Part shown: piece by piece, positions 1-57,461 of the stretch
How the letters are laid out: every line of letters begins with the position of its first letter
Position numbering within the stretch: the first letter of the stretch is position 1
DNA from: a virus
Taxonomy: Duplodnaviria; Caudoviricetes
Direction: 5' to 3' (one strand)
IMG/VR virus record: IMGVR_UViG_3300036987_000087
Location: 1 to 57,461 of that record
DNA: 57,461 nt
The notes under the pieces: model-generated
Seen by the model: only the letters and a program-made list of their open reading frames with translations
What the model was told of the DNA's origin: nothing
Database searches by the model: none
Made by a program: the position numbers and the translations under genes

Positions 1-357
1 TTCGATGCCGCCACATCCATTCTGGTTTTTCATTTCATCCCCCACGACCAGCGCCTCGAAACTCTGAAGCAAGTTCGGCGTCGTTTGAGGACCGGTGCAC
101 CCTTCGTCTTGGTGCATCTCAGCTTCCGGCAGACGGAACCTGATCGGTCGATCTGGATTGCCCGTCATATCGCCTTCGGCCTGTCGAATGGATTAGACGC
201 CACCAATGCTGAGAGGGCACGCCAGGCAATCAGCGGTGGACTGACAATTAGCTCGCCCGAAGAAGACGTAGAGATGCTACGCCGTGCGGGATTTCCAAAT
301 GCGAGCCTATTCTACGCGGGATTGAGCATTAGAGGCTGGGTCGCTTACGCCGAATAG
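1..357 (+). CDS. 3' part of host class I SAM-dependent methyltransferase (CmoA-like), truncated by window edge
   Basis: Open frame from base 1: FDAATSILVFHFIP...LKQVRRRLRTGAPFVLV...LRRAGF...FYAGLSIRGWVAYA; lies outside the att repeat. Confidence 0.7.
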   Translation, partial: FDAATSILVFHFIPHDQRLETLKQVRRRLRTGAPFVLVHLSFRQTEPDRSIWIARHIAFGLSNGLDATNAERARQAISGGLTISSPEEDVEMLRRAGFPNASLFYAGLSIRGWVAYAE

Positions 358-430
358 GCTCTGTCCCAAGTGGGCGACTTTCGCCCAAACGTCGATTTAG
401 GATGAGGCATACCCCGGCCCAAAGGCCACA

Positions 431-482
431 TGGCGCACCCGAAGGGATTCGAACCCCTGGCCTCTGCCTTCGGAGGGCAGCG
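431..482 (-). repeat. att core, left copy (duplicated 3' 52 nt of tRNA-Arg)
   Basis: tggcgcacccgaagggattcgaacccctggcctctgccttcggagggcagcg is identical to 57335..57386. Confidence 0.97.
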
Positions 483-489
483 GGGTAGG

Positions 490-1680
490 CTAGTTTTGGC
501 AGGCGGTTTGATCAATAACGGTGGGAGAAACTAACATAGGCTGTGGGGGTAAGTCTCCCACTTCTCCCCCAGAAATCGGCGAAATGTCATTCAGGAAGGT
601 ATCGCCAACCTTGTGAACTTCGGCCGTCCACTCCTTGCGCTCAAGATGCCCATACAGCTTCGACAGCACCTCGATCGACTTCCACCCGCCGGCATCCTTG
701 ACGTACTGCAGCGAGTAACCGGCGCGAAGCATGCGCGTGGCGAAGCTGTGCCGGCCGAGCTCGTGCGGCGAGAAGTAGGGCACCTTGAGGCCGTCAATCA
801 GATCCTTGTGCGCTGTCGGCTTCAGCATGACCGCCACGGCTATAGCTTCGTCGTGGCCGGAGGCCAGAACGCACGCCTTCAGAATGTCGCGGCGCACGTT
901 GCTGTCGGCCTCAGGGCCATCTCGGAACAGCCAGCGGCGTGTCTTCCAATCCGGCATCGCCCGGATGAGCGCTGCGACGTGCGGGTGCAGGTCGATGAGC
1001 ATCGGCTCGCCGTTCTTGGTGCGGCCGATGGCGAGCGTCCCGTCCCGGTCGCTGAAATCCGCAGGCACGCGGCCCAGGGCGTCGCCAAGTCGCCGGCCGT
1101 GCATCGTCAGCATCGACACGAGTGCCTTGGTGTCCGCGCTCATGAAGGGCAGCACCGTCTGGAACCACGCCTTATCGGGGATGCTTACGGGCGGGCTGTC
1201 TTTGTAGCCCTTCGGCCGCGTCAACTGCGGGGCCTTTTCCTTGAGCGCCATCCGCAGAATTGCAAGAACCGGCGTGTAGAGGTGGCGGTTGACGTAGGCT
1301 GGAGACGGCGTCGGGCCGAACAGCTTCTGAGAGAGATCGATCATGAGCGTGTCGTCGATGGCCCGGCATTGGTAGTCGCCTAGCGCGTCGGCGATCTTCT
1401 CAGCGTAGATCGGCACGGAGTGGTGCTCGACGTAATTCGCCAGCGCCTGGCCGAACGCTAGGGGGACATAGAGGGCCTGCTCTTCATATGCGGCGTTGAG
1501 CTTGTCGACCTCTGCTTGCCGCGCCGCTGCCGTATCGCCGCCAATGCTATGCTCTTTCCGCTCCCTGGCAAAGCTGCCGTCTGGCTGGCGGATCGGGACG
1601 AACCCGCGCGCCGCCCAGTATTTCGTGCCGTCTTTCTTCGCGCGCCGGACGACGTTGAGTTTGGACCTGTATCCTCGCAT
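490..1680 (-). CDS. int: Tyrosine integrase
   Basis: Catalytic motifs HGRRLGD (R), RTKNG (K), PHELGRHSFA (HxxxR), AGGW, KLYGHL (Y); stop 7 bp from att; start taken as ATG 1680 (MRGYRSK). Confidence 0.93.
   Translation of the reverse strand: MRGYRSKLNVVRRAKKDGTKYWAARGFVPIRQPDGSFARERKEHSIGGDTAAARQAEVDKLNAAYEEQALYVPLAFGQALANYVEHHSVPIYAEKIADALGDYQCRAIDDTLMIDLSQKLFGPTPSPAYVNRHLYTPVLAILRMALKEKAPQLTRPKGYKDSPPVSIPDKAWFQTVLPFMSADTKALVSMLTMHGRRLGDALGRVPADFSDRDGTLAIGRTKNGEPMLIDLHPHVAALIRAMPDWKTRRWLFRDGPEADSNVRRDILKACVLASGHDEAIAVAVMLKPTAHKDLIDGLKVPYFSPHELGRHSFATRMLRAGYSLQYVKDAGGWKSIEVLSKLYGHLERKEWTAEVHKVGDTFLNDISPISGGEVGDLPPQPMLVSPTVIDQTACQN
520..575. promoter_or_regulatory. Candidate integrase arm-type sites
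   Basis: ctccccacttctccccca here resembles cccccactcttcccccac near the other att (57223..57240); inverted gtggg copies at about 521 and 544. Confidence 0.5.
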
Positions 1681-1865
1681 GTCTCCATTTCCTTCTTGTA
1701 GGCGTTGAGGAACACACGAGTGGTGTAGCATTCGCGGCCGTCTCTGACGACGCACCCGCGATCGCGCATGCGTTCACGAAGGGTTCGCGGGCTCGGGCCC
1801 CGGCCCTCTGGATAGAGCTCGGCCAGCGCTTCCTCGAACGTGATGTAGAAGGCCCTCTTCCCCAT
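1458..1865 (-). CDS. Putative excisionase/recombination directionality factor overlapping int
   Basis: Small basic protein with HTH-like N-terminus (ITFEEALAELYP...SPRTLRERMR) directly upstream of int. Confidence 0.6.
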   Translation of the reverse strand: MGKRAFYITFEEALAELYPEGRGPSPRTLRERMRDRGCVVRDGRECYTTRVFLNAYKKEMETCEDTGPNSTSSGARRKTARNTGRRAGSSRSASQTAALPGSGKSIALAAIRQRRGKQRSTSSTPHMKSRPSMSP

Positions 1866-2051
1866 CTAGGCCGCCTCCCTACGCTCATCGCTATACGGTA
1901 CTCGCTTCTCGACATAGGGCTGGATCTGCTTGTAGAGGTTGAATGCCTTGTCGGCGAAGGCTCGGATCTCCGCTACGGTTTCCGCCTCACGCTCCTGCCA
2001 GCGTGCGTGCTCGATCTGTTGCTGTATCCTCTGGACTTCTGATCTGGTCAT
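1866..2051 (-). CDS. Hypothetical protein
   Basis: ATGA-coupled to the upstream gene, GGAGGGG SD. Confidence 0.65.
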   Translation of the reverse strand: MTRSEVQRIQQQIEHARWQEREAETVAEIRAFADKAFNLYKQIQPYVEKRVPYSDERREAA

Positions 2052-2500
2052 CTTCCCCTCCTTGATCGGCCCATGTGAGCCTGTTGAACGCGCCACATGC
2101 GCTCCAAATCCCCCGTGTTGATCCATAAGGCGCTGGCGAGCTCGATCACGTCGTCGATGCCGCGCTCGCGAAACCATGCATCCTCAAGACGCGACGATAG
2201 GCCGTGCACGTCGTCGTGCTCGAAACGCAGCAGCGGCACCGTCCAACGATCCGAGGCCCGCCCGCCGCTTGCACGTCTCTCTTCACCGGCTGGCCCTGTT
2301 CGCAAATGGTGAGGATCACAAGGCCCTGCGCGGCCTGAAACGCACGACGGCAATTGTCGGATGAGGGCTAGATGCTCCTCGCTCATCCCGGGCCGGCGCG
2401 CGGCAGGCGGAATGCGTGCGTTCTTGGCCTTGTGCCTCTCCGTTACGGTCGGCTTTGGATTTGGTTGCCCGTATCCTGGTGGGCGGATCATCTGCGCCAT
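2048..2500 (-). CDS. DUF968-like putative His-Me nuclease
   Basis: HLALIRQLPSCVSG...CDPHHLR...SDRWTVPLLRFEHDDVH pattern. Confidence 0.7.
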   Translation of the reverse strand: MAQMIRPPGYGQPNPKPTVTERHKAKNARIPPAARRPGMSEEHLALIRQLPSCVSGRAGPCDPHHLRTGPAGEERRASGGRASDRWTVPLLRFEHDDVHGLSSRLEDAWFRERGIDDVIELASALWINTGDLERMWRVQQAHMGRSRRGR

Positions 2501-3193
2501 CTATGCGGCCTCCGGAGATGATTTAGGGGTGACGCCGCCAGAGGCGGCTATCGCGCAGGCGCGCGATGCGTTGAGAATGGTCATGATGCCTCGACCGATA
2601 AGCTCTGCCGCTTGCGGCACGACAGCGTTTCCGCACTGCTTGCGTCGGTCCACCCAATTGGGAAGCCCATCATCCGTTCCCAGTCGTGCGGGTGCAAAAT
2701 CTTGAGACTGTGCAAGCTGTGCCGCCACTTCCCGACCCGGCCCATGCCACCACCGCGACAGCTCCCGTAAGAGCTCGCCGTCGGCGTGGGCAACAAGGAA
2801 GATACGGGCGCGTTCATGGTGCGCTCCCACGTTTGAGGCTCGCACTCGAAACGGCACGCTGGCGTACCCGATGGCGTGCAACTCGCGCCGCAGTTCGGGC
2901 ACCCATCGCCGCCACGTATGGGCGACGTTTTCGATAACAATCCAATCAGGGCATAGGCCAGCCCGCTCCGCTTGCCGGCCAAGCCGATCCGCTTCCCGCT
3001 CACTGACAAGTCTTGACAGGGGAAGCCCGCGCAGAGAACGAATGTCTCCGTGGATGGGGGTGTCGGGCCAGTGTCGCTTGAGGACCGCGCGGCATTGATC
3101 GTCAATTTCGCAGAAGGCGACGGTTCGCATCCCGGATCTCTCGAGGCCGAGGCTAAACCCGCCGATGCCGCTGAATAGATCGACGACATTCAA
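2501..3193 (-). CDS. C5 cytosine methyltransferase alpha-type chain (motifs I-III, VI-VIII, X; no PCQ)
   Basis: DLFSGIGG, FCEID, IHGDI, WIVIENV, HHERARIFLVA, CGNAVVPQ; TTG start with GGAGG SD. Confidence 0.85.
   Translation of the reverse strand: MNVVDLFSGIGGFSLGLERSGMRTVAFCEIDDQCRAVLKRHWPDTPIHGDIRSLRGLPLSRLVSEREADRLGRQAERAGLCPDWIVIENVAHTWRRWVPELRRELHAIGYASVPFRVRASNVGAHHERARIFLVAHADGELLRELSRWWHGPGREVAAQLAQSQDFAPARLGTDDGLPNWVDRRKQCGNAVVPQAAELIGRGIMTILNASRACAIAASGGVTPKSSPEAA
2520..2575 (-). repeat. Double-hairpin element, copy 1
   Basis: Minus strand: CTCAACGC ATCGCGC-GCCT-GCGCGAT A GCCGCC-TCT-GGCGGC GTCACCCCTAAATC. Confidence 0.75.
2581..3189 (-). CDS. C5 cytosine methyltransferase beta-type chain in the +1 overlapping frame (motifs IV/V, TRD-like segment, IX)
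   Basis: VLCAGFPCQDLSVSGKRIGLAGKRSGL, LLPTPTAS, LHPHDWERMMGFPIGWT; ATG immediately after the upstream TGA. Confidence 0.8.
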   Translation of the reverse strand: MSSIYSAASAGLASASRDPGCEPSPSAKLTINAARSSSDTGPTPPSTETFVLCAGFPCQDLSVSGKRIGLAGKRSGLAYALIGLLSKTSPIRGGDGCPNCGASCTPSGTPACRFECEPQTWERTMNAPVSSLLPTPTASSYGSCRGGGMGRVGKWRHSLHSLKILHPHDWERMMGFPIGWTDASSAETLSCRKRQSLSVEAS

Positions 3194-3447
3194 GGGTTCC
3201 CTCCATTATTATCCGCGCGCACCCAGCGAACGCCAAGACAAGTGAACTCGCGAAGGTCTCCGGAAGCGTCGAAAGAAACCGCCCCACCTGGCGATGCCAA
3301 GACGTCGAACCCAGCTCCGTTTAGTTCTTGAAGGAATGCTTCTGTCTGTGATGTGGTCGTAGTCTCAAAATGCCATTTTCCGTGATGCAGGATGTTGGCA
3401 AGAACTATAAACCGGCTTGGTCCTGAAAAAACTTCGGAGATCATCAC
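3190..3447 (-). CDS. Hypothetical protein (AT-richer)
   Basis: Translationally coupled ORF within the operon. Confidence 0.6.
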   Translation of the reverse strand: MMISEVFSGPSRFIVLANILHHGKWHFETTTTSQTEAFLQELNGAGFDVLASPGGAVSFDASGDLREFTCLGVRWVRADNNGGNP

Positions 3448-3653
3448 CGCACCTCAACCTGGCTGTCAGGGAACTCGCGCATAAGGATGGTGACGGCCCG
3501 CAGTAAATCCGGGTTCCTATCGATAAACCCCATCGTCACCACGGCTTCCTTGGCGTTCTCGATGTCTCTCGGAGAAGGTTGCTCATCTAGTAGAGCGCAG
3601 CTTATTAGGGACTCTACCGCTTGCCTTTGCTCAATTAGAGATGGCTTGGTCAT
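3444..3653 (-). CDS. Hypothetical protein
   Basis: Coupled overlaps at both ends. Confidence 0.65.
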   Translation of the reverse strand: MTKPSLIEQRQAVESLISCALLDEQPSPRDIENAKEAVVTMGFIDRNPDLLRAVTILMREFPDSQVEVR

Positions 3654-4246
3654 GATGACTCACCAGTGGTAGGGCTATCGGTAGATTCAGAAGATTGGGG
3701 TGACGCCGCTCCGCGGCTATCGGCAGCCGCCGATGCGTTGAGTGCGTTCATGAACTCGCGCCGCGCACGATTGGGCGACCAGTATTGCAGCGTGACGCCA
3801 AGTGGCTTCGTGGTTGTGCTCCATGCTACTGGCGGCCGGGACATGTTCTGTGCGGCTTCATCGCTCAATATTGCCGTGTCCGCCGCCTTCACTTCATCTG
3901 GCATCGCGGATGGCAGACCAAACTTGCAGCAAACCGCCAGCATGATCTTATCCTCCGCCTCTCTGTAGCCCCTTAGAAACGGCTTAATCGGGCGTGGCAC
4001 GTCAACTAGGTACGCCTCACTGGCGTCGTGGAGCAGCGCCCATAGCCGGTGTTCCGGGGCGACTTGCCGCGAGAGCAACACGCTGTGCTCTGCCACGCTA
4101 TAGAAGCGGAGGCAGTGGCCGCCGAACCGACATAGCATCGACAGGGCGTGCGCTATGTCGTCCGCAAACACTTCTTCTGGGCGCGGGTCGATTGGCCAAA
4201 ACTGCCGGCCCATAGCGGTCTGTATCCAATCGCCACGGTGCATCAC
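3650..4246 (-). CDS. HD-domain phosphohydrolase (YfdR-like 5'-deoxynucleotidase)
   Basis: DIAHALSMLCRFGGH, YSVAEHS, ALLHDASEAYLVDVPRPIK, VKAAD. Confidence 0.9.
   Translation of the reverse strand: MMHRGDWIQTAMGRQFWPIDPRPEEVFADDIAHALSMLCRFGGHCLRFYSVAEHSVLLSRQVAPEHRLWALLHDASEAYLVDVPRPIKPFLRGYREAEDKIMLAVCCKFGLPSAMPDEVKAADTAILSDEAAQNMSRPPVAWSTTTKPLGVTLQYWSPNRARREFMNALNASAAADSRGAASPQSSESTDSPTTGESS
3693..3742 (-). repeat. Double-hairpin element, copy 2
   Basis: Minus strand: CTCAACGC ATCGGC-GGCT-GCCGAT A GCCGC-GGA-GCGGC GTCACCCCAATC; stems differ from copy 1 but still pair. Confidence 0.75.
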
Positions 4247-4503
4247 TCTCCCCCCTCACTCAGCGCCGCAGGCGCTATCGAGCCCTCTTGCGAGATAGGC
4301 GAATCCGTCACCCCGTTTAATTCGCTCCCCTTGCTCTTTGCCAAGTGGGAGAGGACGGCACGGGCTATGACGGCACCCCATTTGTCCTCTTTGCCGTGCA
4401 GGTAATATTTGGCGTCGGCGTTCTGGATGACGCCGGCCAGTTCCTCCACCTCGCGAAGATTGTCCAGCCGCTTCACAAGAGCTTTGGATGTGGGTTCTGT
4501 CAT
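4243..4503 (-). CDS. Hypothetical protein
   Basis: ATGA-coupled ORF MTEPTSK... Confidence 0.6.
   Translation of the reverse strand: MTEPTSKALVKRLDNLREVEELAGVIQNADAKYYLHGKEDKWGAVIARAVLSHLAKSKGSELNGVTDSPISQEGSIAPAALSEGGE
4255..4320 (+). repeat. Double-hairpin element, copy 3 (divergent, opposite orientation)
   Basis: CTCA...AGCGCC-GCA-GGCGCT, bulged GCC-CTC-TTGC-GAG-ATA-GGC hairpin, then CGTCACCCC. Confidence 0.5.
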
Positions 4504-4715
4504 GGGATTGCCTCGACCTTGGTCACCGTCACTGTGTACTCTTGCGAGACGCCATCGAAGCCGCCATGCACGTCGCTGATGTACCCGTAGATGACTACTG
4601 GCACGCGCATCTCTGCTGGGCACGGGCCTAGGCGCGGGCGCTTTGCAAACCGCTTGTTCAGAGCACCACGGCCGGTGAGTACGTCCAGAATTGCAAAGTC
4701 GGATTTGATCTTCAC
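4500..4715 (-). CDS. Hypothetical protein
   Basis: GTGA-coupled ORF with SD. Confidence 0.6.
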   Translation of the reverse strand: MKIKSDFAILDVLTGRGALNKRFAKRPRLGPCPAEMRVPVVIYGYISDVHGGFDGVSQEYTVTVTKVEAIP

Positions 4716-5401
4716 TTCCTCACCTCATCGTCGGTGGATTTAGTGTTGACGCTTTCGGCGCTGATGGGCGCCTCATCTGCGCTCAAGCCGCGCGGCTTGT
4801 TGAGTTCATTGCGCCAGTAGTCGATCAACGCAGCCCAAGGGCCGTCCCAAAATCGTCGGCAGCATGGGTCGTCGGTGTGAACAGCGGCGCTGCCGTAGTC
4901 GCAATACGAATACGCCCAGTCGAATTCTAGGAACTCGCGGTGAAATTCGTCTTCGTTAAACGGATGCGACATCTCATCGATGTCATTCCAGCGCGCGCGA
5001 GCCTCGTCCTTGTCGAGCGACCCAGTCTTGCGAGCGTCTAGGATGGTTTCACGGATATGCTTTATGGTTGCGTCGAAGTCGAAGCTTAGCCCGTTGCCAG
5101 CATGGGTTTTTCCCATGAAGTAGTCATACTCGACGTCGAGAAGGAATTCCCGCAGCGTTGGCGTGCCTGTTGCAGTCCAGACGTAAGCGTAGTTGCCATC
5201 GTCTGATTGGACATCTATCTGTCCGCCGCCCTTCCATTCCCTGATCGTTGCCACGGCCCAGGAGCGGCTGCTTCTCACCTTGTAGACGCGCGCAGTAGAC
5301 GTCGTGACCTCAAAGCCGGACTCAACACGCGCGCGCAGCGCAGCCGAAGGTGCCGAGCACCGAGGCGTCAACACTGAATCTCTATCTTCAATCTCTTCCA
5401 T
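4712..5401 (-). CDS. Phage hypothetical protein; both termini read through hairpin elements
   Basis: 229-aa ORF, globular-looking core (QSDDGNYAYVW...DYFMGK), low-complexity ends overlapping copies 4 and 5. Confidence 0.75.
   Translation of the reverse strand: MEEIEDRDSVLTPRCSAPSAALRARVESGFEVTTSTARVYKVRSSRSWAVATIREWKGGGQIDVQSDDGNYAYVWTATGTPTLREFLLDVEYDYFMGKTHAGNGLSFDFDATIKHIRETILDARKTGSLDKDEARARWNDIDEMSHPFNEDEFHREFLEFDWAYSYCDYGSAAVHTDDPCCRRFWDGPWAALIDYWRNELNKPRGLSADEAPISAESVNTKSTDDEVRK
4737..4804 (-). repeat. Double-hairpin element, copy 4
   Basis: Minus strand: CTCAA CAAGCCG-CG-CGGCTTG A GCGCAGATG...CATCAGCGC CGAAAGC GTCAACACTAAATC. Confidence 0.7.
5321..5380 (+). repeat. Double-hairpin element, copy 5 (inverted relative to copy 4)
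   Basis: CTCAACA...GCC GAA GGTGC-CGA-GCACC GA GGC GTCAACACTGAATC; 15/16 inverted match to the end of copy 4. Confidence 0.7.
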
Positions 5402-5407
5402 TAGGGC

Positions 5408-5743
5408 TCACTCCGCTGCTTCAACTTCAGCATCACCATCGGTGCTGCGAAGGAACAGAGCGTATGGCCCCTCATCGGTGTCGTAGACGCCTCCGAGTAT
5501 CCAACCCATTGGTGGCTCAGGTCGCCACTTCGTCAGGACGTTCTCTCCAGCCTCATAGAGCTTCATCAGGTCCGGGTCGAGCAGCGCACAGACCAGGCAG
5601 TGGAACCCGTTCTCGTTTGCCACACCGGATAGATCAGCCTCGGCTTCCGCGTAGTGGAACATCGCAGCCATGAGACCGCCATCGTCGTAGTCGACGAGTG
5701 TCTCTGGTGCCGGCATGTCTTCTGGTTTGATGATGGTGGTCAT
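5408..5743 (-). CDS. Hypothetical protein
   Basis: Coupled ORF with WRPEPPMGWILGGVYDTDEGPYALF. Confidence 0.7.
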   Translation of the reverse strand: MTTIIKPEDMPAPETLVDYDDGGLMAAMFHYAEAEADLSGVANENGFHCLVCALLDPDLMKLYEAGENVLTKWRPEPPMGWILGGVYDTDEGPYALFLRSTDGDAEVEAAE

Positions 5744-6318
5744 GCTGCCCTCTGTTGTGCTTCGCGCGCCTTGCGCTCGTGGTATGCGTTGATGAAATGC
5801 TGAACCTCGATGCCGGTGATGTGCTCGATCAGCGCGAACACGTCGCTGCGGATCGGCTCGAATTCGAGTTCGTCGAGCACGTCATGGGAGATTGACTTCG
5901 AGACGTAGAGGCACAGCGCGGGCTCGCCTTCGATGCGGCCTTCGCGAAGGAACGGATGCTCGCCCTTGGCCCGGAGCTTTTCCATCTGATGGCTGACAGA
6001 TGCGACGGTCATTGCGCTCAGCTTGGCGTTGCTGGAGAGCGGGTAATTGTCGGCCGTGCACCATCCGGCTCGGCAAAGTAAGTAGGCACGAAGTTTCTCC
6101 GTCTCGCCCGGAAGCGGATGTGGATCTGTGTTGTGCGGCCAGTGCTGAAGGGCATCCGATATAACCGCGAAAAAAAGATCGTGGGCCTTGCTGATCCTGG
6201 GAACCGATACGCGCGCCTTCAGCGGCTGACGCTCCGGCATCTTGGCCATAATCTCTTCCGCTTCGGCGTTCGCCGGCACGAGAGAACGGCCAACTCTTGT
6301 GAGGACCATGTCAGGCAT
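5740..6318 (-). CDS. NinB/DUF1367-like recombination accessory protein
   Basis: LVPA...PRISKAHDLFFAVI...KSISHDVLDELEF pattern; early recombination region. Confidence 0.55.
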   Translation of the reverse strand: MPDMVLTRVGRSLVPANAEAEEIMAKMPERQPLKARVSVPRISKAHDLFFAVISDALQHWPHNTDPHPLPGETEKLRAYLLCRAGWCTADNYPLSSNAKLSAMTVASVSHQMEKLRAKGEHPFLREGRIEGEPALCLYVSKSISHDVLDELEFEPIRSDVFALIEHITGIEVQHFINAYHERKAREAQQRAA

Positions 6319-6468
6319 CCTGCCCTCCCTCTTTCTTCCCCTGCTGAGCAACCTGCACAGGCTTAGGAGGGACAGCAGCACTTGCTCCGGCAGCACCGGC
6401 CACGGCTACGGTTTGCCCGCGTATGAGCTTCCCAGCCGCCTTGCGGATGATGTTGGTGATGGAGGGCA

Positions 6469-7002
6469 TTATGCTGCGCCTTTTGGCTGCGTCGTGACGA
6501 ACTCGACGCCGCTCATCATCTGGCCGCCGACGAGAACCATTGACGGTGCCCAGCCGTCGCCCATTACGAAGGCGTACGCCCGCTCCTTGCCCCAGCCTCC
6601 GGGGCGGCTCGCGCCCCAGCCGCCGTCTCCGTGTTCCGCGAGATGATCAGCAAGCTCTTCTTTGGTGGCGAACGGAGGCGATACCGGCGTGCCCTCGCTC
6701 ACGGTCTCCCAGAGCTGAAACCAAGTCGCCTCTTCATCCTTCCAGGGGCGATAGTAGTCTGGGTCGATTGGCTGACCTTCGTCGCACAGCCAATCCGCCA
6801 GCCCGCGCGGATAGACCTCGCGCTGAATGTCCGTGAGGTCGCCCGCGCGTATGCGATCGAAGTCTTCAAGCCACTCGGCAAAGCGCCGCTCGAATGTGCA
6901 GTCGTACATCGGCTGCAAGCCCGTGTGGCGGTAAGGATTGCGATCCGGGTTGCGCTTCGGGTGCCGCCAGTTCGGAGGCACTCGTCTGATTTCACGTCCC
7001 AT
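6469..7002 (-). CDS. Phage hypothetical protein
   Basis: MGREIRRVPPNWRHP...FQLWETVSEGTPVSPPF; coupled in the operon. Confidence 0.75.
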   Translation of the reverse strand: MGREIRRVPPNWRHPKRNPDRNPYRHTGLQPMYDCTFERRFAEWLEDFDRIRAGDLTDIQREVYPRGLADWLCDEGQPIDPDYYRPWKDEEATWFQLWETVSEGTPVSPPFATKEELADHLAEHGDGGWGASRPGGWGKERAYAFVMGDGWAPSMVLVGGQMMSGVEFVTTQPKGAA

Positions 7003-7319
7003 CAAGCGATCTCCAGTTGTGTCATGACGAAGCCACGGGCGGCAGCGTTCTGCCGGTGACCGGCCTCGCTGTCCTTCCATGTCGCGTATCGCTTCAGAAC
7101 CGTGAGCACGCCCGCCATGCCGAGCTGGAACTCGAGGTCGCGCTGCGACGGCTCAGGCTTCGGCGCCGGCAGCAGCCGCTCGATGATCGTGCGGAGTTGA
7201 GGCTCAAGCCCGAGGTCGATGCAGGCGATGATCTGCCCCTCGAATGATCCGAGGAGTCGATTGAGCGGATCCTCCCGCTCTTGGACAACCTCGTGGCGCA
7301 TGGCGGCGGCGGTGCTCAC
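7002..7319 (-). CDS. Hypothetical protein
   Basis: GTGA-coupled ORF. Confidence 0.55.
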   Translation of the reverse strand: MSTAAAMRHEVVQEREDPLNRLLGSFEGQIIACIDLGLEPQLRTIIERLLPAPKPEPSQRDLEFQLGMAGVLTVLKRYATWKDSEAGHRQNAAARGFVMTQLEIA

Positions 7320-7798
7320 AGCAGCGCCCCCACATTGCAACCGCCCGTCGTCCAGTCGATGTCTAGCCCGTCGAGGAAGCGCTCTAGCTCGTGGCGGCCA
7401 TCGTCTGCCTTGCCAGCCTTCAACGTGTCCCGAGCCTTGACGAGGTCTGGCAGGCCGTCGCGAAGTCGACCGGCTGCGCTCTCCAGGCTCTCATTATCAT
7501 TTCGTAGATCGTTCACCTCGTCTTCGAGGTCGCCGTTCTCCTCGCCCAGTTCCTCGATGCGATCCTCCAACTCGATCATCTTGGCGCGGGCCGTGGCTAG
7601 GTCGTCCGCAAGCGCAGCTTTCTGGCGCGCAAGGGTTAGCGCCAGGCGTGCGAGGCGAGTGATGCGCTTCGATGCGCGTTTGCGCTCATCTTCGGACGCC
7701 TTGATGATCGCCGCCTGGTTGAGTATGACCAGCTTCAGATCAGCAGCCTGACGCTCGAAGTCTTCCGGCTCGTCGACTAGTGCTGCACTTCCCGACAT
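7316..7798 (-). CDS. Coiled-coil hypothetical protein
   Basis: Heptad-rich sequence, GAGGGGG SD. Confidence 0.7.
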   Translation of the reverse strand: MSGSAALVDEPEDFERQAADLKLVILNQAAIIKASEDERKRASKRITRLARLALTLARQKAALADDLATARAKMIELEDRIEELGEENGDLEDEVNDLRNDNESLESAAGRLRDGLPDLVKARDTLKAGKADDGRHELERFLDGLDIDWTTGGCNVGALL

Positions 7799-7846
7799 GA
7801 CTTCCCCCTCGGGGCAGATACGCAAGCACGCGGTAGAAAGTGGCGA

Positions 7847-8950
7847 TCAGCCGCCTATTTGCATCGGCATGACGATCATGATCTGCTGCGGGACTTCCTT
7901 AGACGTCACGACGACCGGTGAATTCGCATCGTCGATGTGGAACTCGAGGGGGACGTCTCCGAACGTCTTCGCGACTGTCGCCACGTAGTCGGCGTTTAGT
8001 CCGACGAACTTTTCCGCGTCCAGTATTTCCGCGTCGACAACCTCGTGCGCTGCATCAACGCCGCTGCGCTTGGCTCCAATGACGAGCCCGTCTGCGTCAC
8101 TGCTCAGCTTCACGCGGACGGTTTGCTTCTCGTCCAGGGCGGCGCGGCGCGCGCGGTCGACGGCGGCGGCGAATGGCTCGGCGTCTACGATGAATGATGC
8201 CCCGTTGTAGCGAGGGATGACGCGCTGGTAGTCGGGATAGGTGCCGTCGATGAGCTTGGTCATGATCGTGGCCGCGTCTGCCGCGACGATGACCTGCCGC
8301 TCCGTGACCTTTATCGTCGCCTCGCCATCGGACAGAAGCCCGGCAATCAGGGATGCGGCTGCTGTTGGGATGATCACACTCGGCATGGTCTCGGCACCCG
8401 CCGGCAGCGCCATCGTGCGGCGGCAGAGCCGGTGGCCATCCGTTGACGCGGCGGCGAGCTTGCCCTCGAAGATGTGCAGGAACACGCCGCACATGTAATA
8501 CCGCGTCACCTCTGTGCATACAGACGGTATCGTGGCAACCATCAGGGACTTGAACTCGGCGGCGTCGACCGTAAAGCCTGCGCCTTCCTCTGGCTTCATG
8601 GCGGGGAAGTCTTCAGGGCTCAGCGTCTGCAGCTGGTACCGCGCGCGGCCAGACTTGATCGTCAGCCGGTCCCCGGCGTGTTCAAGATCGCAGATTGAGC
8701 CCTTCGGCAGTGCTGCGACGATGGAATGCAGTGTCCTGCCGTTGACCGTGGTGGCGCCCGGTGTGTCGATCTCGGCTGCAGCTTTAGCGGAGCACTCGAT
8801 ATCCAGCGATGATGCCCGAACGGACAGGTACCCCGCATCGGCCGTCATCAGCACATGGCTCAGGACCGGGATAGTCGTTCTCTGCGGGCTGCAGTCCTTC
8901 ACCTCGGCCAAGAGGTCGACGAGAGCAGTCGTTTCCATTGTGAGTTTCAT
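7847..8950 (-). CDS. dnaN: Phage-encoded DNA polymerase III beta sliding clamp
   Basis: TTIPVLSHVL, TRYYMCGVFL, ASTDGHRL, KLIDGTYPDYQRVIP, C-terminal IVMPM; 367 aa. Confidence 0.92.
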   Translation of the reverse strand: MKLTMETTALVDLLAEVKDCSPQRTTIPVLSHVLMTADAGYLSVRASSLDIECSAKAAAEIDTPGATTVNGRTLHSIVAALPKGSICDLEHAGDRLTIKSGRARYQLQTLSPEDFPAMKPEEGAGFTVDAAEFKSLMVATIPSVCTEVTRYYMCGVFLHIFEGKLAAASTDGHRLCRRTMALPAGAETMPSVIIPTAAASLIAGLLSDGEATIKVTERQVIVAADAATIMTKLIDGTYPDYQRVIPRYNGASFIVDAEPFAAAVDRARRAALDEKQTVRVKLSSDADGLVIGAKRSGVDAAHEVVDAEILDAEKFVGLNADYVATVAKTFGDVPLEFHIDDANSPVVVTSKEVPQQIMIVMPMQIGG

Positions 8951-9792
8951 TCGTCGTTCCCCAGGATTTCGAGCGCTTTCGCTTTGTTCGCTGGCGACAG
9001 GCGCTCAAGCATGTCGGCCGCCACGTCGCGCAGCTCCTGCACGTCGCTTGCGCTCTCGCACCATCCGCGTTGTTCACGCAGGCTTTCGATGTAGGCGTCC
9101 TGATCGGCCAGAGGCTCGTCGCCAGGGTCTAGATCGGGAACACCGAGGCCGGTTTGTGCCACTTCGGTGGGTGAATGTTCCTGAGCGGGAGCGGCGGTGA
9201 GGTCAGGGATTTCGACTTGTGCGCGCGGAGTGATGTTCACCGGATCGCGCTCTGGCTGATCGAGTTCCTCGGTGACATAGAGACCGCCGAGAACGTCAGC
9301 GGCCCCGTCGCGAGCAGCGAAGCCACGCGCGCGCATTTGCAGCATGCGCTCCGGGTACTGTTTCCAGGGCCCGGCCTTCGTCCAGAGCCCCGCCTCTTTG
9401 GCGGTCTCGACCGAGAACGTGCGCTCCACCTTGTCGCCGGTCGGCCGCGTGATTTCACAATGAGCGACGCGCTTGTCGCCTTCTCCCGTGAGCCACTCGC
9501 GCAGCTTGAATCCCTTGCCCCAGAGCAGCGCCGGTATGGCATCGCCCCAGATCGACGGGCGCCCATTGATGACAGCGATTTTCTGGACCGCGAACATCGG
9601 CGGAAGTCCGAGTTCCATCCCTGTCATGATGGCGACCATGACCTGCTCGGGTTTGTCCATGCCCTTCGGCGCAAGGCCGCTGAGTGCGATGCCGTTGGCC
9701 AGCCGGAATGCCTCGTCAAGCGACTGAGGCACGATGCCGGCGATAGCTCCGCCAGACTTCAGCGCGACGACGTTGGTTGCTGGGGTGCTCAT
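8947..9792 (-). CDS. RecT/Red-beta-like ssDNA annealing protein
   Basis: GMELGLPPMFAVQKIAVINGRPSIWGDA...WKQYPERMLQMRARGFAARD...DVLGGL. Confidence 0.8.
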   Translation of the reverse strand: MSTPATNVVALKSGGAIAGIVPQSLDEAFRLANGIALSGLAPKGMDKPEQVMVAIMTGMELGLPPMFAVQKIAVINGRPSIWGDAIPALLWGKGFKLREWLTGEGDKRVAHCEITRPTGDKVERTFSVETAKEAGLWTKAGPWKQYPERMLQMRARGFAARDGAADVLGGLYVTEELDQPERDPVNITPRAQVEIPDLTAAPAQEHSPTEVAQTGLGVPDLDPGDEPLADQDAYIESLREQRGWCESASDVQELRDVAADMLERLSPANKAKALEILGNDE

Positions 9793-10289
9793 GCTACGTG
9801 TCTCCATCCTTCGCCGTTGCGAATTTTTCGAACCAAGCTCGGGGACACGCTGAGCAACGCGGCCAGTTCTCGTGCGGAAGTAGAGGTCGAGCGGATTGTC
9901 CGCACGGCCTCGGCGGTCAGCTTGGCGCTACCCTGGCGCTCGCCGCATGCCATTGTGCCGTGCTCGTGCTTCTGCGCGTGGTTCGCCTTCCGCAGCAGCC
10001 ATGAGATGTTGTCGGCGGTGTTGTTGGCCTTGTCGCCGTCGCCGTGCGCCGCCTCGTGGATCGGAGACGGCCGGGGCCCGTGGAATGCCTCGGCGACGAG
10101 GTGATGGACGAACACGGTTTTCGCGCGCCCGTTGTCGCGCAGCATGACGCGCAGGTAGCCCTTGCCGCGATCGCCGTTCTTGAGGATGGCGCCCGGCTTG
10201 CCCCATCGGCCGCCAGCAATGCGCCTGACGCGCCCGAGGCTGGACACCTGATAGGTCGAAAAGCCTGCGACTGGTTTCCAGATTTCCAT
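9789..10289 (-). CDS. NUMOD4-HNH homing endonuclease
   Basis: EIWKPV...YQVSSLGRVR; VHHLVAEAFHG...AAHGDGDKANNTADNISW. Confidence 0.9.
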   Translation of the reverse strand: MEIWKPVAGFSTYQVSSLGRVRRIAGGRWGKPGAILKNGDRGKGYLRVMLRDNGRAKTVFVHHLVAEAFHGPRPSPIHEAAHGDGDKANNTADNISWLLRKANHAQKHEHGTMACGERQGSAKLTAEAVRTIRSTSTSARELAALLSVSPSLVRKIRNGEGWRHVA

Positions 10290-11267
10290 CTACGCAGCCA
10301 CCTTCTCGACGGTCTCCGTCACGCCGGGCACCGTCGCGCCGGCCTTCGCCTGAGCGCAGCAGACTTTCTCGACAGCCTCACGGATGGCCGGGTGATCCTT
10401 GCAGTGCGCCAGAGCGGCGGCGAAGTCGGTGACGACGTACTTGGTGACGGTGCGTAGGCCAGTCTTGCGCCCGCGCTGCCCTCCGGCTTGAACGCGAACC
10501 GGCTCGACGGGAGGTGGAGCCGGCAGCGGTTCGGGTTCCGGCGAGGACAGGGCCAGCGCGGGGTCGGAATCCATCAGCGCCTTGCGCTCATCTTCGCGGC
10601 GCTTGTTCTCCGCTGCGATGCGTTCTGCTTCTGCCCTGCGCTTGGCGTCGGCCTCGGCCTGAAGGCGCTTTTCTTCGTCGCGCATGTAGGCGGTTAGCGC
10701 ATCGCGAAGCTGGCTTGCGGCTGCGTCGGCGTCATCAATCATCGGCTTGTAGGAAGCGTCGACCTCGCGGCTAGCTTCGAGGTGAGGGCGCTTTTTTGTC
10801 TCACGCTCAGCGTCGGCGCGCTTGCGCAGTTCGAGCAACTTCTGCCGCATGTTTGCAGCGGCGTCCTTGCTCGTTGCGTCCTTTATTCCTCCCTTGCGCA
10901 GCCACTCGATGGCGCGCGCCGCGTAGTCGTGAATTTGCTCGGCCAGAGAAACGTCGCCGCTGTTATCTCCGATTGTCGCGGGGGCATCGCCTAGCCATGC
11001 GTCGCCATTGGCGAACGCATGCATCGCCGCTTCCTTGGTCACCGGCTTGTCGGCGACATAGGTCCACACCTCGATGGCGGGGCGATAGTTCTTAGCCGAT
11101 CCGACGAGCGCCACGAGCGCGCCGTCTTTCAGGTAGATGCATACGGGAAGGAACGGGCCGCCCTTGTGCTGGCGCACCCTGTAGTAGCCCGCATGCGGCT
11201 GGTCCGCGTAGATCGGCGGCATGTTGCCGGCGAGCGCTTCGTTCCAGTACGTCAGGTCGTTGCTCAT
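10290..11267 (-). CDS. Coiled-coil phage protein of the recombination module
   Basis: 325-aa ORF with long helical middle, upstream of the RecT-like gene. Confidence 0.7.
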   Translation of the reverse strand: MSNDLTYWNEALAGNMPPIYADQPHAGYYRVRQHKGGPFLPVCIYLKDGALVALVGSAKNYRPAIEVWTYVADKPVTKEAAMHAFANGDAWLGDAPATIGDNSGDVSLAEQIHDYAARAIEWLRKGGIKDATSKDAAANMRQKLLELRKRADAERETKKRPHLEASREVDASYKPMIDDADAAASQLRDALTAYMRDEEKRLQAEADAKRRAEAERIAAENKRREDERKALMDSDPALALSSPEPEPLPAPPPVEPVRVQAGGQRGRKTGLRTVTKYVVTDFAAALAHCKDHPAIREAVEKVCCAQAKAGATVPGVTETVEKVAA

Positions 11268-11285
11268 ATTCCCCGCTCCCCGATC

Positions 11286-11588
11286 TCACTCGCCCGAGAG
11301 GCTGCGTTTCCGCAGACGCTCAAGACCAAATTCCATAAGACGTGCAGTCACGTCAGCTCCGCACTTCTCTTCCGTCGCCCGTATCCAGGCTCTGAGGTAG
11401 AGGCCCTGCAGGGCCTCAGCGTTCTGCGCTGAGGGCGTCGCGTTGGTTACGATCGCGCTCGGGATTTTCCCGTCCCAATCCTCGTAGCGATCGAGCGGAA
11501 CAGCCTGTCGCCCATGTCTGACGCGATCGAATAGCCGGACGAGGATGCCGCGCGGGCGGCGCGTGTTGATGTCGACAACGTTGCTCAT
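11286..11588 (-). CDS. Hypothetical protein
   Basis: ATGA-coupled ORF. Confidence 0.6.
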   Translation of the reverse strand: MSNVVDINTRRPRGILVRLFDRVRHGRQAVPLDRYEDWDGKIPSAIVTNATPSAQNAEALQGLYLRAWIRATEEKCGADVTARLMEFGLERLRKRSLSGE

Positions 11589-11788
11589 TTGCTGCCCCAT
11601 GCCTTCGCTAGACGCTGCACAGCACCGGCTCGGTGCGACAGGATCTGCTGCGCCTCTGCCTCACGATCAAAGCGGATAGCGTGAATGGCCTTTCCGGTGG
11701 CCATGTATTGGTCGAGGTGCTTGGATGCGTTGACAGAGCAGCGCGCAACCTCGATGCCGACTGCGGCCTGGATGCGGGCGACGCTCAT
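11585..11788 (-). CDS. Hypothetical protein
   Basis: ATGA-coupled ORF. Confidence 0.6.
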   Translation of the reverse strand: MSVARIQAAVGIEVARCSVNASKHLDQYMATGKAIHAIRFDREAEAQQILSHRAGAVQRLAKAWGSK

Positions 11789-12174
11789 GCTTCCAGCCCA
11801 GCCTTCTTCATCGCGGCACGCTGTATCAATTCGACCTCTTGAAATCCGTCTGCCTTGCTTATTGCCCCTCGCAATAGGTCCATGGCAGCAGAGACTTCCA
11901 TGTAGGTCTCATCGCTATTTCGGATATTGCGGTTTGGTGTCCTTGCTGCAAAGAGGGCGGCCAATGCAGCCTTGCTTGCGGCAAGCAATTCGGGAGCGGC
12001 AGAAATTATCGCCATGTCGCTCAGGGTGACTTCGATGTCGGGCTGCCCGTCCGTGGCAACAACCGGCATGAGAACACTGTCGGAGTGCCCGCGGTTGTCG
12101 TGCATTAGTCGGCGCCAGCTACAGGACGTGTGCCACGTCCACGGCCCTGGGGTGTGATTGCTTAAGCTCGTCAT
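11785..12174 (-). CDS. Phage protein with HTPGPW...AAPELL motif
   Basis: HTPGPW and IISAAPELLAA motifs, common in phage early proteins. Confidence 0.7.
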   Translation of the reverse strand: MTSLSNHTPGPWTWHTSCSWRRLMHDNRGHSDSVLMPVVATDGQPDIEVTLSDMAIISAAPELLAASKAALAALFAARTPNRNIRNSDETYMEVSAAMDLLRGAISKADGFQEVELIQRAAMKKAGLEA

Positions 12175-12557
12175 GCCGCCACCTCGTCGCGCATATTGCG
12201 GCGGTGGTCTTCACGACTGCCAGAGCGCGCATCTGCGGCATCGGTCTGTGCATCGGCGAATGCTTCGGTGAGCGCGACTGTCGTTGCCGAGGTCCGCGCC
12301 TTTGCCCAGAGGGCTTGCCCTAGAGCCTGCTCGAGCGGATCGTGAACGAACCCGTCAGATAGTTCGGCGCCGATGCTCTCCTGAAGGTCAGGGTAGATGT
12401 CGTCGCCAACGAGAAACACGCGGTCCAGCTTGTCGCCGCCGGGGACCGAAACGGCCCAGCCATGGGCTATGGCGAAGAAGCAGCCCTTGCAGCTGAGTTC
12501 GGCTTTGATCCGAACTTTGACGCACTCATCGATCTCGGGTTTGTCGGTCAGTGGCAT
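12171..12557 (-). CDS. Hypothetical protein
   Basis: Coupled ORF with GGAG SD. Confidence 0.6.
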   Translation of the reverse strand: MPLTDKPEIDECVKVRIKAELSCKGCFFAIAHGWAVSVPGGDKLDRVFLVGDDIYPDLQESIGAELSDGFVHDPLEQALGQALWAKARTSATTVALTEAFADAQTDAADARSGSREDHRRNMRDEVAA

Positions 12558-12718
12558 GCGTTCTTCTCCCGCTTCTCGATCAACTGGCGTTGCCAGTAGA
12601 GGTACCCGTCACGCCAAGGGTCGATCCGTGTCTCATCGAAGGGCTCGCCACGCTTGGCGGCTTCAATGCCCCGGAGGAAAAGTGCGAGGTCGATGCCCCT
12701 GAGTTCTGAAAAGTCCAT
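12548..12718 (-). CDS. Small Rmf/CrpP-like protein
   Basis: 56 aa; FLRGIEAAKRGEP...PWRDGY resembles the RMF pattern. Confidence 0.45.
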   Translation of the reverse strand: MDFSELRGIDLALFLRGIEAAKRGEPFDETRIDPWRDGYLYWQRQLIEKREKNACH

Positions 12719-12864
12719 CGGCGTTGCGCCCCTGATTGAGTTGGACGCCTCACCTTCAAATCCCCTCCCCCAGCGGCAGGGCCGGTGTGAGACCCGGTTG
12801 CCTGCCGCCAAGGGACTACCCCGCTACGTTTCATCGCCGTGGTGCGTGGCAACGCGTCGGCGAC

Positions 12865-12920
12865 ATCTGGAAACTAATTCCAGATGGAATGCCTGTCAAA
12901 TGATTTTGTAATTATTTTCC
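12865..12920 (-). promoter_or_regulatory. PL promoter with CI operator(s)
   Basis: Minus strand TTGACA-N17-TAGTTT (12899..12871), overlapped by palindrome ATCTGGAAACTAATTCCAGAT; second half-site ttttccag nearby. Confidence 0.8.
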
Positions 12921-12964
12921 AGACGACCGACGCACAAAGGCAAACGGGGCTTTTTGGGCGCCCG

Positions 12965-13612
12965 TCAGATGTCGCGGATCAGCTTCGTGGCGCGACCGAC
13001 AACAAAACCGGGCCGGTCCTGGCCTACGTTCACTTCGGGGTGATCAGGGTTCGGTGGGAGGATGCAAAAGCCCTCGGTCTCTCCAAGGTCGGAGGGGCGA
13101 TAGCGCCCAAAAATTGCTCGATGAATGCTTTCAAGTACCGCAAGGACGTTCCGGCCAGCAATTGGCGGCTTGTCGGGCTCGATGATCACCACGTCGCCGG
13201 GGCGAAAATCGTCGCCTTCCCGGTGCTTCGTGGCGACCACGCCGCTGTCGCTATCCAGTAAGAGCCCAAAGGCACCGTCCCCGACGGGAGCGGTCGTTAC
13301 GACTGTCGTTTCCCCGTCCCAGAGCTCCCGGGGGTCCTGCCCCCGTTTAAGCTCCCCAAGTCTGTATAAATGGAGCAAAGGCAATTCCCCTAATTCGGCG
13401 ATAACTCCAGGTTGCACTCCGTGAAATAGCTCAATCTCCGATCTATCCAATGCGGCCAATGCTTTAGCCAAGTCATCTTTACGGGGCGACTGAACGTCGC
13501 CCCTTAACCATTTATATAGTGTATCGACATCCACGCCAGAGGCTTGCGCGAGCTGCGGCACCTTCCAGCGTTTCTCTGTCATCCAGCCCCTTAGGCGCTC
13601 AGACCAATGCAT
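12965..13612 (-). CDS. CI-like repressor (HTH plus degenerate S24-like domain)
   Basis: N-terminal XRE HTH (QLAQASGVDVDTLYKWLRG); C-terminal FRPGDVVIIEPD...PPNPDHP; divergent from cro. Confidence 0.88.
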   Translation of the reverse strand: MHWSERLRGWMTEKRWKVPQLAQASGVDVDTLYKWLRGDVQSPRKDDLAKALAALDRSEIELFHGVQPGVIAELGELPLLHLYRLGELKRGQDPRELWDGETTVVTTAPVGDGAFGLLLDSDSGVVATKHREGDDFRPGDVVIIEPDKPPIAGRNVLAVLESIHRAIFGRYRPSDLGETEGFCILPPNPDHPEVNVGQDRPGFVVGRATKLIRDI

Positions 13613-13639
13613 AACGGTCGAGCCCCCTATAAGGTTTTA

Positions 13640-13690
13640 CATACCTGGAAAAATGATACTTGCAAACTGGAAATCGTTTCCATAAACTGC
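13640..13690 (+). promoter_or_regulatory. PR promoter with operators
   Basis: TTGCAA-N17-TAAACT (13660..13688) enclosing TGGAAATCGTTTCCA; upstream CTGGAAAA half-site matches the PL operator. Confidence 0.75.
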
Positions 13691-13695
13691 CTCGC

Positions 13696-14028
13696 ATGGC
13701 TAGGAGACTGCCCCTATCTGCTAATCCTGTTCACGCAATCCTGGTGAAGGCCGGACGTGCGGAGGACATTTCTTCCGCAAGCAAGGTCTCGGCGGCCGCC
13801 AAAAAGCCGGTGGAACCGAGCGCCGTTCATAAATGGCGCTGGAGCGGAATTCCAGAAGAACATTGGGCACTGGTAATTGATCTAGCGGAGACGCGTGGAT
13901 CTTCCGTCACCGTTCAAGAGATCTACGACGCCAACTCGGCGCTCCGAGCGCTTCTCGACAGCGATCATTCGACTTCTACGGAGGCGCACTCAGCGCCTGC
14001 CGCCGACCGCGGCCGTGTTGCCGCCTAG
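13696..14028 (+). CDS. Cro-like regulator (probably leaderless)
   Basis: VEPSAVHKWRWSGIPEEHW; ATG 7 nt after the -10 box. Confidence 0.75.
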   Translation: MARRLPLSANPVHAILVKAGRAEDISSASKVSAAAKKPVEPSAVHKWRWSGIPEEHWALVIDLAETRGSSVTVQEIYDANSALRALLDSDHSTSTEAHSAPAADRGRVAA

Positions 14029-14163
14029 TCCCCTGTTGCGTCGCGTCCCTTTGGACGTCCTCGGATGTCTCTTTCCGCGCGGCCTCCCTAGGCAATGGGC
14101 CGCCCAACTAGCCGGCCATCCTCACGGGTGGTCGGCCTTTTCACCCTCGGGGGAGGGCGCAAT

Positions 14164-14739
14164 ATGGGTGGCTGGCATCAGCGAATTTTCGGACCTTCCC
14201 GCAGGGCGCGGCGCCGCGCAGCCGCAGAATACTTCCACAACTATTTGCTTGCAGGCGTCGAGGGCGAGTACGTCCCGAACGCCGAAGTCGTCAAGGGCTA
14301 TGCTCAGGCGCGCGAGCAACACGGCTGGCCGGCGCTCGATGCAGGCACGCTGCTCCACGAGCTCCGCGTTCTCGGCTGCGAATCCACGCAGACCATCAAG
14401 GTTCCGTGGTCGAACGGTTCGCCACCGAAGCCTGCGCTTCCGGCTCCCGAACCTGTCGCTTCGCCAGTTGTCGAAGCCGAAGCGTCGAACCCTTCGATCC
14501 GATCAGTTCGCCAGCGCCCGGCATCTGGTTCGGCTTCGCGAGATGAAGCCCTAGCCGAGCTGTTGGACAGGTTGGATCGTGACGAAACGATCCCATCGCA
14601 GCAGGCGCTGGCCGAAGCATGGGGCCGCTCGGAAGGCACGGTGAGCGACTGGCTCTCTGCCTGGCGTAAGGCCGGGTTCATCCCGCGCCCGATCCGTGAA
14701 GGCAAGTGCAACGTGCTCCAACTTCGGAAGGCGGCCTAG
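14164..14739 (+). CDS. Soluble protein with C-terminal winged HTH and intragenic repeat array
   Basis: SRDEALAELL...PSQQALAEAWGRSEGTVSDWLSAWRKAGFIP; Pro/Ser-rich linker. Confidence 0.75.
   Translation: MGGWHQRIFGPSRRARRRAAAEYFHNYLLAGVEGEYVPNAEVVKGYAQAREQHGWPALDAGTLLHELRVLGCESTQTIKVPWSNGSPPKPALPAPEPVASPVVEAEASNPSIRSVRQRPASGSASRDEALAELLDRLDRDETIPSQQALAEAWGRSEGTVSDWLSAWRKAGFIPRPIREGKCNVLQLRKAA
14411..14538. repeat. Dense CGAAS/STTCG pentamer array
   Basis: About 12 copies counted by eye in about 130 bp, both orientations. Confidence 0.7.
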
Positions 14740-14741
14740 CC

Positions 14742-15020
14742 ATGCTCACACATCGTCAGCATGACGCCATGCTTGCCATCGAGGCGGCTATCGAACGCAC
14801 GGGCGGCGTTGCTCCGACCGTTGAGGAACTCGCCGCCAGCCTCAAACTCCGCAGCCGTACAGCCGCATGGAAGCTCATCGACGGGCTTGTATTGCGCGGG
14901 TTTGTTCGTCGGCTGCCGGGTGAGGAGCGCGGTCTGGAAGTCGTTCGTCCGGTGAGCAGGTTCAAGTTCCTGCGTTTTGATGCCGAGACAGGAAAAGCCG
15001 TTCTAGCGCAGCCGCCATAA
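14742..15020 (+). CDS. LexA-type DNA-binding-domain-only protein
   Basis: MLTHRQ...GVAPTVEELAASLKLRSRTAAWKLIDGLVLRGFVRR. Confidence 0.8.
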   Translation: MLTHRQHDAMLAIEAAIERTGGVAPTVEELAASLKLRSRTAAWKLIDGLVLRGFVRRLPGEERGLEVVRPVSRFKFLRFDAETGKAVLAQPP

Positions 15021-15024
15021 AGGA

Positions 15025-15054
15025 AAAGGCTCGGCCTGTCGGGGCCGAGCCTTT
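15025..15054. terminator. Hairpin terminator (tR-like)
   Basis: AAAGGCTCGGCC-N6-GGCCGAGCCTTT. Confidence 0.65.
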
Positions 15055-15113
15055 GATTTGGATTTGGCTCGGGCGGGAGCAAACCGCTGGAGCCGGGATA
15101 ACCTCTGCAAAAG

Positions 15114-15713
15114 GTGAGCAACATGTACACACATTCACGGCCCGTCGTCAAGTCTGTTGCCCGTAAGTTCTCGCGCTGGATTCGGTTCTACGAGGACTCC
15201 CTCCACGATCCCAAAATCGTCACGCTGAGCGACCGCCAGTTTCGCGACTGGTGCCGGCTCATGCTGATCGCTTCGCGCCACCCACTCGGACACTTGCCGG
15301 CGCTACGCGATATCGCATCCGACATTCGGTGCACGGTCGCCGACGCAAGCGCTGCCCTTGAAGACCTGTTCGAGATCGGCCTGATAGACATCGTCCAGCA
15401 GGTTCCTGAGACGGTCTACGCGCCTCACAACTGGACCAAGCGGCAGTTCGTTTCTGACTGCGAGGGATCGGCAAAGAGGGTGCGCAAGCACCGCAGTCAG
15501 AAGGGGTCGAAGCAGGGCTGTAACGGCGATGTAACGTTACAGAAACGGTCGGGTGACGACGATGTGACGCCAACGAAACGACCGAGTAACGAAATTTCCT
15601 CTGAGTCTGTATCTGCTTCTGTAGAGCTAGAGGCTAGGTACTTACCCATCCATGATAGGGATGGTGACAGTAGTAAGCTAGGTGATGGTGTTGTTGCACG
15701 AGGTGACGCATGA
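15114..15713 (+). CDS. Replication initiator / replisome organizer
   Basis: WIRFYEDSLHDPKIVTL...HNWTKRQ...AKRVRKHR; internal iterons; upstream of the helicase. Confidence 0.75.
   Translation: MSNMYTHSRPVVKSVARKFSRWIRFYEDSLHDPKIVTLSDRQFRDWCRLMLIASRHPLGHLPALRDIASDIRCTVADASAALEDLFEIGLIDIVQQVPETVYAPHNWTKRQFVSDCEGSAKRVRKHRSQKGSKQGCNGDVTLQKRSGDDDVTPTKRPSNEISSESVSASVELEARYLPIHDRDGDSSKLGDGVVARGDA
15518..15640. repeat. Putative phage replication origin (iterons inside the initiator gene)
   Basis: Repeated GTAACG/GAAACG/GTGACG units followed by an AT-richer stretch. Confidence 0.6.
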
Positions 15714-17218
15714 ACGCGCACCTCCACCCGCACCAGAGCGCCGCCATCGACGGCGTGTGGCAGTCCTTCGCCGCCGGTCATCGTCGGTCAATGCTGGAGC
15801 TTCCGACCGGGGCCGGCAAGACGGTCATTGCCCAGGCCATCACGTCCCGCGCTCTGGCCAAGGGCCGCCGTGTCGCCTTCTGCGTTCCGTTCCTCGGGCT
15901 CATCGACCAGACCTTCGAGCGGTTCGTGCAGTTCGGCATCGATCCGGCCGACATCGGCGTGATCCAGGCGGACCATCCGTGGCGGCGTCCCGGCGCCAAG
16001 GTGCAGATTTGTTCGGGCCACACGCTCGCCAATCGTGGGTTCCCGGCTGCCGATCTGGTCATCATCGACGAGGCCCATCGGCATCTGGAAATCTATCGCA
16101 CATGGATGGATGCCTGCCCGCAAGTGTATTTCCTGGGGCTTAGCGCAACCCCGTGGACCAAGGGCCTCGGCAAGCACTACGACCACCTGATCCGCCCGAC
16201 CTCGATTGAGGAATTGATCGAGATGGGTTTGCTTTCTCCGTTCCGCGTGTTCGCGCCATCCGTTCCCGACCTCGCCGGCATCAAGGTCGTCAACGGCGAC
16301 TACCACGAGGGGCAACTCGAAGAACGCATGTCCGACGCGGTGCTCGTCGCTGACATCGTCGAGACGTGGCTCAAGCGCGCCAAGGGCCTGCCGACGATCT
16401 GCTTCGCCGCCGGCCGCGCGCACGCCCGACAGGTGGCAGAGAAGTTTGCACAGGCTGGGGTGCCGACGGCGTACATCGACGCTTTCACGCCCCGCGAGGA
16501 GCGCGCTGAAATCGGCGAACAACTCGCGTCGGGTTCAATCGAGGTCGTGGTCAACATCGCGACACTGACGACCGGCATTGATTGGGATGTCCGGTGTCTG
16601 ATCCTCGCGCGGCCGACGCGATCGGCGGCGTTGTTCGTGCAGATGATTGGTCGCGGGTTGCGCACGGCTCCGGGCAAAGATGCTTGCCTGATCCTCGACC
16701 ACTCAGACACGCACCAGCGCCTTGGCATGGTGACGGACATCGTTCGCGAAACGCTCGACGATGGGTCCAAGGCGGACAGCGAAAAGCGCGAACGCGAGGC
16801 GGCCAAGACGCCGCTGCCGAAGTGCTGCCCGTCATGCACCGCGCTGATGCCTATCAACTCGCGCAAGTGCATTTCCTGCGGTCACGAGATGCCAGCCATC
16901 GTCAAGGTCGAGATGCGCGACGGTGAATTGACCGAGTTCGCCAGCAAGAAGCCGAAGCCAGAGCCGGCACTGAAGGCCATCCAAAAGATGGGCAAGCCCA
17001 GCGTGCTCGGACAGTTGAAGGGGCTGGCCATTCGGAAGGGCCGCGATCCCGTGAAGTGGGTTCGCGCCAAGTATCGCGCAATTTTCGATACGTGGCCGCA
17101 AGCCATCCACACGCAGCCGCCAGAGGAGCCGACGCCAGAACTCGAAAGCTACGTGCGCCATCTCGACATCGCATGGGCGAAGTCTCGAACCGCTCGGTCG
17201 GAGACCGTCAATGCGTGA
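15710..17218 (+). CDS. SF2 DEAH helicase with C-terminal Zn ribbon
   Basis: LPTGAGKT, IIDEAH, LSATP, QMIGRGLR, CPSC...CISCG. Confidence 0.92.
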   Translation: MNAHLHPHQSAAIDGVWQSFAAGHRRSMLELPTGAGKTVIAQAITSRALAKGRRVAFCVPFLGLIDQTFERFVQFGIDPADIGVIQADHPWRRPGAKVQICSGHTLANRGFPAADLVIIDEAHRHLEIYRTWMDACPQVYFLGLSATPWTKGLGKHYDHLIRPTSIEELIEMGLLSPFRVFAPSVPDLAGIKVVNGDYHEGQLEERMSDAVLVADIVETWLKRAKGLPTICFAAGRAHARQVAEKFAQAGVPTAYIDAFTPREERAEIGEQLASGSIEVVVNIATLTTGIDWDVRCLILARPTRSAALFVQMIGRGLRTAPGKDACLILDHSDTHQRLGMVTDIVRETLDDGSKADSEKREREAAKTPLPKCCPSCTALMPINSRKCISCGHEMPAIVKVEMRDGELTEFASKKPKPEPALKAIQKMGKPSVLGQLKGLAIRKGRDPVKWVRAKYRAIFDTWPQAIHTQPPEEPTPELESYVRHLDIAWAKSRTARSETVNA

Positions 17219-18158
17219 GCGCGAGACGACCAAGGAACGCTCTGTAGGCCGATGGAAGTCGATACTTTCAGCGTTCGGCCTCACGCAGCAGCAGCTTTCC
17301 GGCAAGCACGGCCCATGCCCTGTATGCGGCGGAAGGGATCGATTCAGGTTCGACGACAAGGGCGGCAACGGTACCTGGTTCTGCAATCAGTGCGGGGCGG
17401 GTGACGGCATCGGTCTCGTGATGCGCCTCAAGCGGGTGGCGTTCAAGGAAGCGTGCCAGTCCATCGAGTCGTACATCCCTGGGGCGGCCGTCGCTACGCG
17501 GTCGGCTACGTCCAAGGTCGATTGGGAGGCGCGCGGGCTCGATCTGTGGGCACAGTGCCGGCCGTTGGACGGATCGGATACGGCGTCGCTGTATCTGCGT
17601 CGGCGCGGCATTCTTCCGACGCGCCAGCCTATGCTGCGGCACGCGCCGCGATACGGCTACGTGCACGAGGACCGGCACAAGACGACGCATCCGGCGATGG
17701 TGGCCCGCTACGTTTCACCGGACGCCACGCACAGCACTTTCCACATTACATATCTCGACGCATCGGGACGGAAGGCTGACGTGCCGAGCGTGAAGAAGCT
17801 CTGGCCTGGACGTGTGCCGGATGGCGGCGCCGTTCGCCTTGCCCCGTCTGCAGACACGATGGGGATAGCCGAAGGCATCGAGACGGCGATGAGCGCGGCG
17901 CAGCTTTTCTCAGTCCCGGTCTGGGCTGCGCTCAACTCCGGCAACCTCATGAAATGGCAACCGCCCGAGACGGCCCGCAACATCATCGTATTTGGGGATC
18001 GCGACGAGAGTTTCGACGGTCAGTGCAAGGCGTATGCCCTCGCACATCGGCTCAAGTTGTCCGGGCTGTCTGTCGAGGTGCGCCTTCCAGATTTCGACGG
18101 GGACTGGAACGACTACCTGACGAGTTTCGATGCACCACGCGCTGAAGCCGCAGAATGA
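17211..18158 (+). CDS. P4-type Zn-finger/TOPRIM primase
   Basis: HGPCPVCGGRDRFRFDD...CNQCGAGDG; IAEGIETA, FGDRD, DWND. Confidence 0.9.
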   Translation: MRERETTKERSVGRWKSILSAFGLTQQQLSGKHGPCPVCGGRDRFRFDDKGGNGTWFCNQCGAGDGIGLVMRLKRVAFKEACQSIESYIPGAAVATRSATSKVDWEARGLDLWAQCRPLDGSDTASLYLRRRGILPTRQPMLRHAPRYGYVHEDRHKTTHPAMVARYVSPDATHSTFHITYLDASGRKADVPSVKKLWPGRVPDGGAVRLAPSADTMGIAEGIETAMSAAQLFSVPVWAALNSGNLMKWQPPETARNIIVFGDRDESFDGQCKAYALAHRLKLSGLSVEVRLPDFDGDWNDYLTSFDAPRAEAAE

Positions 18159-18173
18159 CGGAGGGGTATCACC

Positions 18174-18758
18174 ATGCAGCAGCCAGACACGAAGCCAAAC
18201 TTCACACCGCGCGTTTTGATCAGCCATTGCGTGAGAGCTGCGTCCATCGTCTGCGGCATTCGCCGGGATCTGTTGCTGAGCGATACGAGGCAGTCGCCAA
18301 CGGTCGCGCTCGCCCGACAGTTGGGCATGGCGGTGGCTGCCGATCTCACCGGCCAGAGTTTGCCGGCGATCGGCCGTGGCTTCGGCGGTCGCGACCACAC
18401 GACGGTGATCCACGCCATCCGCAAGGTCGAGGAGACGGCGATAGCGGATCGGCAGTTTGCTCACGCGGCGCGCGAGGTCGCCATTAAGGCGCGCCAGCTC
18501 GCCGGCGTCTGGCCGTCGCCGCAGCAGCATGGAATGCCCGTCGTCTCCGAAGAGGTGCGCAAGCCGACGCTGGCAAGCGTGCCGTCGATGGACAAGCTGG
18601 AAACCGTCCTGACCGACGTGCAGCGCCGGGAGATGGTTCGGCTTCGGGCGAAGGGCAAGGGCTGGTCTGTCGGCGGACTGGCGCGGCGCTACTCAATATC
18701 GATTGATCAGGTCTATCGCGAGTTGGGCGAGACGCCACCGAACAAGATTGCAGCCTAA
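18174..18758 (+). CDS. DnaA C-terminal (domain IV) HTH protein with a second HTH
   Basis: ARQLGMAVA...[24 protein letters not shown]; C-terminal [14 protein letters not shown]. Confidence 0.85.
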
Positions 18759-18771
18759 GGGGAACACGACG

Positions 18772-19782
18772 ATGGGGGCGAAGAAGAAGCGCAAGCCGGA
18801 TGTCGGCGCGCGACGCGAGCGGCAAAGGGTCGTCTCGTTGCACCACAAGACACGTGAGAACCTCGAAGCGCTGAATGTCGATGTGGAGGGGATGTTCAGC
18901 GAGAACCCCGTCGTGCTTCGCAGGCTGCACAAGGCATCACTCGATTTGCGGGAGATGCACGAGCGGATGACGCGGAGCAATGCCGTCTCTCCGACAGCGC
19001 CGACACCCGAGCGCTTGCGTCACTCAACAGGGGGCGTGAGGGCGTTCGAGGTCAACCCGGCACTACCGAAAGCGCATCAAGTGGAATGGCCCTTGGAGGT
19101 TATCCGCGACCGCCTGTCGTCGTTTCAGTACGAGGCCGCCGAACGGCTGCGGGATGCCTACCTCGAAATGCAACCCCGCTCGGCTGTTGCGGACACGACC
19201 GGGGCCGGTGGCGCGTCAGACCCATCGAGCCGCCTCGCAATAACGGAGACGATGGAGTTCGCCGGCAGGGAGTTCCATTGGCTGATGGGGCGCCTTGAGA
19301 CCCCGTTCCGCCGCATCGTTGAGAACTTCATTCTGGAGCGCGTACCGGAGGGCAAAGAGCGATGCATGACCATTGTCGAGTTCGGCAACAGGGCCTCGAA
19401 GATGGGCGGCGACAATCAGGGGCGGGCCGCCGGCGTCATGGCGATCATGCTGGCGTGTGACCGGCTGAACTACCTCTACCACGCCTACGACAGTTGGAAG
19501 CGGGAGCAGTGTCACCGGACAGATCGAATGATGAAGTCGGACATCGGCCAACGGGCAGGCCGGCAGGGGTGGATTTGCTCGCTGTGGGACTGGTGTCACC
19601 GCAACGGCAAGCTGCCCCAGGTCCAGGCCGACGTGGATCTCATTCGAGTGCGTCACGACGCGGAGGCCGTCCGTCTCCGCAATAGCCCGCCGATGGAGTT
19701 GGAGCGGTACCACCGACGCCGGGATCGCCTCGTCTCCATCGCGTTCCGAGACGAGGATGAGCGGGTGAGGATCGTGGCATGA
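18772..19782 (+). CDS. Hypothetical protein, candidate late-gene regulator (DUF6456-like)
   Basis: PTPERLRH...QYEAAERLR; position after replication genes; function inferred only. Confidence 0.5.
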   Translation: MGAKKKRKPDVGARRERQRVVSLHHKTRENLEALNVDVEGMFSENPVVLRRLHKASLDLREMHERMTRSNAVSPTAPTPERLRHSTGGVRAFEVNPALPKAHQVEWPLEVIRDRLSSFQYEAAERLRDAYLEMQPRSAVADTTGAGGASDPSSRLAITETMEFAGREFHWLMGRLETPFRRIVENFILERVPEGKERCMTIVEFGNRASKMGGDNQGRAAGVMAIMLACDRLNYLYHAYDSWKREQCHRTDRMMKSDIGQRAGRQGWICSLWDWCHRNGKLPQVQADVDLIRVRHDAEAVRLRNSPPMELERYHRRRDRLVSIAFRDEDERVRIVA

Positions 19783-20090
19783 CCATCCCGATCGTTGTCA
19801 CCCGGCACGCGGTGCGCAGATACCTGGAGCGGGTGATGCACGTCGACCTGTCCGCCTATGACCGATTGGGCATGAGCGATTCACTCGCCGTCGATTTGGC
19901 CTGCGAGAGACACAGCATCGATGCTGCGTACATCGAGGCGCAGATTACTTTGGACGTTGAGCCGAGAGTTCCTGAGACCGTGCGGCTGAGAGGAACAGCG
20001 CGAACGGTGCGCGGGGAGATATGCAGATACGTGATCGAGGGCCGATACGTAGTTACCACGTTGCCAGAGCGGGGAGATGCAGCGGCATGA
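19779..20090 (+). CDS. Hypothetical protein
   Basis: VTRHAVRRYLERV...VVTTL motif; coupled. Confidence 0.7.
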   Translation: MTIPIVVTRHAVRRYLERVMHVDLSAYDRLGMSDSLAVDLACERHSIDAAYIEAQITLDVEPRVPETVRLRGTARTVRGEICRYVIEGRYVVTTLPERGDAAA

Positions 20091-20329
20091 GACACGATCA
20101 ACGTGACTGGCGCGCAGTCGACCGCGCAAAGCGTGCTGACGACTGGCGGTATGCGGGCGAGTTTCTGGTGCTTGCCCCACTGGGTTTCATCGGCGGCCTC
20201 GTCGCCACGATGTTCGTCGGATTTTTCGTGTCCTGCGTCTTCATCGCTGCGGTGCTGATCCGGTGCGCACCGCTCATCATTGCGGTGTTCGTGGCTATCA
20301 TGCTCGCCAGATGCGTGGGGGTGGTGTGA
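20087..20329 (+). CDS. Small membrane protein
   Basis: Two hydrophobic stretches; coupled. Confidence 0.6.
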   Translation: MRHDQRDWRAVDRAKRADDWRYAGEFLVLAPLGFIGGLVATMFVGFFVSCVFIAAVLIRCAPLIIAVFVAIMLARCVGVV

Positions 20330-20502
20330 TGGCTGAGATTGACTGGCAGCGTCGCGCCGAGGCTTACCGCGAGTTGCTCGTTCAGGCCCGCGCAAAGCTC
20401 GTGACCTGCGCCGCAGATACACCGCTCACTGTGACGTACCCAACCCGTAAGCGCGTGCTCACAGACATGATCAACAAGATCACAATTGCAATCGAAGGAT
20501 AG
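20329..20502 (+). CDS. Hypothetical protein
   Basis: TGATG coupling. Confidence 0.55.
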   Translation: MAEIDWQRRAEAYRELLVQARAKLVTCAADTPLTVTYPTRKRVLTDMINKITIAIEG

Positions 20503-20512
20503 GGGAAGGCAG

Positions 20513-20812
20513 ATGGAAACGCGCACCGTACACGACCCGTTCGTAGGCGTTGACGTGCAGGTCAGCAACCGGCTTGTTGACCGGCTACGCGGCAAGTACG
20601 CGAGCGGGCCGCACCTGCCTAACGGCTTGCCCGAATTCGGATGGCGGCAGTTTCAGGCGACGCCGATCAACCTGGAGGCAGCTACGCGCATCGAGGCACT
20701 TGAGGCGGCGCTGCACAAGATCAACCGCTTGATCGACCGCCCGTCGTGCTTCAACGGTGAAATTCAGAAAGTGCTCGATAGCGTGATCGATACATCGGAC
20801 ATCAAGTTCTGA
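20513..20812 (+). CDS. Hypothetical protein
   Basis: SD present; LVDRLR...EAATRIEALE motif. Confidence 0.65.
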   Translation: METRTVHDPFVGVDVQVSNRLVDRLRGKYASGPHLPNGLPEFGWRQFQATPINLEAATRIEALEAALHKINRLIDRPSCFNGEIQKVLDSVIDTSDIKF

Positions 20813-20858
20813 AAAACGGAGACAACCATGTCAAAGCTCTATCAGTACGCAGTGCCGT

Positions 20859-21356
20859 GTGATGGATGACAGACTGCCAAACGCGGCGGCTGCCCAATGC
20901 CCTAAGTGCGGGGGCAAGCTGAATCGGTCGGTCCGTGGGCGCATCTTGAAGTCATGTGATGGATGCCGCAGGGCCGCCAAGAACCCTGGTCCGTCCGCCA
21001 AGATCGAGTTGCGGCATCGGGGAGCTTACAACGAACTTATCGCGGTCGCGTGGCTGCTGACCGAGGGGTACGAGGTTTTCCGAAACGTCAGTTCTCACGG
21101 CTGCGCAGATCTCGTGGTCTGGCGCGGGGAAGATGTGCGCTTCGTAGACGTGAAGGCTTCTACGAGAACGCAGAACGGGGAGTGGCAAGTCCCGAAGAGA
21201 AAGAGCGAGGCGCGGCGGCGAGGTGTGTGGCTACTGCTTGTCTCGTGGAACGGCGAGTTTCGTTGGGTGCATCCGCAGGAAGAATCAACACGGGACCGGC
21301 GCTTCGGGCCCAGAGCAGACAGGAGGATGGAGCAATGCTCGGAACCAGCAAACTAG
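20859..21356 (+). CDS. Zn-ribbon plus PD-(D/E)XK endonuclease-like protein
   Basis: CPKC...CDGC; RGAYNEL...GYEVF...ADLVV...VDVKAS. Confidence 0.7.
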   Translation: MMDDRLPNAAAAQCPKCGGKLNRSVRGRILKSCDGCRRAAKNPGPSAKIELRHRGAYNELIAVAWLLTEGYEVFRNVSSHGCADLVVWRGEDVRFVDVKASTRTQNGEWQVPKRKSEARRRGVWLLLVSWNGEFRWVHPQEESTRDRRFGPRADRRMEQCSEPAN

Positions 21357-21592
21357 ACAGCCTTCGCCGCGCCGTGGCGGACGCCGTTCTAGCGGGTGGA
21401 GTAGTTGTTGTGTGGTTCGCTGCGGCGAGTGTCTATCTCGGCCTCACGGACGATCCTGGGGCGATTGGCAAGCTATCCATCGTAACGGGTCTGGTCGTTA
21501 CGATCTTCGCAGCGTTGAGGCTGGTGAGGGCATCAGCCTATGACGACGGGCTCGATGCAAGGCGCAACGAGTTCGACGACGTGCCGTTTTAG
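21335..21592 (+). CDS. Small two-TM membrane protein
   Basis: Two hydrophobic helices, SD present. Confidence 0.55.
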   Translation: MLGTSKLDSLRRAVADAVLAGGVVVVWFAAASVYLGLTDDPGAIGKLSIVTGLVVTIFAALRLVRASAYDDGLDARRNEFDDVPF

Positions 21593-21598
21593 GCAAGC

Positions 21599-21635
21599 AA
21601 AAGCCCCGGAGGGGTGATCTCCGGGGCGCTGTTTT
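21599..21635. terminator. Bidirectional intrinsic terminator
   Basis: AAAA GCCCCGGAG-N7-CTCCGGGGC...TTTT between convergent genes. Confidence 0.75.
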
Positions 21636-21705
21636 AACTGATAACATGTTGTCAGTTAGCGCGTGATCTGCGGCGGTAGTGACAACAGGTGAGCGCTACG
21701 GGCCT

Positions 21706-21954
21706 TTATTGGGCGTCCAAAAACATGCCGCCGCACATCGGCCGCGGCTGGTCTAATCCTACGTGCTCGTCGGCGCTGGTAACGAGCATTCCGACTTGAA
21801 CATCGCCGTATTCGCGCTTCACCCACTCAGCAATAGCGTTGGCCTTCACGCGAGCCTCGCGCCTTCCGTCCTCGTCGGGCGCTGCGTTGTGCGCGTCAAC
21901 GTGCCGGTGGTACTCCTGAAATATGCTCTCTGGCGGCAGTCGGTAAAACGGCAT
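21706..21954 (-). CDS. Small hypothetical protein (array gene 5)
   Basis: Preceded by GAGGGCTGAGCC-ATG. Confidence 0.7.
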   Translation of the reverse strand: MPFYRLPPESIFQEYHRHVDAHNAAPDEDGRREARVKANAIAEWVKREYGDVQVGMLVTSADEHVGLDQPRPMCGGMFLDAQ

Positions 21955-21957
21955 GGC

Positions 21958-22101
21958 TCAGCCCTCGCGTTCGCAGTCCTGTATCAACTCAGCGGCTTGG
22001 CGCCGGCCGATGCCGAGCGCCACGATCTTGCGGAAGGTTTCAAGGCGCGGCACGGCATAGAACACCATGTCGTATAGGTACCAGTGAGCTTTCACGTACA
22101 T
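21958..22101 (-). CDS. 47-aa hypothetical protein (array gene 4; below the ORF track cutoff)
   Basis: MYVKAHWYLYDMVF...CEREG*, preceded by TAAGGCCCGAGCC-ATG. Confidence 0.6.
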   Translation of the reverse strand: MYVKAHWYLYDMVFYAVPRLETFRKIVALGIGRRQAAELIQDCEREG

Positions 22102-22111
22102 GGCTCGGGCC

Positions 22112-22411
22112 TTAATTTGACAGGTTAGCGATGGCCTTCTCAGCGGCCGTCATGATGTCGTCGGCCTCAGCGATAGCAGCGAAGTCATCTTCCGCAACAC
22201 CGTTGGAATTTACCCGTGTGATGCCTACGGCGTAGAGCGGTTCGCCAGGGCGGGCGCGACCCTTCGACAGATACCAGTGATGATCCGGTTCGAGCGCTTG
22301 CAGCTTCTCGACAGCCTGCGCTACGGCCTCAGCCTCTGTTGCCATTTCAATCGCCTCTCTGTGGGCCGCGCCGTCGTAACGCGGGTCGCCTTCTTGGTAT
22401 GGGTACGTCAT
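22112..22411 (-). CDS. Small hypothetical protein (array gene 3)
   Basis: Preceded by TGAACAAAAGGCCCGAC-ATG. Confidence 0.7.
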   Translation of the reverse strand: MTYPYQEGDPRYDGAAHREAIEMATEAEAVAQAVEKLQALEPDHHWYLSKGRARPGEPLYAVGITRVNSNGVAEDDFAAIAEADDIMTAAEKAIANLSN

Positions 22412-22433
22412 GTCGGGCCTTTTGTTCAGGGTT

Positions 22434-22658
22434 TCAGTTGAAGCCGAGAATGTAGCGCTCGACCATGTCGCGGTTGCCTTGCTGCGCCTGCATTGCGGCG
22501 TGGATGCCGAGCGCAGAAAGCGCCGGTCCTAGTTTTGTCTCAGGGTGTTTTTCCATGTCCGACATCATGGATGTGACGCCCTCTAGTAGTTCGCCGCGCT
22601 TGACGTGTTCCATCGCGCGGTCCTTGCACCATTGAAGGTATTCGGCTCGTGTTTCCAT
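22434..22658 (-). CDS. Small hypothetical protein (array gene 2)
   Basis: TRAEYLQWCKDRAMEHV...MMSDMEKHPET...ILGFN; preceded by TGAACAAAAGGCCACTTCG-ATG. Confidence 0.75.
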   Translation of the reverse strand: METRAEYLQWCKDRAMEHVKRGELLEGVTSMMSDMEKHPETKLGPALSALGIHAAMQAQQGNRDMVERYILGFN

Positions 22659-22674
22659 CGAAGTGGCCTTTTGT

Positions 22675-23007
22675 TCAGAGTACGGTGGCGCGCTTGCGCC
22701 CCCAGTTTTTAGCTCGCTCCATCGCCTCCGAAATTCGGAATGGCGACCACCCCTTACGCAGACCCTTCACAATAACCGCCTCTGCACGTTTGAAGTCGCG
22801 CCAGCCATGCTGGATCAGGTCGAAGCGCTCGCGGCCCGTCGCAGTGTCTACGTCCTGCCTATCGCGCACGCCGGTTTCCGGCTGGTTCCCATGGCCGCCC
22901 CACGGCAGCGTTGGGTGCCAAATGACATGCGTAAGAACCCAGCGGCCGTCGACCTCTGCATGCCCAATCGGCTCGGTGTATGGGTGGTCGTTCTCGACTG
23001 CGTTCAC
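22675..23007 (-). CDS. Hypothetical protein (array gene 1, GTG start)
   Basis: Preceded by AAAGGCCCGAGCC-GTG, downstream of a strong promoter. Confidence 0.65.
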   Translation of the reverse strand: MNAVENDHPYTEPIGHAEVDGRWVLTHVIWHPTLPWGGHGNQPETGVRDRQDVDTATGRERFDLIQHGWRDFKRAEAVIVKGLRKGWSPFRISEAMERAKNWGRKRATVL

Positions 23008-23069
23008 GGCTCGGGCCTTTGCAATACTGGACAGCGACCAGTTCGCCATCCCACAATTCAATGCCTGGA

Positions 23070-23112
23070 ATCTACTGTGTCCATTGACTTTCGTCAAGCC
23101 TAACGTTACTTT
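23070..23112. promoter_or_regulatory. Overlapping divergent sigma70 promoters sharing a palindrome
   Basis: Minus strand TTGACG-N17-TAGATT; plus strand TTGACT-N17-TACTTT; the two -35 boxes form TTGACTTTCGTCAA. Confidence 0.7.
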
Positions 23113-23118
23113 TGCAAA

Positions 23119-24054
23119 ATGATACCAAACGGCCCAAATATCCGCGGGATAGCGCGGAACGTCAGCAAGCGTTACCCGGTCAGTGGTCAAGTCGCGCTCC
23201 TAGAGCAGAACGGCATCACCGTGATCTACGCAGAGGACAGAAAGCACGCCGAACTAGATATGCGGGGCGCATGGCTGCGCTCGCTGCGCAATGGCGACGT
23301 TGCTGTCGTGACGTGGCTCGGCTTGTTGGCTGACCCCGTGGGCAACGTCGCGCTGCGGCGACGGGACCTGAAGGAAATCGTTGACGAGATCGAAGAGAAG
23401 GGCGCTAGCATTTGGGAGCTGGCAACGGATCGGCGCAGCACCGACAAGAAGCAGCGCGACGCGATGATTGCTGATGCGTGGGAGGGGCTGGCCAAGGCGC
23501 GCTTCGACAAGGGCACCGCGAGCCCTGGTCGCCCGCCTCAGTTCAAATCCGAAGAGGACCGCGCGATCATCTGGGACGAGTGGCACTCGAAACAGCATAA
23601 AACCAATGCTGAAGCCGCTCGCGCCGCCTCCGCTCGCCTGCAAAAAATTATCCGCCCCAACCTGATGTGGCGCATCGTGTTGGAGATGCGCGCGGCGAAT
23701 GGGTTGCCTGCAAAGCTGAAGGGCGGCAGCGGCCGTCGCGCTGGCCGGCGCGAGCCATCGCTTGGCGGCGCCTGGGATAAGCATAAGTCGCAGGTCTATT
23801 TCCTGCAGCAGGGCGAAACCGACCGCGTTAAGATTGGCTTCTCGTGCCGGATCAATGGGCGCATCTCGAATTTGCGCAGCAGCAATCCTGACAAGCTCAC
23901 GCTGCTGGCTACGGTGAGTGGAGCGCGCGACGCTGAGGCTCGACTGCACAAGCGCTTCTCGCGCTACCGCATAACGGGTGAGTGGTATCGACTAGAAGGC
24001 AAGCTTGCGGAGTACGTCGCGAAGCTGCCGAAGCCTAAGAAACCTATGTCCTGA
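23119..24054 (+). CDS. Degenerate serine resolvase-like domain fused to a T5orf172-type GIY-YIG domain
   Basis: RGIARNVS...Q...LRNGDVAVVTWL...GRPP; C-terminal VYFLQ...VKIGFS...RISNL...EARLHKRF...GEWY. Confidence 0.75.
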   Translation: MIPNGPNIRGIARNVSKRYPVSGQVALLEQNGITVIYAEDRKHAELDMRGAWLRSLRNGDVAVVTWLGLLADPVGNVALRRRDLKEIVDEIEEKGASIWELATDRRSTDKKQRDAMIADAWEGLAKARFDKGTASPGRPPQFKSEEDRAIIWDEWHSKQHKTNAEAARAASARLQKIIRPNLMWRIVLEMRAANGLPAKLKGGSGRRAGRREPSLGGAWDKHKSQVYFLQQGETDRVKIGFSCRINGRISNLRSSNPDKLTLLATVSGARDAEARLHKRFSRYRITGEWYRLEGKLAEYVAKLPKPKKPMS

Positions 24055-24170
24055 ATAGGAGAAGCAAGTGCGCGAGATACGTGTGCGGCTCTGGATGGTC
24101 TATTGGAGTGCCGTGATTTGGTGGGATCGGCACGTTCGCGGCTGGAAACACATGGAAGAGAAAGACTGAC

Positions 24171-24401
24171 ATGGCCAAAGGTTTTGAGGCGTCACCGCTA
24201 GTCAAGACGCTGCACCACTGGCAAGCGCTCGACGCAAAGGGCGACGTGCTGCCGTGCCCATTCTGCGGGTCGCCCGCTTACACCATGCCGTGCGACCCGG
24301 AACCGGCTGCGCGAGTTCAATGCGGCGGCAGTTGCGAAGCGACGATGTACTCCCCCTATGGGCGAGAGCACGCGGTCGCTGCCTGGAATAGACGTGTCTA
24401 G
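24171..24401 (+). CDS. Lar-family restriction alleviation protein
   Basis: LPCPFCGS...CGGSC...AVAAWNRR. Confidence 0.8.
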   Translation: MAKGFEASPLVKTLHHWQALDAKGDVLPCPFCGSPAYTMPCDPEPAARVQCGGSCEATMYSPYGREHAVAAWNRRV

Positions 24402-24403
24402 AA

Positions 24404-24598
24404 ATGGAGCGACAGATGGTCATATGGCGACGTTGGCGCACAATTCGCGGTGCAGGATTTTTCGGTCAACCCGTCGGGTATCTGCCGGACGCCCACTTTC
24501 CATTCCGATGGATGGCACGCACGCATGCGTGGGCGTGGAAGACGTTTAATTTGTTCCCCGGAAGGCTTGTATCTCGCGTTGAGCGAGCGTCCGATTAG
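24404..24598 (+). CDS. Hypothetical protein
   Basis: ORF directly after the Lar-like gene. Confidence 0.45.
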   Translation: MERQMVIWRRWRTIRGAGFFGQPVGYLPDAHFPFRWMARTHAWAWKTFNLFPGRLVSRVERASD

Positions 24599-24609
24599 CC
24601 GCCGACATG

Positions 24610-24640
24610 AAAACCCCGCCAGCGGTGAAGCCAGCGGGGT
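24610..24640 (-). terminator. Intrinsic terminator between convergent units
   Basis: AAAACCCCGC...GCGGGGT hairpin. Confidence 0.6.
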
Positions 24641-24662
24641 CAATTGAGTTCGACTGTTCGGC

Positions 24663-25769
24663 TTATGCCTTCGCAAGTGCCTTGTTCTTCCAGCTACGAG
24701 TGCGAGCAGGGATGAGGCCAGCTTCTTCCCACTCGCGAAGCCACTCCGAGGCCGTCGACTTACCGATGCCGTACCGTTCGGCGATCTCGTTCTGGCTTGC
24801 GAACTGACCGCCAAAAGCGAGGTGCGTCACGAGATCAGCGGCAGCTTCGTCCTTGGTGTAGCCGCCGCGTCCCTTGCGGCTCAGAGTTCGTCCCGAACCG
24901 TTCGGCTTCTTTGGTTCGGTTCGTGGCGAACGGAGCCCTCCGTTGTTCGGCTTGTCGTTCCGTGGCGAAATGATCGCTTCGGGATCACTCACGAACCGAT
25001 CCCGGAAGTCCGTCAGTTCGTCATTTGAGACTGAACCGATTTGGGTTAGCTCGTTCTGGCGAACTGAAGTCTGAACCGACTTCGGTAGACGCTTCGGAGA
25101 GAACGCGAACCCGAAGCTGACGATCGTCCCGAACTCTAGAAAAAGTGTCGTCAAAAATGGGCTCAGCAAGATCGCCAGCGCCCGAACCTTGTCCTTGTCG
25201 TAACCGAGAGCCGCCGCAACGGTGGCGAACTGCTCAGCTTCGGCGCTCACCGGCTTGGCCGGTTCAAGAACCTGCAGGCGGGCTTCTAGACCCTTCAGCG
25301 AATTCTCGTAGAAGGCTGCCGTTGCCTTCTTGGCCTTGCACTTGTTGCCGTCTCCGTCGGCGCACTCGGCATCGCGTGCCGCACGCTTTTCGTTGACTGC
25401 AATGCGCTCGGCCTGGATCTGCGCCTCAAGGTCGAGACGCTGGGCCACGAGCTGGTCATGCTCGACGCCCGATACCAGTGTCTTCTCTGCCTGCCGACCG
25501 ACCGAAGAATATACAACGAGGCCGGTGCCGGCGAGGAAGAGTGCCGCAAACCCAATGACCGATACCCAATGGCGGGCGCGGCGTGCGAGGTCTGCGAGGT
25601 GGCCAACCATCATCGTTCCAGAGACGGTGACGAGTGTAAGCCAGTGCTTGAGCGTGAACTGTGCTCCGTGCATCAGGACGTCCTCGAAGAGGATGGCCAA
25701 GGTGCCGGTTGCGAGGATCACGCCCGCCGCGATTGCAAGGCCACGGCCGGCCGTGTTAGAAGTCGTCAT
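24663..25769 (-). CDS. Membrane protein: 3 TM, coiled coil with Cys pair, TM, linker, C-terminal winged HTH
   Basis: Hydrophobic N-terminal helices, RDAECADGDGNKC, fourth TM, TKDEAAADL...SQNEIAERYGIGKSTASEWLREWEEAGLIP; AAGGA SD. Confidence 0.8.
   Translation of the reverse strand: MTTSNTAGRGLAIAAGVILATGTLAILFEDVLMHGAQFTLKHWLTLVTVSGTMMVGHLADLARRARHWVSVIGFAALFLAGTGLVVYSSVGRQAEKTLVSGVEHDQLVAQRLDLEAQIQAERIAVNEKRAARDAECADGDGNKCKAKKATAAFYENSLKGLEARLQVLEPAKPVSAEAEQFATVAAALGYDKDKVRALAILLSPFLTTLFLEFGTIVSFGFAFSPKRLPKSVQTSVRQNELTQIGSVSNDELTDFRDRFVSDPEAIISPRNDKPNNGGLRSPRTEPKKPNGSGRTLSRKGRGGYTKDEAAADLVTHLAFGGQFASQNEIAERYGIGKSTASEWLREWEEAGLIPARTRSWKNKALAKA
24845..25134. repeat. Dense CGAAS/STTCG pentamer array
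   Basis: About 17 pentamers (about 25 GAAS/STTC tetramers) counted by eye in about 290 bp. Confidence 0.75.
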
Positions 25770-25889
25770 GTAATGTTCCTTTCTAGGGTGCGTTGCTAAT
25801 TTCAGGGCCGAGGCGGTTGCACCCGCTTTCGGCCCTCCTGCTTTTCCGGGCAGGTCGCCCGCCACCGTTGCCGATGACGGGAAAGCTGC

Positions 25890-26042
25890 TCAGTTGGTCC
25901 GCTTCCGCTCCTTGAGCGCTGCATCGACCCAGCCACGGACGTGATGCTGTCCCCATCGGCTGACCTCTGCAGGCACCTCGACACCGTGCTTTTGGGCTCG
26001 GGCGAGCTGCGTAACGAGACCCTTCTCAACTGCGACTTCCAT
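25890..26042 (-). CDS. 50-aa hypothetical protein (below the ORF track cutoff)
   Basis: GGAG SD, MEVAVEKGLV...KERKRTN*. Confidence 0.6.
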   Translation of the reverse strand: MEVAVEKGLVTQLARAQKHGVEVPAEVSRWGQHHVRGWVDAALKERKRTN

Positions 26043-26063
26043 GGTGGTCACTCCGTTTGTAGT

Positions 26064-26130
26064 GGCCTCATCAGTCCCGGCTTTACCGGGAGACCATCGC
26101 CGCCCCTTTTGAGACGGCTAGGTTTCGGCC
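26064..26130 (-). ncRNA. Type II hammerhead ribozyme
   Basis: Minus strand: GGCC GAAAC C..GCCGUCUC-AAAA-GGGGCGGC..G GUC UCCCGG-UAAAG-CCGGGA CUGAUGA GGCC; complete core and stems I-III. Confidence 0.88.
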
Positions 26131-26340
26131 TTAATCCTCAATTTCGTCGTCCTCTTCTTCGTCCAGCGTCTCCACAAGTGCCGCGATGGCCTGCTCTGCT
26201 ACGGACTTGGCGGTATCGAAGTCGCCTAGGCGCTGCAGGTCGGCAATGACACGGAATGCAGAGATGAGGTCATTGCGTTGGTCGTTGTCGAGGTCGGCGG
26301 CGAGGGTCTTGATCTTTTCGGTGAGCATTGCTTTCTCCAT
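26131..26340 (-). CDS. Small acidic hypothetical protein (start may be 26328)
   Basis: ORF whose TAA abuts the ribozyme; first gene after the promoter. Confidence 0.7.
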   Translation of the reverse strand: MEKAMLTEKIKTLAADLDNDQRNDLISAFRVIADLQRLGDFDTAKSVAEQAIAALVETLDEEEDDEIED

Positions 26341-26359
26341 GTGTTTCCAGCGCTTGGCT

Positions 26360-26420
26360 GATACATTAAATGTAATACATTAATTACCGCAATTCAACAT
26401 CAGACACATCAGTCAAGCCC
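26360..26420 (-). promoter_or_regulatory. Promoter with operator-like repeats
   Basis: Minus strand TTGAAT-N17-TACATT (26397..26369); ATACATTAA twice and ACATCAG twice. Confidence 0.6.
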
Positions 26421-26479
26421 CTTTTGCCATCACATTTTCGTGAATTGTGTGATTTTAGTAATACGGCTACGCATTGTGT

Positions 26480-26698
26480 ATGGCCAAGCCATCAAAACGC
26501 GGCCCTGGGCGGCCCCAAATCGCTGAGGAAGATCGGCTGATAGTGAAGCCGATGCGCCTGTCACAATCAGAAATCGACGAGATCGAAGCTCTGAGGCGGG
26601 AGGTCGGGGATAGTTCCCTCGGCGCCCCCGCATGGTCTACTGTGGCCAGGGGCTTGATCCGTGAGGCGCTGGACCGGCGGAAAGGGAAGCGCAAATGA
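26480..26698 (+). CDS. Ribbon-helix-helix regulator
   Basis: RGPGRP...PMRLSQSEIDEIEALR...STVARGLIREAL. Confidence 0.75.
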   Translation: MAKPSKRGPGRPQIAEEDRLIVKPMRLSQSEIDEIEALRREVGDSSLGAPAWSTVARGLIREALDRRKGKRK

Positions 26699-27033
26699 TC
26701 CGCTACGCTGCCGCCCTCATCATTCTGGCCTCGCCGGCGATGGCTGGTCAGTGGACGGTGAGCAGTGACGGCGTTGCAGCCTGCATATCGCAGGAGGTCG
26801 CAGAGAAGGTCGCCAAGCTCCGAGCCGAGCAGGATTTCGAGGCGGCAGCCAAGCTGCTAGGTCCGCTCATGCTGTTCGGGCAGTGCATACTGCTGACCCG
26901 GGGCGAGACGCTGAATGGCGATCTAGTGCCGAACGGATGGCCTATGGCCTGGGGATCGCAGTGGGTATCATTCAGGCGTAAAGGCAACCCGGCAGACTAT
27001 ATCGTGGCCAAGAGCGGACTGGAGCAGCGATGA
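26695..27033 (+). CDS. Secreted hypothetical protein
   Basis: Signal peptide MIRYAAALIILASPAMA; two Cys. Confidence 0.7.
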   Translation: MIRYAAALIILASPAMAGQWTVSSDGVAACISQEVAEKVAKLRAEQDFEAAAKLLGPLMLFGQCILLTRGETLNGDLVPNGWPMAWGSQWVSFRRKGNPADYIVAKSGLEQR

Positions 27034-27254
27034 GCGAGGATGATCATATCGTGATCGACGGCCAGTGTGCGAAACTCGTCCCAACGGCAGAGTTCAGATG
27101 GCTCCAGCTCACCGAGCCGCACTGGTCAGGCAAGCTGGTAGAGCCTGCCAGACTCCAGCAAAAGTGGACCGCAAGGGGCTTGGTAACGAGCGAGCACCGC
27201 TGGCGTGATGTGCCAGTCGTGACCGTGGCCAAGGATAAGCTGGAGGCACAGTAG
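27030..27254 (+). CDS. Hypothetical protein
   Basis: RLQQKW...WRDVPVV; coupled. Confidence 0.65.
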   Translation: MSEDDHIVIDGQCAKLVPTAEFRWLQLTEPHWSGKLVEPARLQQKWTARGLVTSEHRWRDVPVVTVAKDKLEAQ

Positions 27255-27477
27255 ATGGCCATGGTGGAGGTTCAGATCGAGTGGAAGTCGCCGCAACGTC
27301 ACGTGAAAGCGGTCATGTTGAGCGAGGAGGACGCGCGCGCCATAGAGTGCGCTCAACGGTGTTGATGGCGGGATGGGGTGGGTTTCCATCATGGTCCTCA
27401 GCGAGCCATCGGGAAACGCTGATCCGGTCGAGTAAATGTTTCACACCGTGAAACAGTATAGAGCCTAGGAGGCTGGA

Positions 27478-27642
27478 ATGCTCACGAAGTTGCTCTGCGC
27501 ATTGGGGTGGCACTCATGGCTCTGGCACGAGAGCCATCGAGGTGGTGTGATCGAGCACGAAGGGTGGTGCCGCCACTGCGGCGACTATCACGATCCCGCA
27601 CGTCAGCGCCTGTTGCCTGAAAACCACGCGGCAGAACGATGA
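27478..27642 (+). CDS. Small DUF1660-like Cys/His protein
   Basis: LLCALGWHSW...CRHCG; AGGAGG SD. Confidence 0.55.
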   Translation: MLTKLLCALGWHSWLWHESHRGGVIEHEGWCRHCGDYHDPARQRLLPENHAAER

Positions 27643-27722
27643 CGACATTGCGGCGGTTTCAGGATTGCACGGCCGAGCAAATCACCACAAAAGTATATCG
27701 TGGTCACTAGATAGGTCGAAAC

Positions 27723-27748
27723 GGCGCCGAGAGGGCGCCTTTTTTATT
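27723..27748 (+). terminator. Terminator at the head of the late operon (tR'-like)
   Basis: GGCGCC-GAGAG-GGCGCC TTTTTT shortly after the promoter-like ttgcac...aaaagtatat. Confidence 0.7.
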
Positions 27749-27882
27749 GCCCCGGCCGCCAGAAACCCAAGACATTTCCGAACGCTGCCCCGCTCGCTCG
27801 TAAGACGGCGCGCCAGACACCCGCATCAGTGAACTTACACAAGCGGCGCTAGCCTGATCGGCGGCGAGGCGGCTCTATTTCC

Positions 27883-28113
27883 ATGGTTGCGCACATGACC
27901 GAACCAGAGGTGCAGAACTTCAAGGCGACGCATCGCTATGCCGATGACCGGCCGGGTCAGTATGTGTGCAGCTACTCGTTCGACTACCGAGGCGCGCCTT
28001 ACGTGCTCAACCACGAATGCAACAACCCTGAGAACGGGCGCCGAGTGCTGGAGGCCCGATACGCCAGCATCATCGACCCGCCGACGCAGGCAAAGCGCAA
28101 GAGGGCAGCATGA
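27883..28113 (+). CDS. Hypothetical protein
   Basis: First ORF of the late operon; coupled to the next gene. Confidence 0.6.
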   Translation: MVAHMTEPEVQNFKATHRYADDRPGQYVCSYSFDYRGAPYVLNHECNNPENGRRVLEARYASIIDPPTQAKRKRAA

Positions 28114-28352
28114 TCAGTCGCCGTTCCATTCTGGGCTTTCTGGGCATGGCGCCGGCAGCCGCTGTCGCCGCCCATCTGCCGGTTGCCGAGGCGCCGAAGG
28201 CTGACTTACCGGTCGAGCCCTGGACGAACTATGGGGCAGTGATCGACAGCAACGGGCGCGTAATTGGCCACATAAGCATCGACGCCGTCGATCTCTCAGC
28301 CATCACCGCAGACCTCGGGACGGTTCAAGCCGGCCTCATGAGCGCAGCATGA
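28110..28352 (+). CDS. Small protein with twin-arginine signal
   Basis: MISRRSILGFLGMAPAAAVAA. Confidence 0.65.
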   Translation: MISRRSILGFLGMAPAAAVAAHLPVAEAPKADLPVEPWTNYGAVIDSNGRVIGHISIDAVDLSAITADLGTVQAGLMSAA

Positions 28353-28537
28353 GGGGCGTCGTTGTGACCCTGGACGGAAAGCCAGTCCGGTGGGTCGATA
28401 GTTTCGACACCGAGCGCGGCTACGTCACGGTGGTCAAGCGTGACGCTGCGGGCAAGCTCATCAAGTCCGCCAATGGCGAGCGGGTCGAAACCGAGACGCT
28501 GCGCGGCGTCGTTCATGCGAGTGCCAGACTGGAATGA
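28349..28537 (+). CDS. Hypothetical protein
   Basis: Coupled ORF. Confidence 0.65.
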   Translation: MRGVVVTLDGKPVRWVDSFDTERGYVTVVKRDAAGKLIKSANGERVETETLRGVVHASARLE

Positions 28538-28746
28538 TCCTCAAGGTATCCAATCGCCGCTATAGGCAACTCACCGCTGGAAAGGTTCCAGGGGAGGTTT
28601 ACGACCGCGAACGCCGCTGCTTGGTGAAGGGTGGCCATGCTGAGGCAACCCCAGTCGACACCGCTCGCATGGAACGCGCCAAGGCCAAGCGTGACCGCAA
28701 GGCTGCGAAGGTGGCGAAGATCAACCCGGCGTGCTTTGCCGCATGA
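28534..28746 (+). CDS. Basic hypothetical protein
   Basis: Coupled ORF. Confidence 0.55.
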   Translation: MILKVSNRRYRQLTAGKVPGEVYDRERRCLVKGGHAEATPVDTARMERAKAKRDRKAAKVAKINPACFAA

Positions 28747-29195
28747 GCAACAAGCTCACCGCGAAGCAGGAGGCCTTCTGTCAGGCACTCGTCGAGACTG
28801 GCTCTGCGTCAGAGGCGTACCGTATTGCCTACGATGCCAAGGACATGAAGCCTGCCACGGTGAACCGGGAAGCGAAAGCACTCACCGATAACCCCAAGAT
28901 CACCACAAGATTGGCGGAGCTACAACGTGGGCACGCCGAGCGCCACGAGATCACGATTGACAGCCTTGTAGGGGAGTTGGAAGAGGCCCGCCTCGCTGCG
29001 ATGCAGAACCCTAGAGGCATCAGCGCTGCGGTCTCAGCGGTGATGGGTAAGGCCAAGCTGCTGGGCCTCGTGACTGAAAAGCACGAGCACACAGGCAGGG
29101 ATGGCGCACCGATCGAGATGACCACCGTCAATCGTGAGATGAGCCCTCAGGAGGCTGCCGAGGCCTATGCAAGGATGATCCGGCCCGATGCTTGA
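28743..29195 (+). CDS. terS: Terminase small subunit
   Basis: LTAKQEAFC...ASEAYRIAY...KAKLLGL...EHTGRDGAPI. Confidence 0.9.
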   Translation: MSNKLTAKQEAFCQALVETGSASEAYRIAYDAKDMKPATVNREAKALTDNPKITTRLAELQRGHAERHEITIDSLVGELEEARLAAMQNPRGISAAVSAVMGKAKLLGLVTEKHEHTGRDGAPIEMTTVNREMSPQEAAEAYARMIRPDA

Positions 29196-29769
29196 GGCAA
29201 CCTGCTCAATCGAGGGCTGCGATAAAACGGCAAGCCGAAAAGGCTGGTGCGTTGCGCACTACACGCGTTGGCGCCGGCACGGCGAGCCGACGGCGGGCGG
29301 GAAGTCGCCTTCCCCTGCGGGGACGCTGGCAGCCTGGATAGCGCAGCACGCCTCGTATGCGGGCAATGAGTGTCTCGACTGGCCATTCGCCAAGACCGAA
29401 AACGGTCGAGGACAGGTAGAGATCGATGGTCGCTGTCATACGGCGGCGAGGATCATGTGTGTCGCGGCTCACGGCGAACCCCCTACCCACAGACACCAAG
29501 CCGCGCACTCCTGCGGCAACGGGTGCGGCGGCTGTGTAAACCCTCGACATCTTTACTGGGCAACCCCAGCCGAGAACGAGGCGGACAAGGCTGAGCACGG
29601 AACGCATCTCTGCGGGGAGCGCGTTGCGACGGCGCGACTGACCGTTGCTGATGTTCATCTGATCCGGAAGGGCAATCAGTCCGTCGAGGTGATGGCTGAA
29701 GTTCTCGGCGTGACGACACAAAACATTAAGCTCGTCCAGCAACGCAAGTCCTGGGCATGGGTGCCGTAG
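29188..29769 (+). CDS. HNH homing endonuclease between terS and terL
   Basis: CSIEGC...HYTRWRRHG; AAHSCGNG...CVNPRHLYWATPAEN. Confidence 0.88.
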   Translation: MLEATCSIEGCDKTASRKGWCVAHYTRWRRHGEPTAGGKSPSPAGTLAAWIAQHASYAGNECLDWPFAKTENGRGQVEIDGRCHTAARIMCVAAHGEPPTHRHQAAHSCGNGCGGCVNPRHLYWATPAENEADKAEHGTHLCGERVATARLTVADVHLIRKGNQSVEVMAEVLGVTTQNIKLVQQRKSWAWVP

Positions 29770-31391
29770 CGGCGTGGCCTCCGGACTATGTTGCCGTCTA
29801 CATGGAACGGCAACAGCGCCTGATGGCCCTTCGCCAGAACGTCAATGGAGGGCGCGAGTTCTACCGAACGCGGCCCGCTGAGTTCATAGAGCACTGGGTT
29901 TCGACTTACGACCCGCGCGCGGCCGGCAGCGATCTACCGACGCACGTCCCGTTCATCCTCTTCAGGCGGCAAAAGGAGATGGTGCAGTTCCTGCTCGCCT
30001 GTCTCGATGGCGAGGGTAGCGGGCTGATTGAGAAATGCCGGGACGTTGGCGCCACGTGGGTCTGCTGCGCATTCTCAGTGTGGCTGTGGCTATTCTGGCC
30101 TGGCGTCGCGGTCGGATGGGGCAGCCGCAAGGAGATACTCGTCGACAAGCTCGGCGACCCGGATAGCATCTTTCAGAAGATGCGCATGATCATCCAGGGA
30201 CTGCCCCGCGAGTTTTGGCCGGCCGGGTTCAGCCCGAAGGACCACATGGGCTACATGAAGATCGTCAATCCGGAGACGGGCGCGACGATCACAGGCGAGG
30301 CTGGAGACAACATCGGCCGCGGCGGACGCAAGCGCATCTACTTCAAGGACGAGAGCGCGCACTATGAGCGGCCTGAATTGATCGAGGCCGCGCTCGGCGA
30401 CAACACCCGCGTTCAGATCGACATCTCCTCCGTCAACGGCATCGGCAACGTATTCTATCGCCGGCGCGAGAGCGGCAAGGATTGGGTGCCCGGCCAAGAG
30501 GTGTCTAAGCGCGTCGCCAACGTGTTCGTGATGGACTGGCGCGACCACCCGGCGAAGAACCAGGAGTGGTTCGACGGCCGGCGTCAGAAAGCGGTCGACG
30601 AAGGTCTGCTGCATCTGTTCGCTCAGGAGGTCGAGCGCAACTACGCTGCGTCGGTCGAGGGTGTGATCATCCCAGCCGAATGGGTCAAGGCAGCGATCGA
30701 CGCGCACGTAAAGCTCGGCTTCACCGACGACGGCCTTTGGGTGGCCGCCCTCGATGTGGCCGACGGCGGCATGGATTCCAATGCGCTGCTGATGCGCAAA
30801 GGCGTGGTGCTCAAGAGCGCTGAGAAGTGGGGCGAGGTCGACACCGGCAAGACGACACGGCGGGCCGTCGCGGCCTGCGAGGGCCACAAGCACATCGAGA
30901 TGCAATACGACTGCATCGGTGTCGGTGCGGGCGTCAAGGCAGAGGCGAACCGGCTCAACGAGGATCCCGAGACGCAGTCAAAGGTTCAGCACATCCGCTT
31001 TGTGCCATGGAATGCAGGCGCTACCGTTCTCGATCCGGACGAGCACATTATCCCTGACGATCAGAACACGCCGCTGAACAAAGACTTCTTCGGCAACTTC
31101 AAGGCTCAGGCATGGTGGGCTGTGCGGCGGCGGTTTGAAAAGACCTATCGCGCCATCCACGAGGACATTGCCTATCCGGCTGACGAGATGATCAGTCTGC
31201 CGTCCGATTTGCCGCTGTTGCGCGAGCTTGAGAAAGAATTGAGCCAGCCGACCCGCGATAGGGACGGACGAATGCGCCTCATCGTCGACAAGACACCTGA
31301 GGGCACGCGCTCCCCCAATCTCGCAGACGCGCTGGTGATGCTTTACTTCCCGGCTCCGTGTGGGCCGCTGCCGCTAGAACTCTGGGTCTGA
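29757..31391 (+). CDS. terL: Terminase large subunit
   Basis: EKCRDVGATW, GRGGR, FKDESA, LDVADGG, SPNLADAL. Confidence 0.92.
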   Translation: MGAVAAWPPDYVAVYMERQQRLMALRQNVNGGREFYRTRPAEFIEHWVSTYDPRAAGSDLPTHVPFILFRRQKEMVQFLLACLDGEGSGLIEKCRDVGATWVCCAFSVWLWLFWPGVAVGWGSRKEILVDKLGDPDSIFQKMRMIIQGLPREFWPAGFSPKDHMGYMKIVNPETGATITGEAGDNIGRGGRKRIYFKDESAHYERPELIEAALGDNTRVQIDISSVNGIGNVFYRRRESGKDWVPGQEVSKRVANVFVMDWRDHPAKNQEWFDGRRQKAVDEGLLHLFAQEVERNYAASVEGVIIPAEWVKAAIDAHVKLGFTDDGLWVAALDVADGGMDSNALLMRKGVVLKSAEKWGEVDTGKTTRRAVAACEGHKHIEMQYDCIGVGAGVKAEANRLNEDPETQSKVQHIRFVPWNAGATVLDPDEHIIPDDQNTPLNKDFFGNFKAQAWWAVRRRFEKTYRAIHEDIAYPADEMISLPSDLPLLRELEKELSQPTRDRDGRMRLIVDKTPEGTRSPNLADALVMLYFPAPCGPLPLELWV

Positions 31392-31399
31392 GGTCACGC

Positions 31400-32908
31400 A
31401 TGAACCTTGAGCGCGTGATCGCCGATAGCTTGACGAACCTCGCCGCCAACATGGCGATCGGCAACAGCAAGATGGCCGCCGACAAGTTCGGCATCCGCTT
31501 CCTGCATGACGGCGAACTCGAGGCGATGTATCGCGGCGAGGGACTTGCCCGCAAAGTGGTGGATCTGCCGGTTGTCGACATGCTGCGCCCTTGGCGGTCC
31601 TGGCAGGCGACGAAAGAGCAGATCGAAGTCATCGAGGAGGCGGAGGAGCGGTGGGAGCTTCAGTCCAAGCTTAAAGAGGCGATGGAGTGGGCTCGTGCGT
31701 TCGGTGGCTCGGCCATCCTCATCGGCGCCGACACCGGCAATCCGACGCTGCCGCTGAACATCAGCTCGATCCGCAAGGGCGGTTTGAAGTACCTAACCAC
31801 GCTGCAGAAGTGGGAGGTGCAGCCGTCCGAGCCGAACCTTGATCCAGTGTCGCCCTTCTTTCGTCAGCCGCGCTACTACACAATCAGCGCCCCGACGACG
31901 GGATCGATCGAGGTCCACCCTTCACGGATTATCCGCTTCATTGGGAAGCCGCGTCCGGACACCCGCACCAACCCAGATGGCTGGGGCGACAGCATCCTGC
32001 AGGTTGTTTACTCCGCCTTGCATGCGGCTGCGCTCTCGCACACGGGCATCGCTGAGTTGATCCACGAGGCCAAGGTCGACGTCATCAACTACAAGGGCCT
32101 CAGTCAGGCGCTCTCCACACCGCAAGGTACTGAGTGGGTGATCAAGCGTTTCCAGACCGCAAGCATGCTCAAGAGCACCAACAACACGCTGTTGCTCGAC
32201 GAAGGCGATACCCACAACCGCACCCAGACGACCTTCGCCGGGCTGCCTGATGTGCTGATGACCTTCCTGCAGGTCGTCGCCGGCGTCTCCGACATCCCGC
32301 TGACCCGATTGCTCGGGACGTCCGCCAAGGGACTAAATGCTACCGGCGAGGGTGACGAGAAGAACTATCACGAGATGCTCGACAGCCTCCGCACCTACGA
32401 CCTGCGCCCTAAGCTTAAAATCCTCGACGAGGTGCTGTGGCGCGACGCGACCGGAGCGATGCCGAAGGACGTCTATTTTGAGTTCGGCCCGCTGTCTCAG
32501 ATGACGGCAACGGAGAAAGCGGCGCTTGCGAAGACGAAGGCTGAGACGGCGCAGATCCACGTCAACCTCGCGATCATGCCAGAGGAGTCGCTGGCTGAGG
32601 GCATCGTCAATTCGCTAATCGAGGACGGGACATATCCTGGGCTTGAAGCCGCCATCGAGGAAGAGGTCGGCGAGGATGGCGAATTGATCCCCGAGGATCC
32701 ACACTCAGATCTGGAGCTCGAACGCGGCCATGCTGAGCTTCAAGCTATCAAAAATGCTCCCAAAGGGAAGGCAAAGGCGGCAGATCGTGCTTCGCCCCGT
32801 GCTCCCGACCCAGGCATTCGAGATCGACTTGCTGACGACGCTGAATGGCTGCGTCAAGTCTATGTTGACCTGGACGCGCGCCAACGTGTTGGAGGTGGTT
32901 CGGGCTGA
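31400..32908 (+). CDS. Portal protein (DUF1073-like)
   Basis: ARKVVD...ARAFGGS...HPSRIIRF...IPLTRLLGTSAKGLNATGEGD; follows terL. Confidence 0.9.
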   Translation: MNLERVIADSLTNLAANMAIGNSKMAADKFGIRFLHDGELEAMYRGEGLARKVVDLPVVDMLRPWRSWQATKEQIEVIEEAEERWELQSKLKEAMEWARAFGGSAILIGADTGNPTLPLNISSIRKGGLKYLTTLQKWEVQPSEPNLDPVSPFFRQPRYYTISAPTTGSIEVHPSRIIRFIGKPRPDTRTNPDGWGDSILQVVYSALHAAALSHTGIAELIHEAKVDVINYKGLSQALSTPQGTEWVIKRFQTASMLKSTNNTLLLDEGDTHNRTQTTFAGLPDVLMTFLQVVAGVSDIPLTRLLGTSAKGLNATGEGDEKNYHEMLDSLRTYDLRPKLKILDEVLWRDATGAMPKDVYFEFGPLSQMTATEKAALAKTKAETAQIHVNLAIMPEESLAEGIVNSLIEDGTYPGLEAAIEEEVGEDGELIPEDPHSDLELERGHAELQAIKNAPKGKAKAADRASPRAPDPGIRDRLADDAEWLRQVYVDLDARQRVGGGSG

Positions 32909-33986
32909 GAAGGTTTGGGCGCAGGTCGGCCTCATCGAGATCGAGGTGATGCCGGTCGATCACGTCGAGGCTCTCGTCAGGAAGCAGGCCGACGACGCCG
33001 GCGAGCGTGCTCGATCCATTATCGACGCGCTGAGGCGGCAGGCCGAAGTCTACGCCGCACAAGCCGAAACCCGCGCCCGCGCTGCGATCGCTGCGGAGGG
33101 TGGACGCCACACGCGCAATTGGACGGCTGCGGTCAAGGCCGGAACGCAGATCGACGTCGCTAAGTTGCTGGCTGATGACGATCTGGTGCAGCTGCTCTCG
33201 GTGAAGTCGGAGGAGTTCGTCGGCCTCATCAAGAACCTGACGGAGGACATGGCCTACCGCATCAACCGTGAGGTGCTCGGGTCTATTCTTGAAGGCCGGT
33301 CGAACGCGGACATCGCCAAGGCGCTGACGAACATCGAGGACATCGGGCGCGGCCGAGCAAGGCTCATCGCTCGGGACCAGGCCAACAAGCTGAACGGGGC
33401 CATGAACCGCTTCAGGCAGGAGCAGGCTGGCATAACTCATTTTAAGTGGAAGACGATCATCGACGGCCGGCAGCGCGACAGTCACGGCGCTCGTGACAAC
33501 AAGATTTACCCGTGGGACGCCCCGCCGAGCGGTGAGATCCCGGGCGGCCCAATCAACTGCCGGTGCCGCGCATTGGCCGTCCTCATCGATACGCCAGAGG
33601 ATGCCGCAGAGTTTGGTGCCGAGGGTGATCCAGAGGATCCGTTCGACCCGAGTAGCGAGGGGCTGATCGATACCGTCGCCGGCACGATGGGCGAGAACGT
33701 CTTTGCGATGAACCGAGAAGCCGCGCTGATCCGACAGGCCGAAGCGCGTAAGGCAAGAGACATCATCGAGGCCGCAAGGAAGGCGGCAGAGTTCACCGAG
33801 GCCGACGCAGAGGCGCTGTTCGAGCGCGTGTTCGGCTTCTCGCCTGAAGGCCAGGACTTGGCCCGCATGTCGGGCTCAAACGCACTCATCACCCGGTATC
33901 GGTCGCTTCTATTCGCTGCGATCCAGCAACGCATATCGACGATTGAAGAACTTGCCGAGCACGCTGCCGCTACGGCTTCAAACTAG
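32730..33986 (+). CDS. Minor head protein (Mu gpF/SPP1 gp7 family)
   Basis: RARLIARDQANKLN...W...DGRQRDSH...PGGPINCRC. Confidence 0.85.
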   Translation: MLSFKLSKMLPKGRQRRQIVLRPVLPTQAFEIDLLTTLNGCVKSMLTWTRANVLEVVRAEKVWAQVGLIEIEVMPVDHVEALVRKQADDAGERARSIIDALRRQAEVYAAQAETRARAAIAAEGGRHTRNWTAAVKAGTQIDVAKLLADDDLVQLLSVKSEEFVGLIKNLTEDMAYRINREVLGSILEGRSNADIAKALTNIEDIGRGRARLIARDQANKLNGAMNRFRQEQAGITHFKWKTIIDGRQRDSHGARDNKIYPWDAPPSGEIPGGPINCRCRALAVLIDTPEDAAEFGAEGDPEDPFDPSSEGLIDTVAGTMGENVFAMNREAALIRQAEARKARDIIEAARKAAEFTEADAEALFERVFGFSPEGQDLARMSGSNALITRYRSLLFAAIQQRISTIEELAEHAAATASN

Positions 33987-34001
33987 CAAAGGGATATTGC
34001 C

Positions 34002-34499
34002 ATGGGCCTTTCCGCCAAGCTCAAAGCGACTGCCGACCTTCGCCTGACCGGCGCTCCCGACCTCGGGACTGTCGAGTGGAAGTACCCAGGGCATAACCCG
34101 CTCGACCTCGCCAACGGCTCTGGAAATTATCAGGCCTCAAAAATTTACATGGACACCAAGTCCATCGCAGCATCTTCGAGCGAGGATCTCGACCTCGCTG
34201 GCTCGCTGGTCAATCCGCTCGGTGCCGCGGTGGTGTTCGCTACCATCAAGGCCATTATCATCAAGGCAGCTGACACTAACGTGAACAACGTCGTCATCGG
34301 CGGTGCATCGGCCACGCAGTTTCAAGGCCCGTTCGGTGCGGTCGAAGACACGATTGCCATCCCGCCCGGTGGTCAGTTCATGATCTCTGCTCCGAAGACG
34401 GGGTGGGCTGTCACGGGCGGCTCGACTGACCTGCTGAAGCTGGCCAACAGCTCCTCGGGCTCGGCGGTTGTGTTCGACGTAATTATTTTAGGTACTTGA
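34002..34499 (+). CDS. Hypothetical virion-associated protein
   Basis: Beta-rich 165-aa ORF with SD, in the head module. Confidence 0.65.
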   Translation: MGLSAKLKATADLRLTGAPDLGTVEWKYPGHNPLDLANGSGNYQASKIYMDTKSIAASSSEDLDLAGSLVNPLGAAVVFATIKAIIIKAADTNVNNVVIGGASATQFQGPFGAVEDTIAIPPGGQFMISAPKTGWAVTGGSTDLLKLANSSSGSAVVFDVIILGT

Positions 34500-34518
34500 G
34501 GCACATCGCGAGGTCGGC

Positions 34519-35205
34519 ATGAGGACCAATCCCGCTGACATGATCGGCTCGCGCTACGGGCGCCTGATTGTTGAGGCGCTCGATGGGCGTGGTAGGCGGG
34601 GCATAGCGCTCATGCGCTGCCAATGCGACTGCGGCACGTCGAAAGTCGTGGCGGCCTATCATCTCGTCCGTGGCGATACGGTAAGTTGTGGTTGCTGGGC
34701 ACGCGAGAAGAGCGTTGAGATCGCCCGAAAGCAGGGCATGGCCAACCGGCGACACGGCGAGAGCTCGTACCAGGGCCGGCGCACAACGCCAGAGTTCAAC
34801 GCGCACGCGGGGATGATGGCGCGGTGTTTCAACCCCGACGACGCCGCGTACGGTAACTATGGCGGGCGCGGGATTAGAGTCTGCGAGCGATGGGCCAAGG
34901 GCGAAGACGGGCTCTCTGGCTACGAGTGTTTCCTTGCTGATATGGGGCGGCGTCCATCGGCGTCGCATTCGATAGACCGCCGCGAAAACTCGAAGGGCTA
35001 CTCGAAAAGCAACTGCCGCTGGGCCACCAAAAAAGAGCAGAGCCGCAATCGCCGCGGTCTCCATGTCGTGGAGTACAGCGGTGTCTCGATGCCCCTCTCT
35101 CAGGCGTGCGAGGAGGCCGGGCTGAGCTATTGGATGGTCAAGCGTCGCATCTATCGCGGCTGGTCAACGCACGACGCGCTCACAACGCCCTGCCTGACGC
35201 GCTAA
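34519..35205 (+). CDS. HNH-like homing endonuclease
   Basis: CQCDCG...SCGC...YGGRGIRVCERW...SIDRRENSKGYSKSNCRWAT...QSRN. Confidence 0.85.
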   Translation: MRTNPADMIGSRYGRLIVEALDGRGRRGIALMRCQCDCGTSKVVAAYHLVRGDTVSCGCWAREKSVEIARKQGMANRRHGESSYQGRRTTPEFNAHAGMMARCFNPDDAAYGNYGGRGIRVCERWAKGEDGLSGYECFLADMGRRPSASHSIDRRENSKGYSKSNCRWATKKEQSRNRRGLHVVEYSGVSMPLSQACEEAGLSYWMVKRRIYRGWSTHDALTTPCLTR

Positions 35206-35219
35206 CCCCGGAGACATCG

Positions 35220-36329
35220 ATGATCTTCTATGACCTCGCCGACGTCGCCGGCGTGCGGGAAACCCGCAATGGCTTTCTCGTCGCGAATGCGCGGTGCGCA
35301 CGAGGCGGCAACATCCAAGACTACGCCGGCCATGAGGTTGGCCGACCGGACTTGGCGATGGTGCGCGTCTATCGCGAGCCCGAAGAGGTTTTCAAACGGG
35401 ACAGCCTGAACAGCTACCCGCACAAGCCGATCTGCCTTTCACATCCGGCCACTTCGGTGACGCCGGAAACGTGGAAGGACGCGGCCGTCGGCTACATCGG
35501 CGAGGAAGTGGTGCGGGATGGTGAATTCGTACGCATCCCGATGCTTATAGCCGACGCCGCGGCCATTGCGGCCGTCAAAGGCGGCACCAAGCAACTGAGC
35601 GTCGGTTATGAGTGCGAGTTGGTCTTCGAGGACGGCGTTACGCCCGATGGCCAGAAGTACCAAGCCAAGCAGCGCAACATCATCGTCGATCACGTCGCCA
35701 TCGTGGAGCGTGGTCGGGCGGGCAGTGAATGCCGCATCGGCGATCGCCGTTCGGACAACCACGACAAGGAGAACGACACCATGAGCACTCTGCGAAAGGT
35801 CGTGATCGACGGCCTCACCATCGAAGTTACCGACCAGGGCGCCGAAGCCATCGCCAAGCTGCAGAAGCAGGTTAGCGACGGCGCCGCGTCCGTCACTGCC
35901 GCACAGCAGGCCCTCGCCGACGCCAAGACGGCGCACGCCACGGCCCTTGCCGACAAGGACAAGGAGATCACCGACCTCAAGGCTAAGCTGCCGACAGTCG
36001 ATCAGCTCGAAGCGATGTTCGAGAAGCGCGCCGCAGTCATCGACGTGGCAAAGAAGCTCGTTCCGGACTTCGACCCCAAGGGCAAGTCGCTCGCCGACGT
36101 CCGCAAGGCCGTGGTTGCCAAGAAGCTCGGCGATGATGCGGTCAAGGACAAGGAAGACGCCGCCATCGCCCCGATGTTCGACACGCTGGCGCTGCTCACC
36201 AAGGACGGCGCTGCTGATGCCGATCCGGTGCGCGATGCCATGCGCAGCGGTGCGACCTCAAGCGTCAATGACGCCGAGAAGGCTCGCGCCAAGTGCCTCG
36301 CCGGTCAGGCCAACGCCTGGGCTGCGTAA
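35220..36329 (+). CDS. DUF2213 prohead protease/scaffold
   Basis: VYREPEEVF...HP...QLSVGY...DHVAIVERGRAG; coiled-coil C-terminus. Confidence 0.88.
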   Translation: MIFYDLADVAGVRETRNGFLVANARCARGGNIQDYAGHEVGRPDLAMVRVYREPEEVFKRDSLNSYPHKPICLSHPATSVTPETWKDAAVGYIGEEVVRDGEFVRIPMLIADAAAIAAVKGGTKQLSVGYECELVFEDGVTPDGQKYQAKQRNIIVDHVAIVERGRAGSECRIGDRRSDNHDKENDTMSTLRKVVIDGLTIEVTDQGAEAIAKLQKQVSDGAASVTAAQQALADAKTAHATALADKDKEITDLKAKLPTVDQLEAMFEKRAAVIDVAKKLVPDFDPKGKSLADVRKAVVAKKLGDDAVKDKEDAAIAPMFDTLALLTKDGAADADPVRDAMRSGATSSVNDAEKARAKCLAGQANAWAA

Positions 36330-36374
36330 GCACCCCGGCGCTCCCCCACACCTCTTTTCAGGAGAACATGAGCC

Positions 36375-37100
36375 ATGGGTAACGTTCAGCCCAACTACAA
36401 CGCCACGTTGGATCGTGGTTACGAAGGCCAGATCGCAGACATGCGTCTATCCGACGTTATTTCGCGCGTCTGCGAACCAGCTTCTATCGGTTTCGGCCTT
36501 GCCGTCATTCGCGGCACCGCTGCCAATCAGGTCAAGCTGGGTGCTGCCGGTGAGTTCATCGGCCTCTCACTTCGTGACGTGGCGCTCCCTGCTGCCAACG
36601 AGGATGTTTACCTCGCAGGCAACACCATCGGCCTGATGGTCAAGGGGACGATGTTCTGCAAGGCCGTTGCTGCCGTCACGGCGGGCGACAAGGTCTATCG
36701 CACCCCGACCGGCACGCTGACCAACGTCATCGGCGACCGCACGGCTTCCTCGGCTGCGAAGTCGGGCGGCAATGCGGCCAACACCGGCACGATGGGCACG
36801 GTCACCGTATCGGGCGACATCCCGAACGGTGTCTACAAGCTGCGCATCACCGCGACTGCATCGAATGCAGGCTCGTTCGTGATCACCAACGAAGCGGGTG
36901 CGATCATTGGCCCGGTGGGCACGGTCGCCGTTGCCTACTCGTTCGGTGGTCTCGCCTTCACGCTCGCCGACGGCTCGCAGGACTTCATTGTCGGCGAAGG
37001 CTTCGACATCACCGTGACCGGCGGCAACACCGTCATCGATGGTGGCCGCTGGCTCGACACGCTGGCTGAGAACGCCATCGGCCGCGTCCGCCTCAACTAA
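36375..37100 (+). CDS. Capsid decoration protein
   Basis: IGFGLAV...VTAGDKVY; lies between scaffold and MCP. Confidence 0.7.
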   Translation: MGNVQPNYNATLDRGYEGQIADMRLSDVISRVCEPASIGFGLAVIRGTAANQVKLGAAGEFIGLSLRDVALPAANEDVYLAGNTIGLMVKGTMFCKAVAAVTAGDKVYRTPTGTLTNVIGDRTASSAAKSGGNAANTGTMGTVTVSGDIPNGVYKLRITATASNAGSFVITNEAGAIIGPVGTVAVAYSFGGLAFTLADGSQDFIVGEGFDITVTGGNTVIDGGRWLDTLAENAIGRVRLN

Positions 37101-37141
37101 TCCGCCCCGTGCTCATCGCAAGATAGAAGGACACACGCACC

Positions 37142-38104
37142 ATGTTGAACCTCTACGATGCGCAGGCGGCCCTCAGCTTCCTGCTCTCCCAGACATCGCA
37201 CATCGAGGCGCAGGTCTGGGCCAAGAAGTACCCCGATCTGACCTATGCTGAGGACGTGCCGATCGACAATTCGGCCAACCCCTGGGCAACCACCGTCACC
37301 TACTTCTCAAGCGACAAGGTCGGGCAGGCGCAGCTCCTGCACGGCCGCGGTACCGACTTCCCCATGGTCGACATCAACCGCACGAAGTTCGAGACGCCGA
37401 TCGTCATGGCCGGCATCGGCTACGACTATTCGCTCGAAGAGATCAATCAGGCTCGGATGGTGACGCCAGCCGTCAACCTCACGGCTGACAAGGCATCGGC
37501 CGCCCGCCGTGCCTACGAGGAACTCTGCGATAGCGTCGCCTACACGGGTAAGGATGTCGGAGGCACCGCCATCGCGGGCTTCACGGGCCTGATCAACTAC
37601 TCGGGCATCTCTCCGACTGACGTTGCTGACGGTGCTGGCGCCGCCACGACGCTGTGGGAGAGCAAGACGGCCGACGAGATCCTCACGGATATCAACGAGC
37701 CGATCACGGGCACGTGGACGGCCTCGAAGACCATCGAGCTGTGCGACACGCTGCTTCTGCCGCTGTCGTCCTACGCCTTCATCTCCACCAAGCGCCTCGA
37801 CACCACCATGTCGATGACGGTGCTGGAGTACGTCACGAAGGCGAACGTCTACACGATGCAGACGGGCAAGCCGCTGCGCATCCGCGCTCGCCGCGAGCTG
37901 GAGACGGCAGGCACCTCGGGCCACAAGCGCATGATTACCTACAAGCGGGATCCGGAGGTGCTGAAGATGCATATTCCGATGCCGCTGCGGTTCCTGCCCG
38001 CCTTCCAGGCGAACCCGATGCTGTATCAAGTGCCGGGCATCTTCCGCCTTGGTGGCCTCGACATCCGTCGCCCGGGTGCCGTTCGGTATCGTGACTATTT
38101 GTAG
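37142..38104 (+). CDS. Major capsid protein (DUF2184)
   Basis: GYDYSLEEI...GLIN...HIPMPLRF...GGLDIRRP. Confidence 0.9.
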   Translation: MLNLYDAQAALSFLLSQTSHIEAQVWAKKYPDLTYAEDVPIDNSANPWATTVTYFSSDKVGQAQLLHGRGTDFPMVDINRTKFETPIVMAGIGYDYSLEEINQARMVTPAVNLTADKASAARRAYEELCDSVAYTGKDVGGTAIAGFTGLINYSGISPTDVADGAGAATTLWESKTADEILTDINEPITGTWTASKTIELCDTLLLPLSSYAFISTKRLDTTMSMTVLEYVTKANVYTMQTGKPLRIRARRELETAGTSGHKRMITYKRDPEVLKMHIPMPLRFLPAFQANPMLYQVPGIFRLGGLDIRRPGAVRYRDYL

Positions 38105-38165
38105 GCCACTCACGCCGGAGCGGGGGATGCTCGCTCCGGTTCCCCATTAAACTAAGGAGAGCACG

Positions 38166-38411
38166 ATGAAAATTCAGAACACGAGAACGGGGCCGATGAC
38201 GATCGCGGGCGTACATATGATCGGACCCGGCGAGACACGCGAGTTTTCCGATGCCGTTTGGGACACCCTCAAGGACCGCCCGCGCGTCGTCGAGTGGCTG
38301 GAACGCGGCGATCTGAAGGCTGTGACCGGTGCTGCGGCCGCTCCCGCTGTCGACCCGCTCGACCACGACGGGGACGGCAAAAGGGGCGGCTCCAAGAAAC
38401 CGAAGGCTTAA
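38166..38411 (+). CDS. Small head-associated hypothetical protein
   Basis: AAGGAG SD; LDHDGDGKRGGS. Confidence 0.7.
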   Translation: MKIQNTRTGPMTIAGVHMIGPGETREFSDAVWDTLKDRPRVVEWLERGDLKAVTGAAAAPAVDPLDHDGDGKRGGSKKPKA

Positions 38412-38414
38412 CCC

Positions 38415-38780
38415 ATGAGCTACACCGTCCCAACTGCCGCTGAATTCAAGGCGCGCCATACCGCGTTCGCCTCAGTGGCGGACGGGGCGGTTACGGCCAT
38501 GCTCGCCGAGGCTGTTGCATACGTCTCGACGTGCTGGGCTGAGGCGGACTACCAGCCCGCTTTGATGTACCTCGCCGCGCACATGATCTCCGAGGAGCAG
38601 TCCATCGGAGGCGTCAAGGCCGCGTCGAAGGCTGGTCCGATCAAGCGGGTCAAGGCCGATACGGTCGAGATCGAATACGCGGGCTCGTTCCTGGTGGATG
38701 CCTCTCTGAGCGGCACGCTGTACGGGCGCAGATTTCTTGAGCTTCGCAGGCGCAATTCTCCGGGCGTGTTGGTGGTCTAA
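38415..38780 (+). CDS. Head-tail adaptor (DUF4054-like)
   Basis: FKARHTAF...YLAAH...TLYGRRFLEL. Confidence 0.8.
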   Translation: MSYTVPTAAEFKARHTAFASVADGAVTAMLAEAVAYVSTCWAEADYQPALMYLAAHMISEEQSIGGVKAASKAGPIKRVKADTVEIEYAGSFLVDASLSGTLYGRRFLELRRRNSPGVLVV

Positions 38781-38953
38781 TGGCCAACACATCGACGAGA
38801 ATGACAGTGACGTTCATTGGCGGTGTGCCGCACATCTACAGGGACGGCGTCTACATCGGCTGGATGCAGGGCGACAAGATCGTGAGCCCGATCACTGAGG
38901 CAGAGACGGGCGCCATGCTCGCCGCCGCGCTGAAGCGGAAGCCGCAGCAATGA
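38780..38953 (+). CDS. Small hypothetical protein
   Basis: TAATG/ATGA coupling, 57 aa. Confidence 0.5.
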   Translation: MANTSTRMTVTFIGGVPHIYRDGVYIGWMQGDKIVSPITEAETGAMLAAALKRKPQQ

Positions 38954-39294
38954 CGATCGGGGAGAGTGGTGGAATGCCGAAGACGATCAGCTTGCAGTTG
39001 GTAGTTGCCGAAGGCGGCCTGACTGACGAAGTGCTGAGCGCCATCCCGAGCGGAGCCTACGTCAGAGTTTTCGCGGCCGAGGTTACTGGCCAGAACTCCG
39101 CCAAACTTACGTTTGGATTTTACGGGTCTGTCATCTCTGACGGCGAACGGGTCGAGCTCTGCGATTTGTCAATCACGCCCGATCTGGCGGAGAGGGTGCG
39201 GGCCAAGAACGAGCCGACAGAGGATGACATCAGCGCTCAAGCTGAGCTTTCGGCACTGTGCGAGCACGTTGGAATACGCAGGGACGCTCAATGA
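38950..39294 (+). CDS. Hypothetical protein
   Basis: Coupled ORF within the neck module. Confidence 0.55.
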   Translation: MTIGESGGMPKTISLQLVVAEGGLTDEVLSAIPSGAYVRVFAAEVTGQNSAKLTFGFYGSVISDGERVELCDLSITPDLAERVRAKNEPTEDDISAQAELSALCEHVGIRRDAQ

Positions 39295-39659
39295 CCCTAC
39301 TCGCCGACATCGGAGACGCGCTACGCGGCGCGCTGGCGGATGATGTCCTGCCGGCCGCGACGCTGCATGTCGTCACCGAGACGCTGAACGATTACGGCAC
39401 GCCAGTGCGCACCCTCACCGATCACGTTGGGCAAGGGTTCGTGTCCGACTGGAAAGCCGAGGTCATGGCCGTTCGCGGATACGCCGCGAACACGGCTAAG
39501 GTTGTGCTTGTGCAGGATGCCGCCCTTCCCCGGCCGAAGCTCGGGGACGAGATCACCGCACAACGTCCGATCAACGGCACGATGGAGCACTTCCGGGTGA
39601 CAGACGTCACGTCCGACCCGGCCGATGCGACGTGGCAGGTTGCCGGGGTGAAGATCTAG
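39291..39659 (+). CDS. Putative head-closure protein
   Basis: Position; C-terminal DPADATW. Confidence 0.65.
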   Translation: MTLLADIGDALRGALADDVLPAATLHVVTETLNDYGTPVRTLTDHVGQGFVSDWKAEVMAVRGYAANTAKVVLVQDAALPRPKLGDEITAQRPINGTMEHFRVTDVTSDPADATWQVAGVKI

Positions 39660-40102
39660 TGGCTCAGGTCCGCGGCTTGCGCTCATGGAATGCCAAGATC
39701 GGCAAGATCGGCGCTAAGACTAGGGCCGAGGTGCGCCGTGCGCTGCAACGTGGCGCATTGGCCATCGAGAACCGAGCCGTCGAGGGCATCATCAACCCGC
39801 CGAAGTCGGGCCGCATCTATAAGTCGAAGCACCGCAAGGGTGCGACGCACCAGGCATCCGCCCCCGGCGAGTTCCCGGCAGCCGACAGCGGCAGACTGCA
39901 TCAGTCCATCACGTCGGTGGAAGCATCGACGGGCGACACCATCCGCTTCGAGACCGGCGGCAACGTGCCTTATGCGACCTACCTCGAACTCGGAACGTCC
40001 CGCATGGCGCCACGTCCGCACATGGGTCCGGCCTACGATGAGAACATCGAAAAGGTGAAGGCCGACGTTCGCGCGGCCGTGAAGCGTGGGGCCAGAACCT
40101 GA
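39659..40102 (+). CDS. HK97 gp10-like neck protein
   Basis: HQASAPGEFPAADSGRLHQSI...YATYLELGTSRMAPRP. Confidence 0.85.
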   Translation: MAQVRGLRSWNAKIGKIGAKTRAEVRRALQRGALAIENRAVEGIINPPKSGRIYKSKHRKGATHQASAPGEFPAADSGRLHQSITSVEASTGDTIRFETGGNVPYATYLELGTSRMAPRPHMGPAYDENIEKVKADVRAAVKRGART

Positions 40103-40299
40103 TGGTTCAGTTCCATTTCACCCGCGAGTTCCGCCATTGGGCGGAGCGCTCGCGGAAACACTGCGTCCTGTGCAAAGCGCTGGCGCTGATCGTCCACAAG
40201 CCGGGCGTCATCGAGATTGACGAGGAAACGGCCCGTGCCGCCACAGCGGCGGGCGCTGGCGCCGTTGTTGAGACCTCTGGCGGGGGTAGTTGCCAATGA
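40102..40299 (+). CDS. Small hypothetical protein
   Basis: Coupled ORF. Confidence 0.5.
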   Translation: MVQFHFTREFRHWAERSRKHCVLCKALALIVHKPGVIEIDEETARAATAAGAGAVVETSGGGSCQ

Positions 40300-40700
40300 G
40301 CCGCGACGCCACGGTGGAGCTTTTCAAGGCTGTTCGGCTGGCGCTGCTCGCTGACGCAACGATCTCTGCCGCCGTGGCCACGCGCATCGCTACCGATTGG
40401 GGTGTCGTTCTCACCTCGCCTTACATCCGCCTGTCCGTCCCGACCGTCAGGCGTTTCGAGGACGACTGCGGCGACGGCTCTGAATACACGCTCCGCGTTC
40501 ACGTCTTTGCCAATGACCGCATCGTGACCGGCAACCTCGCCGCTCAGGTGCGTGAGGTTCTGCAGGACCGGGAAGACATGGCGCTCTCGGGCGCCGATGT
40601 CTGGTGGTTCGACTACGACCAGACGATCAACCAGCAAGACCCCGATGACCCGACTTTGACGATGGCCGTCGTTGTGTTCAAGGCCGTCACCACCTCCTAA
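40296..40700 (+). CDS. Tail terminator (DUF3168-like)
   Basis: LLADATISAAVATRI...PYI...VHVF; precedes the tail tube gene. Confidence 0.8.
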   Translation: MSRDATVELFKAVRLALLADATISAAVATRIATDWGVVLTSPYIRLSVPTVRRFEDDCGDGSEYTLRVHVFANDRIVTGNLAAQVREVLQDREDMALSGADVWWFDYDQTINQQDPDDPTLTMAVVVFKAVTTS

Positions 40701-40712
40701 GGAGAGACCCCA

Positions 40713-41159
40713 ATGGCTAAGCCGACCACTGGCACGTTTTCCAAGCTTCAGATCTTGATCGGCGACGGCGGATCACCGGAAGCCTTTACCATCGTCTGCG
40801 GCCTGACCTCGAAGGGCATCCAGCGAACGGCCGAGGTCAACTCGACCGTGGTCCCCGACTGCTCCGATGAGGACGCCCCGGCATGGACTGAGAAGGCCGT
40901 CAACGCCCTGTCGTGGAGCGCGTCGGGCAGCGGTGTCTGGGCTGCCGAGAACCACGGCGTTTTCCTCAACTGGTGGAAGTCGGGCCTGACGAAGAACATC
41001 AAGGTCCGTCACGTCAACGCGGCACCCGGAACGCCTGAGTACGAGGAAGGCCAGGCCCTGCTGACCAACATCGGGAACACCGTCGAGCGCGGCGGCAAGA
41101 TCCAAGCTGAGATCAGCATCGAGATGGACGGCGAAGTGACGTTCGTCAACGCCGCCTAA
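40713..41159 (+). CDS. Major tail tube protein
   Basis: IGDGGSPEAF...CGLTSK...VPDC...SGSGV...DGEV. Confidence 0.88.
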   Translation: MAKPTTGTFSKLQILIGDGGSPEAFTIVCGLTSKGIQRTAEVNSTVVPDCSDEDAPAWTEKAVNALSWSASGSGVWAAENHGVFLNWWKSGLTKNIKVRHVNAAPGTPEYEEGQALLTNIGNTVERGGKIQAEISIEMDGEVTFVNAA

Positions 41160-41641
41160 TGAGCAATCTCAAGGCGGAATTCACGACGGATTGGGCGGAC
41201 GGTACGCACACCTTCCGCCTGACCGTCCCCGGGGCGATGGAGTTGGAGCAGAAATGCGACGCTCCGTTTGCGGTCGTGAACCACCGGCTGCAAAGCGGAA
41301 CTTACAAGATCGCCGACGTCCGAGAGACCATTCGCATTGGCCTGATCGGTGGAGGCAAGACGCCCGTAGCCGCGCTGCAACTGGTCCGCGTCTATGTGGA
41401 TGAACGCCCGCTAGCAGAGAGCTGGCAGGTCGCGCGCCTCATCGCTGGCGCGTTGATGTTCGGCTTTGAGATCGAACCCCTCACCGCCGAGGGCGACCCT
41501 GAGGGAAAAGCCAAGGCGGCGCCGGCAGCGAGCCCGGTCGCATCGACGCCGCCGCCGTCTACCGCAACGCCGCCGTCATCCCAGGGCTCTCGGTTGAGAC
41601 CCTTGGTCGAATCTCGCTTTGGGAATTCGCGGCAACTGTGA
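41159..41641 (+). CDS. Tail assembly chaperone (GTA gp10-like); -1 frameshift product extends to 41757
   Basis: WADGTHTFRL...ELEQKCD...VRETIRIGLIGGG; slippery G GGA AAA at 41503..41509. Confidence 0.85.
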   Translation: MSNLKAEFTTDWADGTHTFRLTVPGAMELEQKCDAPFAVVNHRLQSGTYKIADVRETIRIGLIGGGKTPVAALQLVRVYVDERPLAESWQVARLIAGALMFGFEIEPLTAEGDPEGKAKAAPAASPVASTPPPSTATPPSSQGSRLRPLVESRFGNSRQL

Positions 41642-41732
41642 CCGGGTGGAATGAAGCCCATAAATCTGACGACGCGGTGCCGCCGATGTCGGATGAGACG
41701 GCTGATGAGCTTCTGACTGTTGAGGTGGGTGC

Positions 41733-43814
41733 ATGGCCGTCGAAGTCGAAAAGCTGATCACCGTCCTGCAGGCCGACTTCTCAGGCTACACGCGGCAGCT
41801 TGCTCAAGGTCAGGCTGAGACAAACAAGGCGATGGCCGCAATGCAGGCCCGCTTCGACCAGGCCGCACGCGGCATGCGGTCGTCCGCCCTGTCGCTCGGC
41901 GGTGTTATGGGTACGCTCGGCGCCTATCTCACCGTCGATCAGGTGATCGGCTACGCCAACGCATGGACACGCGTAACCCGTTCCTTGGACGCTAACGAGC
42001 AGATATTCGGCATCACACTCAAGTCGGCGGGGGAGTTGAACAAGCTCGCCAACGAGGCTCGGGTCGATCTTGAAGCTTACTCGAAACTCTACATCCGCAC
42101 TGCGGCGGCCATTCGCGATTACGGCTACGACAGTGAGACGGCAGCAGAGGTCACGAGCACGCTCGCCAAGGCGCTGAAGCTGGGCGGCGCGGCGGCGTCG
42201 GAGCAGACTTCGGTTCTCCTCCAGTTTTCGCAGGCATTGCAGAAGGGCAAGCTAGACGGTGACGAGTTCCGCACGGTCATGGAAAATGCCGGCGTCGTGC
42301 AGGAGTTGCTAGCCAAACGGCTAGGCGTAACGAAGGGCCAGATCGTTGCCATGGCAGCAGCTGGTAAGCTGCAATTGATGGATCTCGTCGGTGCGATGAC
42401 GGACGGCGCGGAACAGGTCAACAACCTGTTCAACCAGATGCCCGCAACCATCGACGAGGCGTTTACTCAACTCAACAACTCCGTCACCGAGTTCATCGGC
42501 AAGATGGATCAGACCTACGGCATTTCCCAGAGCATATCAGGGGCGATGCAGTTCCTTGCCGAGAACATCGACACCGTGGGCAAGGCCGCGCTTGTGGCTG
42601 GTATCGGCCTGCTGGCCATGTTCGCGCCGGCCATCATCGCCGGCGTAGTTGCTCTGGGCGCGGGTATCGTAGCAACGGCTGGCGCTTTCGGCCTGCTAAC
42701 CGGTGGCGTTGCTGCAGGCGCTGCCGTTTTTGAACTCTTCGGCGATCAGATCTCGGTAGCCGAGGACGGGCTCGGAAGCCTGAAGGATCTCGTGCAGGCG
42801 CTGGCCGAGGAACTGCCGCTGGAATTCCAGATCGAAGGCTTGTCGAACATCAAGCCCTTGACCGAGCGACTGAAGGACAACATGCGCGCCCGGGCGCTCG
42901 GGCGGGGCTTCGCGGACAGCACCACGACGACGCGCAACTTCGACAAGCCGAAGCTGGCGGCAAATGCTGTCGACGCTGAGGCTGCGCGCGCCCGCAAGGC
43001 ATTCGAGAAAGATCTTCTCCGCGCCGAGCAGCGCATCGATATGGCCAAGCTCGAATCCGATGCGATCGGCCGCTCAGCCGAGCAGGTCGAATACATGCGC
43101 ACCAAGCAGGAGCTTCTGAACGAAGCCCGCAAGGCCGGTGTCGAACTCACCGCTGAGGACATGGTCAAGATCGAAGCGCTTGCGCAGGGAATGGCGAAGG
43201 CCGTCACGGCGACCGAGAACCTCGCCCGCGCCTATCAGATGGCGGCCGACGAGAGCAAAGAGATGCTGTCGGGCTTCATCAAGGACATGAAAGACGGCGT
43301 GTCGGCGTCCGAAGCTCTGGGCAACGCCCTCAACAAGATCGCCGACAAGCTCATCGATATGGCCGTGAACGACCTCGTAGAGACGGCGCTCGGCGGTTTG
43401 ACCGGGCGTGGCGGGAACGCACAGGGTGCGGGGCTTGCGGCGGGACTGATGAGCCTGTTCGGGTTCGCCAAGGGCGGCATCGCGGCGAACGGGCGGCCTC
43501 AGCCTCTGCCTCGGTTTGCAGGCGGCGGCGTCTCCAATTCGGCAGCCATTTTCGGCGAGGCCGGTCCCGAGGCAGCGGTACCGTTGCCAGACGGAAGACG
43601 CATTCCCGTAGACCTCCGGATGCCAAACGCCGCGAGCGGTTCTGGCGGTGGAGCAACGGTGAATTTCGCGCCCGTCTTCAACGTCGAAAATGGCTCTGCG
43701 GAAGGCGTCGACAAGATGCAATCCCAGGTGCTCCCGAAGATGCGTGAGATGGTGCAGAAGGAACTCGCCAACGCCTTCGACCGAAAAGCTAGGTTCGCTC
43801 GGAGCGGCATTTAA
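41733..43814 (+). CDS. Tape measure protein
   Basis: Ala-rich 693 aa; QFSQAL...LDGDEFRTVMEN; FAKGG...GEAGPEA. Confidence 0.9.
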   Translation: MAVEVEKLITVLQADFSGYTRQLAQGQAETNKAMAAMQARFDQAARGMRSSALSLGGVMGTLGAYLTVDQVIGYANAWTRVTRSLDANEQIFGITLKSAGELNKLANEARVDLEAYSKLYIRTAAAIRDYGYDSETAAEVTSTLAKALKLGGAAASEQTSVLLQFSQALQKGKLDGDEFRTVMENAGVVQELLAKRLGVTKGQIVAMAAAGKLQLMDLVGAMTDGAEQVNNLFNQMPATIDEAFTQLNNSVTEFIGKMDQTYGISQSISGAMQFLAENIDTVGKAALVAGIGLLAMFAPAIIAGVVALGAGIVATAGAFGLLTGGVAAGAAVFELFGDQISVAEDGLGSLKDLVQALAEELPLEFQIEGLSNIKPLTERLKDNMRARALGRGFADSTTTTRNFDKPKLAANAVDAEAARARKAFEKDLLRAEQRIDMAKLESDAIGRSAEQVEYMRTKQELLNEARKAGVELTAEDMVKIEALAQGMAKAVTATENLARAYQMAADESKEMLSGFIKDMKDGVSASEALGNALNKIADKLIDMAVNDLVETALGGLTGRGGNAQGAGLAAGLMSLFGFAKGGIAANGRPQPLPRFAGGGVSNSAAIFGEAGPEAAVPLPDGRRIPVDLRMPNAASGSGGGATVNFAPVFNVENGSAEGVDKMQSQVLPKMREMVQKELANAFDRKARFARSGI

Positions 43815-44471
43815 ATGACCATCACGTTCCCACGCTCCCTTCCCCTCTGCGCATGGACCGAAGAGCGCCCGTTCGTGCTCGATCGCCAGCAGACCGAGGC
43901 CATGCCCGGCAGCGGTGCGCTCAACGTGGCCGAACTCGCCTCCCCCGTCTGGCGGGCCAAGTACGGGACGCGCATCCTCGATCGGGCAACGTTCGCTTCT
44001 GCTGACGCATGGGTGACGTCGCTGCGCGGCGCCCTGCGCATGTTCAAGGCGACGGTCCCCCGGCATCGCTGGCCGATGGCCTACCCGCGCGGGTTCACCG
44101 GATTGCTCGTGTCTGCCGTCCAGTTCACCGGGTCTGGCACCCTCACCACCATCGGTGCCGGGCGCGACACGGTCACGGTCTCAGCGCTCCCGGTTGGTTT
44201 CGTTCTCGCCGCCGGCGATTGGTTCTCCATCCCGGTCGGATCGCGGCACCATTTGCATCGCATCATCGAGGGCGGGACAGCGTCAGGCGGAGGCGCGGTC
44301 AACCTCACTGTTGAGCCGACGATCAATCCGAGTGTCACGACCGACACTCCACCGGCCGTGCTGTTCGACGCGCCCTATTGCGAGATGGTGCTGAGCGCAA
44401 AACCTGACATCCGCCCTGACCCGGTTAAGGGTGGGTCGATCTCGTTTGAAGGCGTCCAGGTGCTCATCTGA
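43815..44471 (+). CDS. Distal tail protein-like
   Basis: Position after TMP, beta-rich. Confidence 0.65.
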   Translation: MTITFPRSLPLCAWTEERPFVLDRQQTEAMPGSGALNVAELASPVWRAKYGTRILDRATFASADAWVTSLRGALRMFKATVPRHRWPMAYPRGFTGLLVSAVQFTGSGTLTTIGAGRDTVTVSALPVGFVLAAGDWFSIPVGSRHHLHRIIEGGTASGGGAVNLTVEPTINPSVTTDTPPAVLFDAPYCEMVLSAKPDIRPDPVKGGSISFEGVQVLI

Positions 44472-45058
44472 TGCTCAGCCTCCCCTCGGAAGTCATCGCG
44501 ATCCTCGCCAGGGGCCCGGGACCGATACGCCATATGCTGCGCATCGATCTCCCTGATGGGCCCGAGGGTATTTGGTCGGGCACGCATGACGTCACGCTCG
44601 ATGACGTGACGTACATCAAGACCGCCGGCAACATGCAGCTGGACCCGATCAGCGGGTCCTCCGATCTCGATGCCGATCAACTGCGGGTCACGCTTTCAGG
44701 TGTGCTGTCGTCGGTCACGAGCCTGCTCGAAGGCGTGGCCTGGCATCAGCGGGCGGCGACGGTCTACCTCGCCTTTCTCGGCGAGGATGGAAACATCATT
44801 CACGCCATGCCGACGTTCTCGGGCTTCCTCGACACCCTTGTGGTCAGGGATGCGGTCGACGACGTCTCCACCATCGAGGCGATCATCGAGAGCAACAATC
44901 GCGAGCTATCCCGGTCCTATGGTCGGACGCGCTCGGATGCTGATCAGCGCTCCGTCTCTGCTGACGATGGGTTCTTCAAGTTCACCACGGCGGCGAATAC
45001 GGACGTCCAGATCGCATGGGGACGAAAGGGCCCGCAGTATCCTGTCCGTCCTAAGTAG
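44471..45058 (+). CDS. Minor tail/hub protein
   Basis: RSDADQR...DDGFFKF...IAWG. Confidence 0.7.
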   Translation: MLSLPSEVIAILARGPGPIRHMLRIDLPDGPEGIWSGTHDVTLDDVTYIKTAGNMQLDPISGSSDLDADQLRVTLSGVLSSVTSLLEGVAWHQRAATVYLAFLGEDGNIIHAMPTFSGFLDTLVVRDAVDDVSTIEAIIESNNRELSRSYGRTRSDADQRSVSADDGFFKFTTAANTDVQIAWGRKGPQYPVRPK

Positions 45059-45461
45059 GCGCCCGCGGGTCGACAACTGGCCGCGCCTGATGCGCGAGGC
45101 CATCGCACGCCACCATGGGCAGCCCTTTGCATGGGGGGCAAGCGACTGCACCATGTTTGCCGATGTCGTTCTGGCCATCACCGGGTTCGACCCGATCGCA
45201 GATTATCGCCGCTACACCACCGAGATCGGGGCGATGCGGATGCTCAAGAAGGCGGGCGTGACCTCGATGCTGGAATACGTCGCGCTGAATTTCCCAGAAA
45301 TCCCGCCGGCCCATGCTGGCCGGGGCGACCTTGCGTTTACGTCTGTCATTGAGCCGCTGGGTTGTCCTGCAGTTATCGACGGCGCGATGGCTCATTCAAA
45401 GATCGCTACGGGGCCGCTGGTTATTTCCCGCGCCCAAATCGACAGGGCCTTCGCCGTCTAA
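45042..45461 (+). CDS. NlpC/P60-like tail protein (DUF6950-like); start uncertain
   Basis: RVDNWPRL...PFAWGASDCTMFAD...TGFDP...RGDL. Confidence 0.7.
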   Translation: MSVLSRRPRVDNWPRLMREAIARHHGQPFAWGASDCTMFADVVLAITGFDPIADYRRYTTEIGAMRMLKKAGVTSMLEYVALNFPEIPPAHAGRGDLAFTSVIEPLGCPAVIDGAMAHSKIATGPLVISRAQIDRAFAV

Positions 45462-48067
45462 TGGCATTCCTTGCCCCTCTTCTTGTCCCGGTCCTCGGGA
45501 CAGTCGGCGCTGCGATTGCGGAGATCGCGATTGGCGTTGGGCTCGGCTACGCCGCCAAGAAGCTCATGCCGAAGCCGAAGTCATCGGCTTCCGATCGCTC
45601 GGCAGTGGAGGGCGGGCGAACACTTACGCTGACGCTCGACACCAACGCACCAAGGCAGGTGATCTTTGGTCGGGCCGCGACAGCCGGAAGTCTCGTTTAC
45701 TGGCAGACCGCGGGGGCTAACAATGCCGTGCTGCAGATGGTTGTCGCGCTGGCCGATCACGAGTGCCACGCGCTCGCGGGGCTATGGATCGACGGCAAAG
45801 AATGCTCTTGGAACTCGAGCACCAAAGAGGTTGAGGGCTACGGCGCCAATCTGAAGGTCCGGTTTTATAACGGCACCGCGACGCAGACTGTCGACACCGG
45901 AGTTCGGGACGCATCTGGAGGCGGGTGGACCGATGACGAGACGGGCCACAACGTCTGCTATGCTGTCGTCGAAGCGACCTACGATGAAACGCTGTTTCAG
46001 GGCGGCATCCCGCAGATCATATTCGTGGTCGACGGCGCCAAGCTCTACGATCCGCGCTTTGACACGTCTGTCGGTGGGGATGGTGACCAGAGATGGGCGG
46101 ATCAATCGACGTGGGTATTCTCGCGCAATTCTGCGGTCATAGCCTACAACGTGCTGCGCGGTTTCTCCGCCGGGGGTAAGCCCCTTCTAGGGCTCAATGC
46201 TCCCGCCGATGCAATCCGCCTGTCTGACTACGAGGCAGCGGCAAACATCTGCGATGAGGATGTGAACCTTTTGGCCGGCGGTTCGGAGCCGCGTTACGAG
46301 TGCGGCATCGTGGTGACGCTCACCGGACAGCCGAACCGCGAGGCGCTGGAAGCCGTGATCGCGTCCATGGCCGGTGACGTTATCTGCTGTGCGGGCATTT
46401 ACCGGATCATCGCTGGAGCAGCCCGGTCCTCGGTTGCGACGATCTCCGATGACGATCTGATCGTGGCAGAGCCGTTTACCTCCGAGCCGCGCATGTCGCG
46501 CGCTGAGTTGACGAATGCCGTCATGGGTTCATTCTCCGACCCATCACGGGGATACAACATGGTCCCCCTGCCGCCGCGCACATCGAGCGAGGATGAAACG
46601 GCAGACGGCGGCATTCGGCTGGCGCAAAGCATTGAACTGGGAGCGGTCCATTCGCGAACCCAAGGCCAGCGCATTATGGAGATGCTGCGCAAGCGCGCCC
46701 GGCGCCAGCTTCGGGCGAGTTTTACACTACGCTCGCGCTGGTTCGGGTTGGAGGTTGGAGACTGGATCACCGTCAACTCGACCCGTCGCGGGTACTCATC
46801 CAAAGTGTTCGAGATCGAGGGCTTCAAGCGCAACCCGGATTTGACGTCTACACCTCTACTGCGGGAGATGGACAGCGGCGTTGACGACTGGTCGACTTCT
46901 GACGAGCTCGCCGACGACACGTCGAACGATCTGCCGCCAGCCGGCCCGACGCTCACCAGCGTGTCGGATCTCAATGTCGATGCGGTAGTGATCACTGGTT
47001 CTGGTGCTTCGCAGATGCCTGGACTTATGGCCACATGGACGGCCATCACGGACCCGACCGTCGTCGCCATTCGCATCGAATATCGCAAAGTCGGAGATAC
47101 GGTAGCGCAGGAAAAGCGCGTCGAGCAGCCGGGGTCGGGTCAACACACTTGGACCGAAGGCATCCAGGGTGGTCTCGACTACGAAATCCGTGCCATCCCG
47201 GTCACCGTTCCGGAAAGGGCCGTGGACTGGACCGGATGGGTGCAAACGACGGACGCAACAGACCCTCTTACGGTTGACGTTGCCGCCGAGGTGCCGCCCG
47301 ACACCATCACCAAGGAGATGCTGGACCCTCAGGCGCGCTTGGAATTGGACCTTGTTACTCAGGCAGACGGCGCGTTCGGCTCCGTGCAGGCCGGGCTGAC
47401 GGAGGCGTTCCGTCAAATCGCCATCGCCAACGAGACGTCGGTTCGGGGCATGGTCGGCGCGCGGACGAACAAGGTCGCCATCCTCGTTGAGCAGACGCAG
47501 CGACTGACCGACAAGCAGGCATTCGCGCAACAGATCACGACGCTGCAAGCGGCCCTCGACAATACCTCGGCGCAGATCCAGGTTGAACAAACCGTGCGCG
47601 CCGAAGCCGACAGTTCATTGTCGAGCCAAATCACGACGGTTGCCGGCGCTGTTGCCGATCAGGCCGCATCGGTTGTTGTCATCCAAGAGGTCATCAACGG
47701 CATCGAGACGCGCTTTGGCGTTGCGGTGAACAATAACGGTCAGGTCATCGGGCTGATCTCCCTCGACGGCAGCCCCGCGGGGTCAACCTTCACCGTCGTG
47801 GCCGATAAGTTTCTCGTGGCACTCCCTGATGTAACGGGTGGCGATGCCGTACCGGTGTTCGCCATTCAGAACGTCAACGACTCTGCAAAGTTAGCCTTGC
47901 GCGGGGACATGGTTGCCGACGGGTCGATCCTGGCGCGTCACATCCAAGCGGTGACGCTGTCTGCGATATCGGCGGACCTTGGCGAAATCACAGCAGGCAT
48001 CATCCGGTCCAGCGACAACAAGATGCGTCTGGACTTCAACGGCAAGTCGTTCCGGATGACCTTCTGA
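45461..48067 (+). CDS. Tail tip / host specificity protein (gpJ-like)
   Basis: PRQVIFGRA...GAKLYDPR...AANICDE...FN3-like and coiled-coil segments, ADKF...DGSI. Confidence 0.85.
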   Translation: MAFLAPLLVPVLGTVGAAIAEIAIGVGLGYAAKKLMPKPKSSASDRSAVEGGRTLTLTLDTNAPRQVIFGRAATAGSLVYWQTAGANNAVLQMVVALADHECHALAGLWIDGKECSWNSSTKEVEGYGANLKVRFYNGTATQTVDTGVRDASGGGWTDDETGHNVCYAVVEATYDETLFQGGIPQIIFVVDGAKLYDPRFDTSVGGDGDQRWADQSTWVFSRNSAVIAYNVLRGFSAGGKPLLGLNAPADAIRLSDYEAAANICDEDVNLLAGGSEPRYECGIVVTLTGQPNREALEAVIASMAGDVICCAGIYRIIAGAARSSVATISDDDLIVAEPFTSEPRMSRAELTNAVMGSFSDPSRGYNMVPLPPRTSSEDETADGGIRLAQSIELGAVHSRTQGQRIMEMLRKRARRQLRASFTLRSRWFGLEVGDWITVNSTRRGYSSKVFEIEGFKRNPDLTSTPLLREMDSGVDDWSTSDELADDTSNDLPPAGPTLTSVSDLNVDAVVITGSGASQMPGLMATWTAITDPTVVAIRIEYRKVGDTVAQEKRVEQPGSGQHTWTEGIQGGLDYEIRAIPVTVPERAVDWTGWVQTTDATDPLTVDVAAEVPPDTITKEMLDPQARLELDLVTQADGAFGSVQAGLTEAFRQIAIANETSVRGMVGARTNKVAILVEQTQRLTDKQAFAQQITTLQAALDNTSAQIQVEQTVRAEADSSLSSQITTVAGAVADQAASVVVIQEVINGIETRFGVAVNNNGQVIGLISLDGSPAGSTFTVVADKFLVALPDVTGGDAVPVFAIQNVNDSAKLALRGDMVADGSILARHIQAVTLSAISADLGEITAGIIRSSDNKMRLDFNGKSFRMTF

Positions 48068-48831
48068 TGTCGTACTTCCTCGCTCAAGACGGCAAGGTCG
48101 CGATCTACACCGGGGATGACGACGCGCCGTTCTCTAACCCGCTGGGCAACCTTCCGAGGGTGCTCTTTCACTCGGACCTTCAGTACCCTGCAATCGTTAG
48201 TGAGAGGTCAGGCACGCTGTCTCTGCCCGGCCGCGGCGGCAACTCGATCGGATGGGCTGCGCACAACCTCTTTGCCCACGGCCGCACAGGGACGCCACTC
48301 GTTCTGGGCTATGTCGTTATTGGCGGTCTTCGGCAGCGCATCGCCGGCTCGGTGCCCATTCAGGGCAACAGCCGAGGGTGGGCACGGTGGCTGTCTGTTG
48401 GTGCAGATACGACCAACGTCAAGATGGCCGAGTTCTGGGCAGCGGGCGGGTCGGGCGGTGGTGCATATGGTGCGATCAGTCTGGCGTGGCGGGTGTTCGT
48501 TCTGGAAACCACATTCGAGGCGACGCCGGAGCTTACAGACGAGGCGGTCTATATAGACCCGACCGATTTCCGCGCTGGCAGAGGCAAGTTCGACGCGCGC
48601 AAGCGTTACCTGCGTAACGGCAACACCTTGCAGAATTTCCCCATTGCGCGCGGTCGGACCTGCGTCATCGGGACGGCCCAGCCGAGCAACTTTCCGATGG
48701 TGACGCTCACGTTTGCCCTCGCGGGGCAGTCGTTCGCCACGAACTTCAGTTTCTCGCCCGCGCCTGGCCAGAACGTCACCGTTTCGGGTCCGTCCTATGG
48801 GGGGCCAAGCTACTCACTCGTGACGACATGA
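48067..48831 (+). CDS. Minor tail protein
   Basis: Coupled to the J-like gene; FHSDLQY. Confidence 0.6.
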   Translation: MSYFLAQDGKVAIYTGDDDAPFSNPLGNLPRVLFHSDLQYPAIVSERSGTLSLPGRGGNSIGWAAHNLFAHGRTGTPLVLGYVVIGGLRQRIAGSVPIQGNSRGWARWLSVGADTTNVKMAEFWAAGGSGGGAYGAISLAWRVFVLETTFEATPELTDEAVYIDPTDFRAGRGKFDARKRYLRNGNTLQNFPIARGRTCVIGTAQPSNFPMVTLTFALAGQSFATNFSFSPAPGQNVTVSGPSYGGPSYSLVTT

Positions 48832-49385
48832 CGACGATCATTCAGCCAGGCGGGATGACGGTTGTCGATTACTCTGTCGATCCGCCGGTCATCGTGTTCG
48901 ACAGCAACGAGAAGTTGCTCGCGGGAACGGAACCTGGAACCGGTTGGCTTGTCGGGAGCGTCACTCTTCCTGCGCGGACGGCCCGCATTGAAGAGGGTGA
49001 CTCAAACAGAAGAACCAATGTCAACGTCGACAACTACCATGCGGTTGCGGCGATCAACGTCAACGCGGATATCGTGCTTGGCTGTTTTCGCGTGACGACC
49101 TTCGGCGGCACTCAGGGCATCGCGGCGATCCCAGGCATATTCGACGCTGGCGGCACGTACATCCACACCCAGGAGGGCGGCAGCCTGTTCTCAAATCCTG
49201 GCGTGCCAACCTACGAACACATCGCGGCCATGGCGGCCTACACGTTTATTGCGAGCGGCGGCGTTCTCTATCTCAGCGAGCGGGCCTTTATCTCCTGCTC
49301 ATCCAACACGCTGGGCCTCACCATCACGCGCACGCTGCTGTCGATCCGGTTCGACTTCAAGATCTACGTCGGCACGCTCACCTAA
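48828..49385 (+). CDS. Minor tail protein
   Basis: Coupled; VFDSNEK. Confidence 0.6.
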   Translation: MTTIIQPGGMTVVDYSVDPPVIVFDSNEKLLAGTEPGTGWLVGSVTLPARTARIEEGDSNRRTNVNVDNYHAVAAINVNADIVLGCFRVTTFGGTQGIAAIPGIFDAGGTYIHTQEGGSLFSNPGVPTYEHIAAMAAYTFIASGGVLYLSERAFISCSSNTLGLTITRTLLSIRFDFKIYVGTLT

Positions 49386-49400
49386 CCATCGGGACATCGC

Positions 49401-51140
49401 ATGGCTCTGCATAGACGCTGGTACCGCGCCGGCACGATCGCTGTCGAGAACGGCTCGACGACCGTAGCCGGCACCCTCACTGCATGGCTAGCCAGTGTGC
49501 GCGAGGGCGACAGCCTGTTTCATCTCGCCAGCATGACCGTCATTGAGGTCGCGGCGGTCAATGACAACAACGAGATTGAGCTCGGAGACCCGTGGCCCGG
49601 CACGACGATCTCGGGGGCCGCATACGCCATTATTCCAAGCTCTCCCGGCTGGGGTCAGACTGCAGATCTTGCGAAGCAGTTTGAAGCGCTCATCGACAGC
49701 CAGACAGACATCTTTTCCGGCGAAGGCGTGCCGTCGAACGAGCTTGGCGGGGACGGCTCGGTTTATGTTCGCACCGATGAGCCGAAGCTTTACAAGAAGG
49801 CCGCGGGTGAGTGGGACAGCGGCATCACGATGGTGGGCCCGACAGGAGCGGTAGGCCCGGGCTTCAACGCGACGAGCACAACGAGCGTCGACATTGGAGC
49901 TGGCAGCAAGTCGCTCACGATCGGCACTGGATTTGGTTACGCGGCCGGCATGCGCGTTCGGGCGACCGCCTCCAGTGACCCGACAAAATGGATCGAGGGC
50001 ATCGTCACTGCGTATTCTGGCGGTGTCCTGGTGTTCACCGCCGATCTGACCGGTGGCTCCGGCACGATCAATTCATGGGTCATCAATACGGCGGGCGAGC
50101 GCGGCGCCGTCGGCGCTACCGGGCCGAGCTATGCGGCTACATCCACCACCAGCCTTGCAATTGGAACTGGCTCAAAGGCATTCACGACGCAAGCCGGGCT
50201 CGCCTACGTGGTCGGTTCTCGCGTCCGCGCCGCTTCGGCGGCAGACCCGAGCAATTTCATGGAGGGCGTGTGCTCTGGATATTCGAGCACGACGCTGACG
50301 CTCAACGTCGATCTCGTCGGCGGGTCTGGAACGCTGGCCGACTGGAACCTCTCGCTCGCGGGGCAGCGCGGCGTTACCGGCGCCAGCTACGCGGCCACCA
50401 GCACCACGAGCCGTAACCTTGGCACCGGGTCGATGTCATTCACGGTGCAAGCCAACCTTGCCATTGTCGTCGGCACGCGCATTCGCGGGGCATCGAACGC
50501 GAACCCATCGACCAAGTGGCTCGAAGGTGTCGTGACCGCGTATGCCGGGGCATCGCTCACTATCCTTTCCGACCTCTTTATGGGTTCGGGTGCGGTCACC
50601 GATTGGAACTTCTCCGTTGCGGGCGAACGAGGGCAGCAGGGCTTTACCGGCTACGCATCGACCAGCACCACGAGCCGCACGGTTTCGACCGGCTCCAAGG
50701 CATTCACCGTCGGCACTGGCTACGGCTATCAGGCCGGCATGCGCCTGCGCGCATCGTCGACTGCCGATCCGACGGTTTTCGTCGAGGGCGTCGTTACGGC
50801 CTATTCCGGCGGCGACGTGACAATCACAGCCGACAAGGTCGGCGGGTCTGGCACTGTCGCTTCGTGGAACATCAACCCCGCGGGTCAGCCGGGAATCGAC
50901 GGCGCCGGCGCCGGTACGGTGACGCAGATCGATGCCGAGGGCGGTATCGAGGTGGTTGCTGGGGGCTCGATCACTTCAACGGGCGCCTTGCGCCTCGTCG
51001 ATACCGCCGTCGATCCCGGTAGCTACGGCGGCGGGCTCACCGTCCCGGTCATCACCGTCGATCAAAAGGGCCGACTGACAGGCGTAACCACCGCGTCCAT
51101 CCCTGACCCGGTGGCCATGGCCATCGTCTTCGGAGCTTAA
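49401..51140 (+). CDS. Tail fibre with four internal repeats of about 87 aa
   Basis: WYRAGTIAVENGSTTV N-terminus; ATSTTS...GSK.FT...EG.VTAY...W...AG.RG four times. Confidence 0.8.
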   Translation: MALHRRWYRAGTIAVENGSTTVAGTLTAWLASVREGDSLFHLASMTVIEVAAVNDNNEIELGDPWPGTTISGAAYAIIPSSPGWGQTADLAKQFEALIDSQTDIFSGEGVPSNELGGDGSVYVRTDEPKLYKKAAGEWDSGITMVGPTGAVGPGFNATSTTSVDIGAGSKSLTIGTGFGYAAGMRVRATASSDPTKWIEGIVTAYSGGVLVFTADLTGGSGTINSWVINTAGERGAVGATGPSYAATSTTSLAIGTGSKAFTTQAGLAYVVGSRVRAASAADPSNFMEGVCSGYSSTTLTLNVDLVGGSGTLADWNLSLAGQRGVTGASYAATSTTSRNLGTGSMSFTVQANLAIVVGTRIRGASNANPSTKWLEGVVTAYAGASLTILSDLFMGSGAVTDWNFSVAGERGQQGFTGYASTSTTSRTVSTGSKAFTVGTGYGYQAGMRLRASSTADPTVFVEGVVTAYSGGDVTITADKVGGSGTVASWNINPAGQPGIDGAGAGTVTQIDAEGGIEVVAGGSITSTGALRLVDTAVDPGSYGGGLTVPVITVDQKGRLTGVTTASIPDPVAMAIVFGA

Positions 51141-51146
51141 GACCTC

Positions 51147-52124
51147 ATGGCATTCAAATCTCTCGCGGTGCCGGTTCTCACGACCGACACCGAAGTCATC
51201 GTGTGCCCGGCAACGATGGAAGGTGCAGCGGTGCTCGCCATCTCCAACGTCACCGGGGGCGCGTCTACCGTGACCGTCAATGTCTATCGGCAGGCGACGG
51301 CCACGACCGTGACGTTATCTGCGGCATTGGCTGTTGCCGCCAACACGACGATCAAGTACCCGGCCCCGATATCGCTCGAAGCTGGCGACAAGATCATCAT
51401 GACGGCGCCGTCGAACTCGATCATCGTCGCGGGCGGCACATTCACGTTCTCAGCGGCAACCCCGGCTGCTGTCGGGTTCACGCCGATGGGGGAATGGTCG
51501 GGACTGACCACCTACGATCGCAACGACGTTGTCAGCTTCACGGACGGAAACTCTTACGTCTCTCGTGTCGACGACAACCTCGACAACCAGCCGGACGAGA
51601 ACACGAACGAGTGGATGGTGCTGGCTGAGAAGGGCGCACCTGGGGATGACGGCGCTGGTGACGTTTCTTCGAGCCTGACGCTAACCGCTGGAACAGGGCT
51701 CACGGGTGGCGGCGACCTTTCGACTAACCGCACCTTCGCCGTCGACAAGGCGTCAGACGCCAATATGCGGGCTGCTACGTCCAACAAAGTTGTGACGAGC
51801 GACCTGATTGAAAGCGCCTCGGCTCTCGTGGCGTTGACCGATGCCGCTCCCGTCGCGGTCGATTGGGATGCCGGGGTCAATTTCTCTCTGACCGTCACGG
51901 CTGCCCGGCAAATCGGCAACCCCACAAACGGACAGCCTGGAACGTGGCGGACGATCCTTGTACAAGGCAACGACGGCACGGATCGCACCATCACCTTCGG
52001 CAACCAATTCCTCGGCGCAGTGCCAACGATCACCGACTGCGACAATAATAAATGGTACTTGCTGATGATCTTCTGTGTGACCACGACGCACTTCGTCGTC
52101 TCCAAGCAAGTCGCCAAATCGTAA
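51147..52124 (+). CDS. Second tail fibre/receptor-binding subunit
   Basis: GEWSGLTTYDRNDVV (CBM-like), TAGTGLTGGGDLS, NPTNGQPG...QGNDGTDRTITFG. Confidence 0.7.
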   Translation: MAFKSLAVPVLTTDTEVIVCPATMEGAAVLAISNVTGGASTVTVNVYRQATATTVTLSAALAVAANTTIKYPAPISLEAGDKIIMTAPSNSIIVAGGTFTFSAATPAAVGFTPMGEWSGLTTYDRNDVVSFTDGNSYVSRVDDNLDNQPDENTNEWMVLAEKGAPGDDGAGDVSSSLTLTAGTGLTGGGDLSTNRTFAVDKASDANMRAATSNKVVTSDLIESASALVALTDAAPVAVDWDAGVNFSLTVTAARQIGNPTNGQPGTWRTILVQGNDGTDRTITFGNQFLGAVPTITDCDNNKWYLLMIFCVTTTHFVVSKQVAKS

Positions 52125-52135
52125 AGGACTAAGCG

Positions 52136-52375
52136 ATGTCTGTCACTCCCGCCGCATACGCGACGCGCTTCCGCATTGAGATCGCCCCGAACGGCAATAC
52201 CAAGCTGCTGTTCGGGGAGTCCGATGGCGGGGGCGCGGACGTATTCCACGTTGGTGCTGTGCTTGGTCTCGCTGATGTCAAGGAGTTCGCCGGCGTGCTT
52301 GCCGCGACGATAGCCCAGCATGAGGCGAAGCCAGCGATCGCTGCCGCCGGCGAGAACGTCAAACCCATCAGGTAA
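52136..52375 (+). CDS. Hypothetical protein
   Basis: AAGGA SD, in the fibre module. Confidence 0.6.
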   Translation: MSVTPAAYATRFRIEIAPNGNTKLLFGESDGGGADVFHVGAVLGLADVKEFAGVLAATIAQHEAKPAIAAAGENVKPIR

Positions 52376-52382
52376 GCCAAAC

Positions 52383-53333
52383 ATGCTCAGCCTCTTCTCG
52401 ACGGTGCCCTGGTCGGCGCCGATGGCACCCTTGCGCCTTCCGCGTCTCCGCATGCCCCGCGGCCCTCGCTGGGGCTGGCATGCGTTCGTTGCCGGTCTTG
52501 TGCTGGCTGCCGTCGTCTCGATGCTGCCCGGAATGTTCCCGGGTGGCGCAGCGGGCGGCGGTCTTGGCGACAGCACGGGCGGAACGATCACGACATCGGG
52601 CGGCTACCGCATCCACACGTTTACCTCGTCGGGGACGTTCACGGCGAGCGGTGACGGGACGGTTGAGTATCTGATCGTTGCCGGCGGTGGCGGCGGCTCA
52701 AGCGGCGGCGGCGGCGCCGGGGGCGTCCTTGCGGGGACGGTGCCGGTAAGTGCCGGTTCCTACACCGTCACCGTGGGAGCCGGCGGGGCGGGCGGCAACG
52801 CATCGTCATCGCCGGGCTCGCAAGGCGGCTCGTCGGTCTTCGATGCCATCAGCACCACGGGCGGCGGCGGCGGCGCATACGTCAACGCCGCGAACCCAAA
52901 CGCCAACGGCGGGTCGGGCGGCGGTGGCGCCGCGGGCAACGCCACGGGCGGTGGGGGTGGAACGGGCGTTGGCGGGCAGGGCTACAACGGCGGCACGAAT
53001 GCCAACAACGCCTCCCCGTTCCCAAGTGCCGGCGGCGGCGGCGCCGGCGCCGTAGGCGGGGACACGTCAGCCGGCGTATCCGGCAATGGTGGCACTGGTA
53101 TTTCAAGCGCGATCACCGGGAGCACACAATTCTACGCTGGCGGCGGTGGCGGCTCGCTATTCTCCGGCTCCGGCGGGGGAGCGGGCGGGTCGGGCGTTGG
53201 GGGCGCTGGTGGCAGCGGCGGCGCTGGGTCCGCCGGGGTGGTCAACACGGGTAGCGGCGGCGGTGGCGCCGCGTCGGCAAGTGCCGGCGGCGCCGGTAGC
53301 GCTGGGCTTGTGGTCGTTCGCTATGCTGAATAA
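52383..53333 (+). CDS. Glycine-rich domain tail-associated protein
   Basis: YRIHTFTSSGTF...VEYLIVAGGGGG...GSAGLVVVRY; start may be 52521. Confidence 0.8.
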   Translation: MLSLFSTVPWSAPMAPLRLPRLRMPRGPRWGWHAFVAGLVLAAVVSMLPGMFPGGAAGGGLGDSTGGTITTSGGYRIHTFTSSGTFTASGDGTVEYLIVAGGGGGSSGGGGAGGVLAGTVPVSAGSYTVTVGAGGAGGNASSSPGSQGGSSVFDAISTTGGGGGAYVNAANPNANGGSGGGGAAGNATGGGGGTGVGGQGYNGGTNANNASPFPSAGGGGAGAVGGDTSAGVSGNGGTGISSAITGSTQFYAGGGGGSLFSGSGGGAGGSGVGGAGGSGGAGSAGVVNTGSGGGGAASASAGGAGSAGLVVVRYAE

Positions 53334-54446
53334 TCCTAACGCCGCGTCGAGCGCCGCGACCGCGGGGCCATCGACCGCTGCATAGAATACAGCGGCGGCG
53401 CCGAAAGCCATCATGACGCAGACCGCTAGCGTGACAACGGCGGCCAGCGAGTAGCCCACAACGGGCAGCAACGCAGAGAAGACCGGCGGGGCGATAACCG
53501 CCAAGACGACAAGATGCGTAAGGTAGAGGGAGAACGACAACGCCCCGAGCCGCCGAAAAACCGGGGCCGAAAGCGCCCTTTTGAAACTCGCGGTCGATAA
53601 GACCGCCCATACCGTCAGCGTAGCGGCGAGGCATACGGAAAGCACCAAGGGGCTCACCTTAAAAAACTTGAGCGGGCCGATCCAGGCGTGCCACCAGTTC
53701 GGATGGCCGCAGCTGGCAAGATTGAACGCCGCGAATAGAGCGACCAGTCCCAGCCACAGCGGTATGGGCGCCGGTTTGTATTGCGCCAAGCACATCCCCA
53801 CGAGGAACAAAGAAAGCCAAGCGCCGATATCGGCGAGGGCCCAACAAAGCCCTAACGCAATGGCGATGTACACGACGGGCTGGCCCCGCCCGAAATGCGG
53901 TGAAAGAAGACACAGCGCGAAAACAAGCACTGAGCCGTAGGTTTCCACCAGCATCGTCCACAGGACGGGATTGATGGGCGCCCATTCTACAAAGAATGCC
54001 GTAAAAGCACTTTGGCGGATAGCCTCCGCGAGTGTCGGCTTGTCGGTTGGCAGCGCCGCCTTGATCCACGAGGAAAGGTCGGCGACGGCTGGGGCCTGAA
54101 ATAAATCGGCGGATGCGGCCGCCCACACAAGAACCGCGGATGCAACCGCCGGGATTGCCAGCCTCGGATACCGCCTAAGCGCGAGGCGCTTAATTGCGCG
54201 TGGATTCTTGGTTGCCCAATATCCGCAGCTCAACACATAGCCGGATAGAACAAAAAACACGGCCACGGCGTAGCTACCGTTGTAAAGCGCCGATATCGGC
54301 AGATTATAAACGGTAATCTCAAAGCCTGTTTTTACGGCGTCTGGCGTGCCCGAATGCAACGCGGGCCAAAAGACCAGAAATAGGTGCGAAAAAAGGACGG
54401 TGGTTGCCGCGATGCCTCGCAGACCGTCGAGATAAGCGATCCGCAT
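53157..54446 (-). CDS. Acyltransferase-3 (OafA-like) O-acyltransferase moron
   Basis: YLDGLRGIAA...H...AVAVFFVLSGYVL...RRYPRL...LWTM..E...LGALSFSLYLTH; many TM helices; AT-richer; opposite strand. Confidence 0.92.
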   Translation of the reverse strand: MRIAYLDGLRGIAATTVLFSHLFLVFWPALHSGTPDAVKTGFEITVYNLPISALYNGSYAVAVFFVLSGYVLSCGYWATKNPRAIKRLALRRYPRLAIPAVASAVLVWAAASADLFQAPAVADLSSWIKAALPTDKPTLAEAIRQSAFTAFFVEWAPINPVLWTMLVETYGSVLVFALCLLSPHFGRGQPVVYIAIALGLCWALADIGAWLSLFLVGMCLAQYKPAPIPLWLGLVALFAAFNLASCGHPNWWHAWIGPLKFFKVSPLVLSVCLAATLTVWAVLSTASFKRALSAPVFRRLGALSFSLYLTHLVVLAVIAPPVFSALLPVVGYSLAAVVTLAVCVMMAFGAAAVFYAAVDGPAVAALDAALGLFSIANDHKPSATGAAGTCRRGATAAATRVDHPGGPSAAAATSAPNARPARSPAGAGE

Positions 54447-54514
54447 TGCCCCCTGCCCCCGCGGCCCCTCAAGCGACGCTTGCCGCACCATTAACACTAG
54501 CATCGGAGATTACC

Positions 54515-55435
54515 ATGGCCAAATCTGTGGTGCCATCCGTGCCCGCGCATCTCGAAGTCATGCGTGGGTGGCTCGGAACAAAGGAGATCAAGGGGCCGAG
54601 GGCGAACCCGATCATCGCCGGGACGCCGCAGAGCTGGTCGGCGCTTGTCGATCGTCCCGACGTCACGAGCGACGAGGTGGCCAACTGCGCCATGGCCGGC
54701 GGGGCCGCTCTGGTTGCGGCTGAGTTCTTCAAGGCCGAATACGAACTGAAGGATTTGATCAAGGGCGGCCCGAGCGCACTCACCATCCTGGCCCAGCAGG
54801 GAATTTTTGTCCCGCTGCCGCCGAAGGATCAGCGCCTTCTCGCGCAGTCCTACAATAGCTATGGCACCGATGCCCGAAAGAACCCGCAGCCGGGTGACAT
54901 TATGATCCTGCCCCGCGGCGACGTGCGCTGGCAGGGCCATTTCGTTTTCCTCGACACCTACCTCGGCAACGGCCGCTGGCGCTGCATCGGAGCCAACCAG
55001 TCGGACACCACCAGCTATGCCGAGCACCACGTCTCGGAGGCCATGGCGATCCGCCGTTATGTCCCGCCGACGATCAAGGATCTGCGCGCCGCCGGAAGCC
55101 AGGCCATCGCCCGTGGTGACCAGCAGGAGGCCGCCGGCGCCGCCTTGGCCGTAGGCGTTCCCGCCGTGACCGTCGCCGCCAAGGTGGTAGAGGCGAGCGC
55201 GTCGCAGCCAGCCGTGGACGCTGCCGCCAACCTTCCGCAACTCGCTGAGCAGACGGGCGTCCTGCACACGCTGACCACAACCGGTGTCGCCATGGGCAAC
55301 CTCGTCCTGCAGAGCCCGTGGCTCGTCGGCTGCGTCGGTGCCGGCATTCTCGTCTGGTACCTCGGCCGCACCGGGAAGCTTCGCCGCCTCGCCTCGCACA
55401 TCGCAGGCGCTCCGCTCTCTACGCAGACTTCATAA
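54515..55435 (+). CDS. Endolysin candidate (TIGR02594-like NlpC/P60) with C-terminal hydrophobic helices
   Basis: LGTKEIKG...NP.I...DEVANCA...PGDI...WQGHFVF...IGANQSD. Confidence 0.75.
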   Translation: MAKSVVPSVPAHLEVMRGWLGTKEIKGPRANPIIAGTPQSWSALVDRPDVTSDEVANCAMAGGAALVAAEFFKAEYELKDLIKGGPSALTILAQQGIFVPLPPKDQRLLAQSYNSYGTDARKNPQPGDIMILPRGDVRWQGHFVFLDTYLGNGRWRCIGANQSDTTSYAEHHVSEAMAIRRYVPPTIKDLRAAGSQAIARGDQQEAAGAALAVGVPAVTVAAKVVEASASQPAVDAAANLPQLAEQTGVLHTLTTTGVAMGNLVLQSPWLVGCVGAGILVWYLGRTGKLRRLASHIAGAPLSTQTS

Positions 55436-55445
55436 GGGGGATCAC

Positions 55446-55775
55446 ATGCAATTCTGGATCACAGTTGCGCTGATGGGGTGGGCCGTTCTCGGCCCGTTCG
55501 TCGGCGGGGGTATTGCCGAAGTCAGGTCGCGTCTCATCGACATTCCGAACGCCCGCGCTGCCGCCGCGCGCGAGGCAGCCGCCGACGAGCACAAGCGCGG
55601 CACTGCGGCCTGCGACGCGCGCGTCGAGGGTATCCGTCAGCAGATCGCAGCTGCCAGCGAGGAGGCACGCAAGCTCTCGGAGGATGCGGCGAACACCATC
55701 GGGCCGACGCCTGCCGAGAAAACCGCGCTGCAGAGCGTCTGCAACGCTTCAACGAGCTGCCGCGACCGCAAATAG
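55446..55775 (+). CDS. i-spanin (Rz-like)
   Basis: N-terminal TM plus Ala-rich coiled coil, after the endolysin. Confidence 0.7.
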   Translation: MQFWITVALMGWAVLGPFVGGGIAEVRSRLIDIPNARAAAAREAAADEHKRGTAACDARVEGIRQQIAAASEEARKLSEDAANTIGPTPAEKTALQSVCNASTSCRDRK

Positions 55776-55785
55776 GGGACATGCC

Positions 55786-56022
55786 ATGAAGACGATCATC
55801 GCCATTGCCGCTGCTCTCACCCTCTCTGGGTGCGCAGCCGGGGACAAACTCGAATTGCCGAAGTGGGACTTCGCTCCGGTGAGCTTCGAGCAGGACAACA
55901 CGTGCGCCACGATGCGCAAGGTGTCGTGGAGCGTCAACGATACTCCCGAGACGATCCAGAGCGCTCGCAAGCACAACGCGCGCTTCGACCGCCTCTGTGG
56001 AAAGTCTAAGCCCGTAGCGTAG
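55786..56022 (+). CDS. o-spanin (Rz1-like lipoprotein)
   Basis: Lipobox LSGC; DTPET...HNA. Confidence 0.75.
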   Translation: MKTIIAIAAALTLSGCAAGDKLELPKWDFAPVSFEQDNTCATMRKVSWSVNDTPETIQSARKHNARFDRLCGKSKPVA

Positions 56023-56061
56023 GCGTCATCACCCAACGCACCCGAGGTAGGGCCATGAGCC

Positions 56062-56400
56062 ATGCGCTACGAAGACCGCCCGATGAATGGGCACCATCAG
56101 CCGAACTGGGATCTGTTCGGTATCCTGCTGGGGCTCCAAGGCTCGGTGAGCCGGGTCGAATCCGCCCTGGAACGGACGCACGAACAGGTGACGGCGGGCC
56201 TGGACCGGGCGAACGAGCGGATCGATACCGTCCACGAGAGGATCGACGCTCATCTGGCGACACCGAAGCCAGAGCGGCGCGGGTGGCTACAATCATTGGG
56301 CCTCAGCCCGAAGGAATTGGCCGGCCTGCTGCTGCTGGTGGGAATGGGCCTGTTCGGAACCCTAACCCCGGAGCACGTCACGGCGTGGCTGAGCCGCTGA
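56062..56400 (+). CDS. Membrane protein, holin/antiholin candidate
   Basis: Coiled coil plus C-terminal TM, in the lysis module. Confidence 0.5.
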   Translation: MRYEDRPMNGHHQPNWDLFGILLGLQGSVSRVESALERTHEQVTAGLDRANERIDTVHERIDAHLATPKPERRGWLQSLGLSPKELAGLLLLVGMGLFGTLTPEHVTAWLSR

Positions 56401-56560
56401 CGCCATGGATCATACGAGCCGTCTGCCTCGCGGTGTTCGTCTGCGGGGTGGTCACCGTCAAGGAGCATTGGCCGAACCCCCGCCTTAGGTTCGCGCCTCC
56501 GAATGCCGTGGCCGACTAGATTAGGTCTCCCGCAACCCTGCATCGTCGGCCGTTTGGCAG

Positions 56561-56602
56561 AGCCGCCCTATCCCTTACCCCGGGGATGGGGCGGCTTTTT
56601 TT
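56561..56602 (+). terminator. Late operon terminator
   Basis: AGCCGCCCTATCCC...GGGATGGGGCGGCT followed by a T run. Confidence 0.85.
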
Positions 56603-56606
56603 GCGT

Positions 56607-57191
56607 CTAAGCCCCCACCAGCCGCAGAGCGTCGTCACGGGCGCGGTTTAGCTCTGCCATAGCCGCAGTCGATCCACCCGTGTCTGGGTGGGCCTCGCGC
56701 ACCTTTGACCTGTACGCCCTCTGCACGGCCTCCTCCGAGGCCCCTGGCGACAATCCCAGGACTTGCCAGCACGAGGTCGGCGCCGGAAGCGCCTCGAACG
56801 CCTGAAACGCTCGCTCCATCATCTCCGACGCGCCCCAGCGTTCAACGCCGCGGATTGCATCGATGGTCTTCTCGATCGCCCGGATGTTGTCAGCAACCTT
56901 GTTCCAGCGGTCGCACGCGAACACCATCTGCTTGCTGCGGCGCAGGAAGTAAACGGCGACGCCGCGGTCAGTCGGCTGCGGCTGCCCGGCATACGGCAGG
57001 CCGTCCCGGCGAAGCGGGATGTTCGACGACAGGACGATGTGTGTTCCGCCGAGCCTTTTGATCTCGGCAAACAGTCCGTCTCTCGCCGCCGTGAAGTTGG
57101 CATCAAAGCGGGCCGACTGCGGAGCGCGCGAACGCGGCCAGCCAGCCGGCCAGTGCAGGGGGTACGCCTCTGCTCCCTCGACCTTGTTCAT
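56607..57191 (-). CDS. Phage J-domain protein
   Basis: AYPLHWPAGWPR...GVAVYF...CDRW...; C-terminal WQVLGL...AYR...HPDTGGS...LNRA. Confidence 0.9.
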   Translation of the reverse strand: MNKVEGAEAYPLHWPAGWPRSRAPQSARFDANFTAARDGLFAEIKRLGGTHIVLSSNIPLRRDGLPYAGQPQPTDRGVAVYFLRRSKQMVFACDRWNKVADNIRAIEKTIDAIRGVERWGASEMMERAFQAFEALPAPTSCWQVLGLSPGASEEAVQRAYRSKVREAHPDTGGSTAAMAELNRARDDALRLVGA

Positions 57192-57222
57192 AGTTGTATC
57201 TCCGGTGCGCGTCCGGGGTACG

Positions 57223-57290
57223 CCCCCACTCTTCCCCCACGCTCGCTAAAATGTTCACAACACGTTCCGACACGTTCCAGCACGTAGGCC
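57223..57290. repeat. att-arm repeats
   Basis: cccccactcttcccccac plus 10-bp periodic cacgttccga/cacgttccag/cacgtaggcc. Confidence 0.55.
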
Positions 57291-57334
57291 GGGACGTGTC
57301 AGAGTGAAATGCGCCGGATTTTAAAGGAAAACTC

Positions 57335-57411
<77 letters not shown>

Positions 57412-57461
57412 TTGAGGCGGCTTGATACCCCATTCGTCCCGTCCGGGCAATTGACCCTCTC

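Follow-up and report, generated by a model that had tools for sequence, protein, structure and literature searches.

Two-hairpin elements at gene junctions of temperate phages as possible sites of gene-cassette exchange

Accessory genes of temperate phages can end in two-hairpin junction elements that belong to an apparently undescribed family. These elements are interpreted here, tentatively and with somewhat less than even confidence, as portable gene-junction modules at which temperate phages exchange gene cassettes. Comparison of the carriers has shown, at the level of nucleotide sequence, that element blocks are 85-100% conserved between phages otherwise sharing almost nothing, and that they border the segments in which these phages differ or agree. 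An earlier note on this DNA had proposed cassette-boundary sites that shuffle early genes and, as an evolutionary pattern, this proposal is supported by further copies, covariation and homology breakpoints.

The window, that is, the whole stretch of 57,461 nucleotides analysed (IMG/VR record IMGVR_UViG_3300036987_000087), is a tRNA-Arg prophage. The tRNA-Arg(CCG) gene lies at 57335-57411 and a partial copy of it, corresponding to its 3' part, forms the left attachment repeat at about 433-480. Five elements are located in early-operon genes adjoining the tyrosine integrase gene (490..1755, minus strand; PF00589 and phrog_1), which ends the same leftward operon 0.8 kb past copy 1.

The five elements of the window

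All five elements that had been claimed are real, and for copies 1, 2, 4 and 5 both the coordinates and the shared motifs are borne out. A covariance model built from relatives matches the window at exactly these four copies and nowhere else. Open reading frames run through all five copies, as had been reported. Copy 1 (subtype 1; 2520..2575, minus strand) makes up about the last 25 codons of the ORF of a C5 cytosine DNA methyltransferase (2501..3193, minus strand); PF00145 and phrog_363 hit parts of two overlapping frames, and the gene is apparently frameshifted. The copy reads CTCAAC, hairpin ATCGCGC/GCGCGAT, CGATAGCC, hairpin GCCGCC/GGCGGC, GTCACCCC and TAAATC, and is matched by the model at 2516-2555 (minus strand, E 1e-4). 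Copy 2 (subtype 1; 3693..3742, minus strand) has shorter stems, ATCGGC/GCCGAT and GCCGC/GCGGC, and a weaker match at 3687-3724 (minus strand, E 0.075). It constitutes a C-terminal extension of an HD-domain deoxyribonucleoside 5'-monophosphate phosphatase (3650..4246, minus strand; phrog_318, E 4e-64), whose homologues (20 read, trimmed to the matched start) end at 171-188 amino acids compared with 198 here. Copies 1 and 2 have in common the blocks GATAGCC and GCGTCACCCC, which are translated in different frames; their conservation is at the nucleotide level.

Copy 3 is an element as proposed, though not on the plus strand: it is a separate minus-strand subtype (subtype 3, about 4245..4303), oriented as copies 1, 2 and 4, at the 3' end of an 86-aa ORF (4243-4503). 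It consists of TCGCCTATCTCGCAAGAGGGCTCGATAGC, hairpin GCGCC/GGCGC and CTGAGTGAGG, and does not carry the GTCAAC box. Its conserved block (4254-4303, minus strand) aligns with positions 54919-54969 of phage contig G2 at 86% identity across 51 nt, and the stem in G2 is GCCGC/GCGGC, a compensatory change. Owing to the misread strand of copy 3, copies 2 and 3 do not bracket the HD gene as whole inverted elements; what stands of that claim is a 9-10 nt inverted match, GGGGTGACG/CGTCACCCC.

The two remaining copies flank P0002 (4712..5401, minus strand), a protein of the phrog_13202 family with no assigned function. Copy 4 (subtype 4; 4737..4804, minus strand) encodes its C-terminal tail and is composed of CTCAAC, palindrome AAGCCGCGCGGCTT, GAGCGCAG, hairpin GATG/CATC, GCGTCAACAC and TAAATC; the model matches it at 4733-4784 (minus strand, E 0.003), and related copies occur in G2, G4 and G6. 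Copy 5 (subtype 5; 5321..5380, plus strand) is inverted with respect to the operon, so that its antisense encodes the N-terminal ~30 residues of P0002. Its order is CTCAAC, GCGCGCGCAGCGCAGCCG, GAAG, hairpin GGTGC/GCACC, CGAG, GCGTCAACAC and TGAATC, and it gives the best model match in the window (5336-5384, plus strand, E 1e-13). The GTCAAC..AATC ends of both copies point outward, and the nested inverted repeats described around this gene are indeed present, the outer one pairing 15 of 16 positions (4737-4752 with 5365-5380) and the inner one being TGTTGAGT/ACTCAACA. In the AlphaFold2 model of P0002 the pLDDT falls below 50 at residues 1-33 and 205-229, and the protein ends encoded by the elements are predicted to be disordered.

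Shared plan and hairpin structure

Copies 1, 2, 4 and 5 follow a shared plan in which a palindromic 5' module is succeeded by a second hairpin, the box GSCGTCAMC and an A/T-rich (T)RAATC tail. Elements are 50-75 nt long, with a subtype-specific 5' module that is often preceded by CAAC, a motif absent from many subtype-5 copies. In the second hairpin, the outer helix has 3 bp (G-S-C/G-S-C); it is followed by an internal loop rich in purines, GA(A)/GA, and by an inner stem of 4-8 bp whose sequence is free and whose loop is short, often CGT or CGAT. An invariant box precedes the tail at the 3' end and reads CGTCAAC, or CGTCACC in the case of copies 1 and 2. The elements sit at the exact junction between the end of an accessory gene and the ribosome-binding site of the next, the upstream ORF running through the element to form a predicted disordered tail; a minority are inverted at gene 5' ends. 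The pattern CTCAACN{25,55}CGTCAMC has 5 matches in the window against 0.19 expected, a count of at least 5 being reached in 0 of 100 shuffles, and these matches are copies 1, 2, 4 and 5 plus an unrelated one at 40965. Likewise, GCGTCAMCMC is matched 5 times against 0.86 expected.

Of the two hairpins that had been described, the second is upheld by comparison with relatives, whereas the folds of the window copies taken alone beat shuffles only for copy 1 (single-sequence DNA fold, z -3.7; copies 2 to 5, z -1.7 to +1.0). Across 52 copies the outer helix of the second hairpin is 99.4% paired, and one of its pairs is CG in 25, GC in 25, UA in 1 and something else in 1. The covariation score of 0.459, compared with 0.137 in shuffles, was equalled in 0 of 500 shuffles. 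Inner stems comprise 32 distinct sequences in 40 copies screened by script, at least 4 of which are probably false positives. The hairpin is more stable on the top strand of the element in 39 of 50 copies, and on the opposite strand in 7. Hairpin tips can be wholly different despite identical flanks, as in L273 compared with L297 and in G2 at 601 compared with G4 at 32925. Passive homology leaves the covarying hairpin, its strand-biased stability and these differing tips between identical flanks unexplained.

Distribution and specificity

Besides the window, the family is carried by six phage contigs of IMG/VR and by about 20 contigs from metagenomes. In the carrier contigs (416,673 bases) model R1 returned 52 matches at E<=0.001, of which 34 were training rows; in 616,152 bases of control sequence from 80 other phage loci with the HD gene it returned a single match (E 0.13). 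A subtype-5 pattern was found in 43 stretches of the metagenome collection, and about 20 of the 37 distinct sequences are canonical by reading. The 23-nt subtype-1 core has no match in the genome collection, which holds one genome per species. The copies are not fully independent, since a small number of metagenomes supplied the carriers and a single sample supplied both G2 and G4. What the earlier note had named as refuting its idea, an absence of further copies or covariation elsewhere together with breakpoints unrelated to the elements, does not hold: other phages have copies, the hairpin covaries, and homology between phages breaks at the elements.

Homology breakpoints between phages

Among the seven carrier contigs no protein family occurs in more than four, and the family present in four is a homing-type HNH endonuclease. 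Despite element coverage of 0.5-1% of each full contig, 33 of the 50 segments aligned between contigs by blastn (E<=1e-4) overlap annotated elements, 28 on both sides and 5 on one. Between the window and G1 the aligned segment, 4740-5381, takes in copies 4 and 5 and stops at the outer end of each, and P0002 is the sole gene common to the two contigs. The arrays of G2 and G4 are collinear, with junction islands 88-100% identical and, between them, unrelated gene bodies of different lengths; a 312-nt block in this comparison starts at the 5' edge of an element. The switch point falls at or beside the GSCGTCAMC box in three comparisons. Homology between phages begins or ends at the elements.

At single copies, 31 nt of copy 1 are 97% identical to a copy in G1, and its 43-nt core recurs at 100% identity where an unrelated gene of G2 ends; in all, three phages have this core, each at the end of a different, unrelated gene. 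A 43-nt match at 100% identity between phages that do not align elsewhere, combined with the covariation, cannot be put down to chance; the reading as chance likeness or as low-complexity coding sequence of a GC-rich genome is given practically no probability. In its favour were the folds of copies 2 to 5, no better than shuffles, and the first loose pattern scans of IMG/VR, which gave chance matches only. It is refuted by the pattern counts against shuffles, the specificity of the model, the covariation and the blastn segments lying on elements.

Possible mechanisms of exchange

If the elements are portable junction modules, their conserved blocks would give phages that infect the same cell, or prophages already resident there, a common stretch of homology for swapping single genes. 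A RecT-like annealing protein (8947-9807) and an exonuclease (10290-11267), both encoded by the phage of the window, or the host RecA, could be available for such exchange; this phage also encodes a NinB/Orf-like mediator. With two copies in direct orientation, recombination would remove a gene or close it into a circle. Against exchange by homology, the invariant blocks of the elements are short (~18 nt plus 9-16 nt), at or below the length usually taken to allow efficient homologous exchange. The covarying, strand-biased hairpin may focus exchange by exposing or marking single-stranded DNA or by pausing replication.

Alternatively, although this is unlikely, a site- or structure-specific system resembling that of attC might operate, in which the neighbouring tyrosine integrase or a host enzyme would take the second hairpin and CGTCAAC of the folded top strand as its substrate and, by cutting at one set position, capture or excise single-gene cassettes. 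A hairpin that covaries between invariant boxes and folds with strand bias fits this idea, and so do the switches at the GSCGTCAMC box, which suit a fixed crossover site. Within arrays most copies point one way, at gene 3' ends, and a tyrosine integrase gene lies 1-4 kb downstream of the main array in five of six contigs (window, G1, G2, G5 and G6), although temperate phages usually keep accessory genes near int anyway. On the other hand, the carriers do not have a recombinase family in common, G4 (rated complete) has an array and no PF00589 match, and some G2 copies are tens of kb away from the G2 integrase. The elements also have two side-by-side hairpins, not one long hairpin. The 5' ACTCAAC of copies 2, 4 and 5 fits RYYYAAC, but the 3' GTCAAC/GTCACC is a direct and not an inverted repeat of the 5' CAAC, so that the ends cannot pair in the attC manner, as the earlier note itself had said. 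It had proposed to look for a co-occurring recombinase or HUH gene: a search for Y1/HUH transposases (PF01797) gave 0 matches in all 5 carrier phages searched, with control matches in 6 of 14 genomes, and no recombinase family is common to the carriers. Taken in its fullest form, this would amount to phage-borne, integron-like gene capture at a new kind of site, a two-hairpin element folding on one DNA strand, with an invariant CGTCAAC crossover box and translated as a disordered tail. A candidate recombinase of host or phage origin would act at this site and carry single genes, accessory or anti-defence, from one temperate phage to another, unrelated one; we consider this unlikely.

RNA and mobile-element readings

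That the elements act chiefly in the RNA of polycistronic early transcripts, where intercistronic hairpins to which a host or phage factor is bound would govern mRNA stability, processing or translational coupling, with recombination as a by-product of conservation as with the promoter-early stem-loops (PeSLs), seems rather unlikely. Copies lie just 5' of the ribosome-binding site and start codon of the next gene, an A/U-rich single-stranded tail follows the hairpin, and the more stable top strand is the mRNA strand for four of the five window copies; as ORFs read through the elements, ribosomes would unfold the hairpins. A purely RNA motif, as had also been suggested, is nevertheless less likely because copies occur in both orientations relative to flanking genes: by a rough GC3/open-frame call on 54 copies, the 5'-side gene is co-oriented with the element in about 29 and opposed in about 18, the rest being undecided. 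Moreover, the inverted copy at the start of P0002 keeps its pairing at the homologous position in G1, where GGTGC/GCACC is replaced by GGTC/GACC. Rfam gave 0 matches at E<=5 on both strands of region 1800-6000. Promoter-like sites number 3 in 1800-6500, which is no excess over shuffles (mean 1.8), with none inside an element, and no terminator-like site lies within the elements, whose hairpins run into GTCAAC, not into a T run.

Non-autonomous mobile elements, that is, selfish palindromes of MITE, REP or RPE type inserting at gene ends through a host transposase, are a still more improbable explanation. The elements are short, palindrome-rich, dispersed in both orientations and translated in frame, and identical cores stand beside unrelated genes. 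Against insertion, however, there are no terminal inverted repeats within the element and no target-site duplication (none in the flanks of the P0002 unit, GGTG and TCTA), many subtype-5 copies are missing the 5' CAAC, and a site without its element did not turn up. The number of copies is small, the subtype-5 pattern being present in 43 metagenome stretches and the 23-nt core absent from the genome collection; copies lie at gene junctions and not at random, and no Y1 transposase was found.

Implications

It has long been asked how a single accessory gene, for instance one for a methylase, a nucleotide phosphatase or a restriction-alleviation protein, passes between unrelated phages, and the idea of conserved linker sequences at module borders is decades old. 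To our knowledge, concrete examples of linkers are few, the PeSLs of T4-like phages being one. The elements described here constitute a family of temperate phages that is well delimited and can be searched for, with conserved boxes, a covarying strand-biased hairpin and junctions kept while genes are swapped, and make homology-driven and enzyme-driven exchange directly testable against each other. They can also serve annotation, as signs of where cassettes meet in the accessory regions of prophages, and account for the odd low-complexity tails of genes there.

Comparison with known systems

Stoperators of cluster A mycobacteriophages are likewise short asymmetric sites present in many copies at gene ends along operons. 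They are, however, repressor sites of 13-14 bp, without hairpins and specific to the immunity of one phage, whereas the elements are common to phages in which no protein family, repressors included, is found in more than four of seven. Rickettsia palindromic elements (RPEs) are selfish palindromic repeats translated in frame within genes; they exceed the elements in length and are inserted inside the genes of a single bacterial lineage, while the elements lie at termini and junctions of phage genes, where cassettes have their borders. With REP/BIME repeats (RAYT) and IS200/IS605 ends the family shares GC-rich hairpins of small size that recur at gene ends beside a conserved motif, and the layout of a hairpin plus an adjacent box resembles what HUH enzymes recognise. 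REPs, in contrast, are extragenic and number hundreds per host chromosome; the elements are few, inside ORFs and so far on phage-like contigs only, and, unlike for REP/BIME with RAYT, no Y1/HUH gene was found in the five carriers searched.

Like attC sites, the elements each follow a single gene that lacks a promoter, at its 3' end, and form arrays of one direction close to a gene for a tyrosine recombinase, with a conserved structure, free stem sequence, short flanking boxes and strand-specific folding, and often with the stop codon inside or after the site. They differ in having two adjacent hairpins instead of one and no complementary RYYYAAC/GTTRRRY ends; some copies are inverted or far from the integrase, and one carrier has no integrase match.

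The last comparison is with PeSLs, which Comeau et al. 2014 reportedly also concerns. PeSLs are described as a sigma-70-like promoter plus terminator located between genes of T4-type phages (Arbiol et al. 2010, PMC2839356); they occur among non-essential genes in variable regions of these lytic phages, where they are thought to drive modular shuffling (PMC2839356). Unlike PeSLs, the elements show no promoter-like or terminator-like signature, lie inside ORFs and are translated, and combine two hairpins with an invariant CGTCAAC box in temperate phages that are otherwise dissimilar. PeSLs resemble the elements in being a small conserved stem-loop motif that is situated among non-essential genes of variable regions, borders inserted, deleted or replaced genes and is credited with modular shuffling (PMC2839356). 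Between the phages compared here, too, genes that were inserted, deleted or replaced have their borders at the elements.

Elements in the early operon of the prophage

The window, an IMG/VR virus record of 57,461 bases, contains a prophage that sits in tRNA-Arg(CCG). The full tRNA gene (57335-57411) marks the right prophage end, and a copy of its 3' part (about 433-480) marks the left end, where it adjoins the gene for a tyrosine integrase (490-1755, minus strand); bases 1-432 are host flank. The early operon runs leftward from position 12.5 kb or so to the integrase and encodes an exonuclease, an HNH endonuclease, a RecT-like protein, a beta-clamp and a NinB/Orf-like protein, followed by small accessory genes. 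The beta-clamp (7847-8950, minus strand) is a DNA polymerase III clamp of the phage's own, and the endonuclease gene, of the NUMOD4-HNH type (9789-10289, minus strand), is located between the exonuclease and RecT-like genes. The elements of the window are confined to the accessory stretch, which comprises P0002 (4712-5401, minus strand; phrog_13202, function unknown), an ORF of 71 aa, another of 86 aa (4243-4503), an HD-type dNMP phosphatase (3650-4246, minus strand), two small ORFs and a C5 DNA methyltransferase (2501-3193, minus strand). The family match of the methyltransferase is split over two overlapping frames, one with motif I and the C-terminal part and the other with the PCQ region, so that the gene looks frameshifted, either truly or through indel errors of the assembly.

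The sequences of the five elements, at 2520-2575(-), 3693-3742(-), about 4245-4303(-), 4737-4804(-) and 5321-5380(+) (copies 1 to 5), agree with their description in the earlier note. Their combined end pattern has five matches in the window against 0.19 expected, four of which are copies 1, 2, 4 and 5; the 3' box alone has five against 0.86 expected. The 17-nt outer end GATTYAGKGKTGACGCC fits copies 1, 4 and 5 with zero or one mismatch. Copy 3, which had been assigned to the plus strand, actually belongs to a separate subtype (subtype 3) on the minus strand: it is 86% identical over 51 nt to a copy in G2, another IMG/VR phage contig, and its hairpin is kept by a two-pair swap from GCGCC/GGCGC to GCCGC/GCGGC. 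Four copies therefore lie along the operon and one is opposed to it.

As had been observed, ORFs read through the elements, and this holds for all five copies. Copies 1 to 4 encode the C-terminal tails TILNASRACAIAASGGVTPKSSPEAA, MNALNASAAADSRGAASPQSS..., ..SPISQEGSIAPAALSEGGE and NELNKPRGLSADEAPISAESVNTKSTDDEVRK, respectively, and copy 5, read antisense, encodes roughly the first 30 residues of P0002. Two blocks common to copies 1 and 2 are read differently, GATAGCC encoding A-I-A or D-S and GCGTCACCCC encoding G-V-T-P or A-S-P, depending on the copy. This use of different frames indicates that conservation acts on the DNA and not on the peptide. In the AlphaFold2 model of P0002 (mean pLDDT 70.5), residues 1-33 and 205-229, encoded by copies 5 and 4, have pLDDT below 50; a Foldseek search of the PDB with this model gave nothing at E<=0.001. 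The double hairpins proposed in the earlier note could be sustained only in part. In single-sequence DNA folds copy 1 beats its shuffles (z -3.7) and the other copies range from z -1.7 to +1.0, so the window alone is insufficient for this claim; the second hairpin is supported by comparison with relatives.

Relatives in other phages

Relatives were reached through proteins and not through motif scans. Scanning IMG/VR with CTCAACN{25,55}GCGTCAMCMC returned at least 120 stretches, those listed being chance matches without hairpins, and adding AATC to the pattern left 26 stretches, all of them chance matches without hairpins. No element was present in any of 80 phage loci encoding relatives of the HD gene, which indicates that the elements do not travel with it; 20 HD homologues, read from the matched start, end at 171-188 residues against 198 in the window. 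A search for related loci with P0002 alone found nothing among viral contigs, and one with alignment A1 found a single viral locus and none in genome contigs. In a large protein collection P0002 has five homologues, one of which terminates in ..ELDASRACAIAEPPTSGAGV, the peptide of copy 1, and another of which terminates like copy 4. The former is encoded in the contig G1 (locus L231), where a subtype-1 element ends the P0002 homologue, and it matches copy 1, which lies on the methyltransferase gene of the window, at 29 of its first 30 bases. A 23-nt subtype-1 core, missing from a genome collection sampled at one genome per species, led to the third phage, G2. There the element ends a further gene that is again unrelated (phrog_8514, 254 aa), and it is 100% identical to copy 1 over 43 nt. 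In the integrase-proximal 4 kb of G2, nearly every gene end carries an element, including clear relatives of copies 4 and 5.

The subtype-5 pattern added four further IMG/VR contigs, and in a metagenome collection it matched 43 stretches with 37 distinct sequences, of which about 20 were judged canonical by reading and the remainder GC-rich chance matches. In the probable source metagenome, two short contigs (253 and 210 nt) align with the copy-2 element alone (window 3681-3744, 3-4 differences) and run on into unrelated sequence beyond it, which points to additional subtype-1 copies in other contexts within the same sample.

The seven carriers (the window and G1 to G6) are all metagenome-derived, two of them from one sample, and were compared as contigs of 42-98 kb plus one 4.9-kb fragment, with a GC content of 56-62%. 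At blastp E<1e-8 no protein family is present in more than four of them, and the sole family in four is a homing-type HNH endonuclease (phrog_374; window 34519-35205, plus strand). This endonuclease is free-standing among the late genes of the window, and G1 has two copies. P0002 itself is present in just two of the seven carriers and was accordingly rejected as the enzyme of the element. Blastn aligned 50 segments between contigs (E<=1e-4), of which 28 overlap an annotated element in both partners and 5 in one partner. Elements make up only 0.5-1.0% of the length of each full contig, and 3% of that of the fragment. Between the window and G2, alignment is limited to copies 1, 3 and 5.

Anatomy and structure of the family

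Comparison of the copies distinguishes four subtypes by their 5' module. This module is (CAAC)GCATCG-stem-loop-stem-CGATAGC in subtype 1, TCGCCTATCTCGCAAGAKGGCTCGATAGC in subtype 3, a perfect palindrome AAGCCGCGCGGCTT followed by GAGCGCAG in subtype 4, and GCGCGCGCAGCGCAG in subtype 5. Subtypes 1, 4 and 5 have one 3' module in common, in the order A-G-S-C, GA or GAA, a stem of 4-8 bp of free sequence with a short loop, GA, G-S-C and GTCAAC (sometimes GTCACC or GTCGAC), then 2-6 bases and (T)RAATC(C). Among 40 screened copies the loop is CGT 12 times and CGAT 7 times, and in the copies listed AGSC and GSCGTC are separated by 18-21 nt.

In an RNAalifold consensus of 11 subtype-5 copies, an outer helix pairs the S of AGSC with the S of GSCGTC, as CG in six copies and GC in five, with none broken. 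Run over carrier contigs and loci totalling 416,673 bases, a covariance model of the 3' module (R1), built from 34 copies, gives 52 hits at E<=0.001; over the 80 HD loci, which total 616,152 bases, it gives a single hit (E 0.13). When these 52 copies are aligned, pairing in the outer helix reaches 99.4%, its middle pair being CG in 25, GC in 25, UA in one and another combination in one. The inner helices are only 67-70% paired in fixed columns because stem registers vary among copies, yet each of their pairs has 6 to 22 double changes. That the hairpins differ in sequence yet keep pairing was borne out by a covariation score of 0.459 against 0.137 in shuffled sets, none of 500 of which reach it, and 0.03-0.11 in slid controls. 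The alignment was fitted to R1 and so favours the structure; for the outer helix, an independent MAFFT/RNAalifold analysis agrees. When both strands of 50 copies were refolded, the top strand was more stable in 39, the bottom in 7 and the two equal in 4 (-1.5 kcal/mol on average under RNA parameters), an asymmetry due mainly to the purine-rich internal loop. The elements constitute a structured, strand-asymmetric repeat family at gene junctions, conserved far beyond its surroundings.

A different view is that the elements are primarily RNA, with recombination as a by-product. Rfam returned no family match at E<=5, and none of the sites resembling a promoter or a terminator falls on an element. 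In 16 of 54 copies the longest co-directional ORF stops in frame at the conserved TRA of the tail; in the remainder the ORF crosses the tail TAA/TGA in another frame and ends later, near the next start codon. By a rough call from open frame and GC3 only (GC 60%), the gene on the 5' side runs with the element in about 29 of the 54 copies and against it in about 18, the others being undecided. This mixed orientation weakens the RNA reading, which is considered distinctly unlikely.

Breakpoints and exchanged genes

Synteny breakpoints were found at the elements, as had been anticipated, in the comparisons of the window with G1 and of G2 with G4. The window and G1 share the P0002 gene alone, between unrelated flanks: the alignment (4740-5381) starts at the outer AATC of copy 4 and stops at the outer GATT of copy 5. 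G2 (1-4 kb) and G4 (32.9-36.5 kb) are collinear, with conserved junction islands of 79 nt (89%), 123 nt (96%), 32 nt (100%) and 312 nt (94%), the last starting at the 5' edge of a subtype-1 element; the gene bodies that separate the islands are unrelated and differ in length (754 vs 326 nt and 680 vs 1454 nt). The positions of the elements coincide with the borders of exchanged genes. The arrays of the window, G1, G2, G4, G5 and G6 each have a divergent pair of copies, CGTCAAC ends outward, that brackets 0.45-2 kb. One element-bounded cassette of G2 (L238:1715-1999, plus strand) encodes a Lar-like restriction alleviation protein (phrog_599), which fits with arrays holding host-takeover or anti-defence genes.

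The favoured, still tentative, reading of these borders is that the elements provide portable homology for gene exchange by phage or host recombination functions. In several pairs of copies the 42-71 nt past the invariant CGTCAAC box are identical, and the hairpin just before it is wholly different and still paired (for instance G2 601-656 vs G4 32925-32983); in L273:404-452(-) vs L297:613-664(-) the difference concerns the hairpin tip only. Either the second hairpin evolves far more rapidly than the sequence around it, or it is exchanged as a whole. The repeated switch point at this box, together with the covarying hairpin and the strand bias, keeps in play a dedicated structure-specific recombination system acting on the elements, an unlikely alternative overall. 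Regarding a recombinase, a tyrosine integrase gene lies 1-4 kb downstream of the main array in the window, G1, G2, G5 and G6. G4, rated complete, has no PF00589 match, and G2 has further copies at about 6, 25, 43, 54, 62, 74 and 92 kb. The co-occurring HUH gene that had been suggested did not materialize, a Y1/HUH transposase being absent from all five carriers searched. A selfish repeat mobilised by the host is regarded as quite improbable.

Five sequencing runs from groundwater and coal metagenomes were available, all of DNA and none of RNA, and four were mapped to window 1-9000, where they yielded the source contig plus short low-depth fragments of the same phage. Among the joints listed for these four runs in this region none linked two elements, except for one unsupported entry in one run (4266 to 2520, 13 letters between), and the data were read as uninformative on recombination or expression.

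Comparison with known systems

Several likenesses to known motifs were dismissed on sequence grounds alone, among them that of the tail to a tRNA T-arm or att core and that to a kink-turn. A hammerhead-like core in copy 4 is missing from the other subtype-4 copies and has no Rfam match. In an ECF-type or sigma-70 promoter the spacer would be the variable hairpin, Xer/dif, sfx or lambda arm-sites have just a few bases in common with the elements, and the CcrM site GANTC is present in only some tails.

Literature searches by core strings and by words returned no description of such elements; since about 1.7 million PubMed Central articles and most subscription journals lay outside their scope, the status of the elements as undescribed is provisional. 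The closest described case is that of the promoter-early stem-loops (PeSLs) of T4-type phages (PMC2839356). PeSLs feature a promoter and a terminator, whereas the present elements have neither and, unlike PeSLs, are located inside ORFs and in temperate phages.

Follow-up and report, generated by a model that had tools for sequence, protein, structure and literature searches.

How might a gene supply a C5 DNA methyltransferase if the motifs of that enzyme are divided between two of the gene's reading frames? This question is raised by a locus on the minus strand of the window, by which is meant the whole 57,461-nucleotide stretch of viral DNA that was analysed. The longer of two open reading frames, frame A, specifies chain A and extends over 2501..3193 (minus strand; 230 aa; TTG start). 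The shorter, frame B, specifies chain B and extends over 2581..3189 (minus strand; 202 aa; ATG start). It is displaced by +1 nt relative to A and lies entirely inside of A, which is an arrangement of the M.EcoHK31I type. Directly established are the two open reading frames themselves, their conservation, the selection that acts upon them (frame-specific in places and dual in others), the single origin of their layout, and the correctness of the assembly. It is argued here that the gene is that of a two-chain C5 DNA methyltransferase, encoded by two fully overlapping open reading frames, a reading that is considered reasonably probable.

Motif blocks in alternating frames

Read in frame A, the locus displays motif I as DLFSGIGG (3158-3181, minus strand, as are all features described here), which includes the FxGxG of AdoMet binding. 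It then displays motif VI as ENV (2924-2932), motif VIII as HHERARIF (2798-2821), and motif X as GNAV (2621-2632). Motifs VI (ENV), VIII (RxR), and X (GNxV), as looked for in a C5 methyltransferase, are all found in A, that is, and residues E88, N89, R128, R130, G188, and N189 are invariant in alignments of A. In A, motifs I-III, VI-VIII, and X, in that order, are set apart from one another by two unconstrained linkers. A PC motif is absent from the whole of frame A, i.e., motifs I and IV do not share a polypeptide, and chain A, being without motif IV and most of motif V, is not an alpha chain possessing a complete catalytic domain.

Frame B consists, in order, of an unconstrained leader, a beta4 strand with the PCQ loop, a short motif V helix, a Cys cluster, the TRD, and motif IX. 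Its catalytic block, beginning FVLCAGFPCQDLSVSGKRIGLAGKRSGL, is found at 2935-3042, with PCQ at 3013-3021. A TRD-like segment, LLPTPTASS and onward, is at 2746-2796, and motif IX, ERMMGFPIGWT, is at 2647-2679. TRD and motif IX sit between motifs VIII and X, but solely in frame B. The motif blocks alternate between frames, as A, B, A, B, A, rather than being separated by a single split of the M.AquI type.

A preliminary description of the locus had proposed just this splitting of motifs, with A lacking PC and with PCQ, TRD, and motif IX in B, and the open reading frames, Pfam, and PDB profiles all agree with it. Pfam PF00145 matches both frames (E 2.1e-19 for A and E 1.3e-08 for B), spanning residues 1-55 of A and placing residues 51-90 of B on profile positions 64-103. 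A profile of A, when compared with the PDB, aligns to 3g7u and to M.HhaI with a gap exactly at their PCQ block, and a profile of B matches M.HhaI in two places, the PCQ block (within residues 42-103) and motif IX (273-291).

Full-length homologues of frame A display 45-85% identity, and B-like open reading frames have been called as proteins elsewhere (P0121, P0122, P0123, P0125, and P0133). Matches in the ESM Atlas are to viral clusters only, with a best score of 0.91. Among cultured phages, i.e., the phage collection, frame B has no match at E 1e-8, and as DNA the region matches phages over nothing beyond 88 bases of a Microcystis phage.

Selection, dual coding, and translation starts

Selection was assessed over seven DNA copies: that of the window along with L253, L090, L171, L170, L091, and L252. 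Five segments may be distinguished. S1 (3056..3190), containing motifs I-III, is selected in frame A only (pN/pS of 0.40 in A and 1.37 in B), with the third codon position of A the most variable. S2 (2948..3049), the catalytic PCQ block, is selected in frame B only (1.43 in A, 0.41 in B), and its reading in A, RGLPLSRL..., is an unconstrained linker. S4 (2660..2791), i.e., the TRD (LLPTPTASSYGSCRGGG) plus motif IX, also is selected in frame B only (1.21 in A, 0.26 in B), its A reading again being a linker, and S5 (2576..2653), which is motif X, is selected in frame A only (0.54 in A, 1.04 in B). Between S2 and S4 lies dual-coded S3 (2798..2938), for which pN/pS is 0.59 (A) and 0.78 (B). At the boundaries where pN/pS changes frame, the codon position that varies most changes as well, giving the order A-B-A/B-B-A. 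A 'stop' that was scored in S2 of L091 is a phase artefact stemming from an alignment gap.

PCQ is present in the +1 frame in all seven of the DNA copies. What frame A specifies at that same site is, in 80 of 86 A proteins, [FLIV][SP][LMV][SP]. No other A readings would permit FPCQ in the +1 frame, and the pattern is thus a signature of synonymous change in FPCQ.

Over S3, constraint is seen on all three codon positions (pS of 0.40 in A and 0.34 in B). Its bases read in A as ENV, WRRWVPELRR, and HHERARIF, and in B as GCPxCGAxC..PxCxFxC, with five invariant Cys (2842-2901). These are residues C97, C100, C104, C112, and C116, which are the same in 7/7 copies and which probably form a metal-binding cluster. 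Over WRRWVPELRR..GY..RVRA of A, third positions of A are frozen and B keeps its five Cys. Two junctions, VAHAD/LPTPT and DIR/TFV, likewise are conserved in both frames. Since both frames are constrained over A motifs VI-VIII, the same bases would be translated twice, and this favours two polypeptides over one frameshifted chain. Openness of the frames within the subfamily, a test of low power at 62% GC, was also considered. B is open over motifs VI-VIII in seven of seven copies (3.7 expected), and A is open over TRD-IX in six of six (2.1 expected), the openness of A being in part a matter of ascertainment as relatives were collected using frame A as query.

What would such a frameshifted chain look like? 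It would be a compact, conventional methyltransferase of ~205 aa, generated via four programmed ribosomal frameshifts (+1, -1, +1, -1) or instead via transcriptional slippage. The selected segments, if read in sequence, do supply all ten motifs in conventional order, and C5 methyltransferases are usually monomeric according to a portion of PMC3404938. Nevertheless, neither a slippery heptamer nor a conserved homopolymer is found at the frame junctions in any of the seven copies, with no X XXY YYZ heptamer at the B-to-A junctions in particular. Functional segments, furthermore, share bases at junctions and over VI-VIII, both uses of which cannot be made in one ribosome pass, and the inefficiencies of four successive shifts would multiply. 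Additional difficulties come from the wider family, as considered in the next section.

The starts of both frames lie within TTGAATG (3187-3193). A single Shine-Dalgarno sequence, GGAGG (3200..3204), is common to them, with spacings of 6 nt to the A start (TTG) and 10 nt to the B start (ATG), just as the preliminary description had it. Start pairs that are 4 nt apart are present in four of the seven subfamily DNA copies. An SD-like motif is located 5-14 nt upstream of the pair in the window copy, L253, and L090, and AGGAGG is upstream in L170. The B start as such is not conserved: It is an ATG adjoining the A start in the window copy, L253, L090, and L171, is GTG in L170, and has only TTG or GTG candidates in L091 and L252, with a stop inside the motif I overlap of L252 forcing a later B start. 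By pN/pS analysis, the first ~45 residues of B are under no constraint. Folding of the start-region RNA is unremarkable (z -0.09).

An unconstrained B leader, plus a stop within that leader in L252, are consistent with a mixed scheme in which full-length A is produced and the B part is supplied by a +1 shift from the A start or by internal initiation immediately ahead of PCQ. Under this scheme, the second chain would consist of motifs I-III plus B, or PCQ to IX only, and not the full 202-aa open reading frame. Pointing in the same direction, P0123, a called B-type open reading frame, has 8 residues ahead of its FPCQ, and motifs I-III are fused in frame to beta in a sister clade (below). Frame B of the window copy, however, is without an ATG, GTG, or TTG from -26 to PCQ, its A-to-B junction is without a slippery site, and the 4-nt start pairs of four of the copies also speak against this scheme, which overall would seem to be rather unlikely.

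Kinship and origin of the layout

The two-chain reading gains from the layout not being peculiar to this one virus. Among the best 120 frame-A homologues (protein clusters), 79 are of the window type, and only one of the 120, P0054, looks truncated. With eight rows dropped from these 120 (seven of window type plus truncated P0054), an IQ-TREE phylogeny of 112 proteins places the 79 window-type clusters on one side of a branch, with support of 100/100. In scans of genome_contigs and metagenome_contigs, matches to the generic motif I pattern were overwhelming, and only two subfamily loci were recovered. Genes with PCQ in the +1 frame and with conserved, PCQ-less alpha chains, as the preliminary description had suggested looking for, are thus represented by seven of seven DNA copies and by a 79-cluster clade. 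Its concern that homologues might carry PCQ in frame A, with this copy differing by private indels, is answered by the layout being common to the clade.

Decay via two compensating deletions had been considered in that same description. In part this holds, as two deletions relative to canonical relatives do flank PCQ, one of 23-35 nt in the beta3-beta4 connection and the other of 28 nt in the motif V helix, sizes which are from protein codon counts, as viral_contigs yielded no DNA of the canonical group that is the nearest sister (P0039, P0075, and P0096-P0102). Both deletions are old, having moved PCQ into the beta frame in an ancestor. The other part, private decay or assembly error, is rejected. 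Identical sequence is present in a 56,917-nt contig from run X1, possibly the source. Contigs from X2 and X3, two runs from another study, cover 2664-2860, 2936-3115, 2774-2994, and 3015-3165, with 0-1 differing letters and zero gaps relative to the window, a coverage that takes in the PCQ block as well as its flank on either side, and this supplies the assembly verification that had been recommended.

A decaying pseudogene with compensating indels, or an artefact of assembly or sequencing, would draw some credence from the reality of those frame-changing deletions and from alternative frames often being open at 62% GC. That gap-free match to another study's contigs nonetheless opposes it, as too do 79 clusters of single origin having the same layout, relatives coming from many sources, and pN/pS values of 0.26-0.54 in the segments selected in one frame. 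The idea is exceedingly improbable.

The wider family, consisting of 336 loci of phage and prophage methyltransferases, places the window clade in context. Here TRD and motif IX being already in a +1 open reading frame, one with its own ATG as in a design like that of M.EcoHK31I, is the norm, something that was missed in the preliminary description. Motif IX is in the +1 frame in 200 of 219 parsed relatives, and is exactly 35 nt before GNAV in 172 of these. The +1 frame is open over alpha motifs IV-VIII in 151 of 166 loci versus the 29.1 that are expected given synonymous shuffling (openness of the alpha frame, 166/166 in this test, is by construction of the parse). An ATG that is found after the last stop but before PCQ is seen in the +1 frame at 280/336 loci and in the +2 control frame at 21/336, and this ATG has an SD-like motif at 184 loci in the +1 frame versus 3 in the +2 control. 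The VIII-IX interval, selected in frame B in the window subfamily, is likewise selected in the beta frame in canonical relatives. Given this family norm, what is special to the window clade is the move of PCQ alone.

A single frameshifted chain is poorly reconciled with frames that are open so far beyond the segments that would be needed, or with a beta that, in canonical relatives, has its own ATG and often an SD-like motif. Considering also the junctions, such a chain is judged to be very unlikely.

A third layout is represented by L334, in which motifs I-III, the beta N-terminal portion (beta-N), TRD, and motif IX are in one open reading frame, and PCQ, ENV, VIII, and X are in a -1 open reading frame. 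Of this sister clade, ORF2 is found in 8 clusters, all starting MR[DEN]R, and ORF1 is found in 4 clusters. In a clade with this layout, the enzyme is necessarily made up of the products of two open reading frames. The case for two chains in the window clade, as the preliminary description had also preferred, therefore follows from the dual constraint over VI-VIII, the dual-coded junctions, and the lack of slippery sites, as well as from the +1 open reading frame's own start in canonical relatives and the obligate two open reading frames of the sister clade.

More broadly, the family may be viewed as 'frame-shuffled', with modules distributed over two fully overlapping open reading frames in at least three partitions ({I-VIII, X / TRD-IX}, {I-III, VI-VIII, X / IV, TRD-IX}, and {I-III, TRD-IX / IV-VIII, X}), all of which would be active as heterodimers. 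The window clade then would insert its catalytic Cys strand in trans into the other chain's beta-sheet and would possess about 45 codons that are truly dual-coding (VI-VIII and the metal-binding Cys cluster). The chances for and against this broader view are about evenly balanced.

The putative two-chain enzyme and its known counterparts

As proposed, both chains would be produced, would bind to each other, and together would methylate DNA. That both are made and needed has indirect support from the dual-frame selection and from the 4-nt start pairs. Chain A would supply AdoMet-binding motifs I-III, motif VI (ENV), motif VIII (RxR), and helix X. Chain B would supply the beta4 strand with the PCQ catalytic loop, the shortened motif V helix, the Cys cluster, the TRD, and motif IX. 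Each chain would have an unconstrained linker wherever its partner's functional segment is encoded, and the active site would be completed in trans, with beta4-PCQ of B filling the gap between beta1 and beta5 of A. The layout may be seen as a derived form of an M.EcoHK31I-like alpha/beta design, one resulting from two ancient deletions flanking PCQ. We know of no solved precedent for an interleaved, two-chain Rossmann-like fold that has beta4 in trans and unconstrained linkers of 27 and 46 residues in A.

That unprecedented chain topology, along with a motif V helix that is 28 nt shorter and a beta3-beta4 connection that is 23-35 nt shorter, gives reason to consider that both chains are made and conserved and yet do not form an active C5 DNA methyltransferase, forming instead, e.g., a DNA-binding or regulatory derivative or an enzyme with another substrate. 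But FxGxGG, PCQ, ENV, RxR, and GNAV are under purifying selection in whichever frame holds each, PCQ is invariant in 7/7 DNA copies, and the clade is old and diverse, such that loss of this activity is unlikely.

Should A plus B be active, then this would be the first natural C5 methyltransferase in which the catalytic Cys is apart from the chain with the AdoMet motif and ENV/RxR, and the first with interleaved chains rather than a single split. A Rossmann-like catalytic domain, that is, would be rebuildable from two overlapping-frame products following simple frame-changing deletions, and would provide a natural scaffold for split-methyltransferase engineering, which until now has started with M.EcoHK31I or artificial fragments. 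Motifs VI-VIII and a cysteine cluster on the same bases offer, for a bacterial virus, an example of extended dual coding that is both clean and amenable to testing. There are consequences for annotation as well. Thousands of short phage or prophage "DNA cytosine methyltransferase" annotations describe the alpha frame alone, and the conserved "DG[LVI]PxRVD" in such annotations is an off-frame reading of "MGFPxGWT". The specificity-determining part is in a usually unannotated open reading frame, which affects methylome and restriction-modification predictions.

Among known systems, M.EcoHK31I is an alpha/beta C5 methyltransferase reported by Lee, Kam and Shaw in 1995. [quoted passage not shown] So far as those descriptions extend, the window gene is like M.EcoHK31I in having a second chain inside of the first gene, in another frame, with motif IX on that second chain. 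It is unlike M.EcoHK31I in that selection on the PCQ of motif IV, and on the VIII-IX interval (TRD) in its entirety, acts in the second frame; chain A is without the catalytic cysteine and the TRD is not on alpha. M.AquI also is a natural C5 methyltransferase of two polypeptides, with the variable region divided between them; per a portion of PMC3404938, the larger polypeptide has motifs I-VIII in addition and the smaller has motifs IX-X. Unlike the window gene, it is not interleaved and its catalytic Cys stays with motif I. The preliminary description had said that this Cys stays with motif I in both systems, which for M.AquI is so and which agrees with motifs I-VIII being ascribed to M.EcoHK31I alpha in passages of PMC3404938 and PMC2836561.

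In a search of the literature, the two-chain C5 methyltransferases found were M.EcoHK31I and M.AquI only, with nothing on a catalytic cysteine residing on a second chain nor on phage-wide overlap, and passages of PMC3711429 mention no such methyltransferase cluster. Artificially split fragments of the monomeric M.HhaI and M.HaeIII do complement, i.e., the fold tolerates chain breaks, and among the complementing N- and C-terminal fragments listed in a portion of PMC3404938 there is no case of beta4-PCQ alone coming from a second chain. M.HhaI and M.HaeIII have the same motif set and order as the window's two frames would if merged, but are single chains of ~330 aa.

The canonical overlapping alpha/beta genes of phages and prophages (e.g., Lily gp62/gp63; PHROG 1008) are of the same family as the window gene. 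In Paenibacillus phage Lily (NC_028841.1), gp63 is annotated as "g62 internal gene", found within a cytosine methyltransferase gene. Canonical genes and the window share a +1 open reading frame with PTPTA.. and ..LMGFPxGWT, ending ~35 nt before GNAV, with alpha running on to motif X. L335, the closest canonical type, shares four of five positions of the beta-frame Cys cluster, and its beta displays 49% identity with window B residues 82-188 within a 170-column alignment. Canonical genes have PCQ within the alpha frame, and a short distance upstream of it beta begins from an ATG of its own, one that is frequently accompanied by an SD-like motif. The window, by contrast, has lost this beta start region through deletion; its PCQ belongs to the beta frame, and the opening of B adjoins the start of A.

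Overlapping frames and their surroundings

The methyltransferase gene consists of two minus-strand ORFs which overlap almost entirely, i.e., frame A (2501..3193 (-); 230 aa, TTG start) and frame B (2581..3189 (-); 202 aa, ATG start), the latter displaced by +1 nt relative to A. DLFSGIGG, ENV, HHERARIF, and GNAV are all found in frame A, and FVLCAGFPCQDLSVSGKRIGLAGKRSGL, LLPTPTASS, and ERMMGFPIGWT are all found in frame B. Both frames match Pfam PF00145, with the profile of A gapped, as aligned with 3g7u and M.HhaI, at their PCQ block, and with the profile of B aligning instead with the M.HhaI PCQ block and motif IX. The starts of A and B have in common a TTGAATG along with a single GGAGG. The preliminary description, that is, of two open, overlapping frames with split motifs and a shared start region, was correct in every detail.

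The G+C of the window is 62%. As an integrase (490-1755 (-)), a deoxyribonucleoside 5' monophosphate phosphatase-like gene (3650-4246 (-); PHROG 318, E 4e-64), and a terminase (29757-31391) are present, the window looks like that of a temperate phage. A NinB/Orf-like recombination mediator is found at 5740-6396 (-); like the integrase and the phosphatase-like gene, it belongs to the early region. No restriction endonuclease was seen adjoining the methyltransferase among the ORFs tested, and the enzyme therefore looks like an orphan phage methyltransferase. A 150-aa ORF at 2048-2500 (-) has its ATG immediately after the frame A stop codon and displays a CxxC..HH-like pattern as well as a weak match to PHROG 96, HNH endonuclease (E 4e-4).

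A clade with PCQ in the second frame

The search with frame A protein scored 8000 candidates, with 6840 at E<=0.001, and the best 120 were examined. Many of these 120 are full-length matches (~205-217 aa, 45-85% identity). The preliminary description had proposed looking for homologues with PCQ in the +1 frame and an A chain lacking PC, and many were found. Particularly, these homologues read LPLS, LPVS, FSLP, etc., at the canonical FPCQ site, and in 80 of 86 aligned proteins the frame-A tetrapeptide fits [FLIV][SP][LMV][SP], the sole frame-A readings which leave FPCQ in the +1 frame. (The alignment holds 86 of the first 94 matches, with P0054, P0067, P0076, P0083, P0086, P0088, P0090, and P0093 left out for low coverage.) Of the six others, two carry FPCQ in frame A. 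The heptamer around the site takes 52 different frame-A forms among the 86; frame A thus is unconserved at the PCQ site and the +1 reading is conserved.

By simple motif rules, the best 120 of the 6840 homologues divide into 79 of the window type (PCQ in the +1 frame), 25 canonical (PCQ in the alpha frame, i.e., that of motif I), 8 of an 'ORF2' type (without motif I but carrying PCQ, ENV, VIII, and X), and 8 others. Seven of those others belong to the window type but have unusual or shortened N-termini. The eighth, P0054 (188 aa), tracks frame A through motif VIII, with unrelated sequence following; no other window-type copy in this set of 120 is clearly truncated. The 112 classified rows were placed in a tree, where the window type is set apart from all other rows by a branch with 100/100 support and the ORF2 type by one with 100/98, as based on an alignment that includes off-frame stretches which themselves mark the window-type clade.

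Selection was considered using DNA from seven clade members: the window, L090 (=L251), L091, L170 (=L250), L171, L252, and the partial L253. When these are aligned by codon, which codon position varies most depends on the place in the gene: the third position of A in motifs I-III, around ENV, and in motifs VIII and X, and the first position of A, which is the third position of B, in the PCQ block and in the stretch of target-recognition domain (TRD) through motif IX. Nei-Gojobori pN/pS ratios, summed over all pairs of the seven, agree by segment: 0.40 for A versus 1.37 for B over I-III, 1.43 versus 0.41 over PCQ, 0.59 versus 0.78 over VI-VIII, 1.21 versus 0.26 over TRD-IX, and 0.54 versus 1.04 over X.

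Synonymous change in the VI-VIII stretch is depressed in both A and B, with WRRWVPELRR..GY..RVRA of A and GCPxCGAxC..PxCxFxC of B both conserved. Five B cysteines (CPxCGAxC..C..C; B residues 97-116; 2842-2901 (-)) are invariant in 7/7 copies, and A third positions are frozen over this same stretch. Window 2842-2901 thus clearly is dual coding (A WRRWVPELRR..RVRA and the B cysteines), and the cysteine cluster probably is a metal-binding element. The junctions VAHAD/LPTPT and DIR/TFV are conserved in both readings as well.

Contigs from sequencing run X1, possibly the source run, are identical to the window gene, and contigs from X2 and X3, both runs from a different study, extend over the PCQ block and its two flanks without gaps and with 0-1 differing letters. 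The latter contradict assembly error as lying behind the layout. The alternative offered by the preliminary description, decay by two compensating deletions, implies private indels, whereas the layout is found in 79/112 classified homologues, on one tree branch, and under frame-specific selection. A decaying gene is contradicted, that is, by the gap-free contigs, the clade-wide layout, the frame-specific selection, and the dual-frame conservation.

Canonical relatives, the origin of the window layout, and a third layout

Canonical relatives, from genomes, metagenomes, and viral contigs, have PCQ, ENV, and GNAV in the motif I frame. Unexpectedly, the +1 frame is where their PTP and motif IX G[FY]P are read. 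Among 219 non-redundant loci which parsed (29 further did not), motif IX is in the +1 frame in 200 and is exactly 35 nt before GNAV in 172. The 139 loci passing a stricter four-motif map have frames (0,0,+1,0) in 135 instances and (+1,0,+1,0) in 4, with no other pattern among them. No stop interrupts the +1 frame between a point just ahead of PCQ and the TRD in 151/166 loci, versus 29.1 expected when alpha is shuffled synonymously. Over TRD-IX, alpha itself lacks stops in 166/166 versus 35.3 expected, a count which follows from how loci were parsed.

This overlapping 'beta' ORF (+1 frame, 150-230 codons) is family-wide, as seen over 336 non-redundant relatives among L001-L413. It has its own ATG within the alpha motif III codons, often with an SD-like motif, and ends ~35 nt before GNAV (e.g., L041:266-751, L010:1667-2128, L044:1685-2170, L335:1168-1662). 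An ATG between the last stop and PCQ is found in 280/336 canonical loci in the +1 frame versus 21/336 in the +2 control frame, and an ATG plus SD-like motif in 184/336 versus 3/336. In low-GC members the +1 ORF begins stop+ATG, often after an AGGAG-like motif inside the alpha DVRxL codons. Canonical groups show frame-specific selection too, on alpha over I-VIII plus X and on beta over TRD-IX, both in 11 low-GC loci and in those 4 of 11 high-GC loci which could be parsed. PHROG 1008 "DNA methyltransferase" is matched by the +1 products (E 1.5e-31 to 1e-9), none of which has a Pfam match; the L041 beta ORF is matched by 76 cultured-phage records. Most public annotations of this family give only alpha, in which the conserved "DG[LVI]PxRVD" is an off-frame reading of "MGFPxGWT". 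In RefSeq, gp63 of Paenibacillus phage Lily is a "g62 internal gene" inside a cytosine methyltransferase gene. There (L414, NC_028841.1 37368-37799) an N6-adenine methyltransferase, gp61, lies directly upstream and overlaps the start of the gp62/gp63 pair.

The motif III Asp lies 13 nt from the Cys of CxGFPCQ in the window versus 36-48 nt in P0039, P0075, P0096, and P0099, and that Cys lies 89 nt from the Trp of WIVIEN versus 117 in all four. Because both spacings are shorter in the window, there are two deletions in the window clade, one ahead of the Cys, of 23-35 nt (2 mod 3 in every case), and another after it, of 28 nt. Jointly these brought PCQ into the beta frame, removed the ancestral beta start, and shortened the motif V helix. 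From residue 82 on, B is homologous to the beta of L335, a canonical sister (49% identity, 170-column alignment), which also has four of the five cysteine-cluster positions; the B PCQ block has no counterpart in L335 beta.

In the window clade B now opens near the A start. Start pairs are 4 nt apart in 4/7 copies (TTGAATG twice, GTGAATG, ATGGGTG), with an SD-like motif 5-14 nt upstream of both TTGAATG pairs and of GTGAATG. The L171 start region is ATGACATG. L091 and L252 have only TTG/GTG candidates for the B start, and the L252 leader contains a stop. A protein search gave 2274 matches at E<=0.001, 8 at E<=1e-30; of 18 sequences inspected, 5 are B-type ORFs (PCQ, cysteine cluster, TRD, motif IX) called as proteins in other assemblies. 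One called B-type ORF, P0123 (144 aa), begins MSPTLVMCAGFPCQ, eight residues before FPCQ, which hints that chain B of some members may start just ahead of strand beta4 and not next to the A start.

A third layout, that of a sister clade, places AdoMet motifs and catalytic motifs on different ORFs. In P0127, P0128, P0130, and P0135, motifs I-III run in frame into the beta N-terminal part, cysteine cluster, TRD, and motif IX, and P0083, P0090, P0093, P0095, P0097, P0105, P0106, and P0108, all of the ORF2 type, start MR[DEN]R, within motif II, and have PCQ, ENV, VIII, and X but lack motif I. On the IMG/VR contig L334 these overlap as ORF1 (nt 1201-1845) and ORF2 (nt 1281-1973, -1 frame). The enzyme of this clade has to be two polypeptides, unless recoding is invoked.

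A proposed two-chain enzyme and known systems

The window methyltransferase is best read, from its sequence, as a heterodimer of A and B. Chain A would supply the AdoMet pocket (I-III, X) plus ENV and RxR. Chain B, starting either at the ATG paired with the A start or at some later point, would supply beta4-PCQ, a short motif V helix, the probably metal-binding cysteine cluster, the TRD, and motif IX. Wherever one chain is encoded, the other would have an unconstrained linker. A single chain could instead be produced via four frameshifts. Arguing against such a chain, slippery sites are absent, functional stretches of A and B share the same bases, and the ORFs are kept open far past what such a model needs.

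A literature search found nothing on a catalytic cysteine borne by an overlapping second chain, on the I-III/beta fusion layout or a dual-coded cysteine cluster, or on how widespread alpha/beta overlap is. These layouts are of relevance to restriction-modification, overlapping genes, and split-enzyme engineering. The principle of overlapping alpha and beta chains is already known, and at least one phage record already lists an internal gene. That is, M.EcoHK31I, so far as the accounts in PMC2836561 and PMC3404938 go, has beta within another frame of alpha, motif IX on beta, and a need for both chains, and the canonical alpha/beta layout of this family is the M.EcoHK31I architecture as described there.

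Follow-up and report, generated by a model that had tools for sequence, protein, structure and literature searches.

Genes that carry the binding sites of their own products are an already known design. Lambda O recognises repeated sites of ori-lambda within its own coding sequence (PMC7466680), SPP1 gp38 has its sites in oriL, which lies within gene 38, and again in oriR, about 13 kb away (PMC6316719), and RepAM of pMEA300 has binding sites within its own gene (PMC2440964). The two phage genes described here, A and B, are similar to these because repeated sites, here predicted ones, lie in the own coding sequence in a tolerant part of the protein. On the other hand, A and B have no sequence, Pfam or PHROG relation to lambda O, SPP1 gp38 or RepAM, their sites are 11-13 bp palindromes plus half-sites with irregular spacing and not 19-bp iterons beside an AT-rich tract, their DNA-binding domains are C-terminal, and B, unlike those binders, is an integral membrane protein encoded outside the replication module. 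Among the traits of initiators, helicase or helicase-loader neighbours are found for A and not for B, and no AT-rich unwinding element adjoins the repeats.

Phage proteins that bring DNA to the membrane have also been described, one being phi29 p16.7, a membrane protein that binds DNA and anchors the replicating genome at the membrane (PMC4974454). B resembles it in that a membrane anchor and a predicted cytoplasmic DNA-binding domain would be combined in one phage protein. The layout of p16.7 is reportedly an N-terminal anchor, a coiled coil and a C-terminal DNA-binding domain, and its binding to ssDNA and terminal protein is said not to be site-specific, whereas B has four TM helices, a hairpin predicted to be periplasmic, and a wHTH, and the sites in its gene appear to be sequence-specific. 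The two were compared by description, and no p16.7-type family was matched in the PHROG scan. In prophage CGP3 the adaptor AlpA binds 24 alpS repeats near its own gene, so that excised phage DNA reaches the membrane region, where it replicates efficiently (PMC4446434). The likeness lies in an integrated prophage with an adaptor that binds a repeat array near its own gene, but AlpA works through the actin-like filament AlpC and alpS is upstream of the operon and not intragenic, while no motor gene was found near A or B and their arrays are intragenic. The same applies to ParR-parC, TubR-tubC and AlpA-alpS centromeres in general: arrays and wHTHs are present here, but the arrays are intragenic rather than upstream, binding is predicted, and a cognate NTPase motor is not found alongside. 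The recognition sites of the SPP1 small terminase gp1 are repeated, overlap its own gene and are close to the packaging module (PMC6316719). In our phage, by comparison, there is a separate Terminase_2 small subunit (28731-29192), and B, whose transcription runs the other way, is a membrane protein. P1 pacA is another small terminase gene that reportedly has pac inside it. Streptomyces TraB, a membrane-associated protein, is said to recognise through a wHTH the short clt repeats located at the end of its gene or close to it, which makes it similar to B, but it is reportedly an FtsK-like ATPase translocase and B differs from it in having no NTPase domain by Pfam. In our full-text literature search, which covered main texts, no membrane-anchored wHTH protein with sites in its own gene was described, and the membrane-anchored form therefore looks like one without precedent in the literature searched. 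The original prediction that the pair is an undescribed system holds for this form only and not for sites inside the binder's own gene, as lambda O, SPP1 gp38 and RepAM make clear.

The DNA analysed is a Caudoviricetes virus record of 57,461 nt (IMGVR_UViG_3300036987_000087), and this whole stretch is called the window. The features are given in Table 1.

Table 1. Features of the A and B genes and their surroundings in the window
Feature	Position	Strand	Evidence or remark
Gene A, 191 aa	14164..14739	+	ORF/translation, AF2 model, 6 homologues
A array, 12 CGAAS/STTCG words	14411..14538	none	one perfect palindrome CGAACGGTTCG at 14411-14421
DNA for A wHTH (residues 126-184)	14539..14715	+	AF2 secondary structure; BLASTP to B
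LexA-DBD-only gene, 92 aa	14742..15020	+	Pfam LexA_DNA_bind E 3e-9; TIGR00498 partial match
Terminator-like hairpin past B stop codon	24610..24639	-	read by eye; automated scan did not list it
Gene B, 368 aa	24663..25769	-	ORF/translation, AF2 model; Pfam HTH_36/HTH_28 just at cut-off
DNA for B wHTH (residues 306-365)	24675..24854	-	AF2 model
B array, 17 CGAAS/STTCG words	24845..25134	none	one perfect palindrome CGAACCGTTCG at 24894-24904
Sigma-70-like promoter match	26452..26480	-	consensus match only

It had been predicted that A and B are paralogous wHTH genes, each with an array of CGAAC/CGAAG pentamers in its coding sequence (about 12 and about 17), and these counts are exact; 12 of the 17 words in the B array are GTTCG/CGAAC. 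The window has a total of 454 CGAAC/GTTCG/CGAAG/CTTCG words, which gives a mean of 1.0 for a stretch of 128 nt and 2.3 for one of 290 nt, and thus the predicted expectation of about one per array is right for A and too low for B. The A and B arrays are the top two clusters of these words by density in the whole 57 kb, the best elsewhere being 6 in 128 nt and 8 in 290 nt. When the k-mer enrichment scan that had been proposed was run on the window with all 512 strand-collapsed 5-mers, the B array ranked 3 and the A array ranked 8, ranks 1-2 being GC-rich CGCCG/GGCGG clusters at 52.6-53.3 kb. Codon-aware nulls were then simulated, 5000 times for each array, by recoding with window codon usage and by synonymous shuffle. 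For the A array the 12 words observed compare with a mean of 1.8 (maximum 9) on recoding and 6.3 (maximum 11) on synonymous shuffle, and for the B array the 17 observed compare with 6.5 (maximum 13) and 7.9 (P = 0.0002), respectively. Codon or amino-acid bias, which would have refuted the prediction, is rejected as the source of the arrays by these nulls for A and B and by codon-aware nulls for the homologue loci with significant arrays.

The repeat unit is not the pentamer, as had been thought, but an 11-13 bp palindrome, CGAAC-N-GTTCG, plus half-sites, all irregularly spaced; the commonest arrangement is CGAAC followed by GTTCG at an offset of 6 (16 cases). Both perfect palindromes in the window are inside the A and B genes, 1-mismatch palindromes are found at 14486 and 14500 in the A array, and another at 24770 is within the wHTH-coding DNA of B. 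In the relative G004 (54 kb, 99%-complete) all seven perfect sites are inside A (2) and B (5). Two relatives, G001 (2 of 5) and G002 (1 of 4), do have isolated perfect sites outside B. The palindromes use each of the three frames and either strand, being translated as PNGS, ERF, RTVR, PDGP and AGLSG, and 35 of 60 motif columns are invariant compared with 43 of 113 other linker columns (P = 0.016). What is selected is the DNA motif itself, whichever of the frames or strands it occupies. The 6 bp between half-site centres is unusual for a wHTH dimer and counts against the explanation favoured below. SOS boxes have CGAAC/GTTCG as their half-site in Gram-positive bacteria and GTTC in alphaproteobacteria. 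SOS boxes were rejected as the content of the arrays because the spacing found is CGAAC-N1-GTTCG, and boxes of the usual consensus, GTTC-N7-GTTC or CGAAC-N4-GTTCG, are absent from every array of the window, L001 and L005.

Both arrays coincide with the DNA for predicted disordered linkers directly before the wHTH (pLDDT < 50 at residues 75-122 of A and 228-301 of B), in agreement with the linker position originally given. The AF2 models of A and B are modest in confidence, with mean pLDDT of 65.5 and 68.9, respectively. B is predicted to have four TM helices (about 6-33, 40-64, 68-90, and then 192-222), between the third and the fourth a long hairpin of helices (91-187) in which C136 and C144 are invariant, and on the cytoplasmic side the linker of about 75 residues followed by the wHTH. 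The basic residues on the cytoplasmic side suggest that the hairpin is periplasmic and the wHTH inside the cell, and the membrane anchor that had been proposed for B is supported by the fold model. The only PHROG match of B is a weak, wHTH-only one to phrog_270 (E 0.0018), PADLOC and NCBIfam gave nothing past the HTH, Foldseek against PDB gave generic wHTH matches only (E > 0.1), and the BFVD matches are uncharacterised phage proteins (best E 9.7e-4). B is also not of the ToxR/CadC type, since there is no Trans_reg_C match, its domain order is reversed, and it has four TM helices. In nearly all loci examined, B is antisense and a separate unit between the early and packaging modules. In the window the hairpin past its stop codon has a 10-pair stem with two G-T pairs and a 6-nt loop followed by TTTT, and the promoter match, which falls in the 120-nt segment with the highest AT content in the window, is upstream of the minus-strand ORFs 26131-26340 and 25890-26051 and of B.

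In A, the linker is predicted to connect an N-terminal three-helix domain (13-69) to the C-terminal wHTH, and its matches to Pfam HTH_23/HTH_28 are weak and below cut-off. Downstream of A in the window are a DnaD-like gene, a helicase and a primase. The LexA-DBD-only gene begins 2 nt past the A stop codon and also follows the A homologue in L001 and L003; it is possibly a third component, but its membership is uncertain and it is absent from G001 and G003, both of which bear arrays. A LexA-DBD-like protein encoded beside A could bind GTTC-type sites, and this too counts against the explanation that we favour.

As predicted, the C-termini of A and B are related (BLASTP, 34% identity over 98 aa, E 2e-11) and the N-termini gave no BLASTP alignment. 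A profile of A matches the C-termini of B from four other proviruses with E of 1e-12 to 1e-17. The B family is large and uncharacterised, with 1213 cluster representatives at E <= 0.001 that are mostly viral (Atlas), and B is far more widespread than A. A significant linker array was found in 11 of 19 B-family loci and not in seven (L006, L009, L011, L012, L014, L016 and L030), and that of L007 passes for its own k-mer only (family-wise P 0.114). The pairing is seen again in the A homologues of L001 and L003, each of which has an array within it, with 12 words (3.9 expected) and 14 words (3.5 expected), respectively. In the comparison that had been suggested, of motif and recognition helix among homologues, the motif changes with wHTH class: L007 and L008 have CGGAC-N-GTCCG with the helix KQRVSDW while class 1 has the helix KST[AM]SEW, L028 has TTCGG 25 times, L018 has GGTTGCC, and L013, L015 and L031 have TTGCC. 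This comparison involves few loci, with near-duplicates among them (L001/L002/L025, L003/L026 and L004/L027). The linker peptides differ likewise, PNGS being found in 9 of 17 class-1 and 0 of 6 class-2 linkers and PD[GS]P in 0 of 17 and 4 of 6. A single-residue specificity switch, Thr to Arg with A to G, was dropped because 2 of 7 KQT[IV]SDW linkers carry PD[GS]P. The class dependence of the motif could in part come from joint inheritance of linker and wHTH as a single module instead of from functional covariation. In tblastn searches no match was found for A, B and P0052 in INPHARED phages or for B in PLSDB plasmids, extra viral-contig searches with P0009, P0014 and P0052 gave no new wHTH class, a metagenome search gave nine loci, mostly duplicates, and two scans of genome contigs gave no match. 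The original claim that each gene encodes a DNA-binding domain plus an array of its own sites is supported in silico by selection, confinement and class-specific motifs, the binding itself being predicted.

The explanation that we favour, tentatively and with somewhat less than even confidence, is that the arrays are the cognate sites of the paralogous wHTHs, that B tethers array-bearing DNA to the inner membrane, and that A is the soluble paralogue heading the replication module. If this is the case, then the sites would have been written into the DNA for the unconstrained linker beside each wHTH, and B would be an inner-membrane protein whose cytoplasmic C-terminal wHTH binds CGAAC-N-GTTCG sites, probably as a dimer, and holds phage DNA carrying the arrays, in its own gene and in A, at the membrane. 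Capture in cis of the molecule encoding B would be favoured because the wHTH is made last and the B gene is translated into the membrane. A would be the soluble counterpart, expressed from the early operon in which it precedes the replication genes, and on the same sites it would either compete with B or act as a protein that organises DNA or binds the origin. Counting against this explanation are the existence of B-only proviruses, which makes A dispensable, the seven B-family loci with no significant array, the isolated perfect sites outside B in G001 and G002, the modest confidence of the AF2 models, and the GC of the A array together with the better-looking origin candidate described below. 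The likeliest purpose would be placing or controlling phage DNA replication at the membrane, and specificity would stay linked to the binder despite phage mosaicism. Segregation, another of the roles first suggested, is unlikely to be the main one, since an integrase is encoded by the phage and a scan of 20 neighbouring proteins showed no partition NTPase close to A or B, with no ParA, ParM or TubZ-like match.

A more far-reaching form of this proposal, which we consider doubtful, is that the B family represents a type of phage system not described before, in which a membrane tether is self-addressed. It would recognise exactly those DNA molecules carrying its own allele, because its sites lie within the linker-coding part of the gene that encodes it. 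Such a tether would capture its own template in cis during transertion, that is, coupled transcription, translation and membrane insertion, and could found a membrane-attached replication or maintenance compartment or, in a lysogen, capture incoming kin genomes in an allele-specific way, its specificity being diversified over more than a thousand protein clusters.

Capture of kin DNA could also be the whole function, as superinfection exclusion: B of a prophage would trap at the membrane incoming DNA with the same array (same B or A allele), and the sites would be shielded by the A that the incoming phage makes early. Sites within the binder's own gene amount to self-recognition, specificity is diversified across the family, B is predicted to have a periplasmic domain, and as a separate antisense unit with a terminator-like hairpin between modules it is moron-like. 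We nevertheless regard this as unlikely, because loss of the array would be an escape route, yet the arrays are conserved, which suggests that they benefit their carrier; besides, PADLOC gave no match beyond the HTH and B-only phages keep an array only in B.

Somewhat less probable still is that the A array is simply the phage origin and A its initiator, as in the case of lambda O or SPP1 gp38, the B array being a second origin comparable to SPP1 oriR or copy-control iterons, as P1 incA reportedly is, and the anchor of B being secondary. A does head the replication genes, in L001 the order is A, LexA-like gene and DnaB helicase with no other initiator candidate, and there is no other prominent repeat family in 12.5-20 kb except at 15520-15700. 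Own-gene sites are, moreover, the rule in lambda (PMC7466680), SPP1 (PMC6316719) and RepAM (PMC2440964). But the A array has a GC of 0.63 with no adjoining AT-rich tract (the B array has 0.58, with a modest dip to 0.52 at 25041-25160), and A has no match to initiator families in Pfam, NCBIfam or PHROG. Instead, the separate DnaD-like protein matches phrog_3926, 'replication initiation', and the AT-rich 3' end of its gene has GTAACG repeats, which makes 15520-15700 (GC 0.49) the better-looking origin candidate; the nearest strong GC dip in the replication region is at 15561-15680 (0.47). In addition, B is far commoner than A and sited outside replication modules.

It is improbable that B is a membrane-bound sensor regulator whose hairpin senses the state of the envelope, with the intragenic sites as an autoregulatory roadblock or with proteolysis of the linker freeing an A-like wHTH. 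The TM segments, the periplasmic domain with two invariant Cys, the cytoplasmic DNA-binding domain, the long disordered linker and the existence of a soluble paralogue would all fit, but the sites are concentrated in coding regions and not in promoters, 10-25 sites per array are excessive for a roadblock, and there is no similarity to OmpR domains of the ToxR/CadC type. Least probable is that the arrays are bound by another factor (the LexA-DBD-only protein, host LexA or other host factor) or that they serve no purpose as DNA and arose through repeats in the peptide or slippage during replication of a low-complexity linker. The words do resemble SOS half-sites, the LexA-DBD gene follows A in three loci, and slippage would typically give 9-bp tandem repeats such as those within the arrays of L018 and L028. 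But no SOS box was found, the array-bearing G001 and G003 lack the LexA-like gene, motif class tracks the wHTH of B rather than any host factor in common, copies inverted and in three frames are incompatible with slippage or peptide repeats, and the codon-aware nulls are rejected.

If the wHTHs bind the arrays, then tethering by B would be a simple means, common among phages, of fixing a genome physically to the inner membrane with allele-specific recognition, and the few proteins known to bind within their own coding DNA would gain a membrane-anchored member. Such tethering would also provide natural orthogonal pairs of DNA-binding domain and site, of the CGAAC-N-GTTCG, CGGAC-N-GTCCG, GGTTGCC and TTGCC types, and would make it testable in temperate phages of Gram-negative bacteria whether and how phage DNA replication, maintenance or exclusion is organised at the membrane, which is an old question. 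The linkers themselves are a clear case of a disordered peptide (PNGS, ERF, PDGP) dictated by a DNA-level signal.

The words CGAAC, GTTCG, CGAAG and CTTCG occur, as originally predicted, 12 times in 14411-14538, within gene A for the soluble wHTH protein, and 17 times in 24845-25134, within gene B for its membrane-anchored paralogue. On average the window has 1.0 of these words per 128 nt and 2.3 per 290 nt, and the two arrays are their two densest clusters in the whole record. A scan of all strand-collapsed 5-mers along the record also picked them out, the B array at rank 3 and the A array at rank 8, with GC-rich low-complexity clusters at 52.6-53.3 kb outranking both. The strongest 5-mer clusters of the record are in 52600-53400 (GC 0.67), where CGCCG/CGGCG occurs 16 times and CCGCC/GGCGG 14 times per 200 nt. 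Amino-acid or codon bias, which the original prediction had named as its refutation, was assessed by codon-aware simulations (5000 each), and the enrichment outlasted it. When the same peptide was recoded with the codon usage of the window, the simulations gave 1.8 words (maximum 9) against the 12 observed for the A array and 6.5 (maximum 13) against the 17 for the B array, and when synonymous codons were shuffled within the segment they gave 6.3 (maximum 11) for A and 7.9 for B (P = 0.0002). Bias as the cause of the arrays thus fails against both controls for A and for B.

The repeat is dense, as had been claimed, but the pentamer is not its unit. Alignment of all copies gives the palindrome CGAAC-N-GTTCG, a single site having the form CGAACGGTTCG, which is often 13 bp long as SCGAACSGTTCGS, and there are many lone half-sites besides. 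Among seven arrays with this motif (class 1) the commonest pairing was CGAAC followed by GTTCG at an offset of 6 (16 cases). The window has exactly 2 perfect copies, at 14411 in gene A and at 24894 in gene B, and 12 matches with at most one mismatch against 3.2 expected, a number that none of 100 shuffles reached. All three reading frames and both strands carry motif copies, and the peptides that they encode differ, being PNGS and (R)ERF and, in another class, RTVR, PDGP and AGLSG. Neither a peptide repeat nor replication slippage can produce this pattern, and it is the DNA signal that dictates the peptide and not the peptide the DNA. In two loci of two other wHTH classes, L028 (2557-2590, TTCGGACNN) and L018 (10884-10910, GGTTGCCNN), 9-bp units repeated head to tail make up part of the array and encode the 3-residue repeats GPN/GPK and ATx, respectively.

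The paralogy of A and B was borne out for their C-terminal 98 residues, which are 34% identical (E 2e-11), and nothing else aligns. In the AF2 model of A (mean pLDDT 68.9) a confident three-helix N-domain (13-69) is followed by a disordered segment (75-122) and the wHTH (126-184). The AF2 model of B (mean pLDDT 65.5) has helices at 6-33, 40-64 and 68-136, the last membrane-spanning in its first part, a turn at the invariant Cys pair C136/C144, a helix at 142-167, a fourth membrane helix at 192-222 and the wHTH at 306-365, while residues 228-301 are disordered except for one short conserved helix (249-261). By the positive-inside rule, the basic residues R9, RRARH after TM2 and KR after TM4 would put the wHTH of B, its N-terminus and its TM2-TM3 loop on the cytoplasmic side and the hairpin with the Cys tip on the periplasmic side. 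Both arrays, which had been placed just before the wHTH, fall exactly in the DNA for the modelled disordered linkers, and this is where protein constraint is weakest. The linker helix of B (VSDAEL..LR.RF) is kept across several wHTH classes in the B-family alignment, which suggests that, apart from the DNA motif, it has a role at the level of the protein, perhaps as a docking motif.

At least 147 B homologues are of near-equal length, and the B profile matched 1213 cluster representatives at E <= 0.001, of which 807 passed E <= 1e-10 and 348 passed E <= 1e-30; A has 6 homologues only. The B homologues are named 'hypothetical' or 'HTH' at most, homologues bear the label Hyphomicrobium, and the Atlas neighbours of B are mostly viral. 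No annotated relatives were found in INPHARED or PLSDB, PADLOC and NCBIfam gave no family match, and no paper on such a protein was found in the full-text literature (main texts only). The DNA sample consisted of 18 loci from IMG/VR and 9 from metagenomes, with several duplicates among them, and the post-TM4 tail of 19 B genes was compared with recoded controls in a codon-aware array test. In 11 of the 19, namely, those of the window (W), L001, L003, L004, L005, L008, L013, L015, L018, L028 and L031, a 5-mer was commoner than any 5-mer in the controls (P <= 0.016). L007 passed for its own k-mer only (15 against 5.2; family-wise P = 0.114), and seven (L006, L009, L011, L012, L014, L016 and L030) had no significant array. 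The motif CGAAC-N-GTTCG goes with the recognition helix KST[AM]SEW in W, L001, L003, L004 and L005 (class 1) and CGGAC-N-GTCCG with KQRVSDW in L007 and L008 (class 2). L028, with TTCGG 25 times and partly in 9-bp tandem, and L018, with GGTTGCC, have recognition helices that are not classified, and L013, L015 and L031 have TTGCC(G) and a different C-terminal HTH. The expected co-variation of motif and recognition helix holds in that the motif differs by wHTH class, but the independent loci are few, and because the classes share ancestry part of it may be due to inheritance of linker and wHTH together as one cassette. In protein sequences alone, PNGS is present in 9 of 17 class 1 linkers and in 0 of 6 class 2 linkers, and PD[GS]P in 0 of 17 and 4 of 6, respectively (Fisher P = 0.0017). 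The invariant islands in a DNA alignment of five class 1 linkers are the motif copies, with 35 of 60 columns invariant in the motif against 43 of 113 elsewhere (P = 0.016).

Both genes are present in L001 (from G004, a 54-kb virus record that is 99% complete) and in L003. The A homologues of these loci again precede a LexA-DBD-like gene, with a DnaB helicase next in L001, and their linkers, which differ in peptide sequence, hold 12 and 14 CGAAC/GTTCG words, where 3.9 and 3.5 are expected, and 2 perfect palindromes each. All 7 perfect palindromes of G004 are inside A (2) or B (5). In the records G001, G002, G003 and G005 (59-78% complete) the A profile matches the C-terminus of B alone, which makes them B-only proviruses, and B holds 3 of the 5 perfect sites in G001, 3 of 4 in G002 and 2 of 2 in G003. 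Since these proviruses hold B without A, the core is B with its array, complete in itself, and the soluble paralogue A is optional. The perfect palindromes outside B, two isolated ones in G001 (G001:C1:6933 and 7230, that is, L046 1934 and 2231) and one in G002 (G002:C1:47757), are of the phage's own class and lie in small early-region genes; as the chance expectation is far below 1 per record, they may be single regulatory sites. In L005, five CGAAC/GTTCG half-sites (0.8 expected), with no perfect palindrome, lie at 4143-4342 in the 5' part of a 217-aa HTH gene that has no Pfam match, is directly upstream of the large terminase gene and possibly codes for the small terminase.

The window, an entire virus record of 57,461 bases, looks like an integrating temperate phage, in which the transcription of B opposes that of both flanking modules, the early region and packaging.

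Features of the window around genes A and B
Feature	Coordinates	Strand	Remarks
Tyrosine integrase	490-1752	-	
CI-like repressor	12965-13612	-	
Early operon	start 13660	+	rightward
Gene A	14164-14739	+	191 aa; second gene of early operon
LexA-DBD-only gene	14742-15020		92 aa; 3' of A
Terminator-like hairpin	15025-15054		3' of A and LexA-DBD gene
DnaD-like 'replication initiation' protein			phrog_3926; downstream of A
SF2 helicase and Toprim primase			downstream of A
DnaA domain-IV protein	18174-18755		Bac_DnaA_C, E 6e-18; after primase gene
Gene B	24663-25769	-	368 aa; between early-region end and packaging module
Small terminase	28731-29192		
Portal gene	31358-32905		

The LexA-type protein is a DNA-binding domain with a conserved tail, RPVSRF.F.RFDAET, and no more, and its gene is translationally coupled to A and kept beside the A homologues of L001 and L003. 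Its targets could be host SOS boxes or the arrays. In other bacteria CGAAC/GTTCG and GTTC serve as half-sites of SOS boxes, and this made the protein a fair suspect as the array binder. Box spacing, gene absence and motif class argue against it: no array has a GTTC-N7-GTTC or CGAAC-N4-GTTCG box, G001 and G003 bear arrays but lack the gene, and the motif class tracks the wHTH of B. For these three reasons we infer that the putative binders of the arrays are the wHTH domains of A and B.

The reading that we tentatively prefer is that cognate sites and a membrane tether serve the organisation or control of replication. Sites in the binder's own gene would keep the cis-acting site linked to the specificity determinant in mosaic phage genomes. 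The cytoplasmic wHTH of B, on a flexible tether of about 75 residues, would be synthesised last in co-translational membrane insertion, beside its own sites, so that B could capture its own template and then keep this DNA at the inner membrane, and soluble A would bind those sites too. Lambda O/ori (PMC7466680), SPP1 gp38, whose gene 38 contains oriL, a second oriR lying elsewhere (PMC6316719), and RepAM of pMEA300 (PMC2440964) likewise have sites inside the binder's own gene, SPP1 pac is located in gene 1 (PMC6316719), and phi29 p16.7 (PMC4974454) and CGP3 AlpA/alpS/AlpC (PMC4446434) are precedents for bringing phage DNA to the membrane for replication. Thus, binders with sites in their own genes and membrane proteins that organise phage DNA are both known, and what would be new is that the more widespread partner, B, is a predicted integral membrane protein, unlike in lambda O, SPP1 and RepAM. 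There is a real chance that the A/B arrangement is a new kind of system.

It is unlikely that the arrays serve to exclude incoming kin DNA in an allele-specific way. Somewhat less likely still is that they are purely an origin with iterons; in L001, DnaB has no candidates upstream of it other than A and the LexA-like gene, but in the window no AT-rich element adjoins the A array (GC 0.63) and the stretch at 15520-15700, where the DnaD-like gene has its 3' end shortly before the helicase gene, looks more origin-like. This region has a GC of 0.49 (0.47 in 15561-15680) and GTAACG/TGTAAC repeats, with CTGTA and GTAAC four times each in 200 nt, and is by its sequence a plausible alternative replication origin. 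That B is a membrane-bound sensor regulator is improbable, and that the arrays have another binder, or no function, even more so.

Two small ORFs, 26131-26340 (-) and 25890-26051 (-), are upstream of B on the same strand and may be co-transcribed with it, the former coding for 69 aa with a very acidic C-terminal tail, LDEEEDDEIED; in other loci small same-strand ORFs also precede B and are non-homologous to these two. The 120 nt with the highest AT content in the record (GC 0.35), 26361-26480, separate the B unit from the rightward late genes and have ACATT/AATGT four times, making TACATTAAATGTA-type palindromes that look like the operator set of another regulator. TGGAAA...TTTCCA palindromes (e.g. 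GGAAATCGTTTCC) occur at 13640-13700, in the gap from the CI-like repressor to the early operon, and also at 12866-12923, inside or next to the end of the repressor gene, and these are likely to be immunity operators that bear no relation to the CGAAC motif.
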